Position numbers and translations under genes: made by a program
Shown here: piece by piece, positions 1 through 64,000 of the stretch
Layout: each line of letters begins with the position of its first letter
Numbering within the stretch: position 1 is the first letter of the stretch
Notes under the pieces: generated by a model
Seen by the model: the letters and a program-made list of their open reading frames with translations, nothing else
Told to the model about the DNA's origin: nothing
Databases searched by the model: none
Origin: Candidatus Binatia bacterium
GTDB taxonomy: Bacteria; Desulfobacterota; Binatia; DP-6
Reading direction: 5' to 3'
Assembly (NCBI GenBank): GCA_046327955.1
Contig: JAXLXP010000006.1
Coordinates: 82,977-146,976, forward strand
DNA: 64,000 nt

Positions 1-315
1 TCCGCGGCGCCGGACGTGTTGACCAGCGCCTCGTCGGAGGAGGTGGCCGATTTCGTCTTTCGGCTGCGTGACGGTCGCCTGGCCGACTGGTGCCCGGCGG
101 CGGTCGCCCTGCAGGTGCCGCCGTCCTTCCACGAGGTCCCGATCGTCACCGCGGAGTCGGTGGCGGCCGCGCATGCCCATGGGCTCGAGATACACGTGTG
201 GACCGTCAATACGCCCCGGGAGGTCGACGACCTCCTCGACCTGGGTGTCGACGCCATCATGACCGACTTCCCGGACATGGCGATGCAGGTGCTGCGCCGC
301 CGCGGGCTGCGCTGA
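1..315 (+). CDS. Glycerophosphodiester phosphodiesterase (GDPD family), C-terminal part; gene starts upstream of window
   Basis: Open frame continues to position 1; C-terminal motif HVWTVN and DAIMTD typical of UgpQ/GlpQ GDPD fold; stop TGA at 313-315. Confidence 0.55.
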   Translation, partial: SAAPDVLTSASSEEVADFVFRLRDGRLADWCPAAVALQVPPSFHEVPIVTAESVAAAHAHGLEIHVWTVNTPREVDDLLDLGVDAIMTDFPDMAMQVLRRRGLR

Positions 316-321
316 CCCGGG

Positions 322-1119
322 CTAGCGGCGCTTCGGCCCGACCTCTGCGATCAGACGCAGGAGGCCGTCGTGCAGGACGCCGTTCGACGCGATCATGCCT
401 GGGCGCAGCGGCGACGCCTGGTTGAAGACGAGCGGCTCGCCCTCGAGCCCGGTCACCCGGCCACCGGCCTCCTCGACGAGCAGCGTGCCGGCGCAGATGT
501 CCCACTCGTTCTTGGGCGTGAGCGTGAAGGTGGCGTCGCCCTCGCCGCGGGCGAGCTCGGCCAGCTTGAACGCGACCGAGCCGGTGAGCGCGACGCGACA
601 GTGAGGCTTGAAGGCATCCCACTCGCCGCGCTTGTCCTCGGAGCGGCTCGCCATGACGACGGCGTCGGCCACGCGATCCTGGGGGCTCACGTGGACACGC
701 GTGCCGTCGACCGTGGTGCCGGCGCCACGTACCGCCACGTAGAGGCGGTCGGCCGCGGGATTGTACTCGACCGCGACCACCGGTCGGCCGGTCTCGACGA
801 GCGCGATGCAGACGCAGAACTCGGGGATGTGCTGGATGAACTCCTTGGTGCCGTCGAGCGGGTCGACGACCCACACCCGCCGCCGGTCGAGCCGGTCGTG
901 GGAGTCCGCCGTCTCCTCGGAGAGCCAGCCGTCGTCGGGAAACGCCGTGCTCAGGTGACGGTGGATGATCTGGTTGGCTTCGAGGTCGGCGGCGGTCACC
1001 GGGTTGTCGTGGCCCTTGTCGCGGGCCTGGACTTCGCCCTCGTAGTACCGCCGGATCGCGGCGCCCGCCTCCCGAGCCGCGGCGATCGCGACCTCACGCT
1101 CGCGCGCGAAGGTGCTCAT
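322..1119 (-). CDS. Inositol monophosphatase / CysQ-family 3'(2'),5'-bisphosphate nucleotidase
   Basis: 265 aa; metal-binding motif [19 protein letters not shown]; ATG at 1119. Confidence 0.75.
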
Positions 1120-2249
1120 GACCGTGCCTCGGACCGGCCGGCATGCGCCGCCTCGAATTCCGCACGCAGGCGGCGCAGGAGATCGTCGCGCCGTTCGTAG
1201 AGCCGCTTGGGCGTGCGGGGCGCATGGTTGGCGAGCGCGTAAGCGGTGAGGAGCGGCAGGGCGATCGTCGAGTCGCAGTAGCAGACGACCGTGTCCGGGA
1301 GCATGTCGGGGTCGACCTTTCCCCAGCTCACTGCCTCGCTCGGCGTCGCGCCGGAGAGCCCCCCGGTGTCGACCCGTGCGTCGGTGAACTGGACGAAGTA
1401 GTCATGCCCCTTCTCCGCGATTCCGAGGACCTCTTGGATCTGGGGCTCGGTCTGGAGCATGAAGTTCTTGGGTGACCCGCCGCCGAGGATGAGGACGGCG
1501 CTCTTGCCGCCACCGCGCTTGGCACCGAGCACGATCGCGGCGGTCTCGTTCACGTCGCGCGCCACGTCGATCTTGAGCTTGCTGCCCTCGAGCGCCAGCG
1601 CGGCGACGTTCATGCCGATCGAGCTGTCGCCCGGCGACGAGGTGTAGACCGCAACGCCCTGTTCCCAGCAGGCGGCGATGAACGACTTGCGGGTGAGGCC
1701 GAGGATCTTCTGGCGCTCGGCGACCGCGCGTCCGATCAGGTGGTGGAATTCGGCGGTGCCCATCTCGCGCTGGAACTCCGGCGCGCCGAGGATCGTGCGG
1801 TAGAACGCATCGGTGTCGAGCAGGACCCGATAATCGAAGACGATGTCGTAGATGCGCACGACCCCGTCCTCGCGCAGGGCGACGTCGTCCAGGTCCGGGT
1901 GGCCGCGGTGCATGGCGAGACCGATGCCGAAGTGGGTGTCGTGGTAGAGGTTGGCGCCCGTCGAGACGACCCAGTCGACGAAGCCGGCCTCGACCAGCGG
2001 GATCAGACAGGACATCCCGATCCCGGCCGGTGTGAGGGCGCCGCTCAGGGCGAGCCCGATGGTCACGTCGGGCTCCAGCATCCGGCGCGTGAAGAGCTGG
2101 ATGGCCTCGCGCAGCCGGGCCCCGTTGTACGCCTGGAACGCCCCATCGACGAGGTCGGTGACCGTCGTCGCCGAGGTCACCGGGCGAGGCTCGATCCGGG
2201 CGCCCGAGAGCAGTCGCTTCATGTCCCCCATGGACGGTGTTGGTATCAA
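1116..2249 (-). CDS. Deoxyhypusine synthase-like protein (DHS family)
   Basis: [11 protein letters not shown] resembles DHS GGGxPKH NAD-binding motif; 4-nt ATGA overlap with downstream IMPase start; start ambiguous (TTG 2249 / ATG 2231 / ATG 2222). Confidence 0.5.
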
Positions 2250-2274
2250 ATTTCCGCCGGGTTAATAAAACCGG

Positions 2275-2733
2275 GTGCGAACGCTCGTGATCGTCCTGGC
2301 CACCGCCGGTGGGGTGGGTTACGTGCCGCTGGCGCCGGGGACCTTCGGCTCGCTGGTCGCGTTGCCGTTGCTGCCGGTGTTGGCCGAGCTCCGCGCCCGC
2401 ATGCCGATCACCCATGCGGTCGTGTTGCTCGCGGTCGTCGGCGTGGCCGTCTGGGCCGCGGGCCGGGCGCACGCGGTCTTCGGCGTGCACGATTCGGGCC
2501 GCGTCGTGATCGACGAGGTGGCGGGGATGGTGGTCGCTGGCCTCTTCCTGCCTGGCACCTGGCGTGCCGCGGGGTTGGCGTTCTTGTTCTTCCGGCTGTT
2601 CGACGTCCTCAAGCCGTTTCCCGCCGGTCTCATCGACCGCCGGGTGCGGGGCGGGCTCGGAGTCGTCGGCGACGACCTCGTCGCGGGTGTCTACGCCGGG
2701 GTCGCCGCCCGGCTCGTTCTGGAGGTCCTGTGA
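2275..2733 (+). CDS. pgpA: Phosphatidylglycerophosphatase A
   Basis: 152 aa, GTG start; conserved PgpA N-terminus GYVPLAPGTFGSL and multiple TM helices. Confidence 0.75.
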   Translation: MRTLVIVLATAGGVGYVPLAPGTFGSLVALPLLPVLAELRARMPITHAVVLLAVVGVAVWAAGRAHAVFGVHDSGRVVIDEVAGMVVAGLFLPGTWRAAGLAFLFFRLFDVLKPFPAGLIDRRVRGGLGVVGDDLVAGVYAGVAARLVLEVL

Positions 2734-4001
2734 TCCGACGCGCCGTCATCCTGTCCACGGGCGACGAGCTCACCACCGGTCGCGTCGTCGATACCAACTC
2801 GAGCTGGATCGCCGACCGACTCTTCGAGGTCGGGGTCGACGTCGTGGCGGTGCTCACGGTCGGGGACTTTCCGGAGCGGCTCGAGTGGGCCTGGCGGCGC
2901 GCGCTCGAGCTCGGCGACCTGGTGATCTCGACCGGCGGCATCGGTCCCACCGCCGATGACCTCACCACGGAGACCGTTGCGCGCGTGCTCGACGTTCCAC
3001 TGGTCGAGGACGCGGAATCCGCCGACCGGATGCGGCGGTTCTTCGCCGGCCGTGGGATCGAGATGCCGGCCAACAACCTGAAGCAGGCCCTGGTGCCGGC
3101 GGGCGCCACGATCGTACCCAACTCGCTCGGCACTGCGCCCGGCTACCGGGCGTCCATCGGCGCGCGACATGTCGTCGTGCTGCCCGGCGTGCCACGCGAG
3201 ATGAAGCCGATGGTCGACGAGACCGTGCTGCCGTGGGTGCGTGCCCAGCGTGGCGGAGAGGTTCACCTGGCGCGGACGTTCCAGACCTTCGGCGTGTCGG
3301 AGTCCAGGCTCGACGAGCTGGTGGCGGGCGTGGTCGACCCGGCGGAGGGCCGCCTGTCGTTTCGCGCGAGCTTCCCGGAGGTGTCGGTGCGCGTGGTCGT
3401 GCACGGCGCGGCGGACGAGGCGGCTGCGCGCCTCGACCGCGTGGCGGGCCGGCTGCGCGAACGGCTGGGGGCGTGCGTCTACGGCGAAGGGACGACGACC
3501 CTCGAGGCGGTGGTGGGCGCGTCGCTGCGCGACCGCGGCCTGACGCTCGCCCTCGCCGAGTCGTGCACGGGCGGATTGGTCGGCCACCGCGTCACGAACG
3601 TGCCCGGCAGCTCGACGTATTTCCTCGGCGGCGCCGAGGTCTACTCGAACGGGGCCAAGGAGCGCGTGCTCGGCGTTCCGCCAGCGCTGCTTGCCGAGCA
3701 CGGCGCCGTCTCGGAGCAGACCGCGGCCGCGATGGCCGACGGCGCGCGCCGCCTCTTCGGCGCCGACCTCGCGGTCGCGATCACCGGCATCGCGGGGCCG
3801 GACGGCGGGACGCCGGAGAAGCCCGTCGGCACCGTCTGCTTCGGTCTCGCCGCGGCCGAGGGCACGGTGACGCGGCGGTATCAGCTGTGGGGCAACCGCG
3901 AGTGGGTGAAGCTGCTCGCGTCGCAGGTGGCGCTCGACTGGGTGCGCCGCAAGGCGCTCGGGCTGCCGGTCACCGAGTCGTACCGACCGCTCGGTCGCTG
4001 A
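2730..4001 (+). CDS. cinA: CinA competence/damage-inducible protein (MoCF-binding + PncC-like NMN amidohydrolase domains)
   Basis: GTG start overlapping pgpA stop (GTGA); 424 aa in the 3' part of track ORF 1740..4001; motifs ILSTGDELTTG, ISTGGIGPTADDLT, LALAESCTGG. Confidence 0.85.
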   Translation: MIRRAVILSTGDELTTGRVVDTNSSWIADRLFEVGVDVVAVLTVGDFPERLEWAWRRALELGDLVISTGGIGPTADDLTTETVARVLDVPLVEDAESADRMRRFFAGRGIEMPANNLKQALVPAGATIVPNSLGTAPGYRASIGARHVVVLPGVPREMKPMVDETVLPWVRAQRGGEVHLARTFQTFGVSESRLDELVAGVVDPAEGRLSFRASFPEVSVRVVVHGAADEAAARLDRVAGRLRERLGACVYGEGTTTLEAVVGASLRDRGLTLALAESCTGGLVGHRVTNVPGSSTYFLGGAEVYSNGAKERVLGVPPALLAEHGAVSEQTAAAMADGARRLFGADLAVAITGIAGPDGGTPEKPVGTVCFGLAAAEGTVTRRYQLWGNREWVKLLASQVALDWVRRKALGLPVTESYRPLGR

Positions 4002-4007
4002 CCATGC

Positions 4008-4604
4008 GTGCCCTCCTCGGGTGACACCCTGCGCTGCTTCGTCGCGATCGACCTGCCGGACGAGCTGCGTGCGGCCGTGGCGCAGGCGCAGCGCGCGCTG
4101 CGGCGCGAGGCGGGACCCGCCGACGTGCGCTGGGTGGATCCCGGCGCGCTGCACCTGACGCTCGCGTTCCTGGGCGCGGTGGGGGAGAGGCAGCGGGCGC
4201 CGATCGAAGCGGCGCTGCGCGCGCTGGCCGAATCGCACGCGCCCCTGGCGCTCGCCGCCGCCGGTCTCGGGGCGTTTCCGAGCCCGCGGCGCGCGCGCGT
4301 CGTGTGGGTCGGCATCGCGGGCGGCGCGGGGGCCCTCGCGCGGCTGGCTGTGGACGTCGAAGCGGCGCTCGCGCAGCTCGGGTTTCCGCCCGAGAGCCGG
4401 CCGTTCCAGGGTCACGTGACCCTCGGCCGCGTGCGTCGGCCGGATGGCCTCTCGCGTCTCGCGGCCGCGATCGAGGCAGGCGCGGGCACGTCGTTCGGCG
4501 CCTGGACGGCTCGCGAGATCGTGCTCTACCAGAGCCGGCTCGGCCCCACGGGGGCCGTCTACGTGCCGCTGGCGCATGTGCCACTCGGGCCGCGGGATGC
4601 CTGA
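4008..4604 (+). CDS. thpR: RNA 2',3'-cyclic phosphodiesterase (2H family, LigT/ThpR)
   Basis: Two H-x-T-x motifs (HLTLAFLG, HVTLGR) at the expected spacing; 198 aa. Confidence 0.75.
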   Translation: MPSSGDTLRCFVAIDLPDELRAAVAQAQRALRREAGPADVRWVDPGALHLTLAFLGAVGERQRAPIEAALRALAESHAPLALAAAGLGAFPSPRRARVVWVGIAGGAGALARLAVDVEAALAQLGFPPESRPFQGHVTLGRVRRPDGLSRLAAAIEAGAGTSFGAWTAREIVLYQSRLGPTGAVYVPLAHVPLGPRDA

Positions 4605-4699
4605 AATTATATGGCGCCTGCCGCTGGAGAGTCCCGGACAGGCGCGGTAGAGTGACAAGCAATTGACAGCCGCCCGCGTGCAGAGGGGGAGGGTGTGAC

Positions 4700-5800
<1,101 letters not shown>

Positions 5801-5803
5801 GAC

Positions 5804-6955
5804 GTGGATCTCGTCACCATCCTCCGCGAGGCCGTCAACCGGGGGGCATCGGACATCCATCTGAAGGTCGGCTCGAAGCCGGTCTTCCGCGTGTCGGGTA
5901 CGCTCATGCGCTGGGACGAGTCCCCGGTGCTCGACCGCGACCACATGATCCTGCTCACCCAGGGGCTTCTGGAGGACTACCACTGCCAGAAGCTCAAGGC
6001 GCACCTGCAGGTCGACGCTGGTTTCGGCCATCCCGACCTCGGGCGCTTCCGCGTGAACGTCTTCTACCAGCGCGGCGACCTGCAGGCGTCGCTGCGCCAC
6101 ATCCCGCCGCGCGTCCTCCAGATCCGCGAGCTCAATCTCCCGCCGGTCATCGAGCGCATCGCGATGGAGAACCGCGGGCTCGTGCTGGTCACCGGCACGA
6201 CCGGTAGCGGGAAATCTACCAGCCTCGCGGCGATGATCGACCATCTCAATCGGCAGAACCCGCTGCACATCATCACCATCGAGGACCCGATCGAGTACCA
6301 CCACAACGACGAGCAGTGCATCATCACGCAGCGCGAGGTGGGCGTCGACGCGGAGAGCTTTGCCGCGGGGCTGAAGGGCGCCCTGCGCCAGGATCCCGAC
6401 GTGATCCTGGTCGGCGAGATGCGCGATCTCGAGACGATCGAGACGGCCATCCTCGCCGCCGAGACCGGGCATCTCGTCTTCTCCACCCTGCACACCCTGG
6501 ACGCGACCGAGACCATCACCCGCGCGATCTCGGTCTTCCCGGAGCACCAGCGCGCCCAGATTCGACTCATCCTGGCGAGCGTGCTGAAGGGGGTCATCTC
6601 CCAGCGCCTCGTCCCGCGCGCAGACGGCCTCGGAATGGTGCCGGCGGTCGAGGTCCTGCTCGCCACCGGCCTCGTGAAGGAGTGCATCTCGGATCCCGAG
6701 CGCACGCGCGAGCTGCGTGACGTGATCGCGCGCGGCTTCACGACCTACGGCATGCAGACGTTCGACCAGTCGCTCATGGGCCTCTGGCGGCAGGGCCTCA
6801 TCACCTTCGAGGAAGCCATGGCCCAGGCGACCAACCCCGACGACTTCGCGCTCAAGGCCCGCGGCATCTCCTCGGAGAGCGACCGGACCTGGGACGACTT
6901 CATGGGCGAGGAGCCCGGCAGCGGCGAGGCGCCGATCAAGGTCGAGCGCTTCTAG
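5804..6955 (+). CDS. pilT: PilT-family type IV pilus retraction/twitching motility ATPase
   Basis: 383 aa; Walker A VTGTTGSGKSTSLAAMIDHLN, GEMRD, LVFSTLHT; starts 4 nt after recA stop. Confidence 0.85.
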   Translation: MDLVTILREAVNRGASDIHLKVGSKPVFRVSGTLMRWDESPVLDRDHMILLTQGLLEDYHCQKLKAHLQVDAGFGHPDLGRFRVNVFYQRGDLQASLRHIPPRVLQIRELNLPPVIERIAMENRGLVLVTGTTGSGKSTSLAAMIDHLNRQNPLHIITIEDPIEYHHNDEQCIITQREVGVDAESFAAGLKGALRQDPDVILVGEMRDLETIETAILAAETGHLVFSTLHTLDATETITRAISVFPEHQRAQIRLILASVLKGVISQRLVPRADGLGMVPAVEVLLATGLVKECISDPERTRELRDVIARGFTTYGMQTFDQSLMGLWRQGLITFEEAMAQATNPDDFALKARGISSESDRTWDDFMGEEPGSGEAPIKVERF

Positions 6956-6998
6956 CGCGTCGACGGGCCACGGGGCCGCGCCGACCACGCCCCTCGAC

Positions 6999-7418
6999 GT
7001 GGCGGCGCGGCTCCTCACGCGCGCCCCGCGCACGGTGGCGGAGCTCACCCAGCGTCTGGTGGCGATGGGCTACCGGACGACCACGGCCGAGGTCACGGTC
7101 GCGCGTTGCGTCGAGCTCGGCTGGGTCGACGATTCGGCCCTTGCCGAGGATCGTGCTCGCCAGCTCCGTCGCCGCGGCGCGGGACCGTTGCGCATCGGGT
7201 CCGACCTCGAGGGTCGCGGGCTCTCCGAGCGCGTCGTGCAGGAGGCGATCGATGCGTCGCGCGACGGGCGCTCCGAGGCGGAGTGGGCACGGCAGGTGCT
7301 GTGCGGCCAGGGAGAGCCGGTGGCGTTGCGCGATCGCGCCCGCGCCTGGCGTCTGTTGGCAGGCCGCGGATTCCCCGAGGAGGTCGTTGCGGATGTGCTC
7401 GGAGACCACGGCGAATAG
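6999..7418 (+). CDS. recX: RecA regulator RecX
   Basis: 139 aa, GTG start; RecX three-helix-repeat pattern (LGWVDDSALAEDRARQLRRRGAGPLRIGSDLEGRGL). Confidence 0.75.
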   Translation: MAARLLTRAPRTVAELTQRLVAMGYRTTTAEVTVARCVELGWVDDSALAEDRARQLRRRGAGPLRIGSDLEGRGLSERVVQEAIDASRDGRSEAEWARQVLCGQGEPVALRDRARAWRLLAGRGFPEEVVADVLGDHGE

Positions 7419-7428
7419 CGATTATTCC

Positions 7429-7458
7429 TTGACAACGGCGCCGGGGCCTCGGTAGCTT
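7429..7458 (+). promoter_or_regulatory. Sigma70-like promoter candidate (-35 TTGACA, 18-nt spacer, -10 TAGCTT) upstream of the secreted repeat protein gene
   Basis: TTGACA at 7429-7434 and TAGCTT at 7453-7458, read directly from sequence in an AT-richer patch after recX. Confidence 0.3.
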
Positions 7459-7476
7459 CCCCCCGATCTTGACGCC

Positions 7477-8946
7477 GTGTCACGGCAACGTCGACCGGCG
7501 TCTGCACGAGGGGGACGACAAGTGGGCCGAGTCGCAAGGATCGGGAGAGCGCTCGCTTCGACCCTTGCGGGGGTTCCCGGACCGCAGCGTGGTGGGGGTG
7601 GGTTTCCCCGCGTCCTGATCGCGCTGGGCCTGTGGCTGGCGGCCGTGCCCTGTCAGGCGTCCGTACCCCCGGCGCTCAGTCTCCCCGGCTACCCGGTGGA
7701 CGCCGCGTATGCCCACCCCGGAGTCGACAGCTTCTTCGACATCACGCTCGCCGGGGTCGGGGGAGGGTTCGACGTCGCCGACGGCACCTACACGGGGTGG
7801 TGCACGGAAGACAACGGACAGGAGAACACCTCTCCCGTGACGTTGTACTCGACGTACGACCCGGCGCTGCCCGGGAACCTCGGCGGGGTGCCCTGGGACC
7901 GGGTCAACTACCTCCTGAACCACAAGCAGGGTGACTGGCAGGAGGTGCAGGCGGCGCTCTGGATGGTCATCTGGGGCGCATCGAACCTCTATCCCGTGAC
8001 GCCCACGGCTCAGGCGATGATCGACGACGCGGCGGCCAATGGCCCCGGGTTCGCGCCCGGAACGGGCGAGATCATCGCCGTCGTCCTGTACACGGGCGAC
8101 GCCGGCATCGCGCCCGAGGGCTTCCAGGATACGGTGATCGAGGTGCCGGTCCCCGTGGTGACGACCACCACCATCACGACGTCGACGACCACCTCGACCA
8201 CCACCAGCACGACCACCACGTCGACCACGAGCACCACCACGACCACCCGCCCGCCGGACACCTTCCAGTGCTACGAGGTCGACGACGAGCCATTCGCCAG
8301 ACAGGTGAGCCTCGACGATCGCTACGGGACCGGCACGGTCGGGCTGCGCAAGGCCTGGCGTCTGTGCAATCCCGCCGGTACCAGCCAGCCGGATCCCCAG
8401 GTGCCGACGCGCATCGAGCACCTGGTCGGATACGCGATCGACCAGACGACTTTCCAGCGTCGGAACGACGTGCACGTGACCCCGCTGCTGAGCCAGTTCC
8501 CTCCGACCACGGTCGACTTGGTGCGGCCCGACGTGATGATGGTCCCGTCCGCGAAGAGTCTCGATGCGCCGCCGGGACCGCTCACGGATCCGGCGATCGA
8601 TCACTTCAAGTGCTACCGCGTCCGGGGAAGGCTCGGCTGGCAGCCGGTCGGCAACGTCACGATCAAGGACGAGTTCACCGACTTCGTGAACCTCAATGGT
8701 GACGGGACGCTGCACGTCGACGTGCGGATTCCGTTCCGGCTCTGTGTGGCTGCCGACAAGAACCATGAGGGGGTTCGCGGGCCCGACGACGCCTTCATGT
8801 GCTACCGGGTACGTGTCACTGCCGGAACGGACACGTTCCGCGGGCCCGACACCTCGGTCTTCGTGGACAACCAGTTCGGGGCCGCCACCTTCGAGAACGT
8901 CCGCCACCTGCGGGAGTTCTGCGTGCGGTCCGCCGTCACGCCCTGA
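7477..8946 (+). CDS. Secreted protein: N-terminal domain, Thr/Ser-rich linker, three C-terminal FxCY...C repeats (hypothetical)
   Basis: Signal-peptide-like LIALGLWLAAVPCQA; in-frame GTG at 7522 is an alternative start; linker TTTTITTSTTTSTTTSTTTTSTTSTTTTT; three repeats with (F/H)xCYxV motif. Confidence 0.55.
   Translation: MSRQRRPASARGGRQVGRVARIGRALASTLAGVPGPQRGGGGFPRVLIALGLWLAAVPCQASVPPALSLPGYPVDAAYAHPGVDSFFDITLAGVGGGFDVADGTYTGWCTEDNGQENTSPVTLYSTYDPALPGNLGGVPWDRVNYLLNHKQGDWQEVQAALWMVIWGASNLYPVTPTAQAMIDDAAANGPGFAPGTGEIIAVVLYTGDAGIAPEGFQDTVIEVPVPVVTTTTITTSTTTSTTTSTTTTSTTSTTTTTRPPDTFQCYEVDDEPFARQVSLDDRYGTGTVGLRKAWRLCNPAGTSQPDPQVPTRIEHLVGYAIDQTTFQRRNDVHVTPLLSQFPPTTVDLVRPDVMMVPSAKSLDAPPGPLTDPAIDHFKCYRVRGRLGWQPVGNVTIKDEFTDFVNLNGDGTLHVDVRIPFRLCVAADKNHEGVRGPDDAFMCYRVRVTAGTDTFRGPDTSVFVDNQFGAATFENVRHLREFCVRSAVTP
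8158..8247 (+). repeat. Thr-codon (ACC/ACG)-rich low-complexity coding repeat (linker)
   Basis: Runs of acgacc/accacc codons; similar low-complexity DNA occurs in 40311-40775. Confidence 0.6.
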
Positions 8947-8997
8947 GCCGGGCGGACGCCGAGTGCCCGGTGGCGGTGCGTCGGCGCGACCGCGCCG

Positions 8998-9222
8998 TCA
9001 GCAGCGCTCGGGTTCGGGCGCGAGGACGACGGCGGGCTCCGGCGCGGCGATCGGCTCGGCGTCGTGGCGCAGGCGGAACGCCACCAGCGCGAGCAGCCCG
9101 AACACGCCGAAGGGCAGCAGCGTGAGCATCAGCGTGCTCATCCAGTAGAACCAGAGCGCCTGCGGGTTGCTCGCGTCGAAGCAGACCGGACACGCGCCGG
9201 CGCTCCCCGCCGCAACCAGCAA
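8998..9222 (-). CDS. Possible small membrane protein with CPVC motif downstream of cox cluster (start uncertain, TTG 9222 or ATG 9141)
   Basis: Only the 3' part of track ORF 8998..9618 can be real, because the rest overlaps coxIII-like in another frame; one hydrophobic helix; no clear RBS. Confidence 0.25.
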   Translation of the reverse strand: MLVAAGSAGACPVCFDASNPQALWFYWMSTLMLTLLPFGVFGLLALVAFRLRHDAEPIAAPEPAVVLAPEPERC

Positions 9223-9251
9223 CCCGGCGAGCGCGGCCGCGCGGCTGACGG

Positions 9252-9878
9252 CTACCACAGGTACACCAGCGTGTAGAGGATCGGCCAGATGCCGACTACG
9301 AACAGCCAGTACAGGTGCACCGCGGTGACGCCGGCGTGGTCGCGGGCGCTGAATCGGCCCCGGCGCGCACCGGCCAGAGCGACGAGGAGCGCGCCGAGGC
9401 CGCCGAGGACGTGCAGGCCGTGGCAGCCGATCAGGGTGCAGAAGAGGCCGCCGTAGACGCCTGGGCGGATCGTCAGCCCATGGCGGAAGAGGCCCACCCA
9501 CTCGATCCCCTGGATGGCCAGGAACAGCGCGCCGAGGATCGTCGTGCGGGAGAGCTCCCCGACCAGTGCCGCCGGTTGGCCCCTCCGGATCGCGTTGCGC
9601 GCGCGGACGACCGTCCAACCGCTGAGCAACAGGACGAGCGTGTTGACGGCCGTGACCTCGACCGGCAGGCGCGGCTGCCCGGGCGGCGGCCAGCCTCCCG
9701 CGGTCCCGCGCAAGACCATGAAGGCGCTCACCAGGCCCGCGAAGAACATGCTCTCCGCGCCGAGGAAGATGAGCATGCCGAACACGGCATTCGAGCCCGC
9801 CGGCCCGCGACTCACCGGCGTCGTTCCCTGGAACGGACGGACGACGCCTCGACGTTCAACGGCCAGGGCCATCCCCAT
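9252..9878 (-). CDS. Cytochrome c oxidase subunit III-like paralog (second copy)
   Basis: 208 aa; heme-copper oxidase subunit III fold (CHGLHVLGG, HLYWLFVVGIWPILY); start ATG overlaps subunit IV stop (ATGA). Confidence 0.7.
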   Translation of the reverse strand: MGMALAVERRGVVRPFQGTTPVSRGPAGSNAVFGMLIFLGAESMFFAGLVSAFMVLRGTAGGWPPPGQPRLPVEVTAVNTLVLLLSGWTVVRARNAIRRGQPAALVGELSRTTILGALFLAIQGIEWVGLFRHGLTIRPGVYGGLFCTLIGCHGLHVLGGLGALLVALAGARRGRFSARDHAGVTAVHLYWLFVVGIWPILYTLVYLW

Positions 9879-10195
9879 CAGTGGTGCGCGGTGTCGGCGG
9901 CGGGGGGCGGGCCGTCGTGCATGCGGCGCGCGATGTCGGGGATGAGGGACAGCACCATCGCGATGGCCAGGATCACGGGGATGCCGGCGATGGCGTAGAG
10001 GACACGCGGCACCTGCTTGAGGTGCATGTAGTGGCGCACCACCAGCACCGCCTTCACGAATGCGATCGTGAAGATGAGCCCGACCGCCAGCTCTTTGTTG
10101 AACGGCATGATGGCCATGCTGACGCCGAGGACCACCAGGATCACCAGGTAGACCCAGATCGTGAAGTAGCTCGGACCGGAGTGCTCTCGTGTCAT
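9878..10195 (-). CDS. Cytochrome c oxidase subunit IV (bacterial CoxD/CtaF type)
   Basis: 105 aa, 3 TM helices (YFTIWVYLVILVVLG, FVKAVLVVRHYMHL); sits between two subunit III genes. Confidence 0.6.
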   Translation of the reverse strand: MTREHSGPSYFTIWVYLVILVVLGVSMAIMPFNKELAVGLIFTIAFVKAVLVVRHYMHLKQVPRVLYAIAGIPVILAIAMVLSLIPDIARRMHDGPPPAADTAHH

Positions 10196-10203
10196 CGTCG
10201 TCC

Positions 10204-10800
10204 TCACGTGAGATAGACCAGCGGGAACAGGAAGATCCACACGACGTCGACGAAGTGCCAGTAGAGACCGGCATACTCGACGCGATGCTGGACCTTCGCC
10301 CAGGTGGTGGGGCTTCCCGCCGCGATGGCGAGGCAGAGGTTGACGATCACTCCGCCGAGCACGTGCAGCCCGTGCAGCCCCGTCATCAGGTAGTAGTACG
10401 ACCAGAAGAGCCCGCTCGAAGGGAGAATCCCATGGCGGATCTCACCCGAGTACTCGTATCCCTTGTTGCAGAGGAAGAGCAGGCCGAATGCGACCGTGAC
10501 GAACAGGAAGCGCTGCGCCCGCTTGCGATTCCCGGCCGAGACCGCCGCGTGCGCCTCGACGATCGTGAAGCTGCTGGTCACGAGGATCAACGTGTTGATC
10601 GCCGCCAGGCGCGTGTTGACGTGGGACATCTCCTGTTCCCACCCGCCCGAGGCGAATCGCGAGAGGATGAAGCTGCCGAGCAGTCCGCCGAAGACCATGA
10701 TCTCGGAGGCCAGGAACCACCACATCCCGGCCCGACCGAACGGAAGATCGGCGAGACGTTCGCCCTCCCCGTTCCCGTGCCCTGCTGCCGCTGCCTGCAT
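10204..10800 (-). CDS. ctaE: Cytochrome c oxidase subunit III
   Basis: 198 aa; strong AGGAGG RBS before ATG at 10800; conserved subunit III motifs (LHGLHVLGG, YWHFVDVVWIFLFPLVY). Confidence 0.85.
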   Translation of the reverse strand: MQAAAAGHGNGEGERLADLPFGRAGMWWFLASEIMVFGGLLGSFILSRFASGGWEQEMSHVNTRLAAINTLILVTSSFTIVEAHAAVSAGNRKRAQRFLFVTVAFGLLFLCNKGYEYSGEIRHGILPSSGLFWSYYYLMTGLHGLHVLGGVIVNLCLAIAAGSPTTWAKVQHRVEYAGLYWHFVDVVWIFLFPLVYLT

Positions 10801-10811
10801 GTGCTTTCCTC

Positions 10812-12557
10812 CTAGACGGCAGGCGCGCCTTCGGGCGCGGTCTGCGGGATCCAATCGGCTGTCTTGCCGGGTACGCTGTACTCGTACGGGTCGCGGTACA
10901 CCGTCGGTGTCGTCTTGAAGTTCCCATGGGGCGGTGGGGACGAGGTTGCCCACTCGAGGGTGTTGGCCTGCCACGGGTTGTCCGGAGCCTTTTCGCCGGC
11001 GAGCAGGCTCCACGCGATGTTCACGAACAGGATCACCTGCGAGACGATCAGGACGATGGCGGCGATCGTCACGAACTGATGGATGGGCTGCATCGGCTTG
11101 AGGTAGTCGAATTGGTAGGGGTTGTAGATGCGACGATGGTGCCCGCCCAGGCCGACCGCGAAGAGCGGGATGAACACGAGATTGAACGAGATCATGGTGA
11201 GCCAGAAGTGCAGCTTCCCGAGGCGCTCGTTCAGCATGCGGCCGGTCATCTTCGGGAACCAGAAGTAGAGACCGGCGAGACCGCCGAGGATCGCCGAGGG
11301 GAAGAGCGTGTAGTGAAAATGCGCCAGCACGAAGTACGTGTCGTGCAGGTAGATGTCGGCCGCTGCCGCGCCGAGCGGGATGCCCGTGACCCCGCCGATC
11401 AGGAAGCTCGCCAGGGTGCCGACCGCGAACAGCATCGGCGTGGCGAACGTGATCGAGGCCCGCCAGAGGGTGGCGATCATGCTGAAGATCATCACCGCGA
11501 ACGGCACGGAGATGAGGATGGTGGTGACGCTGAAGGGCACCGCCAGCCGCGCGTCGATACCGCTCACGAACATGTGGTGGGCCCAGACGACGAAGCTGAG
11601 GGCTCCGGCGGTGATGGTCGACCAGACGATCGCCCGGTAGCCGAAGATCGGCTTGCGGGAGAACACCGGCAGGATCTCCATGATGGCCCCGAACCCGGGC
11701 AGCAGGATGACGTAGACCTCCGGATGGCCGAAGAACCAGAAGAGGTGCTGCCACAGCAGCGGGTCGCCGCCGCGCTCGGGGAGGAAGAATCCCGTGCCGA
11801 TCGTGCGGTCGAGGAGCAGCATGACCGCGCCGGCGACGAGTGGCCCGACCGACAGCATGAAGAGCACCGCGGCCGTGAGCTGCAGCCACACCATGAGGGG
11901 GAGGCGCATGAGGCTCATCCCCGGGGCGCGCATGTTGACGGCCGTCACGAGGAAGTTGACGCCGCCCATGAGGAACGACGCGAACTCGAGTGCGAGGGCC
12001 AGCAGCCAGAGGTTCCCGCCCCAGTTGACGCCCGTGTACTGCGGATCGGCCGAGAGCGGCGGATACCCGGTCCAGCCGGCCGCCGCGGGGCCGCCGGGGA
12101 CGAAGAAGGACGAGAGCAGCACGAGCGACGCCGTGCCGAGCGTCCAGACCGACATCATGTTGAGCCGCGGGAACGCCATGTCCGGCGCACCCACCATCAG
12201 CGGGATGAGGAAGTTGCCGAACGCCCCCAGGAGGATCGGCATGGCCGCGAAGAACACCATGATGGTGCCGTGCATGGTGACCACGGCGTTGTAGAAATCG
12301 GGCGGGACGACCCCGCCGAACATGGTCGGCTCCGGCACCCAGGAGAAGCCCGGTACGGGAGTCTCGGGCCAGGCGAGCTGCCAGCGGATCAGATAGGCTC
12401 CGATGGCGCCCACGGAAGCCATGAACATCCCGATGCCCAGGTACTGCTTCCCGATGACCTTGTGGTCGACGGAGAAGATGTACTTGCCGAGGAAGCTCGT
12501 CGGCTCGGCGTGCTCCATGTGATGGGTGTGCGATTCGGCTGGTGCGTGCATGCTCAT
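10812..12557 (-). CDS. ctaD: Cytochrome c oxidase subunit I
   Basis: 581 aa from ATG 12557 (GGGAG RBS); heme-copper oxidase signatures (WFFGHPEVY, HHMF, YLHDTYFVLAHFH). Confidence 0.95.
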   Translation of the reverse strand: MSMHAPAESHTHHMEHAEPTSFLGKYIFSVDHKVIGKQYLGIGMFMASVGAIGAYLIRWQLAWPETPVPGFSWVPEPTMFGGVVPPDFYNAVVTMHGTIMVFFAAMPILLGAFGNFLIPLMVGAPDMAFPRLNMMSVWTLGTASLVLLSSFFVPGGPAAAGWTGYPPLSADPQYTGVNWGGNLWLLALALEFASFLMGGVNFLVTAVNMRAPGMSLMRLPLMVWLQLTAAVLFMLSVGPLVAGAVMLLLDRTIGTGFFLPERGGDPLLWQHLFWFFGHPEVYVILLPGFGAIMEILPVFSRKPIFGYRAIVWSTITAGALSFVVWAHHMFVSGIDARLAVPFSVTTILISVPFAVMIFSMIATLWRASITFATPMLFAVGTLASFLIGGVTGIPLGAAAADIYLHDTYFVLAHFHYTLFPSAILGGLAGLYFWFPKMTGRMLNERLGKLHFWLTMISFNLVFIPLFAVGLGGHHRRIYNPYQFDYLKPMQPIHQFVTIAAIVLIVSQVILFVNIAWSLLAGEKAPDNPWQANTLEWATSSPPPHGNFKTTPTVYRDPYEYSVPGKTADWIPQTAPEGAPAV

Positions 12558-12574
12558 CGTCGTGCTCCCGGAGA

Positions 12575-13258
12575 TCAGCTGGCGGCCGCGGCCTTCGCGG
12601 ACTGCTCGGCGAGCCATGCCTGGTACTCGTCTGGCGTCTGGACGACCAGCCAGCCGCGCATCGTGTAGTGGCCGAAGCCGCACAGCTCGGCACACGGCAG
12701 CTCGTACTTGCCCGGGACCGTGGCGTTGAACCACGCCTTGATCATGCGTCCGGGCAGGATGTCCTGCTTCAACCGGGCGGTGGGGATGAAGAAGCTGTGG
12801 ATCACGTCCTTCGAGCGCAGCTCCATGTGGACGTTCTGGTTGACGGGAACGTGGAGCTCGTTGCCGACCTCGAAGTCGTCCGGCGTGCCGAACTTGCCGT
12901 CCTTGCCGGGGTACGTGAAGTCCCAGTTGAACTGGCGCGCCAGGGCGTGGATCTCGATGCCGCCGTCGGGCTGGTGCTCCTTGATCCGCGCCCAGACCGG
13001 GCCGCTGACCCCGTCGATCGAGAGGTCGAGGGCGAGGACCACCGCGGCGGGGATGAGCACCCAGGCCAGCTGGGAGAAGGTTTCACCGCGGACGTATGCG
13101 GCTCTCTCGCCCGGACGGCGGCGATATCGCAACACGAAATAGAGCAACAGCCCTTCGGCCGCGATGAACCATACGCCGACGATGTAGTAGATGAGGGTGA
13201 AGACGTGGTCGACGTCACCCCCATAGGTGGAGATGTTCTGGGGAAACCACTGGATCAT
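12575..13258 (-). CDS. ctaC: Cytochrome c oxidase subunit II (CuA; no fused cytochrome c domain)
   Basis: 227 aa; two N-terminal TMs; CuA ligands HSFFIP...CAELCGFGHYTM; no CXXCH. Confidence 0.9.
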   Translation of the reverse strand: MIQWFPQNISTYGGDVDHVFTLIYYIVGVWFIAAEGLLLYFVLRYRRRPGERAAYVRGETFSQLAWVLIPAAVVLALDLSIDGVSGPVWARIKEHQPDGGIEIHALARQFNWDFTYPGKDGKFGTPDDFEVGNELHVPVNQNVHMELRSKDVIHSFFIPTARLKQDILPGRMIKAWFNATVPGKYELPCAELCGFGHYTMRGWLVVQTPDEYQAWLAEQSAKAAAAS

Positions 13259-13410
13259 GCGGACGAGTCTCCTTCGGACGGGAGTCTCGCGCAGGGCGCG
13301 CGGAGTGGAGCAGTGGCTAGTAGGCCATCACGTCAAAAATGTCCAGATTCGGCGCACTCCGGCCTTGCCGCGCCTTGCTGCTCCGGAATCGGCCCGGTAG
13401 AACGACCCCC

Positions 13411-16059
<2,649 letters not shown>

Positions 16060-16063
16060 GGAC

Positions 16064-17029
<966 letters not shown>

Positions 17030-17036
17030 GAGCGCC

Positions 17037-17483
17037 GTGCCGGTGGTGGTGGGAACCCGCGCCCCGCGCGCCGCCAGTCTCGCCCGTCGGCTCGAGCGCG
17101 GCGGCCGGCGTCTCCTCGGGGCCCTGCGCCTGGTCGACGCAGAGCTCTCGGTGTTGCTCGTATCCGACCGGACGATCCGGCGGCTGAACCGCGACTGGCG
17201 TGGCGCGGATCGCCCCACCGACGTTCTCTCGTTCGCGCAGCAGGAGGGGGCGGGTGCGGCGCCCGATGGGCTCCTCGGCGACGTCGTGATCTCGGTCGAC
17301 ACGGCGCGGCGGCAGGCGCGCGAGCGTGGGTGGCCCATCGGCGAGGAGGCCGAGCGGTTGCTGATCCACGGCGTCCTTCACCTCCTCGGCTACGACCACG
17401 AGCGCTCCGCGACCGAGGCCCGCCGCATGCGGCGGCGCGAGCGGGCGCTGGCTCGCGCGCTCGCGTCGACAACCTCGGCATGA
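17037..17483 (+). CDS. ybeY: Endoribonuclease YbeY (rRNA maturation factor)
   Basis: 148 aa; zinc-binding HGVLHLLGYDH motif; follows phoH as in the common phoH-ybeY operon. Confidence 0.85.
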   Translation: MPVVVGTRAPRAASLARRLERGGRRLLGALRLVDAELSVLLVSDRTIRRLNRDWRGADRPTDVLSFAQQEGAGAAPDGLLGDVVISVDTARRQARERGWPIGEEAERLLIHGVLHLLGYDHERSATEARRMRRRERALARALASTTSA

Positions 17484-17538
17484 TCGGCTACGGCAAGGGG
17501 GGCATGCTGCGCGCGCGCGATGCGGTCGGATTCGGCTC

Positions 17539-19107
17539 GTGGGCGCGGTCCCGGTGACCCGGGGGTCGGGCGCCGGCGCGCCGGCGGTTGGGCGTGGCAG
17601 CCGCGCCGCGCTCGCCATTGCGACCGGGCTCGCGCTGGTGGCCGCGTTTCCGTCCCTCGAGATCGCACCCCTGGCGTGGGTCGGGCTCGTCCCGCTCCTG
17701 GTCGCGATCCGCGGGCTCAGGCCCAGGGCGGCGTTCGCCGTCGGTTGGCTCGCCGGGCTCGTATTCTGGACGGGCAGCGTCTACTGGATCGTCTACACCG
17801 TCTCCCGTTACACGACCGTCCCGCTGCCGGCGGCCGTCGGGCTCCTCCTGCTCGTGGCGAGCGTGCTCGGTTGCTACCTGGGCGCCTTCGCGGCCGGGAT
17901 GCGCTGGTTCGCGACGCGCGGGCTGCCGGCGGTGTGGCTCGCGGCACCGCTCTGGGTGGCGCTCGAGTGGTTGCGCGGCTGGTTCTTCATCGGCTTCCCC
18001 TGGGGACCGCTCGGGGCCTCGCAGTACCGTCACCACGACCTCGTGCAGATGGCCGAGGTCACGGGTGTCTGGGGCGTCTCCGCGGTGCTGGTCCTGTTCA
18101 ACGCGGTGGCGGCGGCCGTGCTCCAGCGTCGGGGAGAGGGCGTGAGGCGCCTCATGCCGGCGCTGTTGGTGTTGACCGTGCTGATGCTGGGGCTCCCGCT
18201 CGCGGGGCACTGGCGCGCGAGCATGCTGCGCCGCCAGCCGGCGGCGGGATCTCTCCGGGTCACGGTCGTGCAGGGCAACGTCGAGCAGGAGCACAAGTGG
18301 GACCCGGCGTTCCAGGACGAGACGCTGGAGCGCTACCAGCGGCTCACGCGCGAGTCCCTCGCCGCGAAGCCGGACCTGATCGTGTGGCCGGAGACTGCGG
18401 CGCCATTCTTCTTCCAGGAACCCGGTCCCCGGCGCGAGGCGGTGCTCGATCTCGCGCGGACGATCGGTGTCCCCCTGCTCTTCGGCAGTCCGGCGGCCGC
18501 GCATGACGCGCGCGGGGAGTTCAAACAGACGAACCGTGCCTACCTGCTCTCGCCGCAGGGGCGCGAGGTCGGGGTCTACGACAAGATGCAGCTCGTGCCC
18601 TTCGGCGAGTACGTCCCATTCGCGCGCGCGCTGTTCTTCGTGGGGCGTGTCGTGGAGGCGGTGGGCGACATCCTGCCCGGTCTCGTGCCGACCGTCTTCC
18701 GGCTGAACGACGCGCGGTTCGGGACCCTCATCTGCTACGAGGGGATATTCCCCGCGGCGACGCGCGAGTTCGCGGCCCGCGGCGCCGACTTCCTGGTGAA
18801 CATTTCGAACGACGCCTGGTACGGCCGCAGCGCCGCACCCTACCAACTCCTCGCGCAGGTGAGCCTGCGGGCGGTCGAGAATCGCGTCCCCATCGTGCGC
18901 GCCGCCAACACGGGCATTTCGGCGATCATCGACGCCGACGGGCGCATTCGCTGGCAGGGCCCGCTCTTCGAGGCGCTGGCGTACACGGCCGAGATCACGT
19001 GGCCGGGCGTGCGGACGGTCTATGGCCGCTGGGGCGACTGGTTTCCGCGGGCGTGCCTGCTGGCGGTCGGGATCGCGCTGGTCGTGGGGATGGCGCGGCG
19101 GCGTTGA
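17539..19107 (+). CDS. lnt: Apolipoprotein N-acyltransferase
   Basis: 522 aa; N-terminal multi-TM region plus CN-hydrolase domain (VVQGNVEQEHKW, VWPETAAPFF, LICYEGIFP catalytic Cys). Confidence 0.85.
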   Translation: MGAVPVTRGSGAGAPAVGRGSRAALAIATGLALVAAFPSLEIAPLAWVGLVPLLVAIRGLRPRAAFAVGWLAGLVFWTGSVYWIVYTVSRYTTVPLPAAVGLLLLVASVLGCYLGAFAAGMRWFATRGLPAVWLAAPLWVALEWLRGWFFIGFPWGPLGASQYRHHDLVQMAEVTGVWGVSAVLVLFNAVAAAVLQRRGEGVRRLMPALLVLTVLMLGLPLAGHWRASMLRRQPAAGSLRVTVVQGNVEQEHKWDPAFQDETLERYQRLTRESLAAKPDLIVWPETAAPFFFQEPGPRREAVLDLARTIGVPLLFGSPAAAHDARGEFKQTNRAYLLSPQGREVGVYDKMQLVPFGEYVPFARALFFVGRVVEAVGDILPGLVPTVFRLNDARFGTLICYEGIFPAATREFAARGADFLVNISNDAWYGRSAAPYQLLAQVSLRAVENRVPIVRAANTGISAIIDADGRIRWQGPLFEALAYTAEITWPGVRTVYGRWGDWFPRACLLAVGIALVVGMARRR

Positions 19108-19195
19108 GGCGCGACGCCCGCTGTCAGAAATCTGGCTCCCCCGCATGGCCGGGCCCTGCTTGAGCCTGCGGGGCGCCCGGCGCGAAGATGTCGGG

Positions 19196-21607
19196 ATGAG
19201 CCGAGGCGCGTCCGCGTCACTGGCGCGTGCGACGCTGATCCGGATGGGGATCCGCGTCGCGATCGTGGTCGTGCTGGCGACCGGCGGGGCCTACGTCCAC
19301 ATGTTCGCGACGCTGCGGGGCCGGGCGCTCGCCGAGCTGCAGACGTACGTGACCGAGCGTGGCCACCGCGAGCAGCTCATCTTCTCCCTCGCACAGGACA
19401 ACCACGCCGTGCTCGTGCGCGCGCTGGAGGAGCGGATTCGAGGGTACCGCGGCATCGACCCGCGCGGGCGGTTCGACGCGCTCTACGCCCGCTGGCCGGA
19501 CGGAACGGTTCGCAACCGATGGGAAGGCTGGGACGGGACGCGGATGGCCGGCGTCTTCGTCGGCCGCGACACCCCGGTGGACGCGGACGTGCGTCGCCGC
19601 GTGCTCGCCGCGGCCGACGTCGTGAGCCAGTTCGGGCCCGCGTTCCACGCTCGTTTCCAGGACACGTACGTCACGACGCCCGACAACATCGGCGTGATCT
19701 ACTGGCCGGAGTACCCGACCTGGTGCCAGGACGCCGCGGCCGACTTCGTGTTCGGGAACGAGGAGTACGTCTGGGTCGCCGACCGGTTCCATGATCCCCA
19801 GCGGCGGACGGTGTGGACCGGCCTGTTCTTCGACAAGGTCGCCAGGAGGTGGATGGCGTCGGTCGAGACGCCGCTCGACGTCGACGGGCGGCACGTGGCG
19901 ACCGTCGGGCACGATGTGATGCTCGACGAGCTGATGCAGCGCACGTTGAACGAACATCTCGCCGGGGGCTTCAACGTGATCCTCCGTGACGACGGCCGGC
20001 TCATCGCCCATCCCGAGCGCATGCGCGAGATCCAGGACCGCGGCGGGCGCTTCGAGGTACTCGTGGACGGCGACGAGCATCTCCGCGCGACGTTCGAGCT
20101 CGTGAGACACCGGCCCCCCGGGCAGGTGGTTCTCGAGGACGTGCGGCACGACGAGTACGTGGCCGTTGCGGAGCTCGACGGGCCGGGGTGGTACCTGCTG
20201 ACGATCCTCCCGCGCAGCGTCGTCACCGGCCCGGCGTGGGAGACGGCCCGCGTCGTCCTGGTGCTGGGCTTGCTCTCGCTCCTCGTCGAGCTCGTCGTCC
20301 TGTCGGTGGTGCTGCGACGACAGGTTCGCCGCCCGTTGGTGGCGCTCATCGGTGCCGTCGATCGCCTGGCCGCGGGTGACGACGACCTGCCGCTCGACAC
20401 GACTCGCCGGGACGAGCTCGGGCGGCTCGCCCGGGCGTTCCGAGCCATGGGCGTGGAGGTCCGCAACCGCGAGCGCGCGCTGCGCTCCAGCCAACGGCTG
20501 TTGCAGAGCATCATCGACACGTCGACGGCGTTGATCTACGTCAAGGACCTCGCGGGCCGGTATCTCCTGGTCAACCGCCGGTTCGCGCAGCTCCGCGGGA
20601 AGGCCGAGGCGGAAATCGTCGGCAGGACCGACCACGATTTCCTCTCGAGGGAGGCCGCGGACAGGTATCGCGCGAACGACCTGCGGGCGCTCGAGGCCGG
20701 AACGGCGATCGAGCTGGAGGAGACGGCGCCCATCGCCGACGGCTCCCGCAGCTACATCTCCATCAAGTCGCCACTCCGCGACGCCGATGGCGCGGTGTTC
20801 GCGACCTGTGGCATTTCCACCGACATCACCGAGCGCAAGCGGGCCGAGGAGGACCGTGCGCGGCTCTACGAGGCGGCAGAGGACGCGAACCGCCTGAAGG
20901 ACGAGTTCCTCGCCACGCTCTCGCACGAGCTGCGTACGCCGCTGCACGCGATCATGGGCTGGGTGCAGGCCCTGCGGCGCGACCTGCTCGATGCGACGAC
21001 CACGACGGCGGCGTTCGAGGCGATCGAACGCAACGCCCGGGCGCAGACGCAGCTCGTCGCCGACCTGCTCGACGTGTCCCGGATCGTCAGCGGCAAGCTG
21101 TGCCTCGAGCTGCGCCCGGTCGCCGTTGCGCCGATCGTCGAAGCCGCGCTCGACACCGTGCGTCCGACCGCGGTCGTGAAGGGTCTCGAGGTGCGGGTCA
21201 TGCTCGATCGCACGGTCGGTCCCGTGTCGGCGGACCCCGACCGCCTCCAACAGGTGATCTGGAACGTGCTCTCGAACGCGATCAAGTTCACGCCCAAAGG
21301 CGGTCGGATCGAGGTCGAGCTCGCTCGGGTCGGCGCAGAGGCCGAGATCGTCGTGCGCGACACGGGCGAGGGAATCCAGCCGGACTTCCTGCCGCATCTC
21401 TTCGAGCGCTTCCGGCAGGGGAACGGTTCGGACACGCGCGTGCACGGCGGCCTCGGCCTGGGCCTCGCGATCGTGCGCCACCTGGTGGAGTTGCACGGCG
21501 GGACCGTGCGGGGCTCGAGCGAAGGCGAAGGGCGGGGCGCCACCTTCACGATTCGGCTGCCGTTGGCGGCGGCCGAACGGCATGCCCCGTCGGAGATCGC
21601 GTGCTAG
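19196..21607 (+). CDS. Sensor histidine kinase (periplasmic dCache-like sensor, HAMP, PAS, HisKA, HATPase)
   Basis: 803 aa from ATG 19196; two TMs flanking a ~300-aa periplasmic region; HisKA H-box LATLSHELRTPLHAIMG; HATPase G-boxes (RDTGEGI, GGLGLGLAIV). Confidence 0.8.
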   Translation: MSRGASASLARATLIRMGIRVAIVVVLATGGAYVHMFATLRGRALAELQTYVTERGHREQLIFSLAQDNHAVLVRALEERIRGYRGIDPRGRFDALYARWPDGTVRNRWEGWDGTRMAGVFVGRDTPVDADVRRRVLAAADVVSQFGPAFHARFQDTYVTTPDNIGVIYWPEYPTWCQDAAADFVFGNEEYVWVADRFHDPQRRTVWTGLFFDKVARRWMASVETPLDVDGRHVATVGHDVMLDELMQRTLNEHLAGGFNVILRDDGRLIAHPERMREIQDRGGRFEVLVDGDEHLRATFELVRHRPPGQVVLEDVRHDEYVAVAELDGPGWYLLTILPRSVVTGPAWETARVVLVLGLLSLLVELVVLSVVLRRQVRRPLVALIGAVDRLAAGDDDLPLDTTRRDELGRLARAFRAMGVEVRNRERALRSSQRLLQSIIDTSTALIYVKDLAGRYLLVNRRFAQLRGKAEAEIVGRTDHDFLSREAADRYRANDLRALEAGTAIELEETAPIADGSRSYISIKSPLRDADGAVFATCGISTDITERKRAEEDRARLYEAAEDANRLKDEFLATLSHELRTPLHAIMGWVQALRRDLLDATTTTAAFEAIERNARAQTQLVADLLDVSRIVSGKLCLELRPVAVAPIVEAALDTVRPTAVVKGLEVRVMLDRTVGPVSADPDRLQQVIWNVLSNAIKFTPKGGRIEVELARVGAEAEIVVRDTGEGIQPDFLPHLFERFRQGNGSDTRVHGGLGLGLAIVRHLVELHGGTVRGSSEGEGRGATFTIRLPLAAAERHAPSEIAC

Positions 21608-21708
21608 GAAACCGACCCGGGACGGGTCTCGGGTCGGGAGCGGACGCGAGCCCGAGACGTTCGGCGGACGGCTGGCACTCGACGGGCCGATTGCTCTAGA
21701 GAAGCGCC

Positions 21709-22506
21709 ATGCACTTCGTCGCGACGACTGCCGTTGCTCTCCTCCTCGGTGCCGTGACGCGGGTCGCGGCCATCGACCTGCCCCCGCCGACACCGTGCCC
21801 CACCTGCTGGGTGCCGCCCGTCGTGACGAGCTGGCAGTGGCAGCTCGCCGGCACCGTGGATCAGTCCGTCGACGTCGCGATGTACGACATCGACCTGTTC
21901 GACAACACCGCCGCGGTGGTGGCCTCGCTGCACGCCGCCGGCCGCAAGGTGATCTGCTACGTCGACGCGGGCTCGTGGGAGAACTGGCGTTCGGACAAGG
22001 ACGCGTTCCCTGCCGTGGTGCTCGGCAAGCGGTACGACGGCTATCCGGACGAGCGCTGGCTCGACGTCCGCCGGCTCGACCTGCTCGGCCCGATCCTGGG
22101 CGCCCGCATGGACCTCTGCAAGGCGAAGGGTTTCGACGGCGTCGAGTTCGACAACGTCGAGGGTTTCAACAACGACACGGGGTTCCCGCTCACCGCCGAC
22201 GACCAACTCGTGTTCAACACCTGGCTCGCGAACGAGGCCCATGCGCGCGGCCTCGACGTCGCGCTCAAGAACGACGGCGATCAGGCGGCGGCGCTGCTGC
22301 CGTACTTCGACTGGGCGCTGGTCGAGGAGTGCGTGCAGTACGGCTTCTGCGGCCAGTTCGTCCCGTTCGTTACCGCCGGGAAGGCCGTCATGGCCACGGA
22401 GTACCGGCGCAGCCCCAAGAAGATCTGCCCGGTCCTGAACGCGCTCGACTTCAACGGGATCAAGAAGCCGAAGAGTCTCAAGGCGCGCCGCAAGGCGTGC
22501 CGGTAG
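21709..22506 (+). CDS. Secreted glycoside hydrolase family 114-like (endo-alpha-1,4-polygalactosaminidase, PelA/Ega3-like TIM barrel)
   Basis: Signal peptide; motifs ICYVDAGSWENWR, FDGVEFDNVEG, CVQYGFCGQ typical of PF03659. Confidence 0.65.
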   Translation: MHFVATTAVALLLGAVTRVAAIDLPPPTPCPTCWVPPVVTSWQWQLAGTVDQSVDVAMYDIDLFDNTAAVVASLHAAGRKVICYVDAGSWENWRSDKDAFPAVVLGKRYDGYPDERWLDVRRLDLLGPILGARMDLCKAKGFDGVEFDNVEGFNNDTGFPLTADDQLVFNTWLANEAHARGLDVALKNDGDQAAALLPYFDWALVEECVQYGFCGQFVPFVTAGKAVMATEYRRSPKKICPVLNALDFNGIKKPKSLKARRKACR

Positions 22507-22512
22507 CGGCGT

Positions 22513-22908
22513 TCAGTCGACCCGCTCCGCGACCTCGATCAACTCGATCTTGTAGCCGTTCGGATCCTCGACGAACGCGATCGTCGATCCGCCGTGTTTC
22601 ATCGGTCCCGGCTCGCGGGTGACGGTCACGCCCTTCGCGCGCAACTCCGCGACCTTGTCGTAGATGCCGCGCACGCCGAGCGCGAGGTGTCCGAAGCCGG
22701 TGCCGACGTCGTACTGGTGCGTGTCCCAGTTGTGGGTGAGCTCGAGGACCGTCTGCTCCTCCTCGGGACCATAGCCGACGAAGGCGAGCGTGAAGCGGCC
22801 GGTCGGGTAGTCCTTGCGCCGCAGGAGGCGCATCCCGAGGACGTCGCAGTAGAAACGCAGCGAGTCCTCGAGGTCGTTCACGCGGAGCATCGTGTGGAGG
22901 AGTCGCAC
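22513..22908 (-). CDS. gloA: Lactoylglutathione lyase (glyoxalase I)
   Basis: 131 aa; MRLLHTMLRVNDLEDSLRFY...HLAFGV.. canonical GloA. Confidence 0.9.
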   Translation of the reverse strand: MRLLHTMLRVNDLEDSLRFYCDVLGMRLLRRKDYPTGRFTLAFVGYGPEEEQTVLELTHNWDTHQYDVGTGFGHLALGVRGIYDKVAELRAKGVTVTREPGPMKHGGSTIAFVEDPNGYKIELIEVAERVD

Positions 22909-22920
22909 GGATGGCCTGCG

Positions 22921-24114
22921 CTAGAGGCTCGCCTTCCGGTACATGGTGACGACCGCCGCGCCGCCGAGCCCGAGGTTGTGCTGGAGCCCCACCTTGGCGC
23001 CCTTCACCTGGCGCTTGTCCGCCTGGCCGCGGACCTGCCAGTTGAGCTCTGCACACTGCGCGAGACCGGTCGCACCGAGCGGGTGGCCCTTGGAGATGAG
23101 GCCCCCCGACGGGTTCACGACCCACTTCCCGCCGTACGTGACGGCGCCCGAGTCGATGAGCTCGCCGCCCTTGCCGGGTGCGCACAGCCCGAGGCCCTCG
23201 TAGGTGACGAGCTCGTTGGTGGAGAAGCAGTCGTGCAGCTCGATCACGTCGACGTTCTCCGGACCGAGACCGGATTGCTCGTAGACCTTCTCGGCGGCCT
23301 TGCGCGTCATGTCGGCACCGATCAGCTTGATGCAGCTCTTCTCGCTGAGCGAGGTCTCGTAGTCGGTCGTCATCGCCATGCCGAGGATCTCGACGGCCTT
23401 TGCCTCCAAGTGGTGCTTCTTCACGAAGTCCTCGCTGCAGAGGATGGCGGCTGCCGCACCGTCCGACGTCGGACAGCACTGGAGCTTCGTGAGCGGCTCG
23501 TAGACCACGGGCGCGTTCAGCACCTGCTCGAGCGTGTACTCGTCCTGGAACTGCGAGTACGGGTTGTTCACCGAGTGCTTGTGGTTCTTGAAGCCGATCT
23601 TCGCGAAGTGCTCGGGCTTGGTGCCGTAGCGCTCCATGTGCTCGCGGCCGGCGTTGCCGAAGAACTGGGCGGTGGGCGGTGCGGATGCGAAGCCGCGCAG
23701 CGCGACCATCAGCTCGAACTGCTTGTCGAGCGGGTTGGTCCGATCGGCGAACTTTGTGCCGAGCGAGCCCTTCTCCATCTTCTCGAACCCGAGCGCGAGC
23801 GCGCACTCGACGAGGCCGCCCTCGACGAACTGCTTCGCCATGAACAACGCGGTCGAGCCGGTCGAGCAGTTGTTGTTGACGTTGTAGACGGGGATGCCCG
23901 TCATGCCGAGCTGGTAGACCGCGCGCTGCCCGCAGGTCGAGTCACCGTAGCAGTACCCGACGCACGCCTGCTCGACGAGCGTGTACGGGATGGCGGCGTC
24001 GGCGAGGGCCTTCTCTCCGGCCTCCTTGGCCATGTCGGGGTAGTCCCAGTTCTTGGATCCTGGTTTCTCGAACTTGGTCATCCCGACGCCGACGACGAAG
24101 ACCTTGCGACCCAT
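22921..24114 (-). CDS. Thiolase-family protein (SCP-x/nsLTP-type 3-ketoacyl-CoA thiolase)
   Basis: 397 aa from ATG 24114 with AGGAGG RBS; [15 protein letters not shown], active-site [12 protein letters not shown]-terminal GHPLGATG. Confidence 0.8.
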
Positions 24115-24219
24115 GTTGCACGTTCCTCCTTGGGGGGGTGAGACGAAGAGCCGCAAGGTTTTCCCCCGGGGAACGTGCTGCGTCAAGACGATCCGCCGCA
24201 CGGCCGGGAGCGGTCCCCG

Positions 24220-24462
24220 CTACTTCGGCATCAGCTCTTTGGCCTTCTTGAAGTGCTCGAGGGCCTCCTCGGTCATGCCGTCGTTGATCATCTTCACGCC
24301 CTCGTCGAACTCCTGCTTCACCTGGGTGACGTCCTTGCCGTCGGTCTGGGCCTTCTTGATGCCCTGCAGCAGCTCCTTGCGGAGCTCGGTGGCCGACTGC
24401 GCCCAAACGGGGGCGGCGACGAGGAGGCTTGCCACGGCGATGGCGGCTCGGGTTGTGCGCAT
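24220..24462 (-). CDS. Small secreted Lys/Glu-rich helical protein (hypothetical)
   Basis: 80 aa; signal peptide AIAVASLLVAAPVWAQS; charged helical remainder. Confidence 0.45.
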   Translation of the reverse strand: MRTTRAAIAVASLLVAAPVWAQSATELRKELLQGIKKAQTDGKDVTQVKQEFDEGVKMINDGMTEEALEHFKKAKELMPK

Positions 24463-24576
24463 GCCGGCGCTCTAACCCCGAGACCCGGGGGTGTGCAACC
24501 GACCCCGCATCCCTCACGTCCTCCGCGCAGAGCGCGCGGTGCCCCCCCCTTGAGACCGCCCTCGTCGACGTGGAAG

Positions 24577-25581
24577 ATGGAGGCCATGCGTGTCGGCGCC
24601 GGGGGGACGATACTGATCGGGGTGCTGGCGCTGGCCCTCGGCGGGTCGGGCCGCGCGTGCGCCGAGCCCGCGGGCGAGGACTCGCTCCGCGGCTGGCGCT
24701 ACCTCGTCGAGCACCTCGTCGCCGACGGGCTGCCGCGCGAGCGCGTCGAGGCCGTCTTCCGCGACCCGCGCGTCGAGCCGTTCACCGGCCTCGAGTTCTC
24801 CCTCGCGCCACGCGAGCCGCACTCGATGTACCGCGGCTTTCTCTCCGCGGGTGGCATTGCGCGCGCGCGGCGTTGCCAGGAGCTCCACCGCAACACGCTC
24901 GACGCTGCGGAACGCGACCGCGGCGTGCCGGCGGGGGTCGTCGCGGCGATTCTCACCGTCGAGTCGGGGTGTGGGCAGAACACCGGCTCGTGGGTGATCC
25001 TGCCGCGGCTCGCCCGTCTGGCGATGGCCGCGGAGCCGTCCAACCTGGAAGTCAACGTCGTGCGCCACCAGCGCCTCGCGCCGGACGAAACCGCCGCCGA
25101 GGTCGCGGATCGCACGCGCGCGCGGGGTCGCTGGCTCTGGGATACGTTCTACCCCGAGGTGCGCGCGACGTTCGCGCTCGCCGACCGGGTCGGAGCGGAC
25201 CCGCTCGACCTGCGCGGATCGATCTCGGGGGCGCTCGGGCTGCCGCAGTTCCTGCCGACGAGCGTGCTCGAGCACGGCCTCGACGGGAACGGCGATGGCC
25301 ACGTGAGCGTCTTCGACGCGGACGACGCGATCGCGTCGTGCGCCGATTACCTGGTGGCGAAGGGCTGGCGCCCGGAGCTGTCGGTCGCCGATCGACGGCG
25401 CGTGATCTGGGAGTACAACCACTCCGCAGCCTACATCGACACCGTCCTCGCGCTCGCGTCCGCGCTCGACGGCAGCGTCGCCACGGCGCCCCGCCGCGCG
25501 ACTCCGCGCCGCGTCGGTACGCCACGCGGCGCCACGCGGCGCCGCGATCGCGCTCGTTCCGTCGCGCGCCATCGGGCGTAG
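24577..25581 (+). CDS. Lytic murein transglycosylase (MltB/Slt35-like, SLT_2 family)
   Basis: 334 aa; signal/lipoprotein-like N-terminus; catalytic TVESGCGQNTG, GALGLPQFLPTS, DGNGDGHVSVFD. Confidence 0.75.
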   Translation: MEAMRVGAGGTILIGVLALALGGSGRACAEPAGEDSLRGWRYLVEHLVADGLPRERVEAVFRDPRVEPFTGLEFSLAPREPHSMYRGFLSAGGIARARRCQELHRNTLDAAERDRGVPAGVVAAILTVESGCGQNTGSWVILPRLARLAMAAEPSNLEVNVVRHQRLAPDETAAEVADRTRARGRWLWDTFYPEVRATFALADRVGADPLDLRGSISGALGLPQFLPTSVLEHGLDGNGDGHVSVFDADDAIASCADYLVAKGWRPELSVADRRRVIWEYNHSAAYIDTVLALASALDGSVATAPRRATPRRVGTPRGATRRRDRARSVARHRA

Positions 25582-25631
25582 GCCGCCCGCCCGCTCGCCC
25601 TCACGCGGCGCATTCGTTATGGTACGCCGCG

Positions 25632-26778
<1,147 letters not shown>

Positions 26779-26838
26779 GGCGGCGGGCTGGATCGCGGCG
26801 CGCGGGAGCAGCATCACCCCGAGCCACGGGGCGGGCTC

Positions 26839-28032
26839 CTAGCCGAGGGCCGTCGCGATCGTGGCGACGGCGTGCGTCGCCTCGGCGTCGGTGAGGACGA
26901 GTGGCGGAGCCAGACGCACGACCGTGTCGCGGTGCAGCGTCCAGTTGAGGATGAGGCCGCCATCCCAGGCGCGCCGAGCGAAGCGCGCGGTCGTCGCGGC
27001 GTCGGCGAACTCGAGTCCGAGCAGCATGCCGAGGCCGCGCACGGCGACGAGCCCGCCGCGGCCCACGAGGCGAGCGAGGTCGTCGCGCAGCCGGGCCCCG
27101 AGCGCCGCCGCGCGCGCGACGAGGTCGTCGCGCAGCAGCACCTCGAGCGCGGCCAGGCCCGCCGCGCACGATACCGGGTGGCCGCCGAACGTGGTCACGT
27201 GGGCGAGCGGCGGATCGTCGGCGAGCGTCGCCATCACGTCGCGTCCGCCGACGAAGGCGCCGAGCGGCAGGCCGCCGCCGAGTGCCTTCGCGAGCACGAG
27301 CAGGTCGGGCACGACGCCCCAGTGCTCGAAGGCGAAGAGCCGGCCGGTGCGGCCGAGGCCGGTGACCACCTCGTCGAACACGAGCAGCGCCCCGGCCTCG
27401 TCGCAGCGACGGCGCAGGGCGGTCATGAACTCGGCACGCGGGATGCGCACGCCTGCCTCGGCCTGCACCGGCTCGACGACGACGGCGGCGGTGCGGCCGT
27501 CGATCGCGCCGAGCGCGTCCGGGTCGTCGAAGGGCAGGAAGTGGACGTCGGGCAGCAGCGGCTCGAAGGGCGCGCGGTACACGGGGTTTCCGCCCACCGA
27601 CAGCGCCCCCATCGTGTCGCCGTGGAAGCCGCCGTCGAACGCGACCAGTCGCGACCGTCGCGTGTGCTTGCGCGCGGTCTTGAGCGCGCCCTCGATCGCC
27701 TCCGCGCCGCTCGACGTGAAGTAGACGACCGGCAGCGCGGGCGGCAGCAGGCGCGCGAGTCGCGTCGCGAGCTGCACCTGTGGCTCCTGCACGAACTCGC
27801 CGTAGACCATGACGTGGAGGTGGCGCTCGAGCTGCGCGCGCACGGCTGCGACCACCGCCGGATGCGTGTGCCCGACGTTGGCGACGCCCATCCCGGCGAG
27901 GAGATCCAGATGGGCCCGGCCGGCGGTGTCCCACACCGTCGCGCCGGCGGCGCGCGCGACGACGAGGCCCATCGGCACGGCCGAGGTCTGGCAGACGTGG
28001 CGGCGGAACAACGCGGTGAGATCGTCGCTCAC
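26839..28032 (-). CDS. Class III PLP-dependent aminotransferase (omega-transaminase / acetylornithine aminotransferase family)
   Basis: 397 aa from GTG 28032, which overlaps upstream luxC-like stop (GTGA); motifs FDEVVTGLGRTG, LAKALGGGLP (PLP Lys), TFGGHP. Confidence 0.85.
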   Translation of the reverse strand: MSDDLTALFRRHVCQTSAVPMGLVVARAAGATVWDTAGRAHLDLLAGMGVANVGHTHPAVVAAVRAQLERHLHVMVYGEFVQEPQVQLATRLARLLPPALPVVYFTSSGAEAIEGALKTARKHTRRSRLVAFDGGFHGDTMGALSVGGNPVYRAPFEPLLPDVHFLPFDDPDALGAIDGRTAAVVVEPVQAEAGVRIPRAEFMTALRRRCDEAGALLVFDEVVTGLGRTGRLFAFEHWGVVPDLLVLAKALGGGLPLGAFVGGRDVMATLADDPPLAHVTTFGGHPVSCAAGLAALEVLLRDDLVARAAALGARLRDDLARLVGRGGLVAVRGLGMLLGLEFADAATTARFARRAWDGGLILNWTLHRDTVVRLAPPLVLTDAEATHAVATIATALG

Positions 28033-29220
28033 GACGGCTCGACCTGGATCTGGGGTGGGGTCGGAAGGCCGACGAGCACGCGCAGTGGCGCCTGCTGCCC
28101 GCGCGGCCACGACAACGGTGGCTCTTGCATGTGTCCGGGCGCACACACGCGTGCCACGCCGAGGGCGCGCAGCGTCTCGACGTCGGGCGCGGCGCCCGCG
28201 AGGCCGACGCACTCCACACCGCCCCCGCGCAGCACCGACGGCAGCGCCGCCGCGTCGGCGAGCGGGTGGACGCGCACCGTGCGTCGCCCGCAGCTCGTCC
28301 GCAGCACGGGCCGTTCGTCGACGATGACCGTCCCGCCGGGCCCGGTGAGCACCGCGGCGCCCTCCCACTCGGCTTCGCCGCGGAGGCGCGCGACCGCCCC
28401 GCGCTCCTCGACCGACGCCGGGCCGAGGGGCAGCCGCGCCGCGAGCGCGTCGAGCGCCGCGTGCAGCGCCGCCGCGAAGCGCCCGGCGTCGCCCGCGACG
28501 TAGACCGCGTGCGGCGAGAGACAGCCGCGCTGGTCGTAGAGCGCGATGTCGCGTGCGACAGCCGGCGCATGGTGCTCGACGTGATCGCCCGCCAGGGCGA
28601 CGATGCTCACGCGGGTGCCGTGGCGCACGAGCGGGCGCGTCGAGCGCGCGCCGAGGCAGGCGAGCGTCGGATCGCGTTGCCGGTGGCGACCACGACGTCG
28701 GCGCGGGCGAAGGCCGCTCTTCCAGGGCGGCGTCGCCGCCGGGCCAGTAGACGGGGACGATCGTCGCCGCCAGCTCCGGGTCGACGGTGGCGAGCGCGCG
28801 CTGAAACGCGGGCGCCGACAGCGGATCGCGGCGTCCGGACTTGAGCACGACCGCGGCGCCGACGAGGCCTGCGAGCGCGATCGCCGGGAGCGCGAGCGCG
28901 GGGACGTTCGATGCCAGCACGTGTCCGACGAGCGCCGGCGCCGTGTACGCCGCGCCGTGCAGCTCGCGTTCCACGAGCGCCATCATGGCGTCGGCGTCGA
29001 GGGCCGCGGCGACGAGCGGCAGCGTCGCGGCGATCATCGGGCGCGAGAGTGCCGCGCGTTCCGGCAGCTCGGCGGCGAGCACCTCGTCGCGCTGCCAGCG
29101 TCGGGCGGCCTCGGCGAGGGCCACCGCCACGTCGCGCACGGCCCGGCCGGCGAGGCGGTTACGCGCCGCGACGGCACGGTCGACGCGGGCAGCCAGGGCG
29201 GCGGGCGTCTCGGACGTCAT
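28029..29220 (-). pseudogene. LuxC-like acyl-CoA (fatty acyl) reductase; reading frame interrupted by apparent frameshift(s) around 28600-28690
   Basis: N-terminal 170 aa (ATG 29220, YWPGGD motif) in one frame, ADVVVATGNAIRR in a second, C-terminal 190 aa with catalytic-Cys motif DQRGCLSP in the third (track ORFs 26839..29997 and 28029..28628). Confidence 0.55.
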
Positions 29221-30299
29221 GCTCCGGCGAGCTCCGCGAGGAGCAGGCCGCAGCCGCGCGGCGGCGCGCCGGCCGTACGTCCCAGCACCGCGATGCCGTC
29301 GTCGCCGACGGTGTGTCCGATGTCCTCCGTCAGCACCACCGCCACCGAGCCCGCGTTGGCGAGGTCGTGGTGGCAGAGGAGACCGTCCGTCCCCGCCGGG
29401 ACGGGCGCCAGCGTGTCGGGATCGAGCACGCGCGTGCGCAGCCACGGCGGTGCCACCAGGCGGCGCGGGGCGAGGCTGCGGCCCTGGAAGCGGTCCCAGA
29501 GCACGCTGTCGTAGCGCTGCGAGCAGAGCTCGGTCATCCCGTACTCGTTGATGCAATGATAGCTCGCCAGCCCGAGGTGCGTGTAGCACTCGCGGAAGAA
29601 GGCGCCGCGCGAGAGCGGACGGGCCATGCCCTTGGCGCCGCCCGTGTCCATCAGGCGACTCGGCGGGCCGAGGCGGAAGCGGCGGCCGGTCGTGCGGCAG
29701 GTCTCGAAGAGGCGCGCGAAGGCTGCGGTCGGCCCGGCCAGCAGTACGGCCTCGCCCGTCCGCTCGGCATCGGCGAGGCGGGTGCAGACCCGATCGATGT
29801 CCAGGCCGTCCGCATCGGCGAGCCATTCCGTCGCTGCGCCGGAGGCCTCGCCCACCCAGCCGCACATGTGTACGAGCGAGGAGTCGGGCCGCACCGCGGG
29901 CCCGGGCAGGAGCGCGAGCACGCGCGGGTGGAGCCCGTCGGGGAGCACGAACGTCTCGAACGCCGCCAGTGCCGAAGCGCGGTAGAGCGCGGCACACGGG
30001 ACGAGGTGCCGGCCGCGGGCCGCGCCGCCGCCGGTCGTGCCGCTGGTGCGGAACACGATCTCGGCTGCGCCGCAGGCGAGGTCGGCGCCGCGGAACGCGG
30101 CGGTCGGCACGGGTGGGACGTCCTCCCAGCGGACGACGGTCTCGGGGGTCACCCCGCGCCGGTCGCAGAAGGTCCGGTACGGGGGGTTGCGGTCGTACTG
30201 GTGGCGGAAGATGCGCAGCGCCCAGGGTTCGAACGGCGGGGCCGCACCGTCCTGCCGGAAGACCGCGATCTCCGCGGCAAGCTCGGCCTCGAGCGACAC
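29217..30299 (-). CDS. LuxE-like acyl-protein synthetase (adenylating enzyme, PF04443-like)
   Basis: 360 aa, GTG start; motifs IVFRTSGTTG, DTGGAKG, NEYGMTELCSQRY; stop overlaps luxC-like ATG (ATGA). Confidence 0.75.
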   Translation of the reverse strand: MSLEAELAAEIAVFRQDGAAPPFEPWALRIFRHQYDRNPPYRTFCDRRGVTPETVVRWEDVPPVPTAAFRGADLACGAAEIVFRTSGTTGGGAARGRHLVPCAALYRASALAAFETFVLPDGLHPRVLALLPGPAVRPDSSLVHMCGWVGEASGAATEWLADADGLDIDRVCTRLADAERTGEAVLLAGPTAAFARLFETCRTTGRRFRLGPPSRLMDTGGAKGMARPLSRGAFFRECYTHLGLASYHCINEYGMTELCSQRYDSVLWDRFQGRSLAPRRLVAPPWLRTRVLDPDTLAPVPAGTDGLLCHHDLANAGSVAVVLTEDIGHTVGDDGIAVLGRTAGAPPRGCGLLLAELAGA

Positions 30300-30489
30300 G
30301 GGGGGGAAGCTAGCCGTTCCCGGCCGACAAGGGAACCGGCGCGGCAGGAGGTTCTACGCTGCGCTCGTCCGCGCCGAACGGGCCTGCGATCGGGTCCCGC
30401 TGCCGCGCGGCGCAGGTCGGGCTCCTCGCGTCCGGGACGTGGCGAGGGTGAGCTTGCCGTGGCCTCCGCGACGGGCTACCCAGGACGCG

Positions 30490-30828
30490 ATGGCCACGAA
30501 GGAAGACCATTACGACCGGGCCGTCGACTGCGTCGCCGACGGCGACCTCGAGGGTGCGGTGAAGGCCTACCTCGACGCGATCGCCCTCGATGCCGGCTAC
30601 GCCGACGCCTGGGAGGGACTCGCGATCGCCTCCTCCAGCCTGGGCCGCCACCAGCAGGCGATCGACGCGGCGAAGCGGCTCGTCGACCTCACGCCGGAGG
30701 AGGTCCTCGCGCACACGACGCTCTCCCGCGTCTACCAAGCGGCGAACATGATCGCCGAGGCCGAGGAGGCCGGCGGCCGGGCGCGCATCCTCGACTGGAA
30801 GCGGCAGCTCAAGGAAGGCGGCGGGTGA
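30490..30828 (+). CDS. Small TPR-repeat protein
   Basis: 112 aa from ATG 30490; TPR-like AVKAYLDAIALDAGYADAWEGLAIASSSLGRHQQAIDAAKRLVDL. Confidence 0.55.
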   Translation: MATKEDHYDRAVDCVADGDLEGAVKAYLDAIALDAGYADAWEGLAIASSSLGRHQQAIDAAKRLVDLTPEEVLAHTTLSRVYQAANMIAEAEEAGGRARILDWKRQLKEGGG

Positions 30829-31088
30829 GCGCGGAGCGCACCGACGAGGAGATGGTGCGGAAGCTGATCGAGCGCAGCCGTCTCCTGATCGCGATCTCGG
30901 AGGAGATCCCCGTCGACACCAAGCTCCAGACCGAGCCGCTCCTGGGTCAGCTCGCGGCGCTGGTCGCCGATCCCGCGCCCGACCTCGACCGCGTGCGTGC
31001 CACGCACGCGCTGCTCGAGCGCGAGCTGGCGGCGTTCGAGGACTTGACCGCGCTGCTCGCCGCGATGCGGACGTTCCTGCCGTCGTGA
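30825..31088 (+). CDS. Hypothetical small protein (87 aa), translationally coupled between TPR and CoA-transferase genes
   Basis: GTG overlapping TPR stop (GTGA) and its stop overlapped by next GTG; no recognisable domain. Confidence 0.4.
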   Translation: MSAERTDEEMVRKLIERSRLLIAISEEIPVDTKLQTEPLLGQLAALVADPAPDLDRVRATHALLERELAAFEDLTALLAAMRTFLPS

Positions 31089-32269
31089 GCGCGCTCGCCT
31101 CGGTCCGGATCCTGGACGTCACCCGCTTCCTGGCGGGCCCGTTCTGCACGGCGATTCTCGCCGACCTGGGCGCGCAGGTCGTGAAGATCGAGAATCCCAA
31201 GGGTGGCGACGAGGGGCGCTACGGGTACCCCGGCAAGGACGGCGTGCCCGTGTTCTTCCACGCGCTCAACCGCAACAAGCGCGGCATCACGCTCGACCTG
31301 CGCCACGAGGAGGGCCGCGCGCTCTTCCGTCGCCTGCTGCCGCACTTCGACGTGGTGGTCGAGAACTTCGCGGGCGGCACGATGACCCGGCTCGGACTCG
31401 ACCCCGAGGCACTCTGCCGCGAGCACCCGCGCCTCATCGTCGCCAGCCTCTCCGGGTTCGGCCAGACGGGGCCGTGGGCACCGCGTGCCTCGTACGACAT
31501 CATCACGCAGGCGGCGAGCGGCTTCATGGGGCTCACCGGGTTTCCGGAGAACCCGCCGACGCGCGGCGGCGGCTCGCTCGGCGACTATGTCCAGGGCATG
31601 TTCGGCGCGATCGGGGTGCTCGGCGCACTCTTCGCGCGGACCGTGACCGGGCGGGGCCAGCGCGTCGACGTGTCGGCGCAGGACGCGATGTTCTCGCTCA
31701 CCGACTTCTGGACGACGCTCTTCGCCGCCACCGGCATCGCGCCGCGGCGGCTCGGCAACCGTCACCTCGCCGCCGCGCCCTACGACTGCTTTCGCGCGCG
31801 CGACGGGTTCGTCGCGATCGGCGTCGGCAGCAACAAGCTCTTTCGCCAGCTGATCGCCGCCTGTGGCCGCCCCGAGCTGGGCGACGACCCGCGCTTCAAG
31901 CATGCTACCGCGCGCCTCGAGCACGCGGACGAGATCAATGCCGTCGTGGCCGCGTGGGTCGCCGAACGCCGCGTCGACGACGTGACCGCCGCGCTCGACG
32001 CCGCCGACGTGCCGTGCTCGCCGGTCTACACGCCGGATCAGCTCCTCGAGCACCCGCAGCTGCTCGCGCGCGAGATGCTGCAACGCCTGGTGCATCCGGT
32101 CGCGGGCGAGCTGGTCGTCCCGGGCGTCGTGCCGAAGCTCTCGGACACGCCCGGCGACGTCCACTGTCTCGGGCCCGATCTGGGCCAGCACAACGCCGAG
32201 GTGTACGGCGAGCTGCTCGGCCTCGACGCCGCGGAGCTCGCGCGATTGCGCGCGGCGAAGGTGGTCTAG
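31085..32269 (+). CDS. CoA-transferase family III (CaiB/BaiF, formyl-CoA transferase-like)
   Basis: 394 aa; N-terminal VRILDVTRFLAGPFCTAILADLGAQVVKIE and catalytic Asp region typical of family III CoA transferases. Confidence 0.85.
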   Translation: MSALASVRILDVTRFLAGPFCTAILADLGAQVVKIENPKGGDEGRYGYPGKDGVPVFFHALNRNKRGITLDLRHEEGRALFRRLLPHFDVVVENFAGGTMTRLGLDPEALCREHPRLIVASLSGFGQTGPWAPRASYDIITQAASGFMGLTGFPENPPTRGGGSLGDYVQGMFGAIGVLGALFARTVTGRGQRVDVSAQDAMFSLTDFWTTLFAATGIAPRRLGNRHLAAAPYDCFRARDGFVAIGVGSNKLFRQLIAACGRPELGDDPRFKHATARLEHADEINAVVAAWVAERRVDDVTAALDAADVPCSPVYTPDQLLEHPQLLAREMLQRLVHPVAGELVVPGVVPKLSDTPGDVHCLGPDLGQHNAEVYGELLGLDAAELARLRAAKVV

Positions 32270-32270
32270 G

Positions 32271-32285
32271 TTTCGCCGGGCGAAA
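32271..32285. terminator. Short hairpin (TTTCG-CCGGG-CGAAA) between convergent genes; possible bidirectional terminator
   Basis: 5-bp stem/5-nt loop 2 nt after the CoA-transferase stop and 8 nt before the minus-strand gene stop. Confidence 0.3.
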
Positions 32286-32293
32286 GGCCCGCG

Positions 32294-32602
32294 TCAGTTG
32301 GCCGCGCCGCCGCCCGCGGCTGCCTTGTTGAGGTTCTTCTGGCACTCCTCGAGGCGGGTCTGTAGCACGACCACCTTGCCCTCGGTCTCGACGCGCTTGT
32401 TCTTCAACTCGAGGACCTGCGCCTCGAGCTGCGTCTTGACGTCGCGTAGCGCGGGAGCGCCCATCTCACCCGAGCCCCACTGGACCCAGGCGGCGAAGAA
32501 CCCGAAGCCGAAGGTCACCGCGAGCACGATCACACGGAGGGTCCACTGCCAGACGGCCTCCTGGACCTGCTTTTTCGCTTCCTCGTCCTCGAGTGTAGCC
32601 AC
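32294..32602 (-). CDS. Small bitopic membrane protein with periplasmic coiled coil (FtsB/FtsL-like septum-formation-initiator candidate)
   Basis: 102 aa from GTG 32602 (RBS AGGAGAAAGGGGA); one TM (LRVIVLAVTFGFGFFAAWV) then heptad-like LEAQVLELKNKRVETEGKVVVLQTRLEE. Confidence 0.4.
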   Translation of the reverse strand: MATLEDEEAKKQVQEAVWQWTLRVIVLAVTFGFGFFAAWVQWGSGEMGAPALRDVKTQLEAQVLELKNKRVETEGKVVVLQTRLEECQKNLNKAAAGGGAAN

Positions 32603-32687
32603 GGCGCTCCCCTTTCTCCTGCTGTGCCGGCTGCAATAGCCCAACCTCGCGCACGGGGTAAAGGGGGGCGACCGGCGGTGTCGGGGG

Positions 32688-33218
32688 TCAGCTCAGCGAC
32701 GCGGCCCGCTGCGTCGCGAGGTATTCGTGCAGGAGCCGCGGTGCCCGGCGGAGCGCATCGTGGAAGTTCCGGAACGCCGCCTCGCGGACCCACTCGCCGC
32801 CCACCCAGGCGTCGAACGAGTTGTCGCCGCCGAGGCGGATCTCGATCAGGCGGTCGAGGGCCCGACCTCCCTTCGCGATCGCGCGCACGGACTGCCCGGA
32901 GTCGACGAGCACGCCTCGGGCGTCGGGCGGCAGCCGCAGCGCGGCCCGGACCTTGGCGAGGCGGTCGGGGTGGAAGCGCTCGCGCGGCAGGAGGTAGAGC
33001 ACCACCCACTCGCCGGGTGTGGTTTCGATCTCGTCGAACCACTTGAGGTTGGAGTCCGTGAGGCGGCGCTGCGCGCGGTCCTGCTCGAAGTCCTCGCCCG
33101 CGCGAAAGAATCGGCCGCCGAATTTCGCGGCGGGGCGCTCACTGGGCGTGCCGCTGCCGCCGCCCTGGTCGACCCACCAGCGGTTCTCGATCTTCGGTCG
33201 ATCGCCCTGGCCGCCCAC
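32688..33218 (-). CDS. Hypothetical protein (176 aa)
   Basis: 3' portion of track ORF 32688..34610; in-frame GTG 33218; consistent codon usage; no domain recognised. Confidence 0.45.
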   Translation of the reverse strand: MGGQGDRPKIENRWWVDQGGGSGTPSERPAAKFGGRFFRAGEDFEQDRAQRRLTDSNLKWFDEIETTPGEWVVLYLLPRERFHPDRLAKVRAALRLPPDARGVLVDSGQSVRAIAKGGRALDRLIEIRLGGDNSFDAWVGGEWVREAAFRNFHDALRRAPRLLHEYLATQRAASLS

Positions 33219-33276
33219 GGCGGCGAGCCTATGCGAGCGTTGCTCCTGCCACAAGCTCGGGGTATGTCCGCCGCAC

Positions 33277-34077
33277 ATGGGAGCGTGGCGGCCGTTCGAG
33301 GGGGAGTGGGGGTTGGTGCTGGGAGCGTCGAGCGGCTTCGGCGCCGCGATCGCCCGCGCGCTCGGCCGGCACGGCATGGGCGTGCTCGGCGTGCACCTCG
33401 ACCGCAAGGCCACGCTGCCGATGGCCGAGGCCGTCGTCGCCGATGTGCAGGCCGTCGGCTCGGAGGCGCACTTCTTCAACGTCAACGCGGCCGACGCGGA
33501 GAAGCGCCTGCCCGTGTGCGAGCGCGCTGCCGAGCTGACCGGCGGAAAGCCGCTGCGCACCGTCGTGCACTCGCTCGCGTTCGGTACGCTGCGCCCGTTC
33601 GTCTCCGAGGACCCGAGCCAGCAGACCACCAAGGCCCAGCTCGAGATGACGCTCGACGTGATGGCGCACAGCCTCGTGTACTGGGTGCAGGACCTCTGGG
33701 CGCGGAAGCTCGTCGGGGCGGGCACGCGGATATTCGCCATGACCAGCGCGGGCGGTGCTCGCGTCTGGCCCGCGTACGGCGCGGTGTCGGCGGCGAAGGC
33801 GGCGCTCGAGGCGCACGTCCGGCAGCTCGCGTGCGAGCTCGGACACGCGGGCGTCGCGGTGAACGCGCTGCGTGCGGGCGTCACGGACACGCCGGCGTTG
33901 CGCAAGATTCCCGGCGCCGAGGTGCTGCTCGGCGAGGCCCAGCGTCGCAATCCCGGGGGGCGTCTCACGACACCGGAGGACGTGGCGGGCGCGATCGTCG
34001 CGCTCTGTCTGCCGGGGACGCGCTGGATCAGCGGGAACGTGCTGGGCGTGGACGGTGCCGAGGACGTGATCGCGTGA
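33277..34077 (+). CDS. Short-chain dehydrogenase/reductase, enoyl-ACP reductase (FabL/FabI-like)
   Basis: 266 aa; Rossmann GASSGFGAAIARAL; catalytic YGAVSAAKAALE (Y-x6-K). Confidence 0.8.
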   Translation: MGAWRPFEGEWGLVLGASSGFGAAIARALGRHGMGVLGVHLDRKATLPMAEAVVADVQAVGSEAHFFNVNAADAEKRLPVCERAAELTGGKPLRTVVHSLAFGTLRPFVSEDPSQQTTKAQLEMTLDVMAHSLVYWVQDLWARKLVGAGTRIFAMTSAGGARVWPAYGAVSAAKAALEAHVRQLACELGHAGVAVNALRAGVTDTPALRKIPGAEVLLGEAQRRNPGGRLTTPEDVAGAIVALCLPGTRWISGNVLGVDGAEDVIA

Positions 34078-34519
34078 CGTCGCGCTTGCGGCGCGCGCGG
34101 CTCACACCCACCACTGCCAGCGTTCGGGAGCCGCCGTTCGCCGCCACGCCACGCACCCACTTGTAGGCGAACGTGTCGGCCTTGCGCTCGGCGTCGGACC
34201 AGAACACGTAGTGCCCGAGCTCGTGGTAGACGGTGTTGATCCACTGGCGCTCGGTGTTGTACTTGCGCCCGCGCTTCCAGTTCTCCGGGTGCACGAGGTG
34301 GATGCGGCCGTCTTCGTAGCAACGGCCCGCCGTCTTGCCCCAGTCGAGGTACTCGAACCAGTCGACCTGCGGCGTCTTCAGGTGGAAGAAGCGGCTCAGG
34401 ATCCCCACGGCCCGCCGGAAGTCCCAGAGGTGGTAGTCGCGGAAAAATCGCGTCAGCAGCGCGTCGACGACGGCTCGCTCGCGTAGGGTGGGGAGGATCA
34501 TTCGCATGGTGTTCGTCAC
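34028..34519 (-). CDS. Putative HExxH zinc metallopeptidase (SprT/DUF45-like)
   Basis: 163 aa, GTG start with GAGGGGG RBS; motif VYHELGHYVF. Confidence 0.45.
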   Translation of the reverse strand: MTNTMRMILPTLRERAVVDALLTRFFRDYHLWDFRRAVGILSRFFHLKTPQVDWFEYLDWGKTAGRCYEDGRIHLVHPENWKRGRKYNTERQWINTVYHELGHYVFWSDAERKADTFAYKWVRGVAANGGSRTLAVVGVSRARRKRDVTRSRPRHRPRPARSR

Positions 34520-34592
34520 CCCCTCGGGGGCTGGGGGCGCGGAACATACAGGGGGTATTTCGGGGAGTCAATGAGTAGTCCGCACCGGACAC

Positions 34593-34618
34593 GTAACCCT
34601 TGGGAGACAAGGGTTACA
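34593..34618. repeat. Perfect 10-bp inverted repeat GTAACCCTTG-ggagac-CAAGGGTTAC in a 197-nt lower-GC intergenic region
   Basis: Read directly; lies 75 nt upstream of the metallopeptidase start and 100 nt downstream of the small ORF stop, all on the minus strand. Confidence 0.7.
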
Positions 34619-34716
34619 GCTCACCTTCCCACCCTGGGCGGGGGCCGTCACGCCGGCGGCAGAACCGCACGCCGAATCGCGAGTCGGAGGGCGTGGGGCG
34701 GTGGGTCCCGCGCGGG

Positions 34717-34950
34717 CTACGCGGCCCCATGGGCTCGGCGCACGGCATCCGCGTCGGCGGGGTACACCGCGCCGTCGAGACGGATCAGGCGCGTTTCCGG
34801 CCAGTAGCGCCACGGCTCGTCGACGGGCTCGAGTGTGAGGATCTGGAAGGGGCCGTCGACGCTGTTGGCGCCGTCGGTGCCCGCCACCCGGCAGAGCGGT
34901 CGCTGTGGCAGGTCAGCGACGTAAACGTAATCGCCCAGCTGGTAGGTCAT
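34717..34950 (-). CDS. Hypothetical small protein (77 aa)
   Basis: ATG 34950 preceded by GAGGAGG RBS; MTYQLGDYVYVADLPQRPLCRVAG... Confidence 0.4.
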   Translation of the reverse strand: MTYQLGDYVYVADLPQRPLCRVAGTDGANSVDGPFQILTLEPVDEPWRYWPETRLIRLDGAVYPADADAVRRAHGAA

Positions 34951-35135
34951 CCCGTGCCTCCTCGACGGCTTCCGCCCCTGGCGCGATAGCAGCGTCCGTG
35001 CCGAACGTGGGTCCCCGGAAGTTGCGGGAAACGCCACGCCGGTCGCGGCGAAATCGCAGCGCATGTGTACGATTTTACGTGCCGGCGGCCGTTCCATGCG
35101 GCGCGCTCGCGTGCTTGCCATGCTCCCAGCGGCGG

Positions 35136-36239
35136 TCAGCCCGGCCGGCGCACGCGCCGCAGGTACGCCTCGCGGACGATGCGCACGTCGTCGACGAATG
35201 CGGGCAGCTCCTCGAGCGTGAGCGCCTGCTTGCCGTCGCAGAGTGCCTGCTCGGGGCGGGGGTGGAAGTCCACCAGGATCATGTTGGCGCCGGCGATCAC
35301 GCCCTGCGCGGTGGCGTGATGGATCTCGGTCAGGCCGTCGGGTGTCGTTGTCCGCCGGCCGGCAGAGTGCGAAGGGTCGATGCAGACCGGCAGTCGCGTC
35401 AGCAGCTTCACGACCGGCACGTGCGCGAAGTCGATCAGGTTGCGGTGCGGGTCGCCGAGCAGCGACTTCACCCCGCGCAAGCAGAAGACGATGTTCCGGT
35501 TGCCTTCGCTCGCGATGTACTCGCAGGCGTTGAGCGCCTCTTCGAGCGTGATCCCCATGCCGCGCTTGAAGAGGACGGGGAACTCGTGCTGTTGGCCGAC
35601 GGCCTTGAGCAGCTCGAAGTTCTGCGCGTTGCGCGTACCGATCTGCACCATCACGCCGGTCGGGCTCCCGGTCGCGGCGAGTGCCGCATGGATCTCGTCG
35701 AGCTGGCCCTCGTGCGTCACCTCCATCGCGACCACGGCGATGCCGTGCTTGCCGGCGAGGTCGAACACGTACGGCAGGCAGGTCTTGCCGTGTCCCTGGA
35801 AGTCGTACGGGCTGGTGCGCGGCTTGTAGGCGCCCATACGCGCGGTGCGCAGCCCTTGGGCGGCGAGCGCGGCGAAGGTGCGGTCGACGTTCTCTGGCGT
35901 ATCGACGGCGCAGAGGCCGGCGAAGACGTGCAAGGAGTCCTGATCGAAACGGATGCCGCGGTACTCGAAGCCGATCGCCTCGACCTGACCCTGGTGGCGC
36001 CCGATCGCGCGATACCTGTCCGACACGCGCACGACCCGCACCACCGCCGGGTGCTCGGCGAAGGGTTCGGTCGCGACGGCCTGCGTCTCCCCGACCAGGT
36101 GGACCTCGGTAACGACGTGTGTCTCACCGCGGTAGACGTGCACCTGGGCCGAGATGTTCGGATGCCGTGCCGCTGCAGCCAGGATCTCCTCCACCTCGGC
36201 GGCGTCGGGCTCGAGGTCGGGTCGCAGGATGATGATCAT
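35136..36239 (-). CDS. aroF: 3-deoxy-7-phosphoheptulonate (DAHP) synthase, type I-beta with N-terminal ferredoxin-like regulatory domain
   Basis: 367 aa; KPRTSPYDFQG, CIDPSHSAGRR, LILVDFHP motifs as in Thermotoga/Bacillus-type DAHPS. Confidence 0.85.
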   Translation of the reverse strand: MIIILRPDLEPDAAEVEEILAAAARHPNISAQVHVYRGETHVVTEVHLVGETQAVATEPFAEHPAVVRVVRVSDRYRAIGRHQGQVEAIGFEYRGIRFDQDSLHVFAGLCAVDTPENVDRTFAALAAQGLRTARMGAYKPRTSPYDFQGHGKTCLPYVFDLAGKHGIAVVAMEVTHEGQLDEIHAALAATGSPTGVMVQIGTRNAQNFELLKAVGQQHEFPVLFKRGMGITLEEALNACEYIASEGNRNIVFCLRGVKSLLGDPHRNLIDFAHVPVVKLLTRLPVCIDPSHSAGRRTTTPDGLTEIHHATAQGVIAGANMILVDFHPRPEQALCDGKQALTLEELPAFVDDVRIVREAYLRRVRRPG

Positions 36240-36338
36240 GAATGCCTAGGTTTCTTCTCCGGCCATGGGGCCGCGCTCATGACGCGGCCCGGTCCGCGGC
36301 GACAAGGTCACGGTGACGAACGGCCCGTAGACGGGCGT

Positions 36339-37211
36339 CTACGAGCCGACGAGGCGGTCGAGGTGGCGGCGGGTGTCGTCGGAGCCCCGCGTGGGCATCG
36401 ATACGACGAGCCGGTCGGCACCGGCGTCGCGGTAGGCGGCCTGCGTGGCCCGGTCGGGCATCATGTCGAGCGCCGCGTCTTCCATCCCCGGCGGTGCGCC
36501 GATCATGACCGTGATCGAGATGTGCCGCGGGTCGCGCCCGGCCTCGCGTGCGAGGCGGTCGAGGTTGGCGCGTGCCTCGCGCAGGCCATCGGGGGAGAGG
36601 GCGATCGGCATCCACCCGTCGCCCCAGGCGGCGACGCGGCCGAGCGCGTTGGGGCCCATGCCGCCGATGATGACCGGCGGGTGGGGTTTCTGCACCGGCC
36701 GCGGCCGGCAGACCGCGGCCGGGAACCGGATCCATTTTCCCGTGAAGGCCGGGGCGTCCTCGGTCCAGAGCGTGCGCATGGCGGCGACGGCCTCGCGCAT
36801 GAAGCCGAAGCGGTAGGGGAAGTGCGGCGTGAACAGGTCCATCTCCTCCCTGAGCCAGCCGGCGCCGATGCCGAACAGCAGCCGGCCCCCCGAGAGCCAG
36901 TCGAGGCTCGCGACCTGGTGGGCGAGCATGATCGGGTCGCGCTCGGGTACGAGGCAGATGCCGGTGCCGACCTTGAGGCGCGTCGTCACCGCCGCGGCCG
37001 CGGCGAGCACGGCGAACTGGTCGGGTAGCTCCGTGTAGGGCCGCGGGAGCTTGCCGTCGGAAGAGAGCGGGTAGCGTGTCTCGTAGTCGCGCGGGACGAC
37101 CGGGTGCTCGGGGACCCAGAGCGACTCGAGTCCGCGCTCCTCGCAGGCACGAGCGAGCTCCGTGACGGGGAGCGCGCGCTCCGTGACGAACATGAGCACG
37201 CCGACGTCCAT
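36339..37211 (-). CDS. Luciferase-like monooxygenase family (LLM class, possibly F420-dependent) oxidoreductase
   Basis: 290 aa; TIM-barrel LLM motifs LESLWVPEH, LFGIGAGW. Confidence 0.75.
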   Translation of the reverse strand: MDVGVLMFVTERALPVTELARACEERGLESLWVPEHPVVPRDYETRYPLSSDGKLPRPYTELPDQFAVLAAAAAVTTRLKVGTGICLVPERDPIMLAHQVASLDWLSGGRLLFGIGAGWLREEMDLFTPHFPYRFGFMREAVAAMRTLWTEDAPAFTGKWIRFPAAVCRPRPVQKPHPPVIIGGMGPNALGRVAAWGDGWMPIALSPDGLREARANLDRLAREAGRDPRHISITVMIGAPPGMEDAALDMMPDRATQAAYRDAGADRLVVSMPTRGSDDTRRHLDRLVGS

Positions 37212-37289
37212 CGAATCCTACTAGCCGCGGCCGCCGACCCGACGCAAGCCCGGCTCGCGCGGCTGCGTCGCGTCGGCTATCAGGGATGG

Positions 37290-38585
37290 ATGCGGATTGT
37301 GCTGCTCGCGATGCTGCTGCTCGTGCCCGCCCGTGCCCCCGCCGAAGACGGTCTCGCTCCCGGGACCGTGCTCGATGCGGAGCACGCCCCGGCCGCGCAG
37401 AACCTGCTCCCGCCCGAGACGCTCGCGCACTATCAGGCGGGTGAGTACCGTAACGCGATCGCGGCGTGGCCCGCGACACCACCGTGGGAGCCCGCGTTCG
37501 GCGAGGCGAGCGCCAAGAACGCGGGACGGCTGTCGCTCGACGAGAAGGGGACGATCGTCGAGGGCGGCAAGCCGGCGCGCGGTCTCTACGGACTGCCCTT
37601 CAAGGTCGATCCCACCGATGCGCAGGCCGGGCTCGCGGTGATCTGGAACGCGTACTATGCCATCTGGCGCAACGTGAGCACCCACGACGTCGTCGAGCTC
37701 GACTGGATCGGGCGCAAGGGGATCGAGCGGCAGGCGGTGCTCGAGAGCCGCACCCTCTACTACGAGGGGGTGCCACCCGCGCGTGCGCCGAAGAAGAACG
37801 ACCTCGACCTCGCGGCGCAGCAGTTCGCGCTCGTGACGTCGCCGGCGGACCTCAACGGGACGGCCACGCTGCAATGGCGCTTCCGCGATCCGCGACGGCA
37901 GGACCAGTCGTGGACCTACATCCCCGCGCTCAAGCGGGTGCGGCAGGTCTCGCCCGTCAACCGCTCCGACGGGTTCCTCGGCTCCGACCTCTCGCAGGAC
38001 GACGGTTCGTTCTTCGACGGCAAGCCGGAGGACTTCGTCTGGAAGCTCGTGGGCGAGCGCGAGCAGCTCGTGCTCGCCGACCCCGTGAGTCTCGCCAGCA
38101 AGGTCGTCCGGCAGGGCAAGCCCGACGGGGCGATCGAGGAGAGCTGGCCCGTGGGGCAGAAGGTCGTGGGCTACCAGGACCCGGCCTGGCGCGGCCTCGC
38201 ATGGGCGCCGGTGGCGCCGGTGCTGGTCCAGCGCAAGCTCTGGGTGGTCGAGGCACAGCCGCGCGACCCCAACTATCTCTTCCACAAGATCGAGATCGGC
38301 ATCGACCAGGAGACCTTCCAGGGCGCCACGAGCCGCAAGTTCGACGCCCAGGGGGCGCAGCTGCGCAGCCTCACCTTCCTCCTCTACGCGAGCCAGCCGA
38401 TCGAGGCTGGGGGCGAGAAGCTGATCTTCTCGGCGTCGTCGATGGGGTACATCGGTGCGGAGAACCTGAAGGCGAACCGGGCCACGGTGGTGGGGACCGT
38501 TCCGCCCGGCGCACCGATCCACGTGCGGCGCGGGTCCACGGATCCCGACGTCTTCGCGCTCGAACGGCTCGGCGCGGGGAAGTGA
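37290..38585 (+). CDS. DUF1329-family secreted protein (LolA-like fold)
   Basis: 431 aa from ATG 37290; signal peptide MRIVLLAMLLLVPARAPA; WTYIPALKRVRQVSP resembles the family's conserved LRRVRR segment. Confidence 0.55.
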   Translation: MRIVLLAMLLLVPARAPAEDGLAPGTVLDAEHAPAAQNLLPPETLAHYQAGEYRNAIAAWPATPPWEPAFGEASAKNAGRLSLDEKGTIVEGGKPARGLYGLPFKVDPTDAQAGLAVIWNAYYAIWRNVSTHDVVELDWIGRKGIERQAVLESRTLYYEGVPPARAPKKNDLDLAAQQFALVTSPADLNGTATLQWRFRDPRRQDQSWTYIPALKRVRQVSPVNRSDGFLGSDLSQDDGSFFDGKPEDFVWKLVGEREQLVLADPVSLASKVVRQGKPDGAIEESWPVGQKVVGYQDPAWRGLAWAPVAPVLVQRKLWVVEAQPRDPNYLFHKIEIGIDQETFQGATSRKFDAQGAQLRSLTFLLYASQPIEAGGEKLIFSASSMGYIGAENLKANRATVVGTVPPGAPIHVRRGSTDPDVFALERLGAGK

Positions 38586-38601
38586 GCGAGGTCCGGCGCG
38601 G

Positions 38602-39072
38602 TCAGGCGAGCCGGCGGTAGCGTCCCTGGAAGTAGAGCAGCGGGTCGCCGCCGGTCGCGCTCGCATGCGTGACCTCGCCGACGTGGATCACGTGGTCACC
38701 ACCCTCGTGCGTCTGGACGATGCGGCACTCGAGGTGCGCGAGACAGCCGTCGAGGAGTGGGGCTCCCAGGCGTCCTGCGCGGTGGGCGACGTCGGCGAAC
38801 TTGTCGCCGCCCGACCTGGCGAAGCGGGTCGAGAGGTCCTCCTGAGTCGCGGCGAGGACGTTCACCGCGAAGCACCGGGAGGCGTAGAAGTGCGCGAAGC
38901 TCTCCGCCTTGCGGTCGACGCAGACGAGCAGCAGCGGCGGGGAGAGCGAGACCGAGGTCACCGAGTTCGCCGTGAGCCCGTGGGCGCCACCGCGGCCGTC
39001 GTGCGTGGTGACGACCGTGACGCCGGTGGCGAAGTGCCCCATCACGCGGCGTAGCTCCTGCGCCTCGACCAT
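38602..39072 (-). CDS. NAD(P)H-flavin reductase (HpaC-like flavin reductase domain)
   Basis: 156 aa from ATG 39072; VMGHFATGVTVVTT, LTANSVTSVSLSPPLLLVCV. Confidence 0.8.
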   Translation of the reverse strand: MVEAQELRRVMGHFATGVTVVTTHDGRGGAHGLTANSVTSVSLSPPLLLVCVDRKAESFAHFYASRCFAVNVLAATQEDLSTRFARSGGDKFADVAHRAGRLGAPLLDGCLAHLECRIVQTHEGGDHVIHVGEVTHASATGGDPLLYFQGRYRRLA

Positions 39073-39125
39073 GGCGGTCGGACTTACTGCCCGCCGCCGA
39101 GCGCTGTCAACGCCACGCTCGGTGC

Positions 39126-39151
39126 GGGGCCGGGAGGGGATTCCCGGCCCC
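39126..39151 (-). terminator. Perfect 10-bp GC-rich hairpin (GGGGCCGGGA-ggggat-TCCCGGCCCC) 10 nt downstream of the large secreted-protein gene
   Basis: Read directly; no U-tract, as is common in high-GC genomes. Confidence 0.4.
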
Positions 39152-39161
39152 GCGGCCGGCG

Positions 39162-41636
39162 TCACGGGAGCAGTGACATGTCGGTCACGAGCGAGAGCCC
39201 GCCGGGTCCGGGCAGGCCTGCCACCGGGTCGATGGTGAGGCTCACACTGCCGATGCAGAACGTCGAGGCGACCGTGACCTCGCTGGCCGCACTGCCGAGC
39301 CCACTGGCCGACGGGGTGCCGCCCTGCTTGATCGTGCGCGCGAGCTTGTGCCCGAACGCTCCGACCTTCTGGCTCGTCTGACCCGAACAGAAGAGGCCGG
39401 TCGTCGACGTCTTCGACGTCGTCCCGGTGGTGAGCGGGTTGAGGGCGATCGGCAAGGGTGCCTGGAAGGCACCGTCGGACGGACAGTCGACGCTCGGCTT
39501 GTTGGCCGTGACGCCGTCGTTGAAGACGCATGACAGCCCCGACCGTGGGCCGCGGCTGCACTGGTTGGCCGCGGTGCAGACTGGGCAGGGAACCGCCACG
39601 TTGCCGGTCAGGTAGACGCGCGACTGGAGGGTGACGTTGAGGGTCACCGTCCCGCTCGCCGTCGTGTCGGCGGTGCCCGAGCTGTCGGTCTCGATGCCGT
39701 TCACGACACAGGTGGAGAGGGCCGGGTTGCCGGGGTTCGGAATCGGGAGCGGGGGCCCGAAGTAGCAGTTGATGTCCGGCTGGCACCCCTTGCCGAAGTT
39801 GCCGCAGTCCGCGTCGGTGGTGCAGACGGCGCCCGCGTTCGCTTGATTGAGGCAGTGCCTGGCAGGGCCCGTCCCGAGCGTGCAGTTCTTGTTGGCTCCG
39901 CCGACCGGGTAGACGTTGAACCCGGTCGTCGTGCCGACACCGGCGTTCGGCCCGAGTGTGAGGGTCGTGCCGTTCTGCTGGGTGATCGTGAAATACTGGC
40001 TCGATCCCGTCGGAATCGGCCCACCCGGGACGGCCGTATTGCTGCCGCCGCCGAGGTACAGACAGCCCCTTCCGAGGTCGCTCAGCTTGCCGTTGGTCGC
40101 GTTGTCGATCTCGCCGGAGAACGGCGGCGCCGGCGGCGGGCCGAGCGTGGTTCCGCACACTCCGCTCGTTCCGCAGTCCGCTCCCGTGGTGCAGGCGCCG
40201 AGCCCGTTGGTGCCGCCCAGATTGCTACCGCCCGTGCAGTGGACGTTCAGGGCCGGGCCGCCGCAGCTCGACGTTCCTGGTTTGAGCGTCATCTTGAGCT
40301 TGCTGAACCCGATCGTGGTGGTCGTCGTCGGGGTCGTGGTGGTGGTCGTGGTCGGAAGCGTCGTGGTGGTCGTCACGATCGTCGTGGACGTCGTCGTCGG
40401 AACCGTGGTGGTCGTCGTGGCGATCGTGGTGGAGGTGGTCGTCGGGATCGTGGTGGTCGTCGTGGCGAGGGTGGTCGTGGTGGTCGTCGGCAGCGTGGTC
40501 GTGGTGGTGACGACGGTGGTGGAGGTGGTCGTCGGAATCGTGGTCGTCGTCGGCGCCACGCACGTGCAGGCGATGCAGGCATCTCCCTCCGGGCAGTTGC
40601 CGAGGATCGCGCCGCCCGCGGACGTGTCGCACTGCTCGCCCTGGTCGAGCTTGCCGTTGCCGCAGAGGGGAATCGTGGTCGTGGTGGTGGCGATGGTCGT
40701 GCTGGTCGTCGCCAGGGTCGTCGTGGTGGTGGCGATCGTCGTCGACGTCGTGGTCGTGACCGTCGGGAGGCCCCTCACGTAGGCGCGGTCGGCGCTCACG
40801 ATGTCCCCCACGACCCGCCCGCGCACGTGCGACTCTTTGCCGAGGCCGACGAGCGCGTGCGGCGCACAGATGATGCCGTCGAGCTGGGCGCGTTTGGAGA
40901 CGCGGACCCGCTCGCCGCGAACGAGGAACTCGACGTTGCGCGGGTCGGTGCCCGAGGACGGCGACGCGCCGGCGAACGCCTCGTTGAACACCTCGAGGTC
41001 GCCGGTGATGAACACCTGCGCCGCGCTGTCGACGAGGAGCTGCGCGCCGCGGGCCAGCCGGAGGTTGCAAAAGACATACGTGCCGCCCGAGAGGCGGAGG
41101 GTGCCGGCGTTGGCGTCGCCGCTGCCGAGCACGAGGACGTCGCTACGGAGCGTCGGTGAGGTCGAGGAGCCGCCGCCGATCGTCTGGAACCCATTGTGCC
41201 CGACCGTGACCGGGGCCCCGCCGCAGTTGGGGAACTGCCGCGGAAAGCCGCAGGCGTCGCCGAGATCGGCGACGAGCGGATCGATCAGGCCGCCGGGCAT
41301 GGCGGGGCAGGCCGCCTGCGTCTCGATCACCTGGCCCGCAAAGAGCCCGCCGCACCGTGACCCGCGGCCGAGCCGCGCGATCTTGGCGACGACGTCCTGC
41401 GCGTGGGCGTCGAGCTTGCCGTGCGTGAGCGCCGAGCCGCTGTTCACCCGAAGCCCGCCCTCGTCGACGTCGAAGAAGCCCTTCGTCCGCACGAGCTGGC
41501 CGGCGAGAACCGCGTAGTCGGCCGGAGCCCGGCTCGGCCGCGGGGCCGCCGTGCGAGCCGGTGGCGCGAACGCGAGCGCTCCTGCCATGATGGCTAGCAA
41601 GCTGCCGACGATCGCGTAGCGCGTGCCTGATCTCAT
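39162..41636 (-). CDS. Large secreted protein (824 aa): N-terminal domain, myxobacterial Cys-rich repeat flanked by Thr-rich tandem linkers, C-terminal Gly/Cys-rich domain
   Basis: ATG 41636 with GGAGGG RBS; signal peptide MRSGTRYAIVGSLLAIMAGALAFA; LCGNGKLDQGEQCDTSAGG matches TIGR02232-type repeat; about five imperfect 17-aa TTTTT(L/I/V)PTTTSTT(I/V)(A/V) units. Confidence 0.7.
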   Translation of the reverse strand: MRSGTRYAIVGSLLAIMAGALAFAPPARTAAPRPSRAPADYAVLAGQLVRTKGFFDVDEGGLRVNSGSALTHGKLDAHAQDVVAKIARLGRGSRCGGLFAGQVIETQAACPAMPGGLIDPLVADLGDACGFPRQFPNCGGAPVTVGHNGFQTIGGGSSTSPTLRSDVLVLGSGDANAGTLRLSGGTYVFCNLRLARGAQLLVDSAAQVFITGDLEVFNEAFAGASPSSGTDPRNVEFLVRGERVRVSKRAQLDGIICAPHALVGLGKESHVRGRVVGDIVSADRAYVRGLPTVTTTTSTTIATTTTTLATTSTTIATTTTTIPLCGNGKLDQGEQCDTSAGGAILGNCPEGDACIACTCVAPTTTTIPTTTSTTVVTTTTTLPTTTTTTLATTTTTIPTTTSTTIATTTTTVPTTTSTTIVTTTTTLPTTTTTTTPTTTTTIGFSKLKMTLKPGTSSCGGPALNVHCTGGSNLGGTNGLGACTTGADCGTSGVCGTTLGPPPAPPFSGEIDNATNGKLSDLGRGCLYLGGGSNTAVPGGPIPTGSSQYFTITQQNGTTLTLGPNAGVGTTTGFNVYPVGGANKNCTLGTGPARHCLNQANAGAVCTTDADCGNFGKGCQPDINCYFGPPLPIPNPGNPALSTCVVNGIETDSSGTADTTASGTVTLNVTLQSRVYLTGNVAVPCPVCTAANQCSRGPRSGLSCVFNDGVTANKPSVDCPSDGAFQAPLPIALNPLTTGTTSKTSTTGLFCSGQTSQKVGAFGHKLARTIKQGGTPSASGLGSAASEVTVASTFCIGSVSLTIDPVAGLPGPGGLSLVTDMSLLP
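40311..40556 (-). repeat. Imperfect tandem ~51-nt repeats encoding a Thr-rich linker
   Basis: Repeated gtcgtggtggtcgtc...ggaaccgtggtg units read directly. Confidence 0.65.
40666..40775 (-). repeat. Second Thr-rich linker-coding low-complexity repeat
   Basis: Encodes TVTTTTSTTIATTTTTLATTSTTIATTTTTIP. Confidence 0.6.
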
Positions 41637-41843
41637 CCTGCCCTCCACGAGACGGGTCGGTGCCCTCCGACCCCGCCCATTGCTGAGCAAAATCCGTAAC
41701 ACGCTGGCCAAGCGAAGGGAAGCCAAAAGCCGCGGCCCGGCGCGGGTTTCGTCGTGCGCCTGGGCAAGAACTGCCGCGCGGGGTGGCGATTCTGCAAGGG
41801 CCTGCCCGAGTGGCCGCGATGTTGCGCGGATGCGGCACCTGCC

Positions 41844-44636
41844 ATGTATACTCCGCCGGCGATGAATGGGTTCGCCCGCCGGCTCGTCCGGCATCCGGCG
41901 ACCGTCCTCGTGGCGGCCGGTCTCGTGACGGCCCTCCTCGGGGTTGCGGCCTCCCGCATCCGCGTCGAGAGCTCGCTCGAGAGCGTGCTCGCCGCGGGGG
42001 ACCCCGAAGCGGACTACTACGCGCGGGTCCGCAGCCTCTTCGGCGGCGACGACGTGGCGGTGGTCGGCGTGCTCGCCGACGACGTGCTCGCGCCAGCGAC
42101 CCTCGAGAAGATGGCGCGGGTCACCGACGCGCTGGCGAAGATTCCGGGCGTCGAGCGCGTGATGAGCCTGACCAATGCCGTCGATCCGGCTGCCGACGTG
42201 GTGGCGCCGCCACGGTTGCTGCCGCGCATCCCGCCGACGCCGGACGACACCGCCGCGGTGCGGCAAAAACTCGCGGCCACTCCCCTCTACCGCAAGAACC
42301 TCGTGGCCGACGACCTCCGTGGCGCGGCGATCAACGTCGTCTTCCGTCCGCTGACCGACGCCGAGTACCACGATCGCGGCATCGACGCGGCGATCATGCG
42401 CGTGCTGGCCGCGGAGCCGGGGCCCGAGCGGTTCCTCTACACCGGGGCGGCGCACGTGAAGCAGGCGGCGGTGACCCTCATGCAGGAGGACCTGCTGCGG
42501 TTCACGCCGTGGGCGCTCGGCCTGGTCGCCGCCGTGCTCGGGCTCGCCTTCCGGACCCGCCGCGGCGTCGTCCTCCCGCTCCTGACCGTGCTGCTCGCCG
42601 TCCTGTGGACGCTCGGCCTCATGGAGGCCACGGGCCATGCGATCACGCTCGGCACGTTCATCCTCCCGCCCCTGCTGCTCGTCGTCGGCAGCTCGTACGC
42701 GATCCACGTCATGGCGCGCTACTACGAGCAGGTGGAACGCGAGGCGCCAGCCGACGAGCTCGTGATCCGGGCCATCGAGCGCGTCTGGCCGCCGCTGGTC
42801 ATCTCGGCCTTCGCGACGGCGGTCGGATTCGGCTCGCTGATGGTGAGCCGCATTCCCGCCATCTGGGAGCTCGGCTGCTTCGCGGTGGTCGGCGTGGCGT
42901 GCCTCACGGTGAGCTGCCTGACGTTTCTGCCGGCGGCGCTGGCGGCGCTCCCGGCGGAACGAACGCGGGCGCGTCGGGGAAAGGTGGGGCCCGGCCTCGC
43001 CCCGTTGCTCGCCCGACTCTCCCGGCTCGCGCACGACCGGCGTACGGCGATCTTCACGGTGGCGGTGATGCTGGCGGTGGCGGCGCTGGTCGGTATCCGG
43101 CGGATCACCGTCGACTCCGATTTCGTCGCGTACTTCACCCCGCGCTCCGAGGTGCGGCTCGCCAACGAGGCCGTCAACCAGCACATCGTGGGCAGCAATC
43201 CCTTCTACGTCGTGATCGAAGGCACCCCGGGCACGCTCAAGCGGTGGGAGGTGCTCAAGCTCGTCGAGGACCTGCAGCGGTTCCTCGACACCGTGCCGGG
43301 GATCACTTCGTCGATCTCGCTGGTCGACTACCTCGAGCTCCTCGAGGCGGGTCTCAACCGCGCCGGCGGGGAGGACCTCGTCGTCGACGAGCAGGGAAAC
43401 ATCCGCCCGGCGGAGAAGCCGAAGACGTTCTGGGAGGATCCGAAGAGCCTCGATCCCGTGCTCAAGATGGTCGCCACCAGCCCGGCCACGTTCAAGAGCG
43501 TGGTCACGGCCGATTTCTCCAAGGCATCGGTCCTGGTGCGGACGCGGCTCTCGGCCTCGCGCGCGGTCGAGGAGACGCTCGCCCGCGTGCGCGAATACGT
43601 GGCCGCGCACTTCCCGGCCGACGTCGGTGTGCGGCTCACGGGCAACCTCGTGCTGCTCACGGGGACGACCTCCGACATCGTGCGCGATCAGGTCGAGAGC
43701 CTCGGGCTCGCGCTGGGCGTCATCTTCGTCGTCCTGTCGACGATGTTCCTGTCCGGGAAGATCGGCCTGCTCGCGATCCTGCCGAACGTCCTGCCCGTGG
43801 TGCTCTTCTACGGCGTGATGGGCTGGCTCGGGATCCAGCTCAACTTCGGGACGAGCCTCATTGCCGCGATCTCGCTCGGCATCGCGGTGGACGCCACGAT
43901 CCACTACATGGCCCGGCTCAACCGCGAGCTCGCCGGGGAGATCGACCAGCGGGCCGCGATCGGCCGAGCGCTCGAGACCGTGGGCGTACCGATCATCTTC
44001 ACGACGGTGGCGCTCTTCCTGGGGTTCCTCACCTTCGCGTGCTCGAGCTTCGTGCCGATCCAGAGCTTCGGGATCCTCTCCGGCGTCACCATGGCCGCGT
44101 CGCTCGGGACGAACCTCGTCCTCCTGCCCGCGCTACTCGCCACCACGAAGATCATCACGCTCTGGGACCTCGTGGCCGTGAAGCTCGGCCGCGACCCGAC
44201 CCGCACGATCCCGCTCTTCGCCGGCCTGCGGCCGACGCAGGCGCGGGTGGTCGTGCTCATGGGCGAGATCAAGCGCTTCCGGCCCGGCGAGACCATCGTG
44301 CGCCAGGGCGATCCGGGGGACGAGATGTACGTCATTCTCGACGGGCGGACGGAAGTCTGGGTGTCGCAGGCCGACCACCGCCAGCGCATCTTCGAGCTGC
44401 GACGGGGCGACGTGTTCGGCGAGATGAGCCTGGTGCGCCGCGCCGAGCGGTCGGCCGACGTGGTGGCCGCCGACGCGGTCGAGGTGCTCGCGGTGAGTGA
44501 GCGGTTCCTCGAGCGCCTGCGCCGCCGCTACCCGCGCATCGCCTCGCGGCTCTTCCTGAACCTGACGAGTGTCCTGAGCGATCGCCTCCAGTCGATGAAT
44601 GCGCGCTTCGTCGGCCGCACCGGGACCGCCTCCTGA
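41844..44636 (+). CDS. MMPL/RND-superfamily exporter (HpnN-like, two 6-TM bundles with sterol-sensing-domain-like regions) fused to a C-terminal cyclic-nucleotide-binding (CAP_ED) domain
   Basis: 930 aa from ATG 41844 (ATG 41862 alternative); 12 predicted TMs and two large periplasmic loops; C-terminal FRPGETIVRQGDPGDEMYVILDG...GDVFGEMSLV...RSADVVA cNMP-binding signature. Confidence 0.8.
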   Translation: MYTPPAMNGFARRLVRHPATVLVAAGLVTALLGVAASRIRVESSLESVLAAGDPEADYYARVRSLFGGDDVAVVGVLADDVLAPATLEKMARVTDALAKIPGVERVMSLTNAVDPAADVVAPPRLLPRIPPTPDDTAAVRQKLAATPLYRKNLVADDLRGAAINVVFRPLTDAEYHDRGIDAAIMRVLAAEPGPERFLYTGAAHVKQAAVTLMQEDLLRFTPWALGLVAAVLGLAFRTRRGVVLPLLTVLLAVLWTLGLMEATGHAITLGTFILPPLLLVVGSSYAIHVMARYYEQVEREAPADELVIRAIERVWPPLVISAFATAVGFGSLMVSRIPAIWELGCFAVVGVACLTVSCLTFLPAALAALPAERTRARRGKVGPGLAPLLARLSRLAHDRRTAIFTVAVMLAVAALVGIRRITVDSDFVAYFTPRSEVRLANEAVNQHIVGSNPFYVVIEGTPGTLKRWEVLKLVEDLQRFLDTVPGITSSISLVDYLELLEAGLNRAGGEDLVVDEQGNIRPAEKPKTFWEDPKSLDPVLKMVATSPATFKSVVTADFSKASVLVRTRLSASRAVEETLARVREYVAAHFPADVGVRLTGNLVLLTGTTSDIVRDQVESLGLALGVIFVVLSTMFLSGKIGLLAILPNVLPVVLFYGVMGWLGIQLNFGTSLIAAISLGIAVDATIHYMARLNRELAGEIDQRAAIGRALETVGVPIIFTTVALFLGFLTFACSSFVPIQSFGILSGVTMAASLGTNLVLLPALLATTKIITLWDLVAVKLGRDPTRTIPLFAGLRPTQARVVVLMGEIKRFRPGETIVRQGDPGDEMYVILDGRTEVWVSQADHRQRIFELRRGDVFGEMSLVRRAERSADVVAADAVEVLAVSERFLERLRRRYPRIASRLFLNLTSVLSDRLQSMNARFVGRTGTAS

Positions 44637-44661
44637 GAGCCGCGGCCGGCATTGCCGCGTC

Positions 44662-45228
44662 ATGGCCGTTCGCGTAGGGTCCGGCGCCGTGGCCGGAGGG
44701 GCCGATTTCTCCGCCGTCTCGCGGCGGTGGCTGCTCAAGTACTCGCTCGGCGCGGCGGGCTTCGCGCTGATGGGTGGAGCCGGCGGACTGCTCGCGATCC
44801 GGGGCGGTGCGCCGGCGGTCGCGGGCCTGCGCTGGCTCACCGCGCAGGAGCACCGCACGCTCGCCGCGCTGGCGGGGGCGTTGTATCCGCCGAGTCCCGC
44901 GTTCCCGGTCGGCGCGAACGACGTCCACCTGGTGTCGCGGATCGACGCCTTCGTCGCGGATCTGGCGCCCTGGGATCAGCGCGATCTACGCCGGGCGATC
45001 GTCCTGCTCGAGTACGGGCCGGTGCTGTTCGAGCGGCGCGCCACGACGTTCCGGCACCTCGCGGAGGAAGAGCGGGCGGCGCACTTCGCGCGCTGGTCGG
45101 TGAGCGACAGCCAGCTCCGCCGCGAGGTCGCGGTGGCGTTTCGCCGGCTCCTCGCGCTCATGTTCTTCGATCGACCGGAGGTGTGGCCGCACGTCGGCTA
45201 CGACGGTCCATACCTCACGCGGGAGTAG
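44662..45228 (+). CDS. Gluconate 2-dehydrogenase subunit 3-family small subunit with Tat signal
   Basis: 188 aa; twin-arginine motif SRRWLLKYSLGAAGFAL; immediately precedes GMC oxidoreductase. Confidence 0.65.
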   Translation: MAVRVGSGAVAGGADFSAVSRRWLLKYSLGAAGFALMGGAGGLLAIRGGAPAVAGLRWLTAQEHRTLAALAGALYPPSPAFPVGANDVHLVSRIDAFVADLAPWDQRDLRRAIVLLEYGPVLFERRATTFRHLAEEERAAHFARWSVSDSQLRREVAVAFRRLLALMFFDRPEVWPHVGYDGPYLTRE

Positions 45229-45235
45229 GGCGGTC

Positions 45236-46765
45236 GTGGCCGGAACCGTCGTCGACTGCTCGCGTGAGCGCGTGCCCGAGCGGCTCTCGGTCGAGGTGTG
45301 CGTGATCGGCTCGGGCTCGGGCGGGGCGACCGTGGCGTGGGAGCTCGCCGCCGCTGGGCGCGAGGTCCTCGTCCTCGAGGAGGGGGGCGACTACACGGGC
45401 CCGGCGCTCACCGAGCGCGAGACCGCCATGTACGACCAGCTCTACATGGATCGCGGCGGGCGGACGACGAGCGATCTCTCGGTGAGCGTCATGCAGGGGC
45501 GCGTCCTCGGCGGCGGCGGAGTGGTCAATGCCTGCGACGTCGTGCCCATTCCCGACGGCGTGCTGCGGCACTGGCAGCGACGGTACGGGCTCACCGACTT
45601 CGCCCCCGCGGCGTTGGCACCGTATCGCGACCGTGCGCTCGCGGATCTCTCCGCGAACCGCCCGGACGAGGCGCAGCTCAACCGCAACAACCGGCTCCTC
45701 CGCGCCGGGGCGCAGGGCCTCGGGTGGCGCGGCGAGGTCATGCTGCACAACCGCGTGGGGTGCGCGGGCATCGGCGCGTGCCTGATCGGCTGTCCGCTCG
45801 ACGCCAAGCGGAACCCGCGCTTCGTCGCGATCCCGCGCGCGCTCGAGGCTGGCGCGCGCTTCCTCACCCGGGCGCGCGCGGTGCGGCTCGAGGACGCCTC
45901 GTCGGACATCAAGACGATCCACGTCCGCCGGCTCGACCCGAAGGGCTATCACGAGCAGGGTGAGCTCACCGTCCGCGCGCAGATCGTGATCCTGGCCGCG
46001 AACGCGATCGCGTCGGCGCAGCTCCTCCTGCGCTCGGGGCTGGGGAACGCGCACGTCGGTCGCCATCTCACGCTGCAGCCCCAGCTGCCGATCCTCGCGC
46101 TCTTCGACGACGAGGTGCGCTGCTTTCGCGGAATTCCGCAGGCCTACGCGATCACCGAATTCGAGAATCTCGACGACGCGCAGCACGGGTGGTGGGGTTT
46201 CCGGATCGAGGCGATCGGCGGGACGCCCGGCGTCGTGGCGACGAGCATGCCGGTGTACGGGCCGCGCGCCAAGGAGATCATGACGCGCTTTCCGAACGCC
46301 GCGATGGCGCTCCTGCTCACTCCCGACGACGGGGTGGGGCGCGTCACGGTCGAGGCCTCGGGGCGGTTGCGCATCGGGCACGAGCTGACCGACGAGCATC
46401 GTGGCCGCCTGCGGCAGGCGGCGCGGGCGGCGGCGCGGCTCTACCTCGCGGCCGGCGCGCGCGAGGTGCTGCTGCCCGTCGCGCCGCCGGTCTTCGTGCG
46501 CTCCGAGGCCGACCTCGCCGCGCTCGACGGCGTGGACCTCCGGCCGGCCACCGCCCCGCTGATCAGTGCGCACCAGCAGGGTACCGTGCGCATGGCGCCA
46601 TCCGAGCGCGACGGCGGCGCCGACCCGGATGGGCGGGTCTACGGGACGCGGGACGTCTACGTGTTCGACACGTCCGGGTTCCCGTCGAGCGCCTCCAGCC
46701 ATACGATGGCGCCGGTCATCACGGTTGCCCGGTTCCTGTCGGCGCGCCTGCTCGCGCGGGCGTGA
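45236..46765 (+). CDS. GMC-family FAD-dependent oxidoreductase (dehydrogenase large subunit)
   Basis: 509 aa, GTG start; FAD motif VCVIGSGSGGATVAWELAAAG; C-terminal catalytic GTVRMAP...FPSSASSHTMAP. Confidence 0.85.
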   Translation: MAGTVVDCSRERVPERLSVEVCVIGSGSGGATVAWELAAAGREVLVLEEGGDYTGPALTERETAMYDQLYMDRGGRTTSDLSVSVMQGRVLGGGGVVNACDVVPIPDGVLRHWQRRYGLTDFAPAALAPYRDRALADLSANRPDEAQLNRNNRLLRAGAQGLGWRGEVMLHNRVGCAGIGACLIGCPLDAKRNPRFVAIPRALEAGARFLTRARAVRLEDASSDIKTIHVRRLDPKGYHEQGELTVRAQIVILAANAIASAQLLLRSGLGNAHVGRHLTLQPQLPILALFDDEVRCFRGIPQAYAITEFENLDDAQHGWWGFRIEAIGGTPGVVATSMPVYGPRAKEIMTRFPNAAMALLLTPDDGVGRVTVEASGRLRIGHELTDEHRGRLRQAARAAARLYLAAGAREVLLPVAPPVFVRSEADLAALDGVDLRPATAPLISAHQQGTVRMAPSERDGGADPDGRVYGTRDVYVFDTSGFPSSASSHTMAPVITVARFLSARLLARA

Positions 46766-46845
46766 GGCGGGCCGCTGGACAAGGGCGGCCGGGGTCTTGC
46801 TATGTTCCCCATCGTGAACCGGACGGACAGCGTGGCTGACGGGGG

Positions 46846-48153
46846 GTGGCGATGAGCCAGCGCAAGAAACTCGCGATCCTCGTGGGGGGCGGCCCGGCGC
46901 CGGGGATCAACAGCGTCATCAATGCCGCCATGATCCGGAGCGCGCTCGAGGGCGTCGACGTGCTCGGCATTCGCGACGGGTTCGAGTGGATCATGCACGG
47001 CAACATCGAGCACGTGCGCCCGCTCACGATCGAAGAGGTCAGCCGCATCCACTTCCGCGGCGGGTCGTACATCGGCATCTCGCGCGCCAACCCCACCTCC
47101 GACCCGCAGCACCTCGAGAACACGGTGATCTCGCTGCTGCGGCTCAACGTGTCGCAGCTGATCACGATCGGCGGCGACGACACCGCGTTCTCGGCGATGA
47201 AGCTCGAGGAGAAGTCGGCCGGGCGCATCCGCGTCGTGCACGTGCCGAAGACGATCGACAACGACCTCGACCTCCCGCCGCACATCGACACCTTCGGCTT
47301 CCAGACGGCGCGGCACGTCGGCGTCGAGATCGTGAAGAACCTGATGGTCGACGCCGAGACGACGTCGCGGTGGTACTTCGTCATCGCGATGGGCCGCAAG
47401 GCGGGCCACCTCGCCCTCGGCCTCGGCAAGGCGGCGGGGGCGACGCTCACGCTGATCCCCGAAGAGTTCGGCACCGAGAAGATCGGCTTCAAGGCGATCG
47501 TCGACACCCTGGTCGGCGCGGTCATCAAGCGGCTCGCCTCGGGCCGGCGCGACGGGGTGGCGGTCGTGGCCGAGGGCGTCGTGCTCGGGCTCGACCCCTC
47601 GGAGCTCGCGCACCTCGAGGACGTCGAGCGGGACGCGCACGGGAACCTGCGCATCGCGGAGGTCGACATCGGGGAGATCCTCAAGCGCGCGGTGCAGAAG
47701 CGCCTGAAGGAGTTCGGCATCAAGACGACGATCGTGGCCAAGAACATCGGCTACGAGCTGCGCTGTGCCGACCCGATCCCCTACGACATGGAGTACACGC
47801 GCGACCTCGGCTACTGCGCGGCCAAGTACCTCCTCCAGGGTGGTGACGCGGCGATGATCTCGATGCAGGGGGGGCACTTCGTGCCGATCCCGTTCGCGCA
47901 GCTCCTCGACGTCAAGACCGGCCGCGCGCGCATTCGCCTCGTCGACGTCCACTCGACGCGCTACGCGATCGCGCGCCGCTACATGATCCGGCTGCGGCGC
48001 GACGACTTCGACGACCCGCACGAGCTCGCCAAGTTCGCGGCGACCGCCGGCGTGTCCCTGGCGGAGTTCCGGGACCAGTTCGCCTACCTGATCCAGCTGG
48101 AGCCGCCGCCGCTCGACCTCGCGCCGCACCCCGCCGCCCCGTCGCCGAGCTGA
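46846..48153 (+). CDS. pfk: 6-phosphofructokinase (PFK-A family; ATP- or PPi-dependent)
   Basis: 435 aa; GGPAPGINS, IGGDDT, PKTIDNDL, MGRKAGHLAL motifs. Confidence 0.85.
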   Translation: MAMSQRKKLAILVGGGPAPGINSVINAAMIRSALEGVDVLGIRDGFEWIMHGNIEHVRPLTIEEVSRIHFRGGSYIGISRANPTSDPQHLENTVISLLRLNVSQLITIGGDDTAFSAMKLEEKSAGRIRVVHVPKTIDNDLDLPPHIDTFGFQTARHVGVEIVKNLMVDAETTSRWYFVIAMGRKAGHLALGLGKAAGATLTLIPEEFGTEKIGFKAIVDTLVGAVIKRLASGRRDGVAVVAEGVVLGLDPSELAHLEDVERDAHGNLRIAEVDIGEILKRAVQKRLKEFGIKTTIVAKNIGYELRCADPIPYDMEYTRDLGYCAAKYLLQGGDAAMISMQGGHFVPIPFAQLLDVKTGRARIRLVDVHSTRYAIARRYMIRLRRDDFDDPHELAKFAATAGVSLAEFRDQFAYLIQLEPPPLDLAPHPAAPSPS

Positions 48154-48164
48154 CCCCACGCCGC

Positions 48165-48752
48165 TCAGTGCACGATCAGCACCGGCGTGCGCGTGCCCGT
48201 GATCACGCGTTGCGCGAGGCTGCCGAGGCTCCCGACGGCGAGCGCGCCGCGCCCACGGCTGCCCATGACGAGCAGGTCGACGCCCTCGGCGGCGGCCAGG
48301 ATCGCTTCGAGCGGGGGGCGGGTCTCCACGCGCACCGTACACGAGACCTGCGCGCTCTCGCACAGGCGGCGGCAGCGGTCGAGCTGCGCGCGCGCGTCGT
48401 CCGCGAGGGCGTGCTCCGCTTCCTCGGCGACCGCGTCGATGCGGCTGCCGACGCTGGGCCGCAGCCGCAGGGCGCGCAAGGTGCTGGTATCCACGGCGGC
48501 GAGGAGCGTGATCTCGCCGTGCGTCGTGGCCGCGAGCGTCGCGGCCAGCTCTGCGGCCCGCAGCGACGGCCCGGAGCCGTCGACCGCGACGAGGAGCCGC
48601 CGCGGGAGCTGCGGGAGCTGCGGCAGCGGCTCGCGGGCGACCGTGTCGGCGCAGCGTGTCGAGCAAAACCGCCGCGGGCTTCCACCCACCGTCAGCTCGA
48701 TCGCGACGCGCTCCGGCACCGGATCACTGCACGCACTGCACTTGACGATCAT
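48165..48752 (-). CDS. TRASH/YHS-like zinc-ribbon domain fused to a universal stress protein (UspA) domain
   Basis: 195 aa from ATG 48752, which overlaps ppsA stop (ATGA); CSAC-x20-CSTRC fits the TRASH pattern; Usp motifs LVAVDGS, LVMGSRGRG. Confidence 0.7.
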   Translation of the reverse strand: MIVKCSACSDPVPERVAIELTVGGSPRRFCSTRCADTVAREPLPQLPQLPRRLLVAVDGSGPSLRAAELAATLAATTHGEITLLAAVDTSTLRALRLRPSVGSRIDAVAEEAEHALADDARAQLDRCRRLCESAQVSCTVRVETRPPLEAILAAAEGVDLLVMGSRGRGALAVGSLGSLAQRVITGTRTPVLIVH

Positions 48753-51154
48753 GGCTGCACTCCCATCTCCCGTTCGAGCTCGGCCACCCGCAGCCGCGTC
48801 CGCACCGCGACGTCCGTGGACAGCGAGAGGCTGTCGATGCCCGCCCGGACGAGGAGCTCCGCGATGCTGGGGTGGTCGCTCGGCGCCTGGCCGCAGATCC
48901 CGATGTGGCGCCCCGCGGCGTGCGCGCCCTCGATCGCCATCAGCAGGGCCCTGCGCACGGCGGGGTCGCGCTCGTCGAAGACGCGGCCGAGGACCTCCGA
49001 GTCGCGGTCGACCCCGAGAACGAGCTGCGTCAGGTCGTTCGATCCGATCGAGAACCCGTCGAACCGTTTGGCGAACTCGTCGACCAGCAGCACGTTCGCG
49101 GGGATCTCGCACATGACGTACACCGCGAGACCGTGCTTGCCGCGTTCGAGGCCGTGGCTGGCCATCTCCGCTTGGACGCGCTCGGCCTCGTCGATCGTGC
49201 GGCAGAAGGGGATCATCACGACGACGTTCGTGAGCCCCATGTCCTCGCGCACCTTGCGGATCGCCCGGCACTCGAGGGCGAACCCCTCGCGGTAGGCCTC
49301 GTGGAAGTAGCGCGAGGCGCCGCGGAAGCCGATCATCGGGTTCTCCTCGTGCGGCTCGAAAAACCGGCCGCCGAGGAGCCCGGCGTACTCGTTGGTCTTG
49401 AAGTCGGAGAGGCGGACGACGACCGGGCGGGGGAAGAATGCGGCCGCGATGCGGGCCACGCCTTCGGCGAGGCGTTCGACGAAGAAGGTGGCGCCGTCGG
49501 GGTAGCCGCGCGTCCGCGTGGCGATGTCGCGCCGCGTGGCATCGTCGGTGCGCTCCGGGTGCACCAGCGCCATCGGGTGGATGCCGATGCTCTGCGTGAT
49601 GATGAACTCCTCGCGCGCGAGCCCGACGCCGTCGACCGGCAGGAACGAGAGCGCGAAGGCCTGCTCGGGGTTGCCGACGTTCACGAAGATCTTCGTCCGG
49701 GTCGCCGGCAGCGTGTCGATGCGCAGCTGGTCGCGGCGGAACGGCAGCGTGCCGTCCATCACGACGCCGGTCTCGCCCTCGGCACACGACACGGTGACCG
49801 CCTGGCCGTCGCGCAGCATGGCGGTGGCGTTGCCCGTGCCGACGACGCACGGGATGCCCAGCTCGCGGCTCACGATCGCGGCGTGACAGGTGCGGCCGCC
49901 GCGATCCGTCACGATCGCGGCGGCGTGCTTGAGGATCGGCTCCCAGTCGGGGTCCGTCATCGCGGTGACGAGCACCGAGCCCGGCGCGAAGCGCGGCATG
50001 TCGGCGGCGCTGTCGAGGCGTGCCACTGGCCCGGCGCCGATCTGTGTGCCGACCGCACGACCGGTCACCACCACCGGCCCGCGCTGCTCGAGCGCGAAGG
50101 TGGTGAGCGTAGCGAGGTCGCGCCGGGCGTGTGCGGTCTCCGGGCGCGCCTGCACGACGTAGAGGCGCTGCGTGCGGCCGTCCTTCGCCCATTCGATGTC
50201 CATCGGCCGCCGCTCGCCGGCGCGCCGGCTGTAGTGGTCCTCGATCGCGACCGCCTGGCGCGCCAGCTCGAGTACCTCGTCGCGCGTGAGCACGAACTGC
50301 TCGCGCAGCACCTCGGGCACGGCCACGTTGCGCGTGCCGCGGCTGCCGCCCTGGTCGTAGACCATGGCGACCTCCTTCGAGCCCAGGCGGCGCGAGATCT
50401 CCGCCATCGTCGGCTTGAACACGAGATACTCGTCGGGGTTGGCGACCCCCTGGACGATGTTCTCGCCGAGGCCGAAGATCGCGGTGACGAACACGACCTT
50501 GTCGAACCCGCTCTCGGTGTCGAGCGTGAAGATGACGCCCGAGCCGGCCAGATCCGAGCGCACCATCTTCTGGACGCCGATCGAGAGGTAGACCTTCTCG
50601 TGGTCGAAGCCGCGCTCGGCACGGTAGGAGATGGCCCGGTCGGTGAACAGCGACGCGAAGCAGCGCCGGCACGCGTCGAGCAGGGCGGGCATGCCGCGCA
50701 CGTTGAGGTACGTCTCCTGCTGGCCGGCGAAGCTCGCCGTCGGCAGGTCTTCGGCGGTAGCGCTCGAGCGCACCGCGACGTCGGTCTCCTCTTCGGCGGA
50801 CTGACGCGAGAGCGCCGCGTACGCGGCCTCGACCTCGTGGACGAGCGCGTCCGGCAGCGGGGCCTCGCGCAGCACCTTTCGCGCGGCGGCGCCGCCGGCG
50901 CGGAGCGATCGCACGTCACGCGGGTCGGTGTGCGCGAGCGCGTCGCGCAGCGTGCTGCGCACGCCCGGGCCGTCGAGGACGGCGCGATAGGCGTCGGACG
51001 TGAGGGCGAAGCCGTCGGGAACGCGGACGCCGAGCGGGCCGAGCGCGCGGATCATCTCGCCGAAGGACGCGTTCTTCCCGCCGACGAGCGGAATGTCGTC
51101 GAGGGTGAGGCTGTCGAACGTCCGAACCAGCTTCCACGACCCGGTACGCGTCAC
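48749..51154 (-). CDS. ppsA: Phosphoenolpyruvate synthase (pyruvate, water dikinase)
   Basis: 801 aa; PEP-utilizer phospho-His region GGRTCHAAIVSRELGIPCVVG; C-terminal PEP/pyruvate TIM-barrel motifs. Confidence 0.95.
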   Translation of the reverse strand: MTRTGSWKLVRTFDSLTLDDIPLVGGKNASFGEMIRALGPLGVRVPDGFALTSDAYRAVLDGPGVRSTLRDALAHTDPRDVRSLRAGGAAARKVLREAPLPDALVHEVEAAYAALSRQSAEEETDVAVRSSATAEDLPTASFAGQQETYLNVRGMPALLDACRRCFASLFTDRAISYRAERGFDHEKVYLSIGVQKMVRSDLAGSGVIFTLDTESGFDKVVFVTAIFGLGENIVQGVANPDEYLVFKPTMAEISRRLGSKEVAMVYDQGGSRGTRNVAVPEVLREQFVLTRDEVLELARQAVAIEDHYSRRAGERRPMDIEWAKDGRTQRLYVVQARPETAHARRDLATLTTFALEQRGPVVVTGRAVGTQIGAGPVARLDSAADMPRFAPGSVLVTAMTDPDWEPILKHAAAIVTDRGGRTCHAAIVSRELGIPCVVGTGNATAMLRDGQAVTVSCAEGETGVVMDGTLPFRRDQLRIDTLPATRTKIFVNVGNPEQAFALSFLPVDGVGLAREEFIITQSIGIHPMALVHPERTDDATRRDIATRTRGYPDGATFFVERLAEGVARIAAAFFPRPVVVRLSDFKTNEYAGLLGGRFFEPHEENPMIGFRGASRYFHEAYREGFALECRAIRKVREDMGLTNVVVMIPFCRTIDEAERVQAEMASHGLERGKHGLAVYVMCEIPANVLLVDEFAKRFDGFSIGSNDLTQLVLGVDRDSEVLGRVFDERDPAVRRALLMAIEGAHAAGRHIGICGQAPSDHPSIAELLVRAGIDSLSLSTDVAVRTRLRVAELEREMGVQP

Positions 51155-51181
51155 GTGCGCCTCCTTCCCGGCGCGCGCCGC

Positions 51182-51370
51182 TCAGGCGCGGGCGACCAGC
51201 GCGGCGAGCCGCTGCTCGATGTTGCGAAGGTGCTCCGCGTCCTGGGCGAGCGCGTGCTGCAGGTCGCGCTTCTCCGTGCGCACCAGCTCGGCGTCGACCT
51301 GCTGGATGTGGCGCGTGAGGTGGCCGCGCAGGAACCGTGCCTCCTCGACCGAGAGCTCCAGCGTCACCAT
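51182..51370 (-). CDS. Hypothetical small helical protein (62 aa)
   Basis: ATG 51370 with GAGGAGGGA RBS; between CBS gene and ppsA. Confidence 0.4.
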   Translation of the reverse strand: MVTLELSVEEARFLRGHLTRHIQQVDAELVRTEKRDLQHALAQDAEHLRNIEQRLAALVARA

Positions 51371-51392
51371 GGTCCCTCCTCGTTGCCGGTCG

Positions 51393-51824
51393 TCATGCCG
51401 CGCGGTGCGGTGCCTCCCGGCGGAGCAACCCGCCGATGAGGGCGAACTCCTCGACCAGCAGCCCGATGACGTCGTCGAGCGTCACGATGCCGAGCAGCTT
51501 GCCGGCGCCGTTCACGACCGGCAGACGGCGCATGCGCCCGGTGCGCATGTGGCCGAGGGCCGCCTCGATGGGCGTGTCCTCGAGCACCACCGTCGGCATG
51601 GGAGTCATGGCCTCTTCGACCGGGGTGCGAATGGCGTCCCGTCCGGCGGCGACGATGCGAACGGTCACGTCGCGGTCGGACAGCAGCCCCATCGGCCGTC
51701 CCTGGTCGTCCACGATCACGACGGTGCCGACCTGTCGGTCGCGCATCCGGCGCGCGACATCGAGGACGTTCTCCTGGGGGCTGGCGGTGTCGACCTCACG
51801 GATGCAGATGCGCCCGACGGACAT
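51393..51824 (-). CDS. CBS-domain pair protein
   Basis: 143 aa from ATG 51824 (AAGGAGG RBS); two CBS motifs (VGTVVIVDDQGRPMGLLSDRDV, LPVVNGAGKLLGIVTLDDV). Confidence 0.8.
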   Translation of the reverse strand: MSVGRICIREVDTASPQENVLDVARRMRDRQVGTVVIVDDQGRPMGLLSDRDVTVRIVAAGRDAIRTPVEEAMTPMPTVVLEDTPIEAALGHMRTGRMRRLPVVNGAGKLLGIVTLDDVIGLLVEEFALIGGLLRREAPHRAA

Positions 51825-51978
51825 GCTGGCCTCCTTTTGTGCTGCCATCCTGCTCAGCAGCGACCGTGCCAGCCCTCGGGCGGGCGTCGACGGGCGTCCG
51901 GCGCGTCCCGGATTCCCGAACTTGGCATCCGCCCCGGGAGGATTCTCCCCGCCGTGAAAACCCGCGGACTGCGGCGGG

Positions 51979-54900
51979 TCAGGCGGCGGGTGGCGAAGTC
52001 TCGGCCATGGGGGCGGCACCGGCCTCCAGCGCCGCGCGCAGGCGGTCCGCGCGCCGGCTGTAGTAGGCGAGGCCGAGCTCGGCGGCGACGAGGGAGCCGT
52101 GTGCGAGCTGGGCGCGGCTCCGGGCCAGGTCGCCGCGGGCCGCGGCGAGCTCCGCGTCGCCGATGAGCGCCGCCGCGAGCACGGAGTTGGCGCCGATCGC
52201 CTCGGCGAGGCTGATCGCCCGTGTGAAGGTCCGCGCCGCCTCGCTCCAGCGGTCGGGTCCGAGGCGGGTGAGCACCTGCCCGGCGGCCTCCGCGGTCTGC
52301 GCGGCGATTGCCCGGCCGCCGGTCCGACCGTGGGTCCGCTCGAGGAACCGCTCGGCGCGTCCGAGGTCGCCGACCGCGAGGAATGCCTCACACACGAAGC
52401 GGTAATTGTAGAGCGTGCTGCCGAGCGCTGCCGAGAGTCCCTCGTCGATGAGATCGAGGTAGCGCTGCGGCGACACCGGCTCGCCCCGCTCGAAACGCGA
52501 GAGCAGGGCCACGCCGGCGATCGAGGCGAGCGAGTTGCGGGTGCTGATCGCGCTCGCGATCGCCAGGCTCAGGTCCGCCCAGCGCTGGGCCTCCACGTAC
52601 TCCCCGCGCATGAAATATACGCCGGCGAGCATGCCGGAGGAGCCGCTCTGGACGGTGCGGTTGCCCGCTCGCACCGCGGCCTCGTAGGTGTCCCGGACGG
52701 CGGCGAGCGACGCGTTCGGGTCCTCGCTCAGGTAGTGGATCGCGTCGCTGACCACGCGCGCGCCGAGGTAGAGGTCGGTGAGCTTCTCGGCGTGGCCCAG
52801 CCGCGCCAGCTCGGCCACCACCCAGCCGATCGTCTGCCGCGCGAGCTCGAAGCGGCCGTCCATGAGGTAGGCCGACGCGAGGCCGCGGGCGATGCGGATC
52901 TGCGCCACCTCCCGCCCGGCCCGTTGCGCCACGGCGAGGGCCTCCTCGATCAACGCGAGGCCGCGGGCGAAGCGATCCTCGTCGCCGCCCATCGTGGCCA
53001 TGCCGAGGTAGAGCGTCAGGTAGGCGACCGCTTCGGGGTCGGCGAGCTCGCGTGCGAGCTCGCGCCCGCGTGCCGCGGCACGCTCGACCTGGTCGACCTC
53101 GGTCGAGCCGTAGATGACGCTCACACGGCAGAACTCGAGGCTCGCGTTCACCGCCGCGCGCGTCAGCTCGGGGTGGGCGCCGAGGGCGGCGTCGGCGATC
53201 TCCCAGGCCTGGCGGTAGAGCAGCGCCGCCGTCCCGTACGACGGGACCTTCTCGGTCTCGCGTCCGGCGCGGAGCAGCGCCGCGGTGGCGCTGGCGGCGT
53301 CGTCGCCGCGGGCACGATGATGGGCGAGGAGCACGAGCCGCGCGGCGTCGCCGTCGACGATGCCCTCCTCGAGCTGCGCGGCGACGCGGTCGTGGAGCTG
53401 CCGGCGGTGCTTGAGGAGGAGGCTCTCGTAGGCCACCTCCTGGGTGAGGCTCTCGCCGAATCGGTACTCGTCGAGCGAGAGGAAGTTCTGGCGATGGAGG
53501 ATGCCGCGGCGCAGGAGCTCGTCGAGCTCCTGCCCGACGTCGATCGGCTCCCCCGTGAGCACATGCTCGAGCTCGGGGCGGCGAAACTGCCGGCCGAACA
53601 CGGCCGCCACCTGCACGACGCGCTTGGCCGCCGGGCTCAGCCGGTCGAGACGGGCCGCCAGCACTTCCTGCACGGTGCCCGGGATGGGGATCTCGTGGCC
53701 CTCCTCGACGAGCGCGCGCGTGATCTCCTCGGTGAAGAACGGACTGCCCTCGGCGCGAGCGAGGATGCGCTCCTCGACGTCGTCGGGCAGCGGCCCGCCG
53801 GCGACGGCGCGGACGATCGCGCGCGTGTGCGCTTCCGCCAGCGGCCGCAGGCGGAGCTGCGTGAAGGCGCTCGCGGGCCGCCAGGTCGCCTCGTAGTCGC
53901 GGCGGTGGGTCACCAGCAGCATCACGGACTCGTTGCCGAGCCGCGCGACCGCGTCCTCGAGCATGCGACGCGACTGCGGGTCGATCCAATGGAGGTCCTC
54001 GACGACCATCACGATCGGCGCCTGCCGCGCCAGGCCGACCACCAGATGGGCCACGGCGGCGAAGGTCTGTTCCTCCAGGCCCTCGAGCGCGAGTTCCTCG
54101 CTGCCGGGTGCGCCGGGCGACAGCAGGCGGCAGAGGAACGGGTAGCCGGCGTCGAGGGCGGGCTCGACCGACCGCAACCCGGCTGCGACCTTGCTGCAGA
54201 CGGTCTCGCCCGTCTCGCCCGACTCGAGCGCGAAGTGTCGCCGCAGCATGCCGACGAACGGCGCGTAGGGGACGCTCTGGCTGAGCGCGGCGCAGCGGCC
54301 CTCGAGGACCTGCGTCGGCGTGCCCGCGAGGCGCTCGCGGAACTCGTGCACGAGCCGCGACTTGCCACTGCCGGCGTCGCCCACCACCGCGACCACCTGC
54401 GCCAGCCCCCCGGCGAGGCGCTCGTGACAGGCGAGCAGCTGCGCCAGCTCTTCGGTGCGGCCGACGAACGGCGTCAACCCGCGCTCGACCGCGAGCGCCA
54501 TCGGCGTGCGCGCGTCGGTGCGGCCGGTGACCTCGTGCGCGGTCACGGGCTCGGTGATGCCCTTGAGCGCGAAGGGGCCGCGGGGCTGCAGGTGGAAGGC
54601 GCCGCGGACGAGCCGGGCCGTCGTGTCGCTCACGAGCGTCGTACCGGGCTCGGCGACCGTCTGCAGGCGCTGCGCCAGGTTGGTCGTGTCCCCGATCGCC
54701 GTGTACTCCATCCGCAGGTCGCTGCCGACGGTGCCGACGACGACCGGGCCCGTGTTGACGCCGATGCGCACGCGCAGCGGCTCCTGTCCGAGGCCTTCGA
54801 GCGCGGCGTGGATCGCGAGCGCCGCACGCACGGCCCGCTGCGGCGCGTCCTCGTGCGCGATCGGCGCGCCGAAGAGCGCCATGAAGCCGTCGCCGGCCAG

Positions 54901-55287
54901 GTGCGGCACGATGCCCTCGAGGCGGTAGATCTCCGCGACCGCGCGCTCGAGGTAGGCCTCGAGCCGGTCGTGGTACTCCTCGGGGTCGAGCCGCGCGGCG
55001 AGCGCGGTGGAGCCGACCAGGTCGCAGAAGAGCACGGTGACCTGCTTGCGCTCGCCGGCGGGCAGGTCCCGGGTGGCGCGCAGCTTGTCGGCGAGCCCGG
55101 CGGGGATGTGCTGGGCGAGGCGCGCCAGCCGTGCGTCGGCGAGCGGGGCGCCGCAGCCGGGACAGAACCGGAACCCGGCCTCGACCACGGTGCCGCACTG
55201 TGCGCAGGTCTGCGGCACCGGCGCGCCGCAGTTGTGGCAGAAGGGTTTGCCCGGGAGGAGCTCCGTGCCGCAGCTCGCGCAGTGCAT
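51979..55287 (-). CDS. Multidomain adenylate/guanylate cyclase: N-terminal double zinc ribbon, class III cyclase domain, STAND/AAA NTPase, C-terminal TPR-like array
   Basis: 1102 aa; CASCG...CHNCG...CAQCG...CPGCG; cyclase VTVLFCDLVGSTAL, GDGFMALFGAP, RIGVNTGPVVVG; P-loop VVGDAGSGKSRLV. Confidence 0.85.
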   Translation of the reverse strand: MHCASCGTELLPGKPFCHNCGAPVPQTCAQCGTVVEAGFRFCPGCGAPLADARLARLAQHIPAGLADKLRATRDLPAGERKQVTVLFCDLVGSTALAARLDPEEYHDRLEAYLERAVAEIYRLEGIVPHLAGDGFMALFGAPIAHEDAPQRAVRAALAIHAALEGLGQEPLRVRIGVNTGPVVVGTVGSDLRMEYTAIGDTTNLAQRLQTVAEPGTTLVSDTTARLVRGAFHLQPRGPFALKGITEPVTAHEVTGRTDARTPMALAVERGLTPFVGRTEELAQLLACHERLAGGLAQVVAVVGDAGSGKSRLVHEFRERLAGTPTQVLEGRCAALSQSVPYAPFVGMLRRHFALESGETGETVCSKVAAGLRSVEPALDAGYPFLCRLLSPGAPGSEELALEGLEEQTFAAVAHLVVGLARQAPIVMVVEDLHWIDPQSRRMLEDAVARLGNESVMLLVTHRRDYEATWRPASAFTQLRLRPLAEAHTRAIVRAVAGGPLPDDVEERILARAEGSPFFTEEITRALVEEGHEIPIPGTVQEVLAARLDRLSPAAKRVVQVAAVFGRQFRRPELEHVLTGEPIDVGQELDELLRRGILHRQNFLSLDEYRFGESLTQEVAYESLLLKHRRQLHDRVAAQLEEGIVDGDAARLVLLAHHRARGDDAASATAALLRAGRETEKVPSYGTAALLYRQAWEIADAALGAHPELTRAAVNASLEFCRVSVIYGSTEVDQVERAAARGRELARELADPEAVAYLTLYLGMATMGGDEDRFARGLALIEEALAVAQRAGREVAQIRIARGLASAYLMDGRFELARQTIGWVVAELARLGHAEKLTDLYLGARVVSDAIHYLSEDPNASLAAVRDTYEAAVRAGNRTVQSGSSGMLAGVYFMRGEYVEAQRWADLSLAIASAISTRNSLASIAGVALLSRFERGEPVSPQRYLDLIDEGLSAALGSTLYNYRFVCEAFLAVGDLGRAERFLERTHGRTGGRAIAAQTAEAAGQVLTRLGPDRWSEAARTFTRAISLAEAIGANSVLAAALIGDAELAAARGDLARSRAQLAHGSLVAAELGLAYYSRRADRLRAALEAGAAPMAETSPPAA

Positions 55288-55300
55288 CGCGATGGTGGTG

Positions 55301-55948
55301 TTACCCGGGAAGGCCGAGCGCCTGGCGGTCCTCGGCGGCGAGCTGGACGAAGATCGGCCGGGCGAGGTGATGCGTCACCCAGCTCGCGAGCCGCGGCCAG
55401 CGGGCGGCGTCGACGTCGAAGCCGGCGTGGCGGAAGTTGACGAAGTGCGTGGCGATGCTCACGTCGGCGATCGAGAAGCGCTCGCCGACCAGGAACTCGC
55501 GCGTGCCGACCTCACCCTCGAGCCAGTCGAAGACGGGCGGCAGCTCCTCCTCGACCGTCTTGCGGATGGCGGCCTCGTCCACGGGTTGCCCGCTGAGCGG
55601 CGCCACGATCTTGCGTCCGAACGTGCCGAACGTCGCCCCCTGCGCGAGCACCGTGTCGCCGTACTCCTCGTACCAGAGCGCCCGCGCGAAGTCCTTCGGC
55701 GGGTGCGGATACATGGCCGGCGCGGGGTGGACGCGCTCCAGGTAGGCGCAGATGACCGAAGAATCGCAGATGGCGAAGTCGCCGTCGACGAAGGCGGGGA
55801 TCTTGCCGAGCGGGCTCACCTTGCGGAACTCGGGGTTCGTGCTCCGCGGCCGAACCGGCTTGTGGTCGTAGGCGATCCCCTTCTCCGCGAGGACGACGCG
55901 GACCTTGCGCACGAAGGGGGAGGCGCTGGCACCGAGCACGGTAGGCAT
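55301..55948 (-). CDS. Glutathione S-transferase
   Basis: 215 aa from ATG 55948; N-terminal thioredoxin-like GST fold (SPFVRKVRVVLAEKGIAY, SPLGKIPAFVDGD). Confidence 0.75.
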   Translation of the reverse strand: MPTVLGASASPFVRKVRVVLAEKGIAYDHKPVRPRSTNPEFRKVSPLGKIPAFVDGDFAICDSSVICAYLERVHPAPAMYPHPPKDFARALWYEEYGDTVLAQGATFGTFGRKIVAPLSGQPVDEAAIRKTVEEELPPVFDWLEGEVGTREFLVGERFSIADVSIATHFVNFRHAGFDVDAARWPRLASWVTHHLARPIFVQLAAEDRQALGLPG

Positions 55949-55990
55949 GCGGCGACGATACACCCGCGCCCGAGCCGACGGAAACCGCGT

Positions 55991-57055
55991 TCAGGCCTGC
56001 TGCGCCGCCGTCACGCGCAGCGGGAATCCGCGCGGCCCCCAGAACGACTCGTCGGTCTGCCGGGCCTCTTCGATCGTGAGGGGTGGCCGCGCGACGAACG
56101 GCGCCACGCGGATCGGGCAGTCCGGCACGTCACACGCCGGGCACAGGAAGCGACGGCACGGGTCGGTGTGGAAGACGATCTCGCCCTGGATGGTGCATGC
56201 GTCGATCACGCGCCGCTCGAAGGCGTCGGTGGCCTCGTGGGCCCGGTCCACCGTCCAGTACTCCGGCACGATGAGGTGCGCGTCGATGTGCGTGAAGCGG
56301 CCGGCGCGGATCGCGCGCAGGCGATGGACGCGGATGATGCCTGCCGAGCGCGTGCTGTCGAAGGCGGCGACGAGCCTGGCGAGCAGGTGCGTGTCCTCCT
56401 CGTCGAGGAGGCCGCCGGCGGCGCGGCGTACGAGGCGGACGCCCGTGTAGGCGAGGTTGACGCCGAGCGCGAGCGCCACCAGCGGGTCGAGCCAGACGAT
56501 CCCCGTCGTGCGGACGAGGATCAGGCCGACCACCACGCCGAGGCTGGTCCAGAAGTCGGAGAGCACGTGGTGGCCGTCCGCGACGAGGATGAGCGAGTCG
56601 GCGCGCCGCCCGGTGGAGAGGAGGTACCAGCCGAGCACCGCGTTCACGAGGCCGGCGCCGAAGGTGAGCACGACGCCCGACTCGATGGCACCCACGCGCG
56701 GACCGCGGACGAGTGCCTCGATCGCGTACCAGGCGATCACCACGGCGGCGAATGCGATCAATCCGCCCTCGAACACCGCGCTGAAGAACTCGATCTTGCC
56801 GTGCCCGTAGGGATGGTCGTGGTCCGCGGGCTTGCCGGCGAAGACGAGGCTGCCGACCGCGAACACGGCTGCCACGACGTTGATGATCGACTCGAGGGCG
56901 TCCGACAGCACCGCGGCGGAGCCCGTGAGGACGTACGCGAGGTACTTGATCCCCAGCAGCACGATGCTCACCGAGAGCGAGACGAGCCCCGCGCGGAGGC
57001 GCACCGCCTCCTCGGGGTCGTGGGTCAGTCGGCTCGTGATGGCGGGGAACACCAT
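55991..57055 (-). CDS. Cation diffusion facilitator (CDF) family divalent metal efflux transporter
   Basis: 354 aa from ATG 57055; six TMs with HxxxD (SDALESIINV, HVLSDFWTSLG) and cytoplasmic C-terminal domain. Confidence 0.8.
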   Translation of the reverse strand: MVFPAITSRLTHDPEEAVRLRAGLVSLSVSIVLLGIKYLAYVLTGSAAVLSDALESIINVVAAVFAVGSLVFAGKPADHDHPYGHGKIEFFSAVFEGGLIAFAAVVIAWYAIEALVRGPRVGAIESGVVLTFGAGLVNAVLGWYLLSTGRRADSLILVADGHHVLSDFWTSLGVVVGLILVRTTGIVWLDPLVALALGVNLAYTGVRLVRRAAGGLLDEEDTHLLARLVAAFDSTRSAGIIRVHRLRAIRAGRFTHIDAHLIVPEYWTVDRAHEATDAFERRVIDACTIQGEIVFHTDPCRRFLCPACDVPDCPIRVAPFVARPPLTIEEARQTDESFWGPRGFPLRVTAAQQA

Positions 57056-57101
57056 CGAACAGCCTAGCGGCAATCGGCGCGGCGGGGAATGCCCTCGGGC
57101 G

Positions 57102-57824
57102 TCAGAGGCCGACGATCGCGAGCAGGTGCTCGGTGAGCCAGTAGAGCACGACGCCCGCGAAGACCGTGAGCGCCATCGCCGTGCCTCCCTCGCGGTTCAC
57201 CTCGGGCACGAGGTCGGTGGCGGCCACGTAGAGCGTCACGCCCGCGGACAGCCCGAGGGCCGGCCCCGCCGCCCACTCGAGCTCGAGGATCGCGAGGCCG
57301 CCGAGCAGCGTCGCGACGCCGATGAGCCCGGCTGCGCCGCGGGCGCGCGCGCGGCTCGCGCCCGCCGCGAGCATGACCGACGCGATCGCGAAGCCCTCCG
57401 GCGCCTTGTGCAGCACGATGGCGGTGAAGAGCAGCAGCCCGAGCGTGCGATCGATGAGGAAGCCCGAGCCGATCGCGATGCCGTCGAAGAAGCTGTGTAC
57501 GCTCAACCCGACCAGGGCCGAGACCGCGATCGAGTCGCTCACCGCCTCCGGGTGTGTCTCCTCGCCGAAGTGGAAGTGCGGCGCGACGGTATGCTCGAAG
57601 AGGTGGATCAGGAGGTAGCCGACCAGGATGAGCACGGGCGCCGTCGGCACGAGCCGCGTGCTCTCGGGGATCATCTTGAGCACGACCGCCGCCAGCATGA
57701 AGCCGGCGCCGAGCGCGACGAACGTGCGCAGCACGTGGTCCTCGAGCCGGCGCAGCGTGACCACGGTGCCGCCGAGGAGGTTCGCCGCGGCGGCGATGCA
57801 GACGCAGAGGAGCGCGAGACCCAC
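57102..57824 (-). CDS. ZIP-family metal (zinc) transporter, ZupT-like
   Basis: 240 aa from GTG 57824; GLSVHSFFDGIAIG and HKAPEGFAIA signature helices. Confidence 0.75.
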   Translation of the reverse strand: MGLALLCVCIAAAANLLGGTVVTLRRLEDHVLRTFVALGAGFMLAAVVLKMIPESTRLVPTAPVLILVGYLLIHLFEHTVAPHFHFGEETHPEAVSDSIAVSALVGLSVHSFFDGIAIGSGFLIDRTLGLLLFTAIVLHKAPEGFAIASVMLAAGASRARARGAAGLIGVATLLGGLAILELEWAAGPALGLSAGVTLYVAATDLVPEVNREGGTAMALTVFAGVVLYWLTEHLLAIVGL

Positions 57825-58076
57825 TAGCGCTCGCGGCGCGCCCGACGGCTCGTCGCGCACCCATGGTAGTCGATGTCCCGGCCTCGCCGAAGCTCCATGC
57901 CGCGGGGGGTCCCTATGCCAGCGGCGTGACAGCGTCAACGCCCACGCAGGCGATCGGTGGCGAGCGCGTCCCGCGCGCCGCGTCGAAGCTTGCGCTTGAC
58001 GCTCGTTCGCAGCGGGTGGTACGGGCGTTTTCGATCGGAAGTCGACCCGAGACAAGATGAGAGAAAGGAGAGCGAA

Positions 58077-58676
58077 ATGAACGTTCGTGTGGTGGTCGCA
58101 GGTGCCGTAGCGGGACTCCTCTCGCTCGGCGTGGGAGTGGCGCTCGCCGGCGACAAGGTGCAGGCCACGCTCGTGAGCCCCGTTGGCTGTACCAGCTCGG
58201 CGTGTCCGGGCTTGGTCCACGCGGGCGAGGGCGTGAGCTCGGCGTTCGTCAACGGGACCAGCGGCGCATCGGTGCAGACGAAGTCGAACTGCCAGATGCA
58301 GATCAAGGTGAAGAAGCTCACGGGTCTGTCGGATGGCGCGCGCGTCATCTGCGTGAGCTCGGGCCTTACGTCGCTCGGAGGGACGCCGTTCAACAGCGGG
58401 ACCGTGGTCACGGGCACGCTCGCTGCGGGAGCGATGAAGGTCAAGGTCGATATGACGCCTGCCGGTTGCCAGCCGGACAAGGGTGGCGCCCTCGACATCG
58501 CCAGCTTCGGTGGCAATACGTGCTGCTACGAGGACGACGCGGGCTACAACGCCGCGACGTCGTGCGCCGGCGCGCTTGCGTTCACCGGCGGCTGGATCTG
58601 CCCGGCCTCGACCCCGGCACTGCCCGACTCGGACGTGATCGCGTGCCAGGGGATCCACTTCAAGCCCGCCAACTGA
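58077..58676 (+). CDS. Secreted Cys-rich protein (10 Cys), hypothetical
   Basis: 199 aa from ATG 58077 with AAAGGAG RBS; signal peptide MNVRVVVAGAVAGLLSLGVGVALA. Confidence 0.55.
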   Translation: MNVRVVVAGAVAGLLSLGVGVALAGDKVQATLVSPVGCTSSACPGLVHAGEGVSSAFVNGTSGASVQTKSNCQMQIKVKKLTGLSDGARVICVSSGLTSLGGTPFNSGTVVTGTLAAGAMKVKVDMTPAGCQPDKGGALDIASFGGNTCCYEDDAGYNAATSCAGALAFTGGWICPASTPALPDSDVIACQGIHFKPAN

Positions 58677-58724
58677 TTCGCAGGGCTCTTTCCTAGCCAC
58701 AGACCAATCGGGGTCGCTTCAGGC

Positions 58725-58770
58725 GAGGGGCTGGTCGGCTCGAAGGATCTGGCCGGCCCCTCTGTCTTTT
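58725..58770 (+). terminator. Intrinsic terminator candidate: 10-bp stem (one G.U) with 18-nt loop followed by TGTCTTTT
   Basis: GAGGGGCTGG...CCGGCCCCTC then T-rich tract, 49 nt after the secreted Cys-rich protein stop. Confidence 0.45.
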
Positions 58771-58786
58771 GGGGCGGTGCCCGCCC

Positions 58787-60394
58787 TCAGGGCCGGTCGG
58801 CGTGGACGCCGGGCGCTCCGGGCGCGAAGCGTTCGAGGAGGAAGCGCTCCTGTGGTTTCTCCGACGCGGTCTTCGGAATCTCGTCGACGACCTGGAGGTA
58901 CGAGGGGACGAAGTTGGGCTCGAGTCCCTTGCGGCACGCGGCGAAGACCTCGGCCGGCGAAAACGGGACGCCCGGGGCGACGACGATGGCCGCCACGGCG
59001 TCCTTCTCGCCCGGCGCGCCGGAGGCGGCGGGTACGCCGTAGACGAACACGTCCGACACGGCGGGGTGCTCGGCGATGACCTTCTCGACAAAGCCGGGAT
59101 TGATGAAATCGCCGTTGTGGCGGATACCGCCGCCCTTGCGGTAGTCGAAGAAGAACCAACCGTCGGCGTCGCGGTGGCCCATGTCCCCGCTGTGGAGCCA
59201 GCCGCCCTTGGTCTTGTCGCGCGAGGCCTGCTCGTTGCCGTGGTACTCGACCTCGGCCGGCTCGCCGCTGGACGGCCGCGAGACGATCTCGCCGACGACG
59301 CCGGGCGGACACTCGTTGCCCTGCTCGTCGACGATCCGCATGTCGAGGCCGGGGACGGGCTTGCCGAAGCTGCCGACGGGGCCCTCGCCGATCGGCTTGA
59401 AGGCGAGGCCGCCCTCGACCGCGCCGTACCACTCGAACACTTGCACCGCGTACCGCTTCTCGAACGCCTCCGAGAGCGCGCCGGGCATGCCGGCGTCGAC
59501 CACCAGGCGCACGGGATTGTCGGCATCGTTCGGGCGCGGCGGCTCGCTGTAGATGGCGGTGGCCATGCCGCCGAGCATCGAGAACGTCGTGCAGCCGTAC
59601 TTTCGTGCCACGTCCCAGAGCTTCGTCTTGGTGAAGCGACGGCTGAAGACCGCGCGCAGGCCCATGTACAGCGACGGGCCGAGGGTGACGGCCTGCGCGT
59701 TGCCGTGGGTGAGCGAGAGCCCGGTGTACGGGCGATCGTCGGGACGATAGCCGAGGAGCACGCCGAGCAGCGCCAGGCCGCCGAAGCGCGCGTTGGGGAA
59801 TACGACGCCCTTGGGGTCGCCGGTGGTGCCGGAGGTGTAGATGATCTGCAGCGGGTCGGTCGGGCTCGCGAGCCGGACGTCGACCGTGACCGCGGGGCCC
59901 GCGAGCGCCGCGCCGAGCGGCTCCGCGCTCCCGAGGGGGACGCGCTCGCCGCCCTCGCCGGACTCGAGCACGAGGACCCAGCGGAGGTCGGGAACCTGGG
60001 CGCGAACGGCGTCGAGCTGCGCGAGGGCGTAGTCGGCGACGACGATGCCCTTGCACCCCGCGTTGCGCAGCGTGTAGGCGAGCTTCTCGCCGCGCGTGCG
60101 CGGATCGATCGGCACGCAGGGCGACGCGGTGATCGAGGCGGCGACCAGCGTTTCCACGAACTCCGGGTGATTGCGCATCATGAGACCGAAGCGGTCGCCG
60201 CGGGCCATGCCGCGCGCGACCAGCGCGGCGGCGATGCGGTTGGCGTTCTGCCAGAGCTGGACGTAGGTCCGCACTTCGTCGGGGCGACCGTCGCCGAGGC
60301 TCAGGTGCTCGAAGGTGAGGACGTCGAAGTCGGGTTGACGCTCTGCTCGCGTGACGAGCATGTCGGCGAGGATGGCCTCGTTGCGCTCGCGCAT
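58787..60394 (-). CDS. Long-chain fatty acid--CoA ligase (AMP-dependent synthetase)
   Basis: 535 aa; AMP-binding IIYTSGTTGDPKGV, GWLHSGDMG, PKTASEK; AGGAG RBS. Confidence 0.85.
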   Translation of the reverse strand: MRERNEAILADMLVTRAERQPDFDVLTFEHLSLGDGRPDEVRTYVQLWQNANRIAAALVARGMARGDRFGLMMRNHPEFVETLVAASITASPCVPIDPRTRGEKLAYTLRNAGCKGIVVADYALAQLDAVRAQVPDLRWVLVLESGEGGERVPLGSAEPLGAALAGPAVTVDVRLASPTDPLQIIYTSGTTGDPKGVVFPNARFGGLALLGVLLGYRPDDRPYTGLSLTHGNAQAVTLGPSLYMGLRAVFSRRFTKTKLWDVARKYGCTTFSMLGGMATAIYSEPPRPNDADNPVRLVVDAGMPGALSEAFEKRYAVQVFEWYGAVEGGLAFKPIGEGPVGSFGKPVPGLDMRIVDEQGNECPPGVVGEIVSRPSSGEPAEVEYHGNEQASRDKTKGGWLHSGDMGHRDADGWFFFDYRKGGGIRHNGDFINPGFVEKVIAEHPAVSDVFVYGVPAASGAPGEKDAVAAIVVAPGVPFSPAEVFAACRKGLEPNFVPSYLQVVDEIPKTASEKPQERFLLERFAPGAPGVHADRP

Positions 60395-60403
60395 CGGTTG
60401 CTC

Positions 60404-61636
60404 CTAGCGGGTGAGGATCGTGACGCACATGGCGGCGGCGTCCGTGCCGATGGCGCCACCACCGTTGTGGGCGAGGCCGACCTTCGCGTTCGAGACCTGG
60501 CGCGCGCCCGAGCGGCCCTGGAGCTGTTCGGTCAGCTCGACGATCTGCGCGATGCCGGTGGCGCCGACCGGGTGGCCCTTGCGCAGCAGCCCGCCCGAGG
60601 TGTTCACCGGGATGCGGCCGCCGAGCTTGGTGGCACCCGAGTCGACGAGCCTGCCGCCGTCGCCTTTGGCGCACAGCCCGAGCGACTCGTAGGCCATCAG
60701 CTCGGCCGGGGCCGAGGCGTCGTGGCACTCGATCACGGACACGTCCTTCGGGCCGAGGCCCGCCTGCTCGTAGGCCTCCTGCGAGCTGATCTCGACCGTG
60801 CCCGACTCGTCCATGCCGTGGTCCCATCCGGAGTGCAGCACGCTGCAGGCGACGCGGACCGGGTTCTTGATGCCGAGCTCGCGCGCCTTCTTCGGGCTCA
60901 TGACGATCACCGCCGCGGCGCCGTCGCCGATCGGCGAGCACATCGACCGGGTGAGCGGCTCGGCCACCATGCGGTCGGCGAGCACCGCGTCGGCGGTGAG
61001 CTTCTCGCGGTACTGGGCGCGGGGGTTGAGTGCCCCGTGCTCCGAGTTCTTGGCAGCGATCTTGGCGAACTGCAGGGCCGTGGTGCCGAAGCGCTCCATG
61101 TGGGAGCGCGCGGCGGCGGCGTAGATGTCCATGAACATCGACCGCTTCTCGCCCGCGCCCGAGCCTGCGGCCTCGGCGCCCTGCGACTCCGCGCCCTGCT
61201 TGAGCGCCGCGAGCAGCCCCTGCAGCATCTCGACGTCGACCGCGCCGCTGAACGCGGCGAAGCTCTTGCGTTTGTCCTCGTGGTAGAGCTTCTCGACGCC
61301 GAGCGCGAGGACGAGGTCGTAGTAGCCGGCCGACACCATCGCGCACGCCTGGTTGAGCGCGGTGGACGAGCTGGCGCACGCGTTCTCGACGTTCACGACC
61401 GGGATGCGGCCGATCCCCATGCCGCGCAGGATCACCTGACCGCGAATGCACTCCTGGCCCGTGACCAGCCCGGCCGCGGCGTTGCCGACCCAGGCCGCCT
61501 GGAGGGCGTCGGCCGGAATGCCGGCGTCCGCGAGCGCCGCCTGGACGGCCTCGGCTCCGAGGGCCTTGAGCCCCGTCTCCAGGTGCTTCCCAAACCGGGT
61601 CATGCCGACCCCGGCGATCACGGCATCGAGCTTCAT
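60404..61636 (-). CDS. Thiolase-family acetyl-CoA C-acyltransferase (SCP-x type)
   Basis: 410 aa; VENACASSSTAL active-site Cys, C-terminal GHPVGATG; GGAGGA RBS. Confidence 0.85.
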   Translation of the reverse strand: MKLDAVIAGVGMTRFGKHLETGLKALGAEAVQAALADAGIPADALQAAWVGNAAAGLVTGQECIRGQVILRGMGIGRIPVVNVENACASSSTALNQACAMVSAGYYDLVLALGVEKLYHEDKRKSFAAFSGAVDVEMLQGLLAALKQGAESQGAEAAGSGAGEKRSMFMDIYAAAARSHMERFGTTALQFAKIAAKNSEHGALNPRAQYREKLTADAVLADRMVAEPLTRSMCSPIGDGAAAVIVMSPKKARELGIKNPVRVACSVLHSGWDHGMDESGTVEISSQEAYEQAGLGPKDVSVIECHDASAPAELMAYESLGLCAKGDGGRLVDSGATKLGGRIPVNTSGGLLRKGHPVGATGIAQIVELTEQLQGRSGARQVSNAKVGLAHNGGGAIGTDAAAMCVTILTR

Positions 61637-61649
61637 GATGTCCTCCGTC

Positions 61650-62852
61650 TCAGAGTTTGGAGCCGCCGACGAGGCTCAGGACTTCGTTGCAGCCGTCCTC
61701 GATCATCGAGGCGCGGGCGTCGCGCAGGACCTTCTCGATCGGGTACTCGCGACTGAGGCCGTTGCCGCCGAAGATCTGCAGCGCGGTGCTGGCGGCCTCG
61801 AATGCCGTCGTCGTGCAGAAGACCTTCGACGCGATCGAGTACTGCACGAGCGGCGGGTTGACGCTGTTGTGCAGCAGGACGCGCCACGCGAGCGAGCGCG
61901 CGGCCTCGGCCTGCGTGAATGCTTGGAAGAGCCGGCCCCGGACGCTCTGGTGTTCGAAGATCGGCACGCCGCCCTGCACGCGCTGCTTGGCGTAGGCGAT
62001 CGCGTGCTCGACGGCCGCGCGCGCGAGCCCGCAGAAGATGGCGCCCATGCTCGCGTTGGCGAGCGCGAGGACCATCTCGACCACGGTGCCGTACATCTCC
62101 GGTCCGACGATCATGTACTCGGCCGGGATGCGGACGTTGTCGAAGAATATCTCGCCCTGGTTGAGGGCCCGCTGCCCGAGCTTGTCGAGCGGTCTCCCGC
62201 GCGTGACGCCAGGGCCGCCGAGCGGCACGAGGCACACGCCGCCGCCGCGCAGGCCCTGGCTGGGGTCGACGGTGCAGAAGAGCGCGGCGACGGTGGCGAT
62301 GGTGCCGTTCGAGACCCACGCCGCTTTCTGGCCGTTGATGACGTACTCGTTGCCCTCGAGTCGGGCGGTGCAATTCGCCCGGATGCTGGCGTTGGCGAAG
62401 TGGCTCTCGGTCATGGTGAGCTGATCGCTGCCGTGGTCGGGCTCGGTGATGGCCCAGCAGCCGATCTCCTTCGACCCCGCCGCGCCGAAGCGCTCCATCA
62501 GGGCGGGCCGGCCCGACATCTGGGCGAAGTAGCGCGGGAACGTCGAGACGCCGAGGCTGATCGCCAGCCCCGCGTCGCCCCAGCCGAGTTGCTCCGAGAC
62601 CAGGAAGCGCATTCGCGCCCGCTGCAGCATCGAGAGGTCGCCCTCCATGCTGTCCAGTACGTCGAGGTCGAGCCGCCGGTACTGGTCGAACACGCCCCAG
62701 AGCGGCGAGCCCTTGGCGATCACCTGGTCGGGATCCGGCAGGCGGTCGAGGGCGGCACCGACCGGCCGCATGACGTCGGTGGCGAACCGGCGCGCGGTGT
62801 CGCGGACGGCGCGCTCGTCTTCGCTGAGCGTGTCGAGATCGACGAATGGCAT
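61650..62852 (-). CDS. Acyl-CoA dehydrogenase
   Basis: 400 aa from ATG 62852 (GGGAGGG RBS); ACAD fold motifs (AITEPDHGSD, FGGNGLSREYPIEKVLRDAR). Confidence 0.85.
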   Translation of the reverse strand: MPFVDLDTLSEDERAVRDTARRFATDVMRPVGAALDRLPDPDQVIAKGSPLWGVFDQYRRLDLDVLDSMEGDLSMLQRARMRFLVSEQLGWGDAGLAISLGVSTFPRYFAQMSGRPALMERFGAAGSKEIGCWAITEPDHGSDQLTMTESHFANASIRANCTARLEGNEYVINGQKAAWVSNGTIATVAALFCTVDPSQGLRGGGVCLVPLGGPGVTRGRPLDKLGQRALNQGEIFFDNVRIPAEYMIVGPEMYGTVVEMVLALANASMGAIFCGLARAAVEHAIAYAKQRVQGGVPIFEHQSVRGRLFQAFTQAEAARSLAWRVLLHNSVNPPLVQYSIASKVFCTTTAFEAASTALQIFGGNGLSREYPIEKVLRDARASMIEDGCNEVLSLVGGSKL

Positions 62853-62986
62853 CGAGAGCCCTCCCTGTAGCGTGAAGCAGGAGCTGAATATACGGGGGGG
62901 CGCGCCAGCGGGATGATCCCCGTCATGTCCGGGGCCCGCCGGTTTGTACGCGGCTGGAGCGGCCTCCATAATTGCCGAACGGTCGC

Positions 62987-64000
62987 ATGGACGGACGCAG
63001 CCGGTTCGAGGTGGTCATCGTCGGCGCCGGCATCGCCGGGGCGTCGCTCGCGTATTTCCTGGCCGAGAGCGGCCTGACCGACGTCCTTCTGCTCGAGCGC
63101 GAGGACCAGCTCGCCTACCATTCGACCGGCCGCAGCGCCGCGGTGCTGTCGGAGCTCGATCCCGTCGCGGCGCTGCGCCAGCTCAAGACCCTGGCCGCCC
63201 CGTTCCTGCGCGAGCCGCCGGCCGGCTTCGCCGAGCATCCGCTGCTGGCTCGTTCGGGGGTGATGGCGGTCTTCGCCGGGGCGGCCTGGGACGCCTTCCA
63301 GCAGGCGGCGCCGGTGCTCGAAGCGGACGGCATGCGCCTTGCGCTGCTCGGGCGCACCGAGGTGCTCGCCCGCGTCCCGGTGCTCGCCGCCGATCAGGTC
63401 GACGGCGCCGTGCTGCTGCCGGACGATGGTCACATCGACGTCCACGAGCTGCTGTCGGCCTATCTGCGGCACGCCCGGGCCCGTGGCGCCGCGCTGCGGC
63501 TCGGGGCCGAGGTGATCGGGCTCCGCGTCGACGGCGGGCGGTGCACGGGCGTCGTCACGCGCGGCGGCGAGTACCGCGCGGCGCTCGTCGTGAATGCGGC
63601 GGGCGCCTGGGCCGGCGAGGTCGCGCGTGCCGCGGGGGCGATCCCGATCCCCCTCGTGCCGCACCGCCGCACGATCGTCACGTTCGCGCCGCCCGCCGGG
63701 ATCGACGTGCGCGCGTGGCCGTTCGTGATCTGTGACGGGCACGGGGTCTACTTCGCGCCCGAGTCCGGCGGGGTGAAGCTGAGCCCCATGGACGAGGACC
63801 CGATGCCGCCGTGCGACGCGCGGCCGGACGAGGTCGTGATCGCCACGGCGCTCGAGCGGCTGGGCGTGATCGCGCCGGCGCTGGTGCCGCGGGCGCTCGG
63901 TCGCTGCTGGGCAGGCCTGCGCAGCTTCGTGCCCGACCGGCTCCACGTCGTCGGCGCGGACCCCCGGCTGCCGGGTCTCTTCTGGCTCGCGGGGCAGGGC
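62987..64000 (+). CDS. FAD-dependent oxidoreductase (DAO family), 3'-truncated by window edge
   Basis: ATG 62987; dinucleotide-binding VVIVGAGIAGASLAYFLAE; open to window end. The track's 62944..63735 ORF is a different, Arg-rich frame. Confidence 0.75.
   Translation, partial: MDGRSRFEVVIVGAGIAGASLAYFLAESGLTDVLLLEREDQLAYHSTGRSAAVLSELDPVAALRQLKTLAAPFLREPPAGFAEHPLLARSGVMAVFAGAAWDAFQQAAPVLEADGMRLALLGRTEVLARVPVLAADQVDGAVLLPDDGHIDVHELLSAYLRHARARGAALRLGAEVIGLRVDGGRCTGVVTRGGEYRAALVVNAAGAWAGEVARAAGAIPIPLVPHRRTIVTFAPPAGIDVRAWPFVICDGHGVYFAPESGGVKLSPMDEDPMPPCDARPDEVVIATALERLGVIAPALVPRALGRCWAGLRSFVPDRLHVVGADPRLPGLFWLAGQG

Follow-up and report, generated by a model that had tools for sequence, protein, structure and literature searches.

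What a PilT-family ATPase does between recA and recX is the question raised by a locus in a 64,000-nucleotide stretch of DNA, analysed as a whole and referred to here as the window. The locus represents the recA operon in a Binatia-like bacterium, with a promoter-like footprint in the spacer between thpR and recA, then recA, pilT and recX; the operon was already known, and the Binatia-like case is new. We infer that the ATPase serves as an accessory or specialised motor more probably than as the principal motor of pilus retraction.

Six co-directional genes, pgpA-cinA-thpR-recA-pilT-recX, had been read in the initial annotation, and the profile matches and coordinates agree with it (Table 1). 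CinA contains the Pfam domains MoCF_biosynth, CinA_KH and CinA (PncC-like), and the ThpR translation shows both HxTx motifs (HLTL and HVTL). The start codon of recX is uncertain because the homologue-conserved residues TPLD are encoded 5' of the first in-frame start codon. The GTGA overlap of pgpA and cinA and the gap of 3 nt between recA and pilT (TAG GAC GTG), both pointed out earlier, are read directly in the sequence. The spacing is 6 nt between cinA and thpR, 95 nt between thpR and recA and 43 nt between pilT and recX, and the GTG start of pilT has an AAGGA Shine-Dalgarno-like site 8 nt upstream. A DUF7450 gene and a cytochrome oxidase cluster on the opposite strand lie between recX and alaS, about 6 kb apart in the window. 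The GC3 of the plus-strand genes is 0.85-0.95 and the long antisense ORFs are therefore considered high-GC artefacts. The terminator scan found no terminator-like site at any gene junction of the locus; its two matches, inside pgpA and cinA, are not above the shuffled expectation.

Table 1. Features of the recA-pilT-recX locus, in window coordinates.
Feature	Position	Strand	Evidence or remark
pgpA (phosphatidylglycerophosphatase A)	2275..2733	+	PF04608, 127 bits; variable upstream cluster member
cinA (competence/damage-inducible protein A)	2730..4001	+	NF001813, 429 bits (cut-off 379)
thpR/ligT (RNA 2',3'-cyclic phosphodiesterase)	4008..4604	+	TIGR02258, 147 bits (cut-off 65.7)
Conserved block CTGGAGAGTC with -35-like hexamer TGGAGA (4625-4630)	4624..4633	+	6 aligned loci
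-10-like hexamer TAGAGT	4648..4653	+	17 nt downstream of TGGAGA
TTGACA hexamer	4663..4668	+	from the initial annotation; probably a chance match
Shine-Dalgarno-like GGGGGAGGG	4685..4693	+	ahead of the recA ATG
recA	4700..5800	+	TIGR02012, 565 bits (cut-off 325); RecA and RecA_C domains
PilT1-type PilT/PilU-family hexameric ATPase, 383 aa	5804..6955	+	TIGR01420, 447 bits (cut-off 319)
Walker A / P-loop GTTGSGKST, residues 131-139	6194..6220	+	alignments
LVKECISDPERT, segment in place of PilT AIRNLIRE	6671..6706	+	alignments to solved and related PilTs
C-terminal tail: SSxSDxxWDDF, acidic variable linker, terminal (I/V)(E/D)RF	6866..6952	+	model and alignments
recX	6999..7418	+	RecX_HTH1 42 bits, RecX_HTH2 30 bits, both above cut-off; start codon uncertain
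alaS	13339..16059	+	tRNA-synt_2c, 677 bits; usual downstream partner of recX

The recA leader contains a candidate promoter of its own. None of the 6 aligned loci departs from CTGGAGA or from the TC that follows it, although the spacer around these letters has diverged, and TA(G/A)(A/G)GT is kept at a fixed spacing in the same number of loci. This footprint, TGGAGA-17-TAGAGT, is conserved within the lineage and is proposed as the putative recA promoter; with 8 of 12 consensus positions matched, it is too weak for the generic promoter scan to report at its threshold, and that scan found nothing. The TTGACA hexamer noticed earlier in the leader is indeed present and is not conserved in the related loci L093, L009, L010, L094 or L011, where the other footprint is conserved instead. 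No -10-like hexamer occurs 16-18 nt downstream of it, and it is probably a chance match. Relatives keep a G-rich block at the same position as GGGGGAGGG. The absence of a LexA box was borne out when the leader was scanned against the known LexA-box types, none of which was found, and no RDRM motif occurs in the leader either.

The arrangement is not unique to this assembly. Every one of the eight Binatia-like contexts examined has the order thpR-recA-pilT(-recX), with thpR directly 5' of recA and a recA-pilT gap of 3-6 nt. The recurrence of the gene order in independent assemblies puts it far beyond what chance would give. The constant part is thpR-recA-pilT-recX; cinA and pgpA, listed at first with the other co-directional genes, do not belong firmly to the unit and are displaced or absent in several relatives. 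The pgpA gene lies directly 5' of cinA in the window, in L093, in L011/L012 and at the P0055 place, and is missing from that position in L009, L010 and L094. Farther away, recA-pilT is also found in Myxococcota-like MAGs and in one Deferribacterales MAG. The Myxococcota-like loci have the order recA-pilT-alaS, no recX next to pilT and a recA-pilT gap of 160-245 nt, and coupling is therefore not universal. The Acidobacteriota form is ilvE-pilT-recX-alaS, without an adjacent recA and with pilT-recX junctions that are often overlapping or very short. In many related loci pilT-(recX)-alaS is contiguous.

Co-expression of pilT with recA and recX, as suggested at the outset, is very likely in view of the 3-nt gap, the lack of a terminator-like site at the junctions, the order kept in every relative examined and the RT-PCR that showed recA and pilT1 to be co-transcribed in Geobacter sulfurreducens (PMC5065972). 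The pgpA-cinA-thpR genes, upstream in the same direction, may read through into recA. Internal promoters may exist inside recA, a possibility that counts against shared transcription.

The PilT1-type proteins form a distinct subgroup of the PilT/PilU family, placed within the recA-recX-alaS neighbourhood and not beside pilus genes. At least one of recA, recX and alaS is adjacent in 22 of the 25 loci whose PilT is at least 49.5% identical to the query versus 2 of 31 below that value (compared by Fisher test, a statistic that ignores the kinship of loci sharing ancestry); three evaluable subfamily loci have none of the three genes. The neighbour-joining tree gathers the 31 linked PilTs in a single clade of 40 members; none of the 52 outside it is linked, and the bootstrap of that exact clade is weak (9/100). 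The subgroup is present in at least five lineages: Binatia, Myxococcota-like bacteria, Deferribacterales, Vicinamibacterales (Acidobacteriota) and, by publication, Geobacteraceae. No second PilT-family gene stands beside a subfamily member, and such tandems are frequent outside the subfamily. Neither pilus nor competence genes turned up among the genes that recur around some 40 subfamily members or in the scanned proteins of the window.

The subgroup keeps all ATPase catalytic motifs, has lost AIRNLIRE and bears a flexible, acidic tail with R-F as its usual ending. The window protein has an intact Walker A, Asp box, Walker B (GEMRD) and His box, which confirms the motifs listed in the initial annotation. 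Across the subfamily and outgroup PilTs, six of the nine Walker A residues are invariant (G131, T133, G134, G136, K137 and T139), S135 and S138 are nearly so and T132 varies. The closest solved relatives are Thermus thermophilus PilT2, Aquifex aeolicus PilT and Geobacter PilT4, and the AlphaFold2 model matches PilT4, PilT2 and PilU (Foldseek, E about 1e-42 to 1e-44). At full length the protein scores 289-334 bits against PilTs and 273 bits against PilU, and 'PilU-like' is therefore an analogy, not membership. For the C-terminal third, P. aeruginosa PilU (9e-12) ranks after Thermus PilT2 and ahead of canonical PilTs (1e-6 to 1e-4). Alignment with solved and related PilTs shows that AIRNLIRE, which PilT conserves and PilU lacks (PMC6762196), is missing here; AlphaFold 3 modelling places this motif at the PilT-PilC interface (bioRxiv 10.1101/2025.10.30.685630). 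The replacing segment, LVKECISDPERT, has a one-residue insertion. Its Cys294, like R382 and F383 of the tail, does not vary among 31 sequences from three lineages. The tail is disordered (pLDDT < 50 for residues 358-383), and the xRF(G) ending occurs in most subfamily members and in no PilT outside the subfamily.

That the ATPase is PilT proper, a genuine primary motor for the retraction of type IV pili, with retraction or DNA uptake induced together with the recombinase, was the initial reading and is very unlikely. The protein is full-length, with its boxes intact and a TIGR01420 score past the cut-off, matches PilT4 in fold and is overall closer to PilTs than to PilU, and cinA belongs to the same cluster; however, AIRNLIRE, which modelling puts at the contact with PilC, is missing, subfamily members never adjoin another PilT-family ATPase, and the 64 kb hold neither another such ATPase nor, among the proteins scanned, a pilus gene. 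Moreover, Geobacter PilT1 rescued neither the piliation nor the twitching of P. aeruginosa PAK delta-pilT, and in Geobacter only the deletion of pilT4 gave hyperpiliation-type phenotypes (PMC5065972). With AIRNLIRE replaced, a C-terminal extension, no pilus genes nearby and a counterpart that does not rescue pilT, the label 'retraction ATPase' overreaches.

Domain profile searches detected no DNA-binding domain in the ATPase, recX is not beside pilT in the Myxococcota-like loci, and we know of no PilT/VirB11-class ATPase that acts on RecA filaments or naked DNA. These points make unlikely a pilus-independent role, in which the PilT1-type hexamer would act with RecX or RecA (filament or RecX-RecA remodelling, DNA translocation) and attach to a recombination protein by its R-F tail, although the pilT-recX(-alaS) linkage persists in Acidobacteriota without recA, no pilus gene recurs nearby, the subfamily has lost the motif that modelling puts at the contact with PilC and a clade-specific terminal motif on a disordered tail is typical of a docking peptide. 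Quite unlikely is historical hitch-hiking, that is, a pilT paralogue inserted once in an ancient recA-recX-alaS cluster and inherited without functional coupling to recombination. The order recA-recX-alaS, that of E. coli, is widespread and ancestral, the single clade of linked PilTs is compatible with one insertion, and the neighbourhood erodes (recA gone in Acidobacteriota, recX in Myxococcota-like loci, all three genes at three evaluable loci, alaS drifted in the window). Yet the linkage is retained between lineages whose PilTs are about 50% identical and whose other flanking genes have been entirely exchanged, the short gaps between recA and pilT and the overlaps of pilT with recX persist, and co-transcription was demonstrated experimentally in Geobacter (PMC5065972).

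The explanation preferred as a whole, a recA operon with a PilT1-type accessory motor, is held at somewhat better than even probability. The protein would form a PilT-like hexameric ATPase, and through operon linkage and probable translational coupling it would be produced together with RecA and RecX. In PilU, the loss of AIRNLIRE together with a C-terminal extension characterises a partner-dependent motor (PMC6762196; bioRxiv 10.1101/2025.10.30.685630); sharing both traits, the ATPase would probably be unable to engage the PilC platform alone and would instead dock on a partner through its tail. The likeliest job would be that of an accessory motor of pilus-mediated DNA uptake, feeding RecA-dependent recombination, and the main alternative would be a pilus-independent role with RecX or RecA. 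Since neighbours and window proteins include no pilus or competence genes, the DNA-uptake role is guilt by association only.

Compared with PilU, an accessory retraction ATPase that depends on PilT (PMC6762196; bioRxiv 10.1101/2025.10.30.685630), the window protein has the same fold, the same catalytic motifs, no AIRNLIRE and an extension past the PilT core, and its C-terminal third aligns better to the P. aeruginosa protein than to canonical PilTs. Unlike PilU, it is not encoded beside pilT, scores lower at full length to PilU than to PilTs, and has a tail ending in the clade-specific R-F motif. Among solved structures, T. thermophilus PilT2 (PDB 5fl3) matches the sequence best (E 1e-98), and it shares the one-residue insertion and the ...E(L/C)(L/I)xDxE(K/R)T segment that replaces AIRNLIRE. 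The neighbour-joining tree places it apart from the clade linked to recA, recX or alaS, and the aligned part of its solved chain ends without the WDDF...RF tail. Thermus PilT2 is said to have been found by Salzer and colleagues in 2014 to affect piliation and twitching.

The order cinA-ligT-recA, recognised at the outset as known from Deinococcus, is documented there as an operon (PMC5552922), with the same three genes in the same order and orientation. Unlike the Deinococcus operon, the window locus has no RDRM motif, a recA promoter-like footprint of its own in the 95-nt spacer, and pilT and recX after recA, and cinA is displaced or absent in several relatives.

The arrangement had been described as an insertion between recA and recX; it is not a new one, recA-pilT1-recX having been described in 2016 in Geobacteraceae, where it is conserved, and Speers et al. 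suggested a T4SS-type traffic ATPase for DNA uptake as an untried proposal (PMC5065972). The PilT-1 protein has been detected by proteomics (PMC8691401). As in Geobacter, a PilT-family gene lies between recA and recX on the same strand. The position shows the ATPase to correspond to Geobacter PilT1 (GSU0146); the sequence shows this only in part, through seven residues at either end that the published primers encode. These termini (MELNDIL... and ...EGIEKF; PMC5065972) fit the subfamily N-terminus and the (I/V)-E-(R/K)-F ending. The window operon differs in its Binatia-like host and in having thpR, here with pgpA-cinA, directly upstream. The Geobacter account (PMC5065972) does not describe the tail motif or a range beyond Geobacteraceae; to it the present analysis adds the link between subfamily and neighbourhood, the Acidobacteriota form, the lack of a PilT-family neighbour, the loss of AIRNLIRE with the R-F tail, and the recA footprint.

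In the window, pgpA, cinA, thpR, recA, a gene for a PilT/PilU-family ATPase and recX follow one another on a single strand. The ATPase gene is placed between the upstream recA and the downstream recX, as in Geobacter, and the preceding order cinA-ligT(thpR)-recA is that of Deinococcus. The junction between pgpA and cinA is an overlap that reads GTGA, and the remaining gaps measure 6 nt (cinA-thpR), 95 nt (thpR-recA), 3 nt (recA-pilT) and 43 nt (pilT-recX). The gene order, the GTGA overlap and the 3-nt recA-pilT gap reported by the initial annotation all agree with direct reading of the sequence and with the profile matches. Terminator-like sites were sought at the gene junctions of the cluster and none were found; the two matches of the terminator scan lie inside pgpA and cinA and do not outnumber those from shuffled sequences. 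A Shine-Dalgarno-like AAGGA is located inside the recA 3' end, 8 nt ahead of the pilT GTG. The 3-nt gap, this AAGGA and the terminator-free junction point indirectly to co-transcription and translational coupling of recA and pilT in the window organism. The GC3 of the called genes is 0.85-0.95 in a genome of ~70% GC and, consequently, the long antisense ORFs are composition artefacts. Rfam gave no match across 2000-7600 at E up to 1.

Genes and sites discussed in the text, with their positions in the window
Feature	Position	Strand	Remark
Homospermidine synthase gene	1116-2249	-	NF001980, 563 bits
pgpA	2275-2733	+	Pfam gathering cut-off only
cinA	2730-4001	+	curated NCBIfam cut-off passed
thpR	4008-4604	+	curated NCBIfam cut-off passed
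TGGAGA	4625-4630		kept in six Binatia-like loci
TA(G/A)(A/G)GT-type hexamer	4648-4653		kept in six Binatia-like loci
TTGACA	4663-4668		
recA	4700-5800	+	curated NCBIfam cut-off passed
PilT/PilU-family ATPase gene	5804-6955	+	curated NCBIfam cut-off passed
recX	6999-7418	+	Pfam gathering cut-off only
Gene of 489-aa protein	7477-8946	+	DUF7450 repeat (PF24247, 49 bits)
Cytochrome c oxidase cluster	9252-13258	-	COX3, COX4_pro, COX1, COX2
alaS	13339-16059	+	DUF7450 gene and opposite-strand cytochrome oxidase cluster between recX and alaS
prfB (release factor 2)	25633-26778	+	
prfB frameshift site	25719-25734		GGGAGG, then CTT TGA C
1580-aa ORF	39162-43904	-	GC3 0.82 (coding-like)
Gene of 1102-aa protein	51979-55287	-	

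Within the region 6954-7010 the first in-frame start of recX is a GTG at 6999. The residues TPLD directly upstream of it are conserved in homologues, in which RecX begins earlier, often within the pilT 3' end. From about 6727 to 6999 the recX frame contains no ATG, GTG or TTG; the window recX may have a non-canonical true start or encode an N-terminally shortened RecX.

The ATPase has its nearest named homologues in MAGs of 'Candidatus Binatia' and 'Deltaproteobacteria' (~75% identity). The order thpR-recA-pilT is kept in every Binatia-like context recovered (the window, the relatives' loci L009, L010, L011/L012, L093 and L094, and the P0055 place), with recA-pilT gaps of 3-6 nt and with recX next wherever the contig extends. 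The initial annotation gave restriction to this assembly as grounds for refutation; the arrangement is not unique and recurs in these relatives. The pair pgpA-cinA lies immediately upstream of thpR in the window, L093 and L011/L012. In L009 and the P0055 place, inserted genes set it apart from thpR, and in L010 and L094 it is missing from this position. Given this variable position, the stable unit is thpR-recA-pilT-recX. The recA-pilT-recX flanking is also present in L003, L009-L013 and L028, and the recA-pilT1-recX unit with thpR upstream is conserved. Two MAGs, whose close homologues are labelled Myxococcota, contain pgpA-cinA-thpR-recA-pilT-alaS without recX (PilT 62% identical to the query, the window ATPase), and a Deferribacterales MAG contains recA and pilT 3 nt apart, followed by recX (PilT 53% identical).

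A metagenome scan, which used an alignment of recA-linked PilTs as query, returned 80 loci. In these and in twelve loci fetched earlier, tblastn served to find recA, and HMMs built from recurrent neighbours to find recX, alaS and ilvE. Among the loci evaluable on both sides, recA, recX or alaS is adjacent in 22 of the 25 whose PilT is at least 49.5% identical to the query, against 2 of the 31 below this value (Fisher 2.5e-10, a figure uncorrected for shared ancestry). Neighbour-joining groups all 31 linked PilTs in a single 40-member clade, and the 52 sequences outside it are all unlinked; this exact clade has a weak bootstrap (9/100). The PilTs that group with the query, here termed the PilT1-type subfamily, are found in the layouts recA-pilT-recX(-alaS), recA-pilT-alaS and ilvE-pilT-recX-alaS. 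The last one, in which recA is not upstream and pilT and recX often overlap or lie very close together, is that of Vicinamibacterales (Acidobacteriota), going by named close homologues. It appears as (Ser/Thr kinase)-ilvE-pilT-recX-alaS in loci L018, L019, L023-L025, L027, L029, L032, L034, L040 and L048. The association of PilT with recX and alaS therefore persists even without an adjacent recA, and the subfamily is bound to a recA/recX/alaS neighbourhood across several phyla.

No second PilT-family ATPase was found near the PilT at any subfamily locus, whereas tandem PilT/PilB-class genes are common beside PilTs outside the subfamily. The 64-kb window contains no other PilT/PilB-class ATPase or PilT-family paralogue, and no pilus or competence gene is present among the 42 window proteins scanned, a set to which about five called ORFs at 56-63 kb and a number of short ones do not belong. 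Database representatives of 740-910 aa, considered as RecA-PilT fusions, are actually PilTs with C-terminal TPR-like repeats or N-terminal coiled-coil extensions. Unusual PilT architectures are seen in the representatives P0147, P0148, P0151, P0159 and P0177; P0204, P0211, P0217 and P0223. Some consist of the core and a C-terminal TPR-like repeat region of ~400 aa; others of a coiled-coil region of 350-550 aa, then the core and a conserved ...(S/T)LM(S/N)W(L/I) C-terminus.

The neighbourhood of the cluster shows other differences. Upstream, a homospermidine synthase gene lies between an inositol-monophosphatase-family gene and pgpA; it is absent from that place in L093, the closest relative with context, and hence is a small lineage-specific insertion beside the cluster. 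Directly after recX is the gene of a 489-aa protein with a signal-peptide-like N-terminus, a Thr/Ser-rich linker of ~30 residues (TTTTITTSTTTSTTTSTTTTSTTSTTTTT), the DUF7450 repeat and no NCBIfam match. Since pilT-(recX)-alaS is contiguous in many related loci, the cytochrome c oxidase cluster looks inserted into an ancestral recA-recX-alaS neighbourhood. Farther along the window, prfB has a classical programmed +1 frameshift site, after which the PCRF and RF-1 domains run on in the +1 frame. Pfam gave no match to the 1580-aa ORF at E up to 1e-5. In the 1102-aa protein, double zinc-ribbon, adenylate/guanylate cyclase and AAA_16 (STAND-like) domains occur together.

The initial annotation described the product of the inserted gene as a full-length PilT-family retraction ATPase. 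Membership of the PilT/PilU family holds. The protein (383 aa) matches TIGR01420 with 446.9 bits against a cut-off of 319.1 (residues 3-347, profile positions 2-343 of 343). Its catalytic boxes are intact (Walker A GTTGSGKST, Asp box TIEDPIE, Walker B DVILVGEMRD and His box ETGHLVFSTLHT), and most columns of the four boxes are invariant across the alignments. The AlphaFold2 model (mean pLDDT 73) has the two-domain PilT fold, and Foldseek relates it to G. metallireducens PilT4 (6e-44), Thermus PilT2 (9e-42) and P. aeruginosa PilU (1e-41), with TM of 0.7-0.8. Among solved structures, Thermus PilT2 (1e-98), Aquifex PilT and Geobacter PilT4 match best, and P. aeruginosa PilU scores lower. On the other hand, the protein is not PilT proper, and the AIRNLIRE motif is replaced. 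In the alignments this position of the window ATPase reads LVKECISDPERT, with a one-residue insertion; the subfamily carries (L)VKECISDPERT, with a one-residue insertion and an invariant cysteine, in place of the A(I/V)RNLIRE of canonical PilT representatives.

Past the core, ~30 extra C-terminal residues begin with SSxSDxxWDDF, continue as an acidic linker that varies, and finish with (I/V)(E/D)RF. Disorder is predicted for this tail (pLDDT <50 in residues 358-383). The terminal R-F is invariant in 31 sequences of the Binatia-like, Myxococcota-like and Vicinamibacterales-like groups, and most members of the subfamily end in xRF(G), which no PilT outside it does. The tail motif was discarded as a marker specifically of recA linkage, since it marks the whole subfamily, including the ilvE-pilT-recX members without recA upstream. 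The window protein is probably a hexameric ATPase that requires a docking partner.

The thpR-recA spacers have diverged among six Binatia-like loci, but several elements are nonetheless kept. These are an invariant CTGGAGA(G/C)TC block, a TA(G/A)(A/G)GT hexamer exactly 17 nt past TGGAGA and a G-rich Shine-Dalgarno site ahead of recA. The footprint TGGAGA-17-TA(G/A)(A/G)GT is the putative recA promoter; a generic sigma-70 scan found no promoter. The TTGACA hexamer noted initially in the recA leader is present, but five relatives do not conserve it and it lacks a -10 partner; it was rejected as the recA promoter. The initial failure to recognise a LexA box in the leader was borne out: with up to 1 mismatch allowed, none of eight consensus types (E. 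coli, Cheo, alpha, Geobacter, Myxococcus, Bdellovibrio, cyanobacterial and Xanthomonas) occurs in 4560-4720, where a lineage-specific undescribed box or operator may exist. The same interval has no inverted repeats, and the actinobacterial RecA-NDp motif has no match in the leader. For the RDRM core, the scan of 2000-7500 reported on three intergenic regions (upstream of pgpA, the recA leader and the pilT-recX junction), and none of them has a match with up to 2 mismatches. GGAGnCTCC was considered as a palindromic operator and set aside, the palindrome being lost in the window, L093, L094 and L011 and the direct CTGGAGA kept.

The ATPase would serve in DNA uptake, or in recombination itself. 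The boldest reading is a speculative and rather unlikely one, in which the PilT1-type proteins form a distinct multi-phylum orthologous group of hexamers derived from a pilus motor; they would have left the pilus platform to work with RecX/RecA or with DNA uptake that feeds RecA, and the clade-specific disordered R-F tail would dock them. Among the alternatives, a primary retraction motor is compatible with the intact boxes and the PilT fold, and is weakened by the replaced AIRNLIRE and by the Geobacter counterpart PilT1 (GSU0146), which brought back neither piliation nor twitching in a P. aeruginosa pilT mutant; in Geobacter, only the deletion of pilT4 causes retraction-deficient phenotypes (PMC5065972). 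Mere hitch-hiking in an ancient gene cluster is likewise weakened by the available data. A pilus-independent motor associated with RecX/RecA suits the lack of pilus genes among the recurrent neighbours; this explanation is also weakened. Speers et al. 2016 proposed, as a hypothesis only, that PilT1 is a DNA-uptake traffic ATPase coordinated with recombination (PMC5065972).

If the reading of PilT1-type proteins as a pilus-derived group working with RecX/RecA or with DNA uptake were true, bacterial recombination or transformation would have a new accessory factor, unrecognised within the recA operon. RecA regulation and DNA uptake lie at the heart of repair and horizontal gene transfer, and an ATPase that several phyla conserve within the recA-recX unit is a candidate for an unrecognised part in those processes. 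The recA-pilT-recX arrangement is real, yet known already from Geobacteraceae; the window adds a further, Binatia-like example, and its practical value is thus modest. The wider result is more useful: the subfamily is well delimited, carries a diagnostic tail motif, is strictly syntenic with recA/recX/alaS and has no pilus genes as neighbours. The additional observations (the breadth of synteny, the recA-less pilT-recX-alaS form, the lack of pilus neighbours, and the AIRNLIRE loss with the R-F tail) are modest leads and not a discovery.

The cinA-ligT-recA order, recognised initially as known from Deinococcus, is well documented there as an operon (PMC5552922). The window cluster showed no RDRM operator (DdrO/IrrE control) in the intergenic regions scanned. 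PilT proteins conserve the AIRNLIRE motif and PilU lacks it (PMC6762196); in recent AlphaFold 3 models, the motif lies where PilT meets PilC (bioRxiv 10.1101/2025.10.30.685630). In the same work, the PilU-specific C-terminal extension touches PilT, which bridges PilU to the pilus machine. The window ATPase differs from PilT proper by the absence of AIRNLIRE and of any pilB, pilC or pilU nearby among the window proteins scanned. Like PilU, the PilT1-type proteins lack AIRNLIRE and have a C-terminal extension. When only the C-terminal 114 residues are compared, PilU ranks over the canonical PilTs (9e-12 against 1e-6 to 1e-4 for this C-terminal third), behind Thermus PilT2. However, the full-length score is 273 bits to PilU (9n32) and 289-334 bits to the PilTs, and PilT1-type genes are never beside pilT, unlike PilU, which is in tandem with it. 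Consequently, the PilT1-type proteins are not PilU orthologues. In the full-text literature, the recA-pilT arrangement was not found described beyond Speers et al. 2016. In G. sulfurreducens, pilT1 lies between recA and recX, an order kept in Geobacteraceae, and is co-transcribed with recA, as determined by RT-PCR (PMC5065972); the PilT-1 protein is detectable by proteomics (PMC8691401). The termini of Geobacter PilT1, the only parts compared, translate from the published primers as MELNDIL... and ...EGIEKF and fit the subfamily.

Follow-up and report, generated by a model that had tools for sequence, protein, structure and literature searches.

Among bacterial adhesins, covalent binding to a target is known only for those with an internal thioester. 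Complement C3 and alpha-2-macroglobulin also use an internal Cys-Gln thioester (CGEQ motif) for covalent capture. The signature of the bacterial thioester domains (TEDs) consists of [YFL]C-Phi-zeta on a strand, TQxx-Phi-W on the central helix and Phi-Q-zeta-Phi-Phi on a late strand, and universal conservation is restricted to the bonding Cys and Gln residues (PMC4450167, PMC6194298). The TQxx-Phi-W motif is present in most, but not all, TEDs, and its Gln is not the bonding residue (Walden et al.). In papers up to 2026, TEDs have been described as exclusive to Gram-positive bacteria (Firmicutes, Actinobacteria). For isopeptide domains, the counterpart question of their existence beyond the Gram-positives was answered only in 2021-2025; the isopeptide 'CLIPPER' domains DUF11 and DUF7507 are known in Gram-negative bacteria (PMC12617251).

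We analysed a window of 64,000 nucleotides, this being the whole stretch of DNA under study, for which an earlier note had recommended an analysis of distribution across Myxococcota. The host is instead Candidatus Binatia, a Gram-negative lineage, as read from the AlaRS encoded in the window, which shows 100% identity to a protein of a Binatia MAG at NCBI. The gene examined here encodes a modular product, and we suggest that this product is probably a secreted covalent adhesin, made up of a head with a predicted thioester, a Thr/Ser stalk and a DUF7450 module for anchoring or binding. The N-terminal domain, which the earlier note had passed over, proved to be the informative part of the protein, since its predicted fold and its motifs are those of a TED.

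Gene structure and secretion signals

The ORF described in the earlier note is real and was recovered over the same extent (Table 1), but its start position is probably incorrect. The true start is likely to be the GTG at 7522, because it is preceded by a Shine-Dalgarno-like sequence and because a gene caller used the same start on an independent assembly (Logan contig SRR26348421_274162), where the 474-aa product is identical. An exact look-up of the 489-aa version found it not to be on record.

The TTGACA and TAGCTT elements noted upstream are present with the spacer given for them, and the 7429 site is the single occurrence of TTGACA-N16-18-TAnnnT in the whole window. The -10 element agrees with the consensus at only 3/6 positions, which is why a consensus promoter scan passed over the site; it may plausibly be a sigma-70-type promoter.

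The description of the product as a secreted, modular protein was borne out. In the translation, a hydrophobic signal segment ends in ...AVPCQA/S, at which cleavage by signal peptidase I is predicted, and the homologues have cleavable-looking signal peptides that end just ahead of a conserved LxLP motif. The candidate lipobox, AVPC, has Pro at -1, which ruled out a lipoprotein. A Tat signal was also ruled out: the RR pair is located about 40 residues ahead of the hydrophobic core, probably upstream of the true start. The protein terminates in ...FCVRSAVTP, and searches of Pfam and NCBIfam revealed no match to LPXTG, PEP-CTERM, MYXO-CTERM or T9SS CTD signals in it. Its retention at the cell surface is therefore a conjecture, since the sequence has no recognisable sorting signal of the LPXTG, PEP-CTERM or T9SS type.

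Table 1. Positions, in the window, of the gene, its upstream signals and the segments of its product (residues numbered from the first GTG of the ORF).
Feature	Positions	Strand	Remarks
Possible sigma-70-type promoter	7429..7458	+	TTGACA 7429-7434, 18-nt spacer, TAGCTT 7453-7458
ORF	7477..8946	+	489 aa when read from the first GTG; positions include the stop codon
Likely start codon with Shine-Dalgarno-like GAGGGGGA	GTG 7522-7524; GAGGGGGA 7508-7515	+	product of 474 aa
Signal peptide (predicted)	7522..7659	+	long Arg/Gly-rich n-region, h-region VLIALGLWLAAVP, predicted signal peptidase I site CQA/S (aa 61/62)
TED-like domain, aa 62-228	7660..8160	+	six beta-strands and helical bundle (model)
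Cys109 codon (GW-C-TE)	7801..7803	+	predicted thioester-forming Cys, end of beta-strand 3
Gln158-Ala-Ala-Leu-Trp162 (VQAALW)	7948..7962	+	counterpart of TED TQxx-Phi-W, central helix
Gln217 codon (GF-Q-DTVIE)	8125..8127	+	predicted thioester-forming Gln, N-terminal edge of last beta-strand
Thr/Ser linker, aa 229-257	8161..8247	+	28 Thr/Ser and 1 Ile
DUF7450 repeat 1, aa 259-308	8251..8400	+	Cys265...Cys297
DUF7450 repeat 2, aa 309-368	8401..8580	+	Cys-less: Gly318 and Met355 in the Cys columns (IEHLVGYAI...DVMMVPSAK)
DUF7450 repeat 3, aa 369-433	8581..8775	+	Cys379...Cys423
DUF7450 repeat 4, aa 434-489	8776..8943	+	Cys442...Cys482; last Cys 7 residues from protein end

The N-terminal domain

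[quoted passage not shown] In a Foldseek search against the PDB, the top ten matches were all TEDs (probability 0.87-1.0), including 5a0g/5a0d (CpTIE), 5dcq (FNE) and 5a0n (PnTIE), and the following match had an E value above 1; the TM-scores to these TEDs were only 0.42-0.51.

The signature residues were also identified. [quoted passage not shown] The helix motif is represented by V-Q158-A-A-L-W162, with Thr replaced by V/I; it maps to helix 93-104 of the modelled domain, and Gln158 and Trp162 are kept in 222/235 and 217/235 members, respectively. Gln158 was ruled out as the thioester Gln by the work of Walden et al., and the predicted bonding counterpart is Gln217, which is invariant (235/235) and is located 108 residues after Cys109. 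It corresponds to the late-strand Gln of the TEDs (F-Q217-D-T-V-I-E) and was placed by DSSP two residues ahead of the strand.

At the sequence level, neither PF08341 nor TIGR03934 matched the protein even at E <= 10, the N-terminal domain gave no match of any kind in Pfam and NCBIfam at the same value, and family profiles built from 5 and 45 sequences found no TED chain among the PDB sequences, with chance matches or none. Among 45 relatives, PF08341 was the best sub-threshold Pfam match (E 0.025; one member each) and TIGR03934 (TQXA_dom) was the top NCBIfam match, likewise sub-threshold (3/45 relatives, E 0.0063); PF08341 was also matched below threshold by 5 of 77 further relatives (best E 0.0029). 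The link to the TEDs is therefore drawn from structure, motifs and the sub-threshold matches of the relatives, since searches with the sequence itself gave nothing. Taken from the model and the aligned residues, the N-terminal domain clearly has a TED-like fold with the TED signature residues, and Cys109 and Gln217 are predicted to form an internal thioester.

With the class I TEDs (CpTIE-TED 5a0g, SfbI-TED 5a0l, Cpa 2xi9, PnTIE-TED 5a0n; PF08341, TIGR03934), the domain shares the Cys at a strand end, the Q/W motif on the central helix, a Gln about 9 residues from the domain end and the restriction of universal conservation to the Cys and the late-strand Gln. Its place directly behind the signal peptide is also that of class I TEDs, as is the presence, in its relatives, of stalk domains and C-terminal sorting signals. 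The differences are a W-C-Phi-[ED] motif in the family rather than [YFL]C, [VI]Q rather than TQ, the failure of the curated HMMs to detect the protein, and a Cys-Gln spacing of 108 residues as against 129-153 (129 in CpTIE-TED, the helical subdomain of which is about 30 residues longer). Moreover, the MAGs in which the family occurs have PEP-CTERM or T9SS signals in place of LPXTG; in the protein itself, the LPXTG signal and Gram-positive host that belong to the usual context of a TED are absent, and the N-terminal place is present. The class II TEDs (BaTIE 6fwv, SaTIE 6fx6, EfmTIE86 6fwy and the pLS20 conjugation adhesin) contain a beta-sandwich insertion or slipknot of about 75 residues that is lacking here, the domain of 167 residues having just a short linker between its last helix and its last two strands. 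The resemblance to complement C3 and alpha-2-macroglobulin is one of predicted chemistry; their alpha/alpha-toroid fold and their motif are unrelated, and they were absent from the fold matches.

The domain could in principle be a TED fold devoid of a reactive thioester, serving as a head that binds non-covalently only or using its Cys for redox or metal binding, but we consider this unlikely. Such a reading would be in keeping with the curated TED HMMs not recognising the protein, with W-C and V/I-Q variants that fall outside the experimentally validated set, and with a shortened helical subdomain and moderate TM-scores. However, Cys109 and Gln217 are almost the sole universal residues of the family, a pattern published as the hallmark of functional TEDs, and a merely structural role would leave the invariant Gln at the strand-Q equivalent unexplained.

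Relatives and proposed function

A profile of the TED-like domain retrieved 1,743 cluster representatives with E <= 0.001, of which 935 had E <= 1e-10, with the family occurring in MAGs of Binatia, Acidobacteriota and Chloroflexota. The relatives join the domain to the stalk domains SdrD_B, DUF11 and DUF7507, and likewise to Big_9, cadherin-like and PKD domains. Sorting signals of the T9SS type A (30 bits, cut-off 23) and PEP-CTERM (7/77 relatives) types were found among them, and LPXTG was found in none of 136 family representatives. The protein and its family share a head-stalk-anchor logic with the Gram-positive thioester-isopeptide-ester (TIE) surface proteins, the pairing of a TED-like head with SdrD_B, DUF11 and DUF7507 stalks included. 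In the Binatia protein, unlike in TIE proteins, a low-complexity Thr/Ser linker forms the stalk, and a folded DUF7450 module replaces the sortase signal.

Fusion of the TED-like head to DUF7450 was seen, besides this protein, only in P0208 among the proteins found. The two proteins are collinear across both modules (34% identity, E 1e-60); the pairing therefore recurs. The precomputed Pfam labels are incomplete, with the 474-aa product itself listed without a match, so missing labels on relatives are weak evidence. The Thr/Ser linker described in the earlier note is present, although with a length of 29 aa rather than 33 aa; since it is missing from P0208, we regard it as a lineage-specific spacer.

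In the mode of action that we propose, the protein is exported by the Candidatus Binatia bacterium through the Sec pathway and acts, at the surface or extracellularly, through three parts. In the head, Cys109 and Gln217 would condense autocatalytically, with loss of NH3, to give an internal thioester. Although buried, this electrophile would be accessible to a nucleophile of the target, typically a lysine amine, and its attack by this nucleophile, as in the Gram-positive TED adhesins, would fix the protein to its target via an intermolecular isopeptide bond. The Thr/Ser stretch would act as an extended linker to the tail, a DUF7450 module of about 230 residues predicted to consist of four tandem beta repeats of about 55 residues, with a single disulfide staple in each of three repeats. 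DUF7450 takes the place of the stalk and sorting signal of other family members, and most likely retains the protein on the surface or matrix of the producer or adds a second, non-covalent binding specificity.

The polarity could also be the reverse, with the thioester head fixing the protein to the envelope, exopolysaccharide or protein matrix of its own producer and DUF7450 facing outward as the binder. The reactivity of TEDs towards amines is generic, the protein has no sorting signal, and DUF7450 is terminal on passenger domains of many kinds, in the manner of a binding module. We nevertheless consider this arrangement improbable: relatives with PEP-CTERM or T9SS tails carry the TED-like domain at the N-terminal, distal end, and a distal TED agrees with the outward orientation of the TED in the Gram-positive TIE proteins.

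A broader proposal is one that we regard as evenly balanced: the N-terminal domain may be the first example of a large clade of compact TEDs that lacks annotation, and these would be covalent 'chemical harpoon' adhesins of Gram-negative and other environmental bacteria. This clade would span Binatia, Acidobacteriota, Chloroflexota and T9SS- or PEP-CTERM-sorting lineages, its head being coupled in this protein to DUF7450. If this is true, covalent adhesion would reach diderm and environmental bacteria through a well-conserved TED-like family anchored by PEP-CTERM or T9SS signals, the targets indicated would be non-host ones, for example other microbes, matrix or particles, and small thioester modules (about 165 residues) would become available for protein-ligation tools.

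The DUF7450 repeats

The C-terminal region was recognised by the Pfam model PF24247, 'Repeat of unknown function (DUF7450)', which gave 48.8 bits with the full protein and 52.3 bits with residues 258-489 alone (cut-off 27). The repeats, which the earlier note could not assign to a named domain, therefore belong to a catalogued but uncharacterised domain. A high-probability match between a single repeat and an established Pfam domain had been named there as the result that would tell against novelty, and this is essentially what was obtained, at the level of the region; of the lone repeats, repeat 3 scored only 22.9 bits (E 7.9e-5) and the others nothing. No papers on DUF7450 were found in a literature search, and a comparison with PDB sequences came back empty.

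The C-terminal tandem organisation itself stands, with four copies of 50-65 aa (CY spacings of 114 and 63) rather than three of 65-75 aa. All six pairwise comparisons of repeat profiles gave HHalign probabilities of 98.2-99.7% (E 1e-14 to 1e-25), and the repeat structure is therefore far beyond chance; repeat 2 matched the other repeats with probabilities of 98.7-99.0%. The tandem pattern hFxCYxV...DQFG...LCxPxxK extends over four units, and units 1, 3 and 4 each have a Cys pair. The CY motifs FQCYEV (Cys265), FKCYRV (Cys379) and FMCYRV (Cys442) are present as previously listed, and their partner cysteines, in LCNPA (Cys297), LCVAAD (Cys423) and FCVRS (Cys482), were found 32, 44 and 40 residues downstream. 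Unlike the PF24247 repeat, repeat 2 lacks the Cys pair, as in the closest relatives of the protein; its Cys columns contain Cys/Cys in 14 homologues, neither in 55 and one alone in 0. In 65-75 homologous modules, the Cys columns of each repeat were both Cys or both non-Cys, never with a singleton, and this paired presence and absence indicates that each Cys-bearing repeat very probably contains one disulfide, a possibility raised in the earlier note.

The structure prediction that had been recommended for the repeats yielded a confident all-beta module (pLDDT 91.5, pTM 0.89), in which the four repeats form one compact unit, and no significant match was found between this model and the folds of the PDB. 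No fold is assigned to the DUF7450 four-repeat beta module, which may be without a counterpart among solved structures.

The view taken in the earlier note was that of a secreted protein without an assigned function, notable for three copies of a new, un-named disulfide-stabilised beta-sandwich repeat and with an unremarkable N-terminal domain. This view is quite improbable and is largely refuted by the Pfam match and the fold search: the region lies in PF24247 above threshold, it has four repeats in one compact unit, and the N-terminal domain is clearly TED-like.

End-to-end four-repeat modules of about 225 aa were found in about 67 homologues, from MAGs of Binatia, 'delta proteobacterium', Thermodesulfobacteriota and Actinomycetota. 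The module was at the extreme C-terminus in 38/67 of these homologues, with a T/S/P-rich linker ahead of it in 32, and in other proteins it is attached via such linkers to enzyme-like domains, including Trypsin_2 and Beta_helix. This place within proteins is what points to an anchoring or binding role. DUF7450 thus gains an anatomy, of four repeats with one probable disulfide each that are mostly C-terminal behind T/S/P linkers, and a role that can be tested.

The same attachment to Trypsin_2, Beta_helix and like domains, together with the conservation of Cys109 and the frequency of His149 (199/235), might suggest a secreted cysteine hydrolase or transglutaminase with a Cys109/His149 pair and a CBM-like, substrate-binding DUF7450 module behind a glycosylated linker, but this is highly improbable: a Cys/His hydrolase was ruled out on the fold matches, every significant one of which was a TED and none a papain-like, NlpC/P60 or transglutaminase structure, His149 is replaced by Asn in 33 members, and peptidase and transglutaminase matches were absent from the Pfam and NCBIfam results.

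Genomic context

No second copy of the TED-like domain or of DUF7450 was found elsewhere in the window, and no conserved partner genes are shared between the window and the surroundings of two DUF7450 homologues (L010, L011). The neighbouring genes (pilT-like, recX, cytochrome oxidase) provide no functional context. The kinship with a second protein of the window, encoded on the minus strand at 39162-41636 and said in the earlier note to share the linker design, is limited to the Thr-rich linkers that the two proteins have in common.

A thioester-domain fold in the N-terminal head

The gene at 7477-8946 (+) of the window, a 489-codon open reading frame, is more interesting as a whole than the C-terminal repeats flagged in the earlier note. 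Residues 62-228 of the product (numbered from GTG 7477) gave no match in Pfam, NCBIfam or PDB sequences, and the curated thioester domain (TED) HMMs did not recognize this head. Of 1.84 billion cluster representatives, a five-sequence profile of the region matched 1,743 at E <= 0.001, and 935 at the stricter E <= 1e-10; judged by these matches, the region defines a large family. [quoted passage not shown] The ten best Foldseek matches of the model in the PDB were all thioester domains (probabilities 0.87-1.0), and no non-TED match had E < 1.

All three TED motifs are correctly placed in the head: W-C109-T-E closes strand 3, V-Q158-A-A-L-W162 lies in the central helix, and F-Q217-D-T-V-I-E stands at the last strand. 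Among 235 relatives, Cys109 was conserved in 233, Gln217 in all, Gln158 in 222 and Trp162 in 217, which is the TED conservation pattern. Cysteine and glutamine are separated by 108 residues, versus 129 in CpTIE-TED, a gap accounted for by the shorter helical part. The head is class-I-like, since the linker before the last two strands is short and there is no beta-sandwich insert. Sub-threshold matches to PF08341 (E 0.025 in one of 45 relatives; E 0.0029 in five of 77) and TIGR03934 (E 0.0063 in three of 45) point the same way.

Relatives of the head and their sorting signals

The larger relatives of the head add SdrD_B, DUF11, DUF7507, SpaA-like, Big_9, cadherin-like and PKD domains. DUF11 and DUF7507 are isopeptide-bonded 'CLIPPER' stalk domains, recently demonstrated in Gram-negative adhesins (PMC12617251). 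C-terminal sorting signals of the T9SS type A, PEP-CTERM or MYXO-CTERM-like types occur in relatives such as P0237, P0261, P0271, P0013 and P0172. P0172 carries a sorting domain of T9SS type A (30 bits, cut-off 23), and P0013 a MYXO-CTERM match near threshold (18.2 versus 20 bits). PEP-CTERM was matched in seven of 77 short representatives, for instance in P0237, which is made up of a signal peptide, the TED-like domain and VPEP-TM-RRRKK; LPXTG was matched in none of 136. These sorting signals are of the diderm kind. The family thus shares the head-stalk-anchor plan of the Gram-positive thioester-isopeptide-ester (TIE) proteins, here built of Gram-negative parts. Among its named sources are MAGs of Anaerolineales and Thermoanaerobaculales.

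In the literature up to 2026, thioester domains are confined to the Gram-positive world. The head studied here is a member of a large family sharing the TED fold and signature, unlabelled in current domain libraries, whose lineages and sorting signals lie outside that world; newer releases or unsearched papers may already describe it.

P0172 (616 aa) carries three TED-like stretches in tandem, and dockerin type I domains occur in five of the 77 short members. Most short members end with a domain of ~110 residues with conserved GCTPGYWKNH...RHGTAALLNA...NELGC (about aa 195-300 in P0002, P0005, P0096, P0104, P0109 and P0138), some of them bearing the precomputed label PF27764.

A fourfold DUF7450 module

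The repeats, which the earlier note did not recognise as a named domain, belong to Pfam PF24247, 'Repeat of unknown function (DUF7450)'. Both the whole protein (48.8 bits) and the module on its own (52.3 bits) exceeded the gathering score of 27; repeat 3 scanned singly reached 22.9 bits. The motifs FQCYEV, FKCYRV and FMCYRV are all present as claimed, with the partner motifs LCNPA, LCVAAD and FCVRS 32, 44 and 40 residues after the respective CY motifs. However, three repeats of 65-75 aa do not fit, because successive CY motifs are separated by 114 and 63 residues. When 34 homologous modules were aligned with it, a further unit (repeat 2) emerged between the first two CY repeats, Cys-less in this protein (IEHLVGYAI...DVMMVPSAK) and HLMCYRI...LCNPAEK in more distant homologues. 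When the alignment of homologous modules was cut into four units, HHalign related all six pairs of repeat profiles (probability 98.2-99.7%, E 1e-14 to 1e-25), which establishes a genuine fourfold repeat.

The cysteines of the protein are residues 59, 109, 265, 297, 379, 423, 442 and 482. The paired Cys columns of each unit are filled jointly or not at all in homologous modules, which argues strongly, though indirectly, for a single disulfide within each unit.

A search among 5.8 billion proteins yielded 71 matches, 67 with the entire ~225-residue module. No more than 25 residues separate the module from the C-terminus in 38 of these 67, and it follows a Thr/Ser/Pro-rich linker in 32; its many partners include SdrD_B, Beta_helix, Trypsin_2, beta-propellers, CarboxypepD_reg and DUF11. 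The relatives came from MAGs of Binatia, 'delta proteobacterium', Thermodesulfobacteriota and Actinomycetota. Taken alone, and with its repeats recounted, the flagged region is ordinary, a member of an established Pfam family of unknown function.

Features of the gene and its surroundings, and TED structures with their values
Feature	Position	Details
TTGACA and TAGCTT	7429 and 7453	18-nt spacer; within 58-nt gap after recX
GAGGGGGA	6 nt upstream of GTG 7522	
Repeat 1	aa 259-308	both Cys 63, one only 0, neither 2
Repeat 2	aa 309-368	both Cys 14, one only 0, neither 55
Repeat 3	aa 369-433	both Cys 73, one only 0, neither 2
Repeat 4	aa 434-489	both Cys 71, one only 0, neither 0
pilT-like ATPase, recX	upstream of gene	
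Cytochrome oxidase subunits	downstream of gene	opposite strand
TED structure 2xi9		Cpa; 9.6
TED structure 6fwv		BaTIE; 9.5
TED structure 5a0g		CpTIE; 9.2
TED structure 5a0l		SfbI; 8.2
TED structure 5dcq		FNE; 8.0
TED structure 6fx6		SaTIE; 7.7
TED structure 5a0n		PnTIE; 7.5
TED structure 6fwy		EfmTIE86; 6.8

Pairing of the head with DUF7450 and proposed mechanism

No full-length homologue was found among the 71 matches of the first search. P0208, an N-terminally truncated fragment of 343 aa found among the TED-like representatives, is collinear with residues 111 to 485 (34% identity, E 1e-60), and the pairing of head and module therefore recurs in a divergent relative. P0208 keeps the Cys pairs in all four repeats, repeat 2 included, and lacks the Thr/Ser linker, which is thus a later spacer. 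The linker itself had been put at 33 aa; it is present, but 29 residues long (aa 229-257).

The earlier view of a secreted protein with C-terminal repeats behind a Thr/Ser linker holds. The protein is secreted, its TED-fold head carries the signature residues of TEDs, and a low-complexity spacer joins this head to a DUF7450 module of four repeats, very probably stapled by disulfides. By established TED chemistry, Cys109 and Gln217 would form an internal thioester, a target nucleophile would attack it to leave an isopeptide bond to Gln217, and this link would mediate covalent adhesion. The probable role of the DUF7450 module is to hold the protein on the surface or matrix of the producer, or to provide a second binding specificity, since it is placed where relatives have the stalk and sorting signal and, on other proteins, sits terminally behind T/S/P linkers. 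The reverse polarity, with the head serving self-attachment, is a less probable alternative. TED adhesins are able to act from one bacterium to another, as the pLS20 adhesin shows (PMC8092201), and such adhesion would suit an environmental organism.

Gene start, promoter and signal peptide

The site at 7429 is the single occurrence of TTGACA-N16-18-TAnnnT in the 64-kb window. The site proposed earlier as a sigma70-like promoter, TTGACA-18-TAGCTT, is present, but its -10 element matches three of six consensus positions and a consensus promoter scan did not call it; from its sequence, a promoter function is plausible and no more. There was no ribosome-binding site upstream of GTG 7477. The 474-aa product starting at 7522 was called as an exact copy on an independent Logan assembly (locus L009, 778-2202; SRR26348421_274162), and a look-up of the 489-aa version returned no record. 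This 474-aa product lacked a precomputed Pfam label despite a 48.8-bit hmmscan match to DUF7450; the collection's precomputed labels thus have gaps.

The hydrophobic segment VLIALGLWLAAVP, followed by CQA↓S, resembles a signal for signal peptidase I; a lipobox was ruled out because of the Pro at position -1. A 475-aa ORF lies opposite the gene (7480-8907, -), and long antisense or overlapping ORFs occur at many other loci; we rejected these as genes, since they arise mechanically from the ~70% G+C content.

Lineage and genomic neighbourhood

The earlier assignment to Myxococcota was not upheld: the window is from Binatia, because its alanyl-tRNA synthetase (13339-16056, +) is 100% identical to NCBI 'MAG: alanine--tRNA ligase [Candidatus Binatia bacterium]', encoded on a 327-kb contig, and its other named best matches are mostly Binatia too. 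Binatia are among the Gram-negative lineages once classed in Deltaproteobacteria. The pilT-like ATPase, recX and cytochrome oxidase neighbours gave no functional hint, and comparison of the loci of two DUF7450 homologues revealed no conserved partner genes. The TED-like domain and the DUF7450 module each occur once in the window.

A large secreted-looking protein at 39162-41636 (-) has several long Thr-rich linkers and a Cys-rich CGNGKLDQGEQCD motif, its sole Pfam signal being a sub-threshold DUF7305 (21.3 bits); apart from this it is without annotation. The likeness noted earlier holds for the Thr-rich linkers, but the two proteins are otherwise unrelated. A further protein of 1,102 aa (51979-55287, -) combines double zinc ribbon, adenylate/guanylate cyclase and AAA_16 ATPase domains.

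Follow-up and report, generated by a model that had tools for sequence, protein, structure and literature searches.

In the 64 kb stretch of Candidatus Binatia DNA analyzed here (the window), one gene joins an RND-type transporter to a cyclic-nucleotide-binding (CNB) domain, which raises the questions of whether a cyclic nucleotide could directly set the activity of such a transporter and where that nucleotide would come from. RND lipid transporters such as MmpL3, HpnN, NPC1, and Patched are of medical and basic interest, and their post-translational control is little understood; the post-translational regulators known for bacterial RND proteins are small proteins such as AcrZ (PMC10710835).

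A single gene encodes an RND transporter and a CNB domain

Reading of the ORF found no in-frame stop across 41754..44636 on the forward strand, and the ATG at 41844 gives a product of 930 aa, to which an NCBI protein (P0001, "MAG: MMPL family transporter [Candidatus Binatia bacterium]") is a 100% match. Because most homologues align from residue 7, Met7 is as plausible a start as this ATG. Pfam searches placed two domains above their cutoffs in the one ORF, as the first-pass annotation had anticipated: MMPL (PF03176), at 111.8 bits in two stretches against a gathering threshold of 20.5, and cNMP_binding (PF00027), at 75.2 bits (cutoff 27.5; E=4e-21) for residues 810-895. The 12-helix RND/MMPL transporter takes up residues 1-765, and a canonical CNB domain occupies residues 797-929. 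The features are listed in Table 1. A promoter and terminator scan returned nothing useful.

The proposal that both domains belong to a single gene was borne out in the window and also across 73 full-length loci and roughly 120 divergent cluster representatives. Furthermore, a single ORF of 900-935 aa occurred in hundreds of independent assemblies, including the complete chromosomes OZ246887.1, OZ243961.1, and OZ224218.1. This refutes the idea that an assembly error or frameshift joined two genes, to which we leave practically no chance of being correct.

Table 1. Positions of the features in the window
Feature	Position	Strand	Basis
RND (MMPL/HAE3-like) transporter with fused C-terminal CNB domain, whole gene, 930 aa	41844..44636	+	ORF, Pfam, NCBIfam, AF2
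Alternative start, Met7	41862	+	Alignment start of most homologues
TM1 (aa 5-36)	41856..41951	+	DSSP on AF2 model
Periplasmic domain 1 (aa 37-201), mixed alpha/beta, between TM1 and TM2	41952..42446	+	Fold similar to MmpL/HpnN porter domains
TM2-TM6 (aa 202-368), sterol-sensing-domain-like bundle	42447..42947	+	Pfam Sterol-sensing/Patched
TM7 (aa 400-418)	43041..43097	+	AF2 model
Periplasmic domain 2 (aa 419-600)	43098..43643	+	AF2 model, Foldseek
TM8-TM12 (aa 601-765), TM10 GIAVDATIHY	43644..44138	+	Conservation, HpnN alignment
D683 codon, putative proton-relay residue in TM10	43890-43892	+	Conservation, HpnN alignment
Cytoplasmic linker from TM12 to CNB (aa 766-796), ITLWD...IPLFxGL	44139..44231	+	Conservation
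CNB domain (aa 797-929): N-terminal helix, 8-strand beta roll, B and C helices	44232..44630	+	PF00027, PDB matches, DSSP
Phosphate-binding cassette (aa 855-875): G855, G859, E860, R869, S870, A871	44406..44468	+	Conservation
Candidate periplasmic partner, DUF1329/LolA-like, 493 aa	37104..38585	+	Pfam PF07044, PF17131
Class III nucleotide cyclase, 1102 aa (double zinc ribbon, Guanylate_cyc, AAA_16, TPR)	51979..55287	-	Pfam
Cyclase domain within the class III cyclase gene	~54550-55053	-	Pfam

The membrane module has the fold of RND lipid exporters

An AlphaFold2 model of the whole protein (pLDDT 93, pTM 0.87), read with DSSP, gave the order TM1, periplasmic domain 1, TM2-6, TM7, periplasmic domain 2, TM8-12, linker, and CNB domain. 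This is the 1+5/1+5 helix layout of RND proteins. The two 6-TM bundles previously described were therefore found, but each periplasmic domain lies between the first and second helices of its bundle (TM1-2 and TM7-8) and does not precede the bundle, as had been stated. An internal duplication was evident from the two Pfam MMPL stretches and from alignments in which each half of the protein matched the opposite half of HpnN.

In the Foldseek comparison, MmpL4/5/3 ranked first (target-normalised TM-scores of 0.74-0.79), and HpnN, NPC1, and Patched came next; whole-chain fold matches also took in MexB. The "HpnN-like" description is imprecise. The best subfamily model was HAE3 (TIGR00921, TC 2.A.6.7, COG1033), at 243.2 bits and below its NCBIfam cutoff of 351.9, and JGI names relatives, including some distant fused ones, "predicted RND superfamily exporter" or "HAE3 family protein". 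HpnN orthology was rejected (NF052374, 58.7 vs 1100; TIGR03480, 120.3 vs 751.85), as was membership of the mycobacterial MmpL type (TIGR00833 actII, 136.8 vs 874.7), and hopanoid genes were absent among the examined window neighbours.

Residue conservation was then counted over 109 diverse family members. The putative proton-relay residues of TM10 are kept, D683 and T685 in 102 members each and H687 in 106, and this stretch aligns with LGVDFAIQY of HpnN TM4, including its Asp. TM4 of the window protein reads GSSYAIH (Y285, H288); H288 is found in 100 of the 109, and position 285 is Tyr in 69 and Glu in 36. The window protein hence carries an acidic residue in TM10 and none in TM4, whereas 36 members have Glu-Asp in TM4.

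LolA-like proteins are candidate periplasmic partners

A DUF1329/LolA-like gene, the candidate partner in Table 1, lies 3.2 kb upstream of the transporter gene on the same strand, and this arrangement recurs in another locus (that of P0018). LolA-like genes directly flank distant members of the family and are operonic with them in Nitrospira, Campylobacterota, and others, and one protein (P0388) is an MMPL transporter fused to a LolA-like domain, a combination also reported for TOL_3187 (PMC6304351). Cofitness of DUF1329 with a COG1033 RND protein has been observed in several bacteria (bioRxiv 10.1101/072470). LolA-like matches obtained by jackhmmer in two loci (L007 and L009) were discounted, as they run antisense to a luciferase-like gene and entered via a stop-to-stop ORF in L016. 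A scan of 30 ORFs of the window found DUF1329 and showed no DUF1302 or BNR protein.

Some family members reside inside polyketide or aryl-polyene-like lipid clusters. Clustering of neighbours over 86 loci revealed no substrate-pathway gene shared by the loci; the commonest neighbour families were response regulators and kinases, zinc alcohol dehydrogenases, enoyl-CoA hydratases, and glycine-cleavage-T-like proteins.

The Sterol-sensing and Patched SSD Pfam matches at residues 243-368, together with the structural likeness to Patched and NPC1, would also suit an RND module that acts as a lipid sensor or receptor in the style of SCAP or Patched, integrating membrane-lipid and cyclic nucleotide signals without pumping. 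However, the protein has no output domain, its conserved titratable Asp/Thr/His cluster in TM10 is typical of proton-coupled RND pumps, and its nearest structures are the working lipid exporters MmpL3/4/5 and HpnN. Operon partners that are LolA-like periplasmic carriers and secreted proteins likewise fit an export route. We therefore consider a pure sensor very improbable and proceed with the module as a transporter.

The CNB domain retains the ligand-contact residues

The earlier assignment of the C-terminal domain as a cNMP-binding domain was upheld, as the domain passes the PF00027 HMM and its ligand-contact residues are present and conserved. DSSP on the model placed strands at 808-885 and helices at 886-929. 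Residues 858-875, FGEMSLVRRAERSADVVA, align with the phosphate-binding cassettes of PKG, PKA-R, and SthK, whose CNB domains were also found by PDB sequence search with E values down to 4e-22 (SthK, E=1e-13); the MloK1 CNB domain was matched at E=2e-7. Over the 109 members, G855 was kept in 108, G859 in 109, E860 in 102, R869 in 105, Ser or Thr at 870 in 93, and A871 in 103. Near invariance of residues that contact the ribose phosphate argues for selection on nucleotide binding, and on this sequence evidence the domain is predicted to bind cAMP or cGMP.

The C helix (897-929) reaches the end of the protein, with no DNA-binding domain after it. Identity as a CRP/FNR transcription factor was rejected, given the absence of a helix-turn-helix behind the C helix and a CRP equivalog score of 46.1 vs 266. 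Model confidence is lowest in the linker between TM12 and the CNB domain (pLDDT 59 at 771-780). The linker residues W774 and D775 are each found in 100 of the 109 members, which argues for a fixed mechanical coupling.

The CRP/FNR superfamily uses the CNB fold for other ligands as well, and some of its members sense haem, 2-oxoglutarate, or redox. The domain might accordingly bind a ligand that is not a cyclic nucleotide, or bind nothing and serve as a dimerisation or scaffold module; its long terminal C helix resembles the dimer-interface helix of CRP, and HpnN crystallises as a dimer. Nevertheless, the Gly-Glu...Arg-Ser/Thr-Ala cassette is the holder of the ribose cyclic phosphate and its residues are kept in 93-109 of the 109 members, the best sequence matches (PKG, PKA-R, SthK, and MloK1) are true cNMP binders, and cyclase genes repeatedly adjoin the transporter gene. 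A domain serving another ligand, or none, thus appears improbable, and cyclic nucleotide binding is the reading carried forward.

The fusion is widespread in genomes and absent from the literature searched

About 120 of the best 150 50%-identity cluster representatives, down to 25-27% identity, carry the fusion. It extends over at least five phyla, with Binatia, Myxococcota, Nitrospirota, Methylomagnum, and Campylobacterota represented; one carrier of a family member is Nitrospira sp. Kam-Ns4a. A profile search with a 41-sequence alignment (A1) led back to the same clade of Binatia and did not widen the taxonomic range. Unfused full-length relatives of 750-800 aa are interspersed among the fused members, so the CNB domain would be dispensable for basic function. 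The fusion is common in uncultured soil bacteria, where it is often encoded beside a cyclase.

The architecture had been said not to be commonly described. This is true of the literature, but in genomes it is common: RND-CNB proteins are visible in automatic annotation, whereas searches of the literature for MMPL or RND proteins with cyclic-nucleotide-binding domains retrieved no relevant paper, and the Binatota genome paper makes no mention of the family.

A class III cyclase is linked to the transporter gene in related loci

The 64 kb window holds one cyclase domain, in the gene at 51979-55287, and one CNB domain, that of the transporter. The cyclase gene had been noted as multidomain and class III, and Pfam confirmed this (PF00211, 81.8 bits vs 21.9). 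Alignments to Cya2 and CyaB showed that its two metal-binding Asp residues and catalytic Asn/Arg are present. Canonical specificity pairs of such cyclases are Lys/Asp-Thr for ATP and Glu/Cys-Gly for GTP. The window cyclase instead has His/Thr, and its orthologues have Gln/Thr-Ser; these noncanonical residues match neither pair.

In the window, the two genes are 7.3 kb apart on opposite strands, separated by housekeeping genes that encode PFK, PEP synthase, and a GMC oxidoreductase. An orthologous cyclase (50-54% identity) is the immediate neighbour of the transporter gene in four related loci (L008, L009, L010, and L072) and is 1.6 kb away in a fifth (L014), so that the distance ranges from 0.05 to 1.6 kb across these five. 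Within the orthologue group of the window protein, the cyclase is conserved more often than any other neighbour (6 of 19 loci), and all other window neighbours vary among related loci. The transporter-cyclase-GST order is kept in L008, which shows that the window acquired an insertion. Probably, then, the cyclase was ancestrally encoded beside the transporter and has since come to lie 7.3 kb away in the window genome.

The same pairing was seen elsewhere in the family. Next to two further transporter subfamilies, cyclases of other types adjoin in differing orientations (L036, L045, L034, L049, L057, L052, and L051). An early impression from five loci that cyclases are not linked was overturned by the 80-locus set; the locus set was gathered with a pattern inside the CNB domain (alignment A2) and is biased towards Binatia. 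A cyclase lies within 2 kb of the transporter gene in 14 loci against 3.7 expected from the far-flank density, related loci being counted as independent; with about five independent arrangements and an inflated far-flank background, the enrichment is not significant (P=0.31).

The CNB domain might instead read the general cAMP/cGMP pool, the window cyclase being functionally untied and its nearness due to residual synteny or chance. Such a reading gains from the 7.3 kb gap, the opposite strands and the intervening genes, from the conservative count of independent events, and from the roughly 70 of 88 loci (about 80%) that have no cyclase within 10 kb. The abutting orthologue in four related loci amid varying neighbours, the different cyclase types beside two other subfamilies, and the gene order kept in L008 all speak against it. 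On balance, we regard reliance on the general pool as rather unlikely, although the least so of the alternatives weighed, and a dedicated sensor cyclase of zinc ribbon, cyclase, AAA NTPase, and TPR modules is the probable source of the signalling nucleotide.

A proposed model of nucleotide-controlled lipid export

The explanation that we lean towards, with modest confidence, is a proton-driven exporter of envelope lipids whose activity would be set directly by cAMP or cGMP, with the window cyclase as its candidate dedicated source. The protein would be an inner-membrane RND transporter of the lipid- or hydrophobe-exporting branch that includes HAE3/COG1033, MmpL, HpnN, NPC1, and Patched. The proton gradient may drive transport via the buried Asp/Thr/His cluster in TM10, paired with the Tyr/His of TM4. 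A hydrophobic envelope component, possibly a lipid, a pigment, or a polyketide-lipid, would move from the inner membrane into the periplasmic domains of the transporter and would probably be passed to a LolA-like/DUF1329 periplasmic carrier for outward delivery.

Control is envisaged from the cytoplasmic side, where the CNB domain is joined to TM12 by the short, highly conserved linker. Occupation of the cassette by cAMP or cGMP could move the B and C helices and the linker, and this movement could be passed to TM12 and to the TM10-12 bundle with the proton relay. Nucleotide occupancy might thereby switch or tune transport post-translationally, by either activation or inhibition. Taken to its full extent, the model is a self-contained circuit in which a STAND-like sensor cyclase produces a cNMP that acts on the TM12-clamped CNB domain, which sets RND lipid export through a LolA-like carrier to the outer membrane; we put this complete circuit forward more tentatively, as a possibility that falls somewhat short of probable.

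If the model is true, this would be the first known RND transporter directly gated by a nucleotide second messenger, none having been found in the literature searched, and lipid delivery to the outer membrane would have a post-translational control point conserved in at least five phyla. It would add a class of effector to bacterial cAMP/cGMP signalling, whose effectors have so far been mostly transcription factors and channels, and would connect this signalling with the export of envelope lipids in Binatia, which are abundant, uncultured soil bacteria, as well as in Nitrospira and a methanotroph. A large natural RND family with a fused, well-understood sensor would furthermore offer a direct handle on transporter control, because experimenters can supply or remove the ligand, it is known which residues contact that ligand, and the sensor is tied to the proton-relay bundle.

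Comparison with known systems

HpnN, MmpL3, and MmpL4/5 share the 12-helix fold with two periplasmic domains (target-normalised TM-scores of 0.64-0.79 by Foldseek with the AF2 model) and a motif with an Asp buried in a central helix. Sequence identity to HpnN and MmpL proteins is 14-17%, however, and these solved proteins have no nucleotide-sensing domain. The key Asp is located in TM10 of the window protein but in TM4 of HpnN and MmpL3, and TM4 of the window protein lacks it. MmpL4/5 have AcpM bound in PDB entries, which is a precedent for a cytoplasmic-side partner or regulation.

The window cyclase resembles the mycobacterial Rv0386-type cyclases, which combine a cyclase with AAA/NB-ARC and TPR modules. 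It shares with them the domain order cyclase-AAA_16-TPR, and its first specificity position is likewise occupied by a residue other than Lys. A double zinc ribbon at the N terminus sets it apart, and Pfam detected no LuxR-type DNA-binding domain in it.

COG1033/HAE3 exporters work with DUF1329, DUF1302, and BNR proteins (Price et al., bioRxiv 10.1101/072470; for P. putida, bioRxiv 10.1101/2020.07.04.188060). The window transporter is like them in having HAE3 as its best model and a DUF1329/LolA-like gene nearby, whereas it scores under the HAE3 cutoff and the characterised systems have no CNB domain.

The CNB domain itself has counterparts on other membrane proteins. Uncharacterised MFS transporters fused to CNB domains have been described in a review that does not list the RND-CNB fusion (PMC10710835); they too have a CNB domain plugged into a secondary transporter on its cytoplasmic side, but belong to a different superfamily. 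The K+ channels MloK1 and SthK carry a CNB domain that matches in sequence and likewise follows the last TM helix on a short linker. These channels are tetrameric and open a pore, in contrast to the window protein, a predicted proton-coupled RND transporter with another fold and another cycle.

Architecture of the transporter

An open frame without break was found at window positions 41754-44636 of the forward strand, and ORF reading from the ATG at 41844 gave a 930 aa product identical to NCBI P0001, "MAG: MMPL family transporter [Candidatus Binatia bacterium]", whose gene lies on a contig of 327 kb. Because most homologues aligned from residue 7, Met7 (41862) may be the true start; a clear ribosome-binding site was found upstream of neither ATG. 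The codon-position GC of 0.70/0.47/0.93 in this 70% GC genome indicated a real gene. Pfam MMPL matched two stretches (111.8 bits) and cNMP_binding matched residues 810-895 (75.2 bits, cutoff 27.5), which confirmed the first-pass annotation of an RND/MMPL exporter with a C-terminal cyclic-nucleotide-binding (CNB) domain fused in a single frame. The best NCBIfam model, the HAE3 subfamily, scored 243 bits, under its cutoff of 352, and HpnN and MmpL scored far lower. The protein belongs to the RND superfamily, Pfam MMPL and the CNB domain family, but falls formally outside the subfamily models for HAE3, HpnN and MmpL.

Spread of the fusion

Searched exhaustively at a threshold of E<=1e-30, 1.84 billion cluster representatives yielded 6191 matches to the window transporter. 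Among the best 150 of these, about 120 had a C-terminal CNB domain at the same position, about 12 were full length (750-800 aa) and unfused, and about 12 had two tandem CNB domains (1130-1290 aa). The tandem sub-group, which also had an N-terminal extension, includes homologues P0148, P0176, P0192, P0204, P0205, P0208, P0225, P0231, P0235, P0238, P0241, P0252 and P0262. The identity of fused members to the window protein went as low as 27% in the cluster search and 25% in A3, an alignment of 109 diverse family members. They occurred in MAGs of Binatia and 'Deltaproteobacteria', in Myxococcota, in Nitrospirota (among them Nitrospira sp. Kam-Ns4a, a complete genome), in Methylomagnum sp. and in a Campylobacterota MAG, and several genomes held two paralogues, in tandem in locus L034. 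Both parts stood in one ORF in 73 full-length ORFs of the fetched loci, which excludes an artefact and rules out the objection that two separate genes had been joined. Judged by sequence comparison, this is a genuine fusion of long standing and wide distribution.

For one member the JGI pipeline already gives the name 'predicted RND superfamily exporter protein/CRP-like cAMP-binding protein', so the architecture is visible in databases. Consistent with the earlier remark that it is not commonly described, full-text literature searches found no paper describing an RND/MMPL-CNB fusion, and a 2023 review on transporter regulation mentions only MFS-CNB fusions (PMC10710835). CNB-on-RND is abundant in sequence databases, yet absent from the literature searched; it naturally extends the known 'plug-in' regulatory domains on transporters.

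Fold and conserved residues

The AlphaFold2 model of the window protein, with 109 diverse family members as input, had a mean pLDDT of 93 and a pTM of 0.87. It ended with the C helix, with no DNA-binding domain after it. Foldseek against the PDB ranked MmpL4/5 and MmpL3 first (target-normalised TM-score 0.74-0.79), then HpnN, NPC1, NCR1 and Patched; within the RND superfamily, these matches make up the branch that handles lipids. Pfam Sterol-sensing and Patched SSD also matched the transporter; in a much less likely rival reading, the RND part would be a lipid sensor and not a pump. In sequence alignment, the TM10 motif LGIAVDATIHY aligned with the HpnN TM4 motif LGVDFAIQY, Asp included. Across A3, D683 (102/109), T685 (102/109) and H687 (106/109) of TM10 and H288 (100/109) of TM4 were conserved. 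TM4 positions 285-286 were Tyr-Ala in 69/109, the window protein included, and Glu-Asp in 36/109, a split suggesting two different proton-relay layouts in one family; the TM10 Asp-Asp/Ala-Thr-x-His was constant across both forms.

The closest PDB sequence matches of the CNB domain were the CNB domains of PKG, PKA-R, SthK and MloK1 (E down to 4e-22). The rival explanation that the C-terminal domain binds another ligand or serves dimerisation only has to be set against its cassette, where G855 (108/109), G859 (109/109), E860 (102/109), R869 (105/109), S/T870 (93/109) and A871 (103/109) occupy positions that hold the ribose and cyclic phosphate in PKA, PKG, CAP and CNG channels. C-helix R914, conserved in 90% or more of members, may correspond to the capping arginine of MloK1 and HCN2. 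Given that the Arg-Ser-Ala cassette form is found in cAMP binders and cGMP binders alike, the cassette does not fix the nucleotide preference of the sensor. Linker residues W774 and D775 were each kept in 100/109.

Features of the window, the modelled protein and related loci
Feature	Position	Strand	Remark
LuxE-like acyl-protein synthetase homologue	29217-30299	-	PF04443, E=2e-13
DAHP synthase	35136-36239	-	
Luciferase-like monooxygenase	36339-37211	-	
DUF1329/LolA-like protein	37104-38585	+	
Secreted Thr/Pro-rich protein	39162-~41637	-	divergent from transporter
Transporter	41844-44636	+	
Small protein with twin-arginine signal	44599-45228	+	
GMC oxidoreductase	45236-46765	+	
Phosphofructokinase (PFK)	46846-48153	+	
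PEP synthase	48749-51154	-	
Cyclase	51979-55287	-	
Glutathione S-transferase (GST)	55301-55963	-	
Cation-efflux protein	55991-57073	-	
TM1	residues 5-36		AlphaFold2 model
Periplasmic domain 1	residues 37-201		AlphaFold2 model
TM2-6	residues 202-368		AlphaFold2 model
Cytoplasmic loop with amphipathic helix	residues 369-399		AlphaFold2 model
TM7	residues 400-418		AlphaFold2 model
Periplasmic domain 2	residues 419-600		AlphaFold2 model
TM8-12	residues 601-765		AlphaFold2 model
Linker	residues 766-796		lowest model confidence, pLDDT 59 at 771-780
CNB domain	residues 797-929		beta roll 808-885, B helix 886-895, C helix 897-929
~470 aa protein	L087 5672-7084; L088 4822-6204; L089 5570-7081		
Aryl-polyene-like cluster beside family member	L087 10930-18772		
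Three tandem cyclase genes and transporter-CNB gene	L045 49-9939		
Tandem transporter-CNB copies and cyclase	L034 778-8608		

Link to cyclases

No cyclase was found near the transporter in the first five related loci, a picture overturned by a wider set of 80 species-representative loci. Orthologues with an unchanged domain order, and with 50-54% identity to the window cyclase across about 1100 aa, lay 49-702 bp from the transporter gene and convergent in L008, L009 and L010. In L072 the orthologue shares the transporter's strand at a distance of 34 bp, and in L014 the distance is about 1.6 kb. Because L008 keeps the GST beside the cyclase, the window arrangement appears to be this pair pulled apart by a 7.3 kb block (small protein, GMC oxidoreductase, PFK and PEP synthase) seen in this genome only. 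The window held exactly one cyclase domain, that of the multidomain cyclase first noted 7 kb from the transporter, and exactly one CNB domain. In the window protein's orthologue group the cyclase was the commonest conserved neighbour (6/19 non-redundant loci), and there the link is well supported.

In a second subfamily, with 41-47% identity to the window protein, a different cyclase-TPR gene of ~620 aa lay at a distance of 43 bp to 1.9 kb (L049, L057, L052, L051), and in a third, cyclases directly adjoined the transporter (L036, L045). Three tandem zinc-ribbon/cyclase/AAA/TPR genes stood directly upstream of the transporter-CNB gene in L045, and the L034 copies, one each from the second and third subfamilies, had a cyclase gene beside them. 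A cyclase lay within 2 kb of the transporter in 14/88 loci versus 3.7 expected from the cyclase density in 2-10 kb flanks, a deliberately generous background (Poisson P=3e-5, related loci not being independent); about five independent arrangements against the same background gave P = 0.31, and the expectation fell to 1.2 with a background from loci without a near cyclase. Across the family, the link is recurrent, though not universal. These counts bear on the rival explanation in which the sensor reads a cell-wide nucleotide pool and has nothing to do with the cyclase.

Both metal-binding Asp residues are present in the window cyclase domain, as is the Asn/Arg pair. Its first substrate-specifying position is His (Gln in orthologues; Arg, Glu, Asp or Lys in others) and its second is Thr.

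Neighbouring genes and possible export partners

In distant members, a gene for a ~265 aa LolA-like protein (PF17131/DUF1329) directly adjoined the transporter, with few exceptions in the same orientation (Nitrospira sp. Kam-Ns4a, the Campylobacterota MAG, a 10.5 Mb genome, L059, L060, L064, L067, L071, L079 and L080), and the long DUF1329 form was no more than a few kb away in the window, the P0018 locus, L016, L052 and L068. Three such operons from distant phyla shared a ~470 aa protein without Pfam match; its two intact copies (L087, L088) have signal-peptide-like N-termini, the Nitrospira copy is split into two ORFs, and it may be an outer-membrane partner. Direct MMPL fusions to a LolA-like domain exist as well (P0388), and TOL_3187, one such fusion, is induced on long-chain alkane (PMC6304351). 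Transposon fitness data from several bacteria connect DUF1302 and DUF1329 with a BNR protein and an RND exporter of COG1033, and the authors of that study proposed that an envelope component is exported (bioRxiv 10.1101/072470). The Methylomagnum sp. member (L090) lay within a large polyketide synthase cluster and that of the 10.5 Mb genome (L087) beside an ACP/ketosynthase/FabA-ApeI-like, aryl-polyene-like cluster; an ABC1-family kinase gene was near the transporter in both. No single substrate pathway linked to the transporter was found across Binatia loci.

The small protein is without Pfam match and has a signal of twin-arginine type (SRRWLLKYSLGAAGFAL); it and the GMC oxidoreductase look like a two-subunit periplasm-facing dehydrogenase. 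The secreted protein (~825 aa) has a signal peptide (MRSGTRYAIVGSLLAIMAGALAFA), many Cys, long Thr/Pro-rich linkers and a weak DUF7305 match as its sole Pfam signal. A protein of the same size and place without Pfam match occurred in the P0018 locus, and weak matches in L008 and L014. The stop-to-stop frame of the window's secreted protein extends as far as 43904, overlapping the transporter gene in antisense, a high-GC artefact. The LuxE-like gene, in a non-luminous soil lineage, shares the window with the luciferase-like monooxygenase.

Proposed mechanism

Most likely, the protein is a proton-driven envelope exporter tuned by cAMP or cGMP through its fused CNB domain. The RND part would export a hydrophobic envelope component, working with the LolA-like periplasmic carrier, and cAMP or cGMP on the CNB domain would tune its activity, either raising or lowering it. 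The conserved linker would couple that domain mechanically to TM12 and the TM10-12 bundle holding the proton relay, and the sensor cyclase would supply the nucleotide, at least in this lineage. The protein would resemble CNB-gated channels in carrying its sensor on the last helix, and would work like MmpL/HpnN exporters, yet it stands outside their subfamily models.
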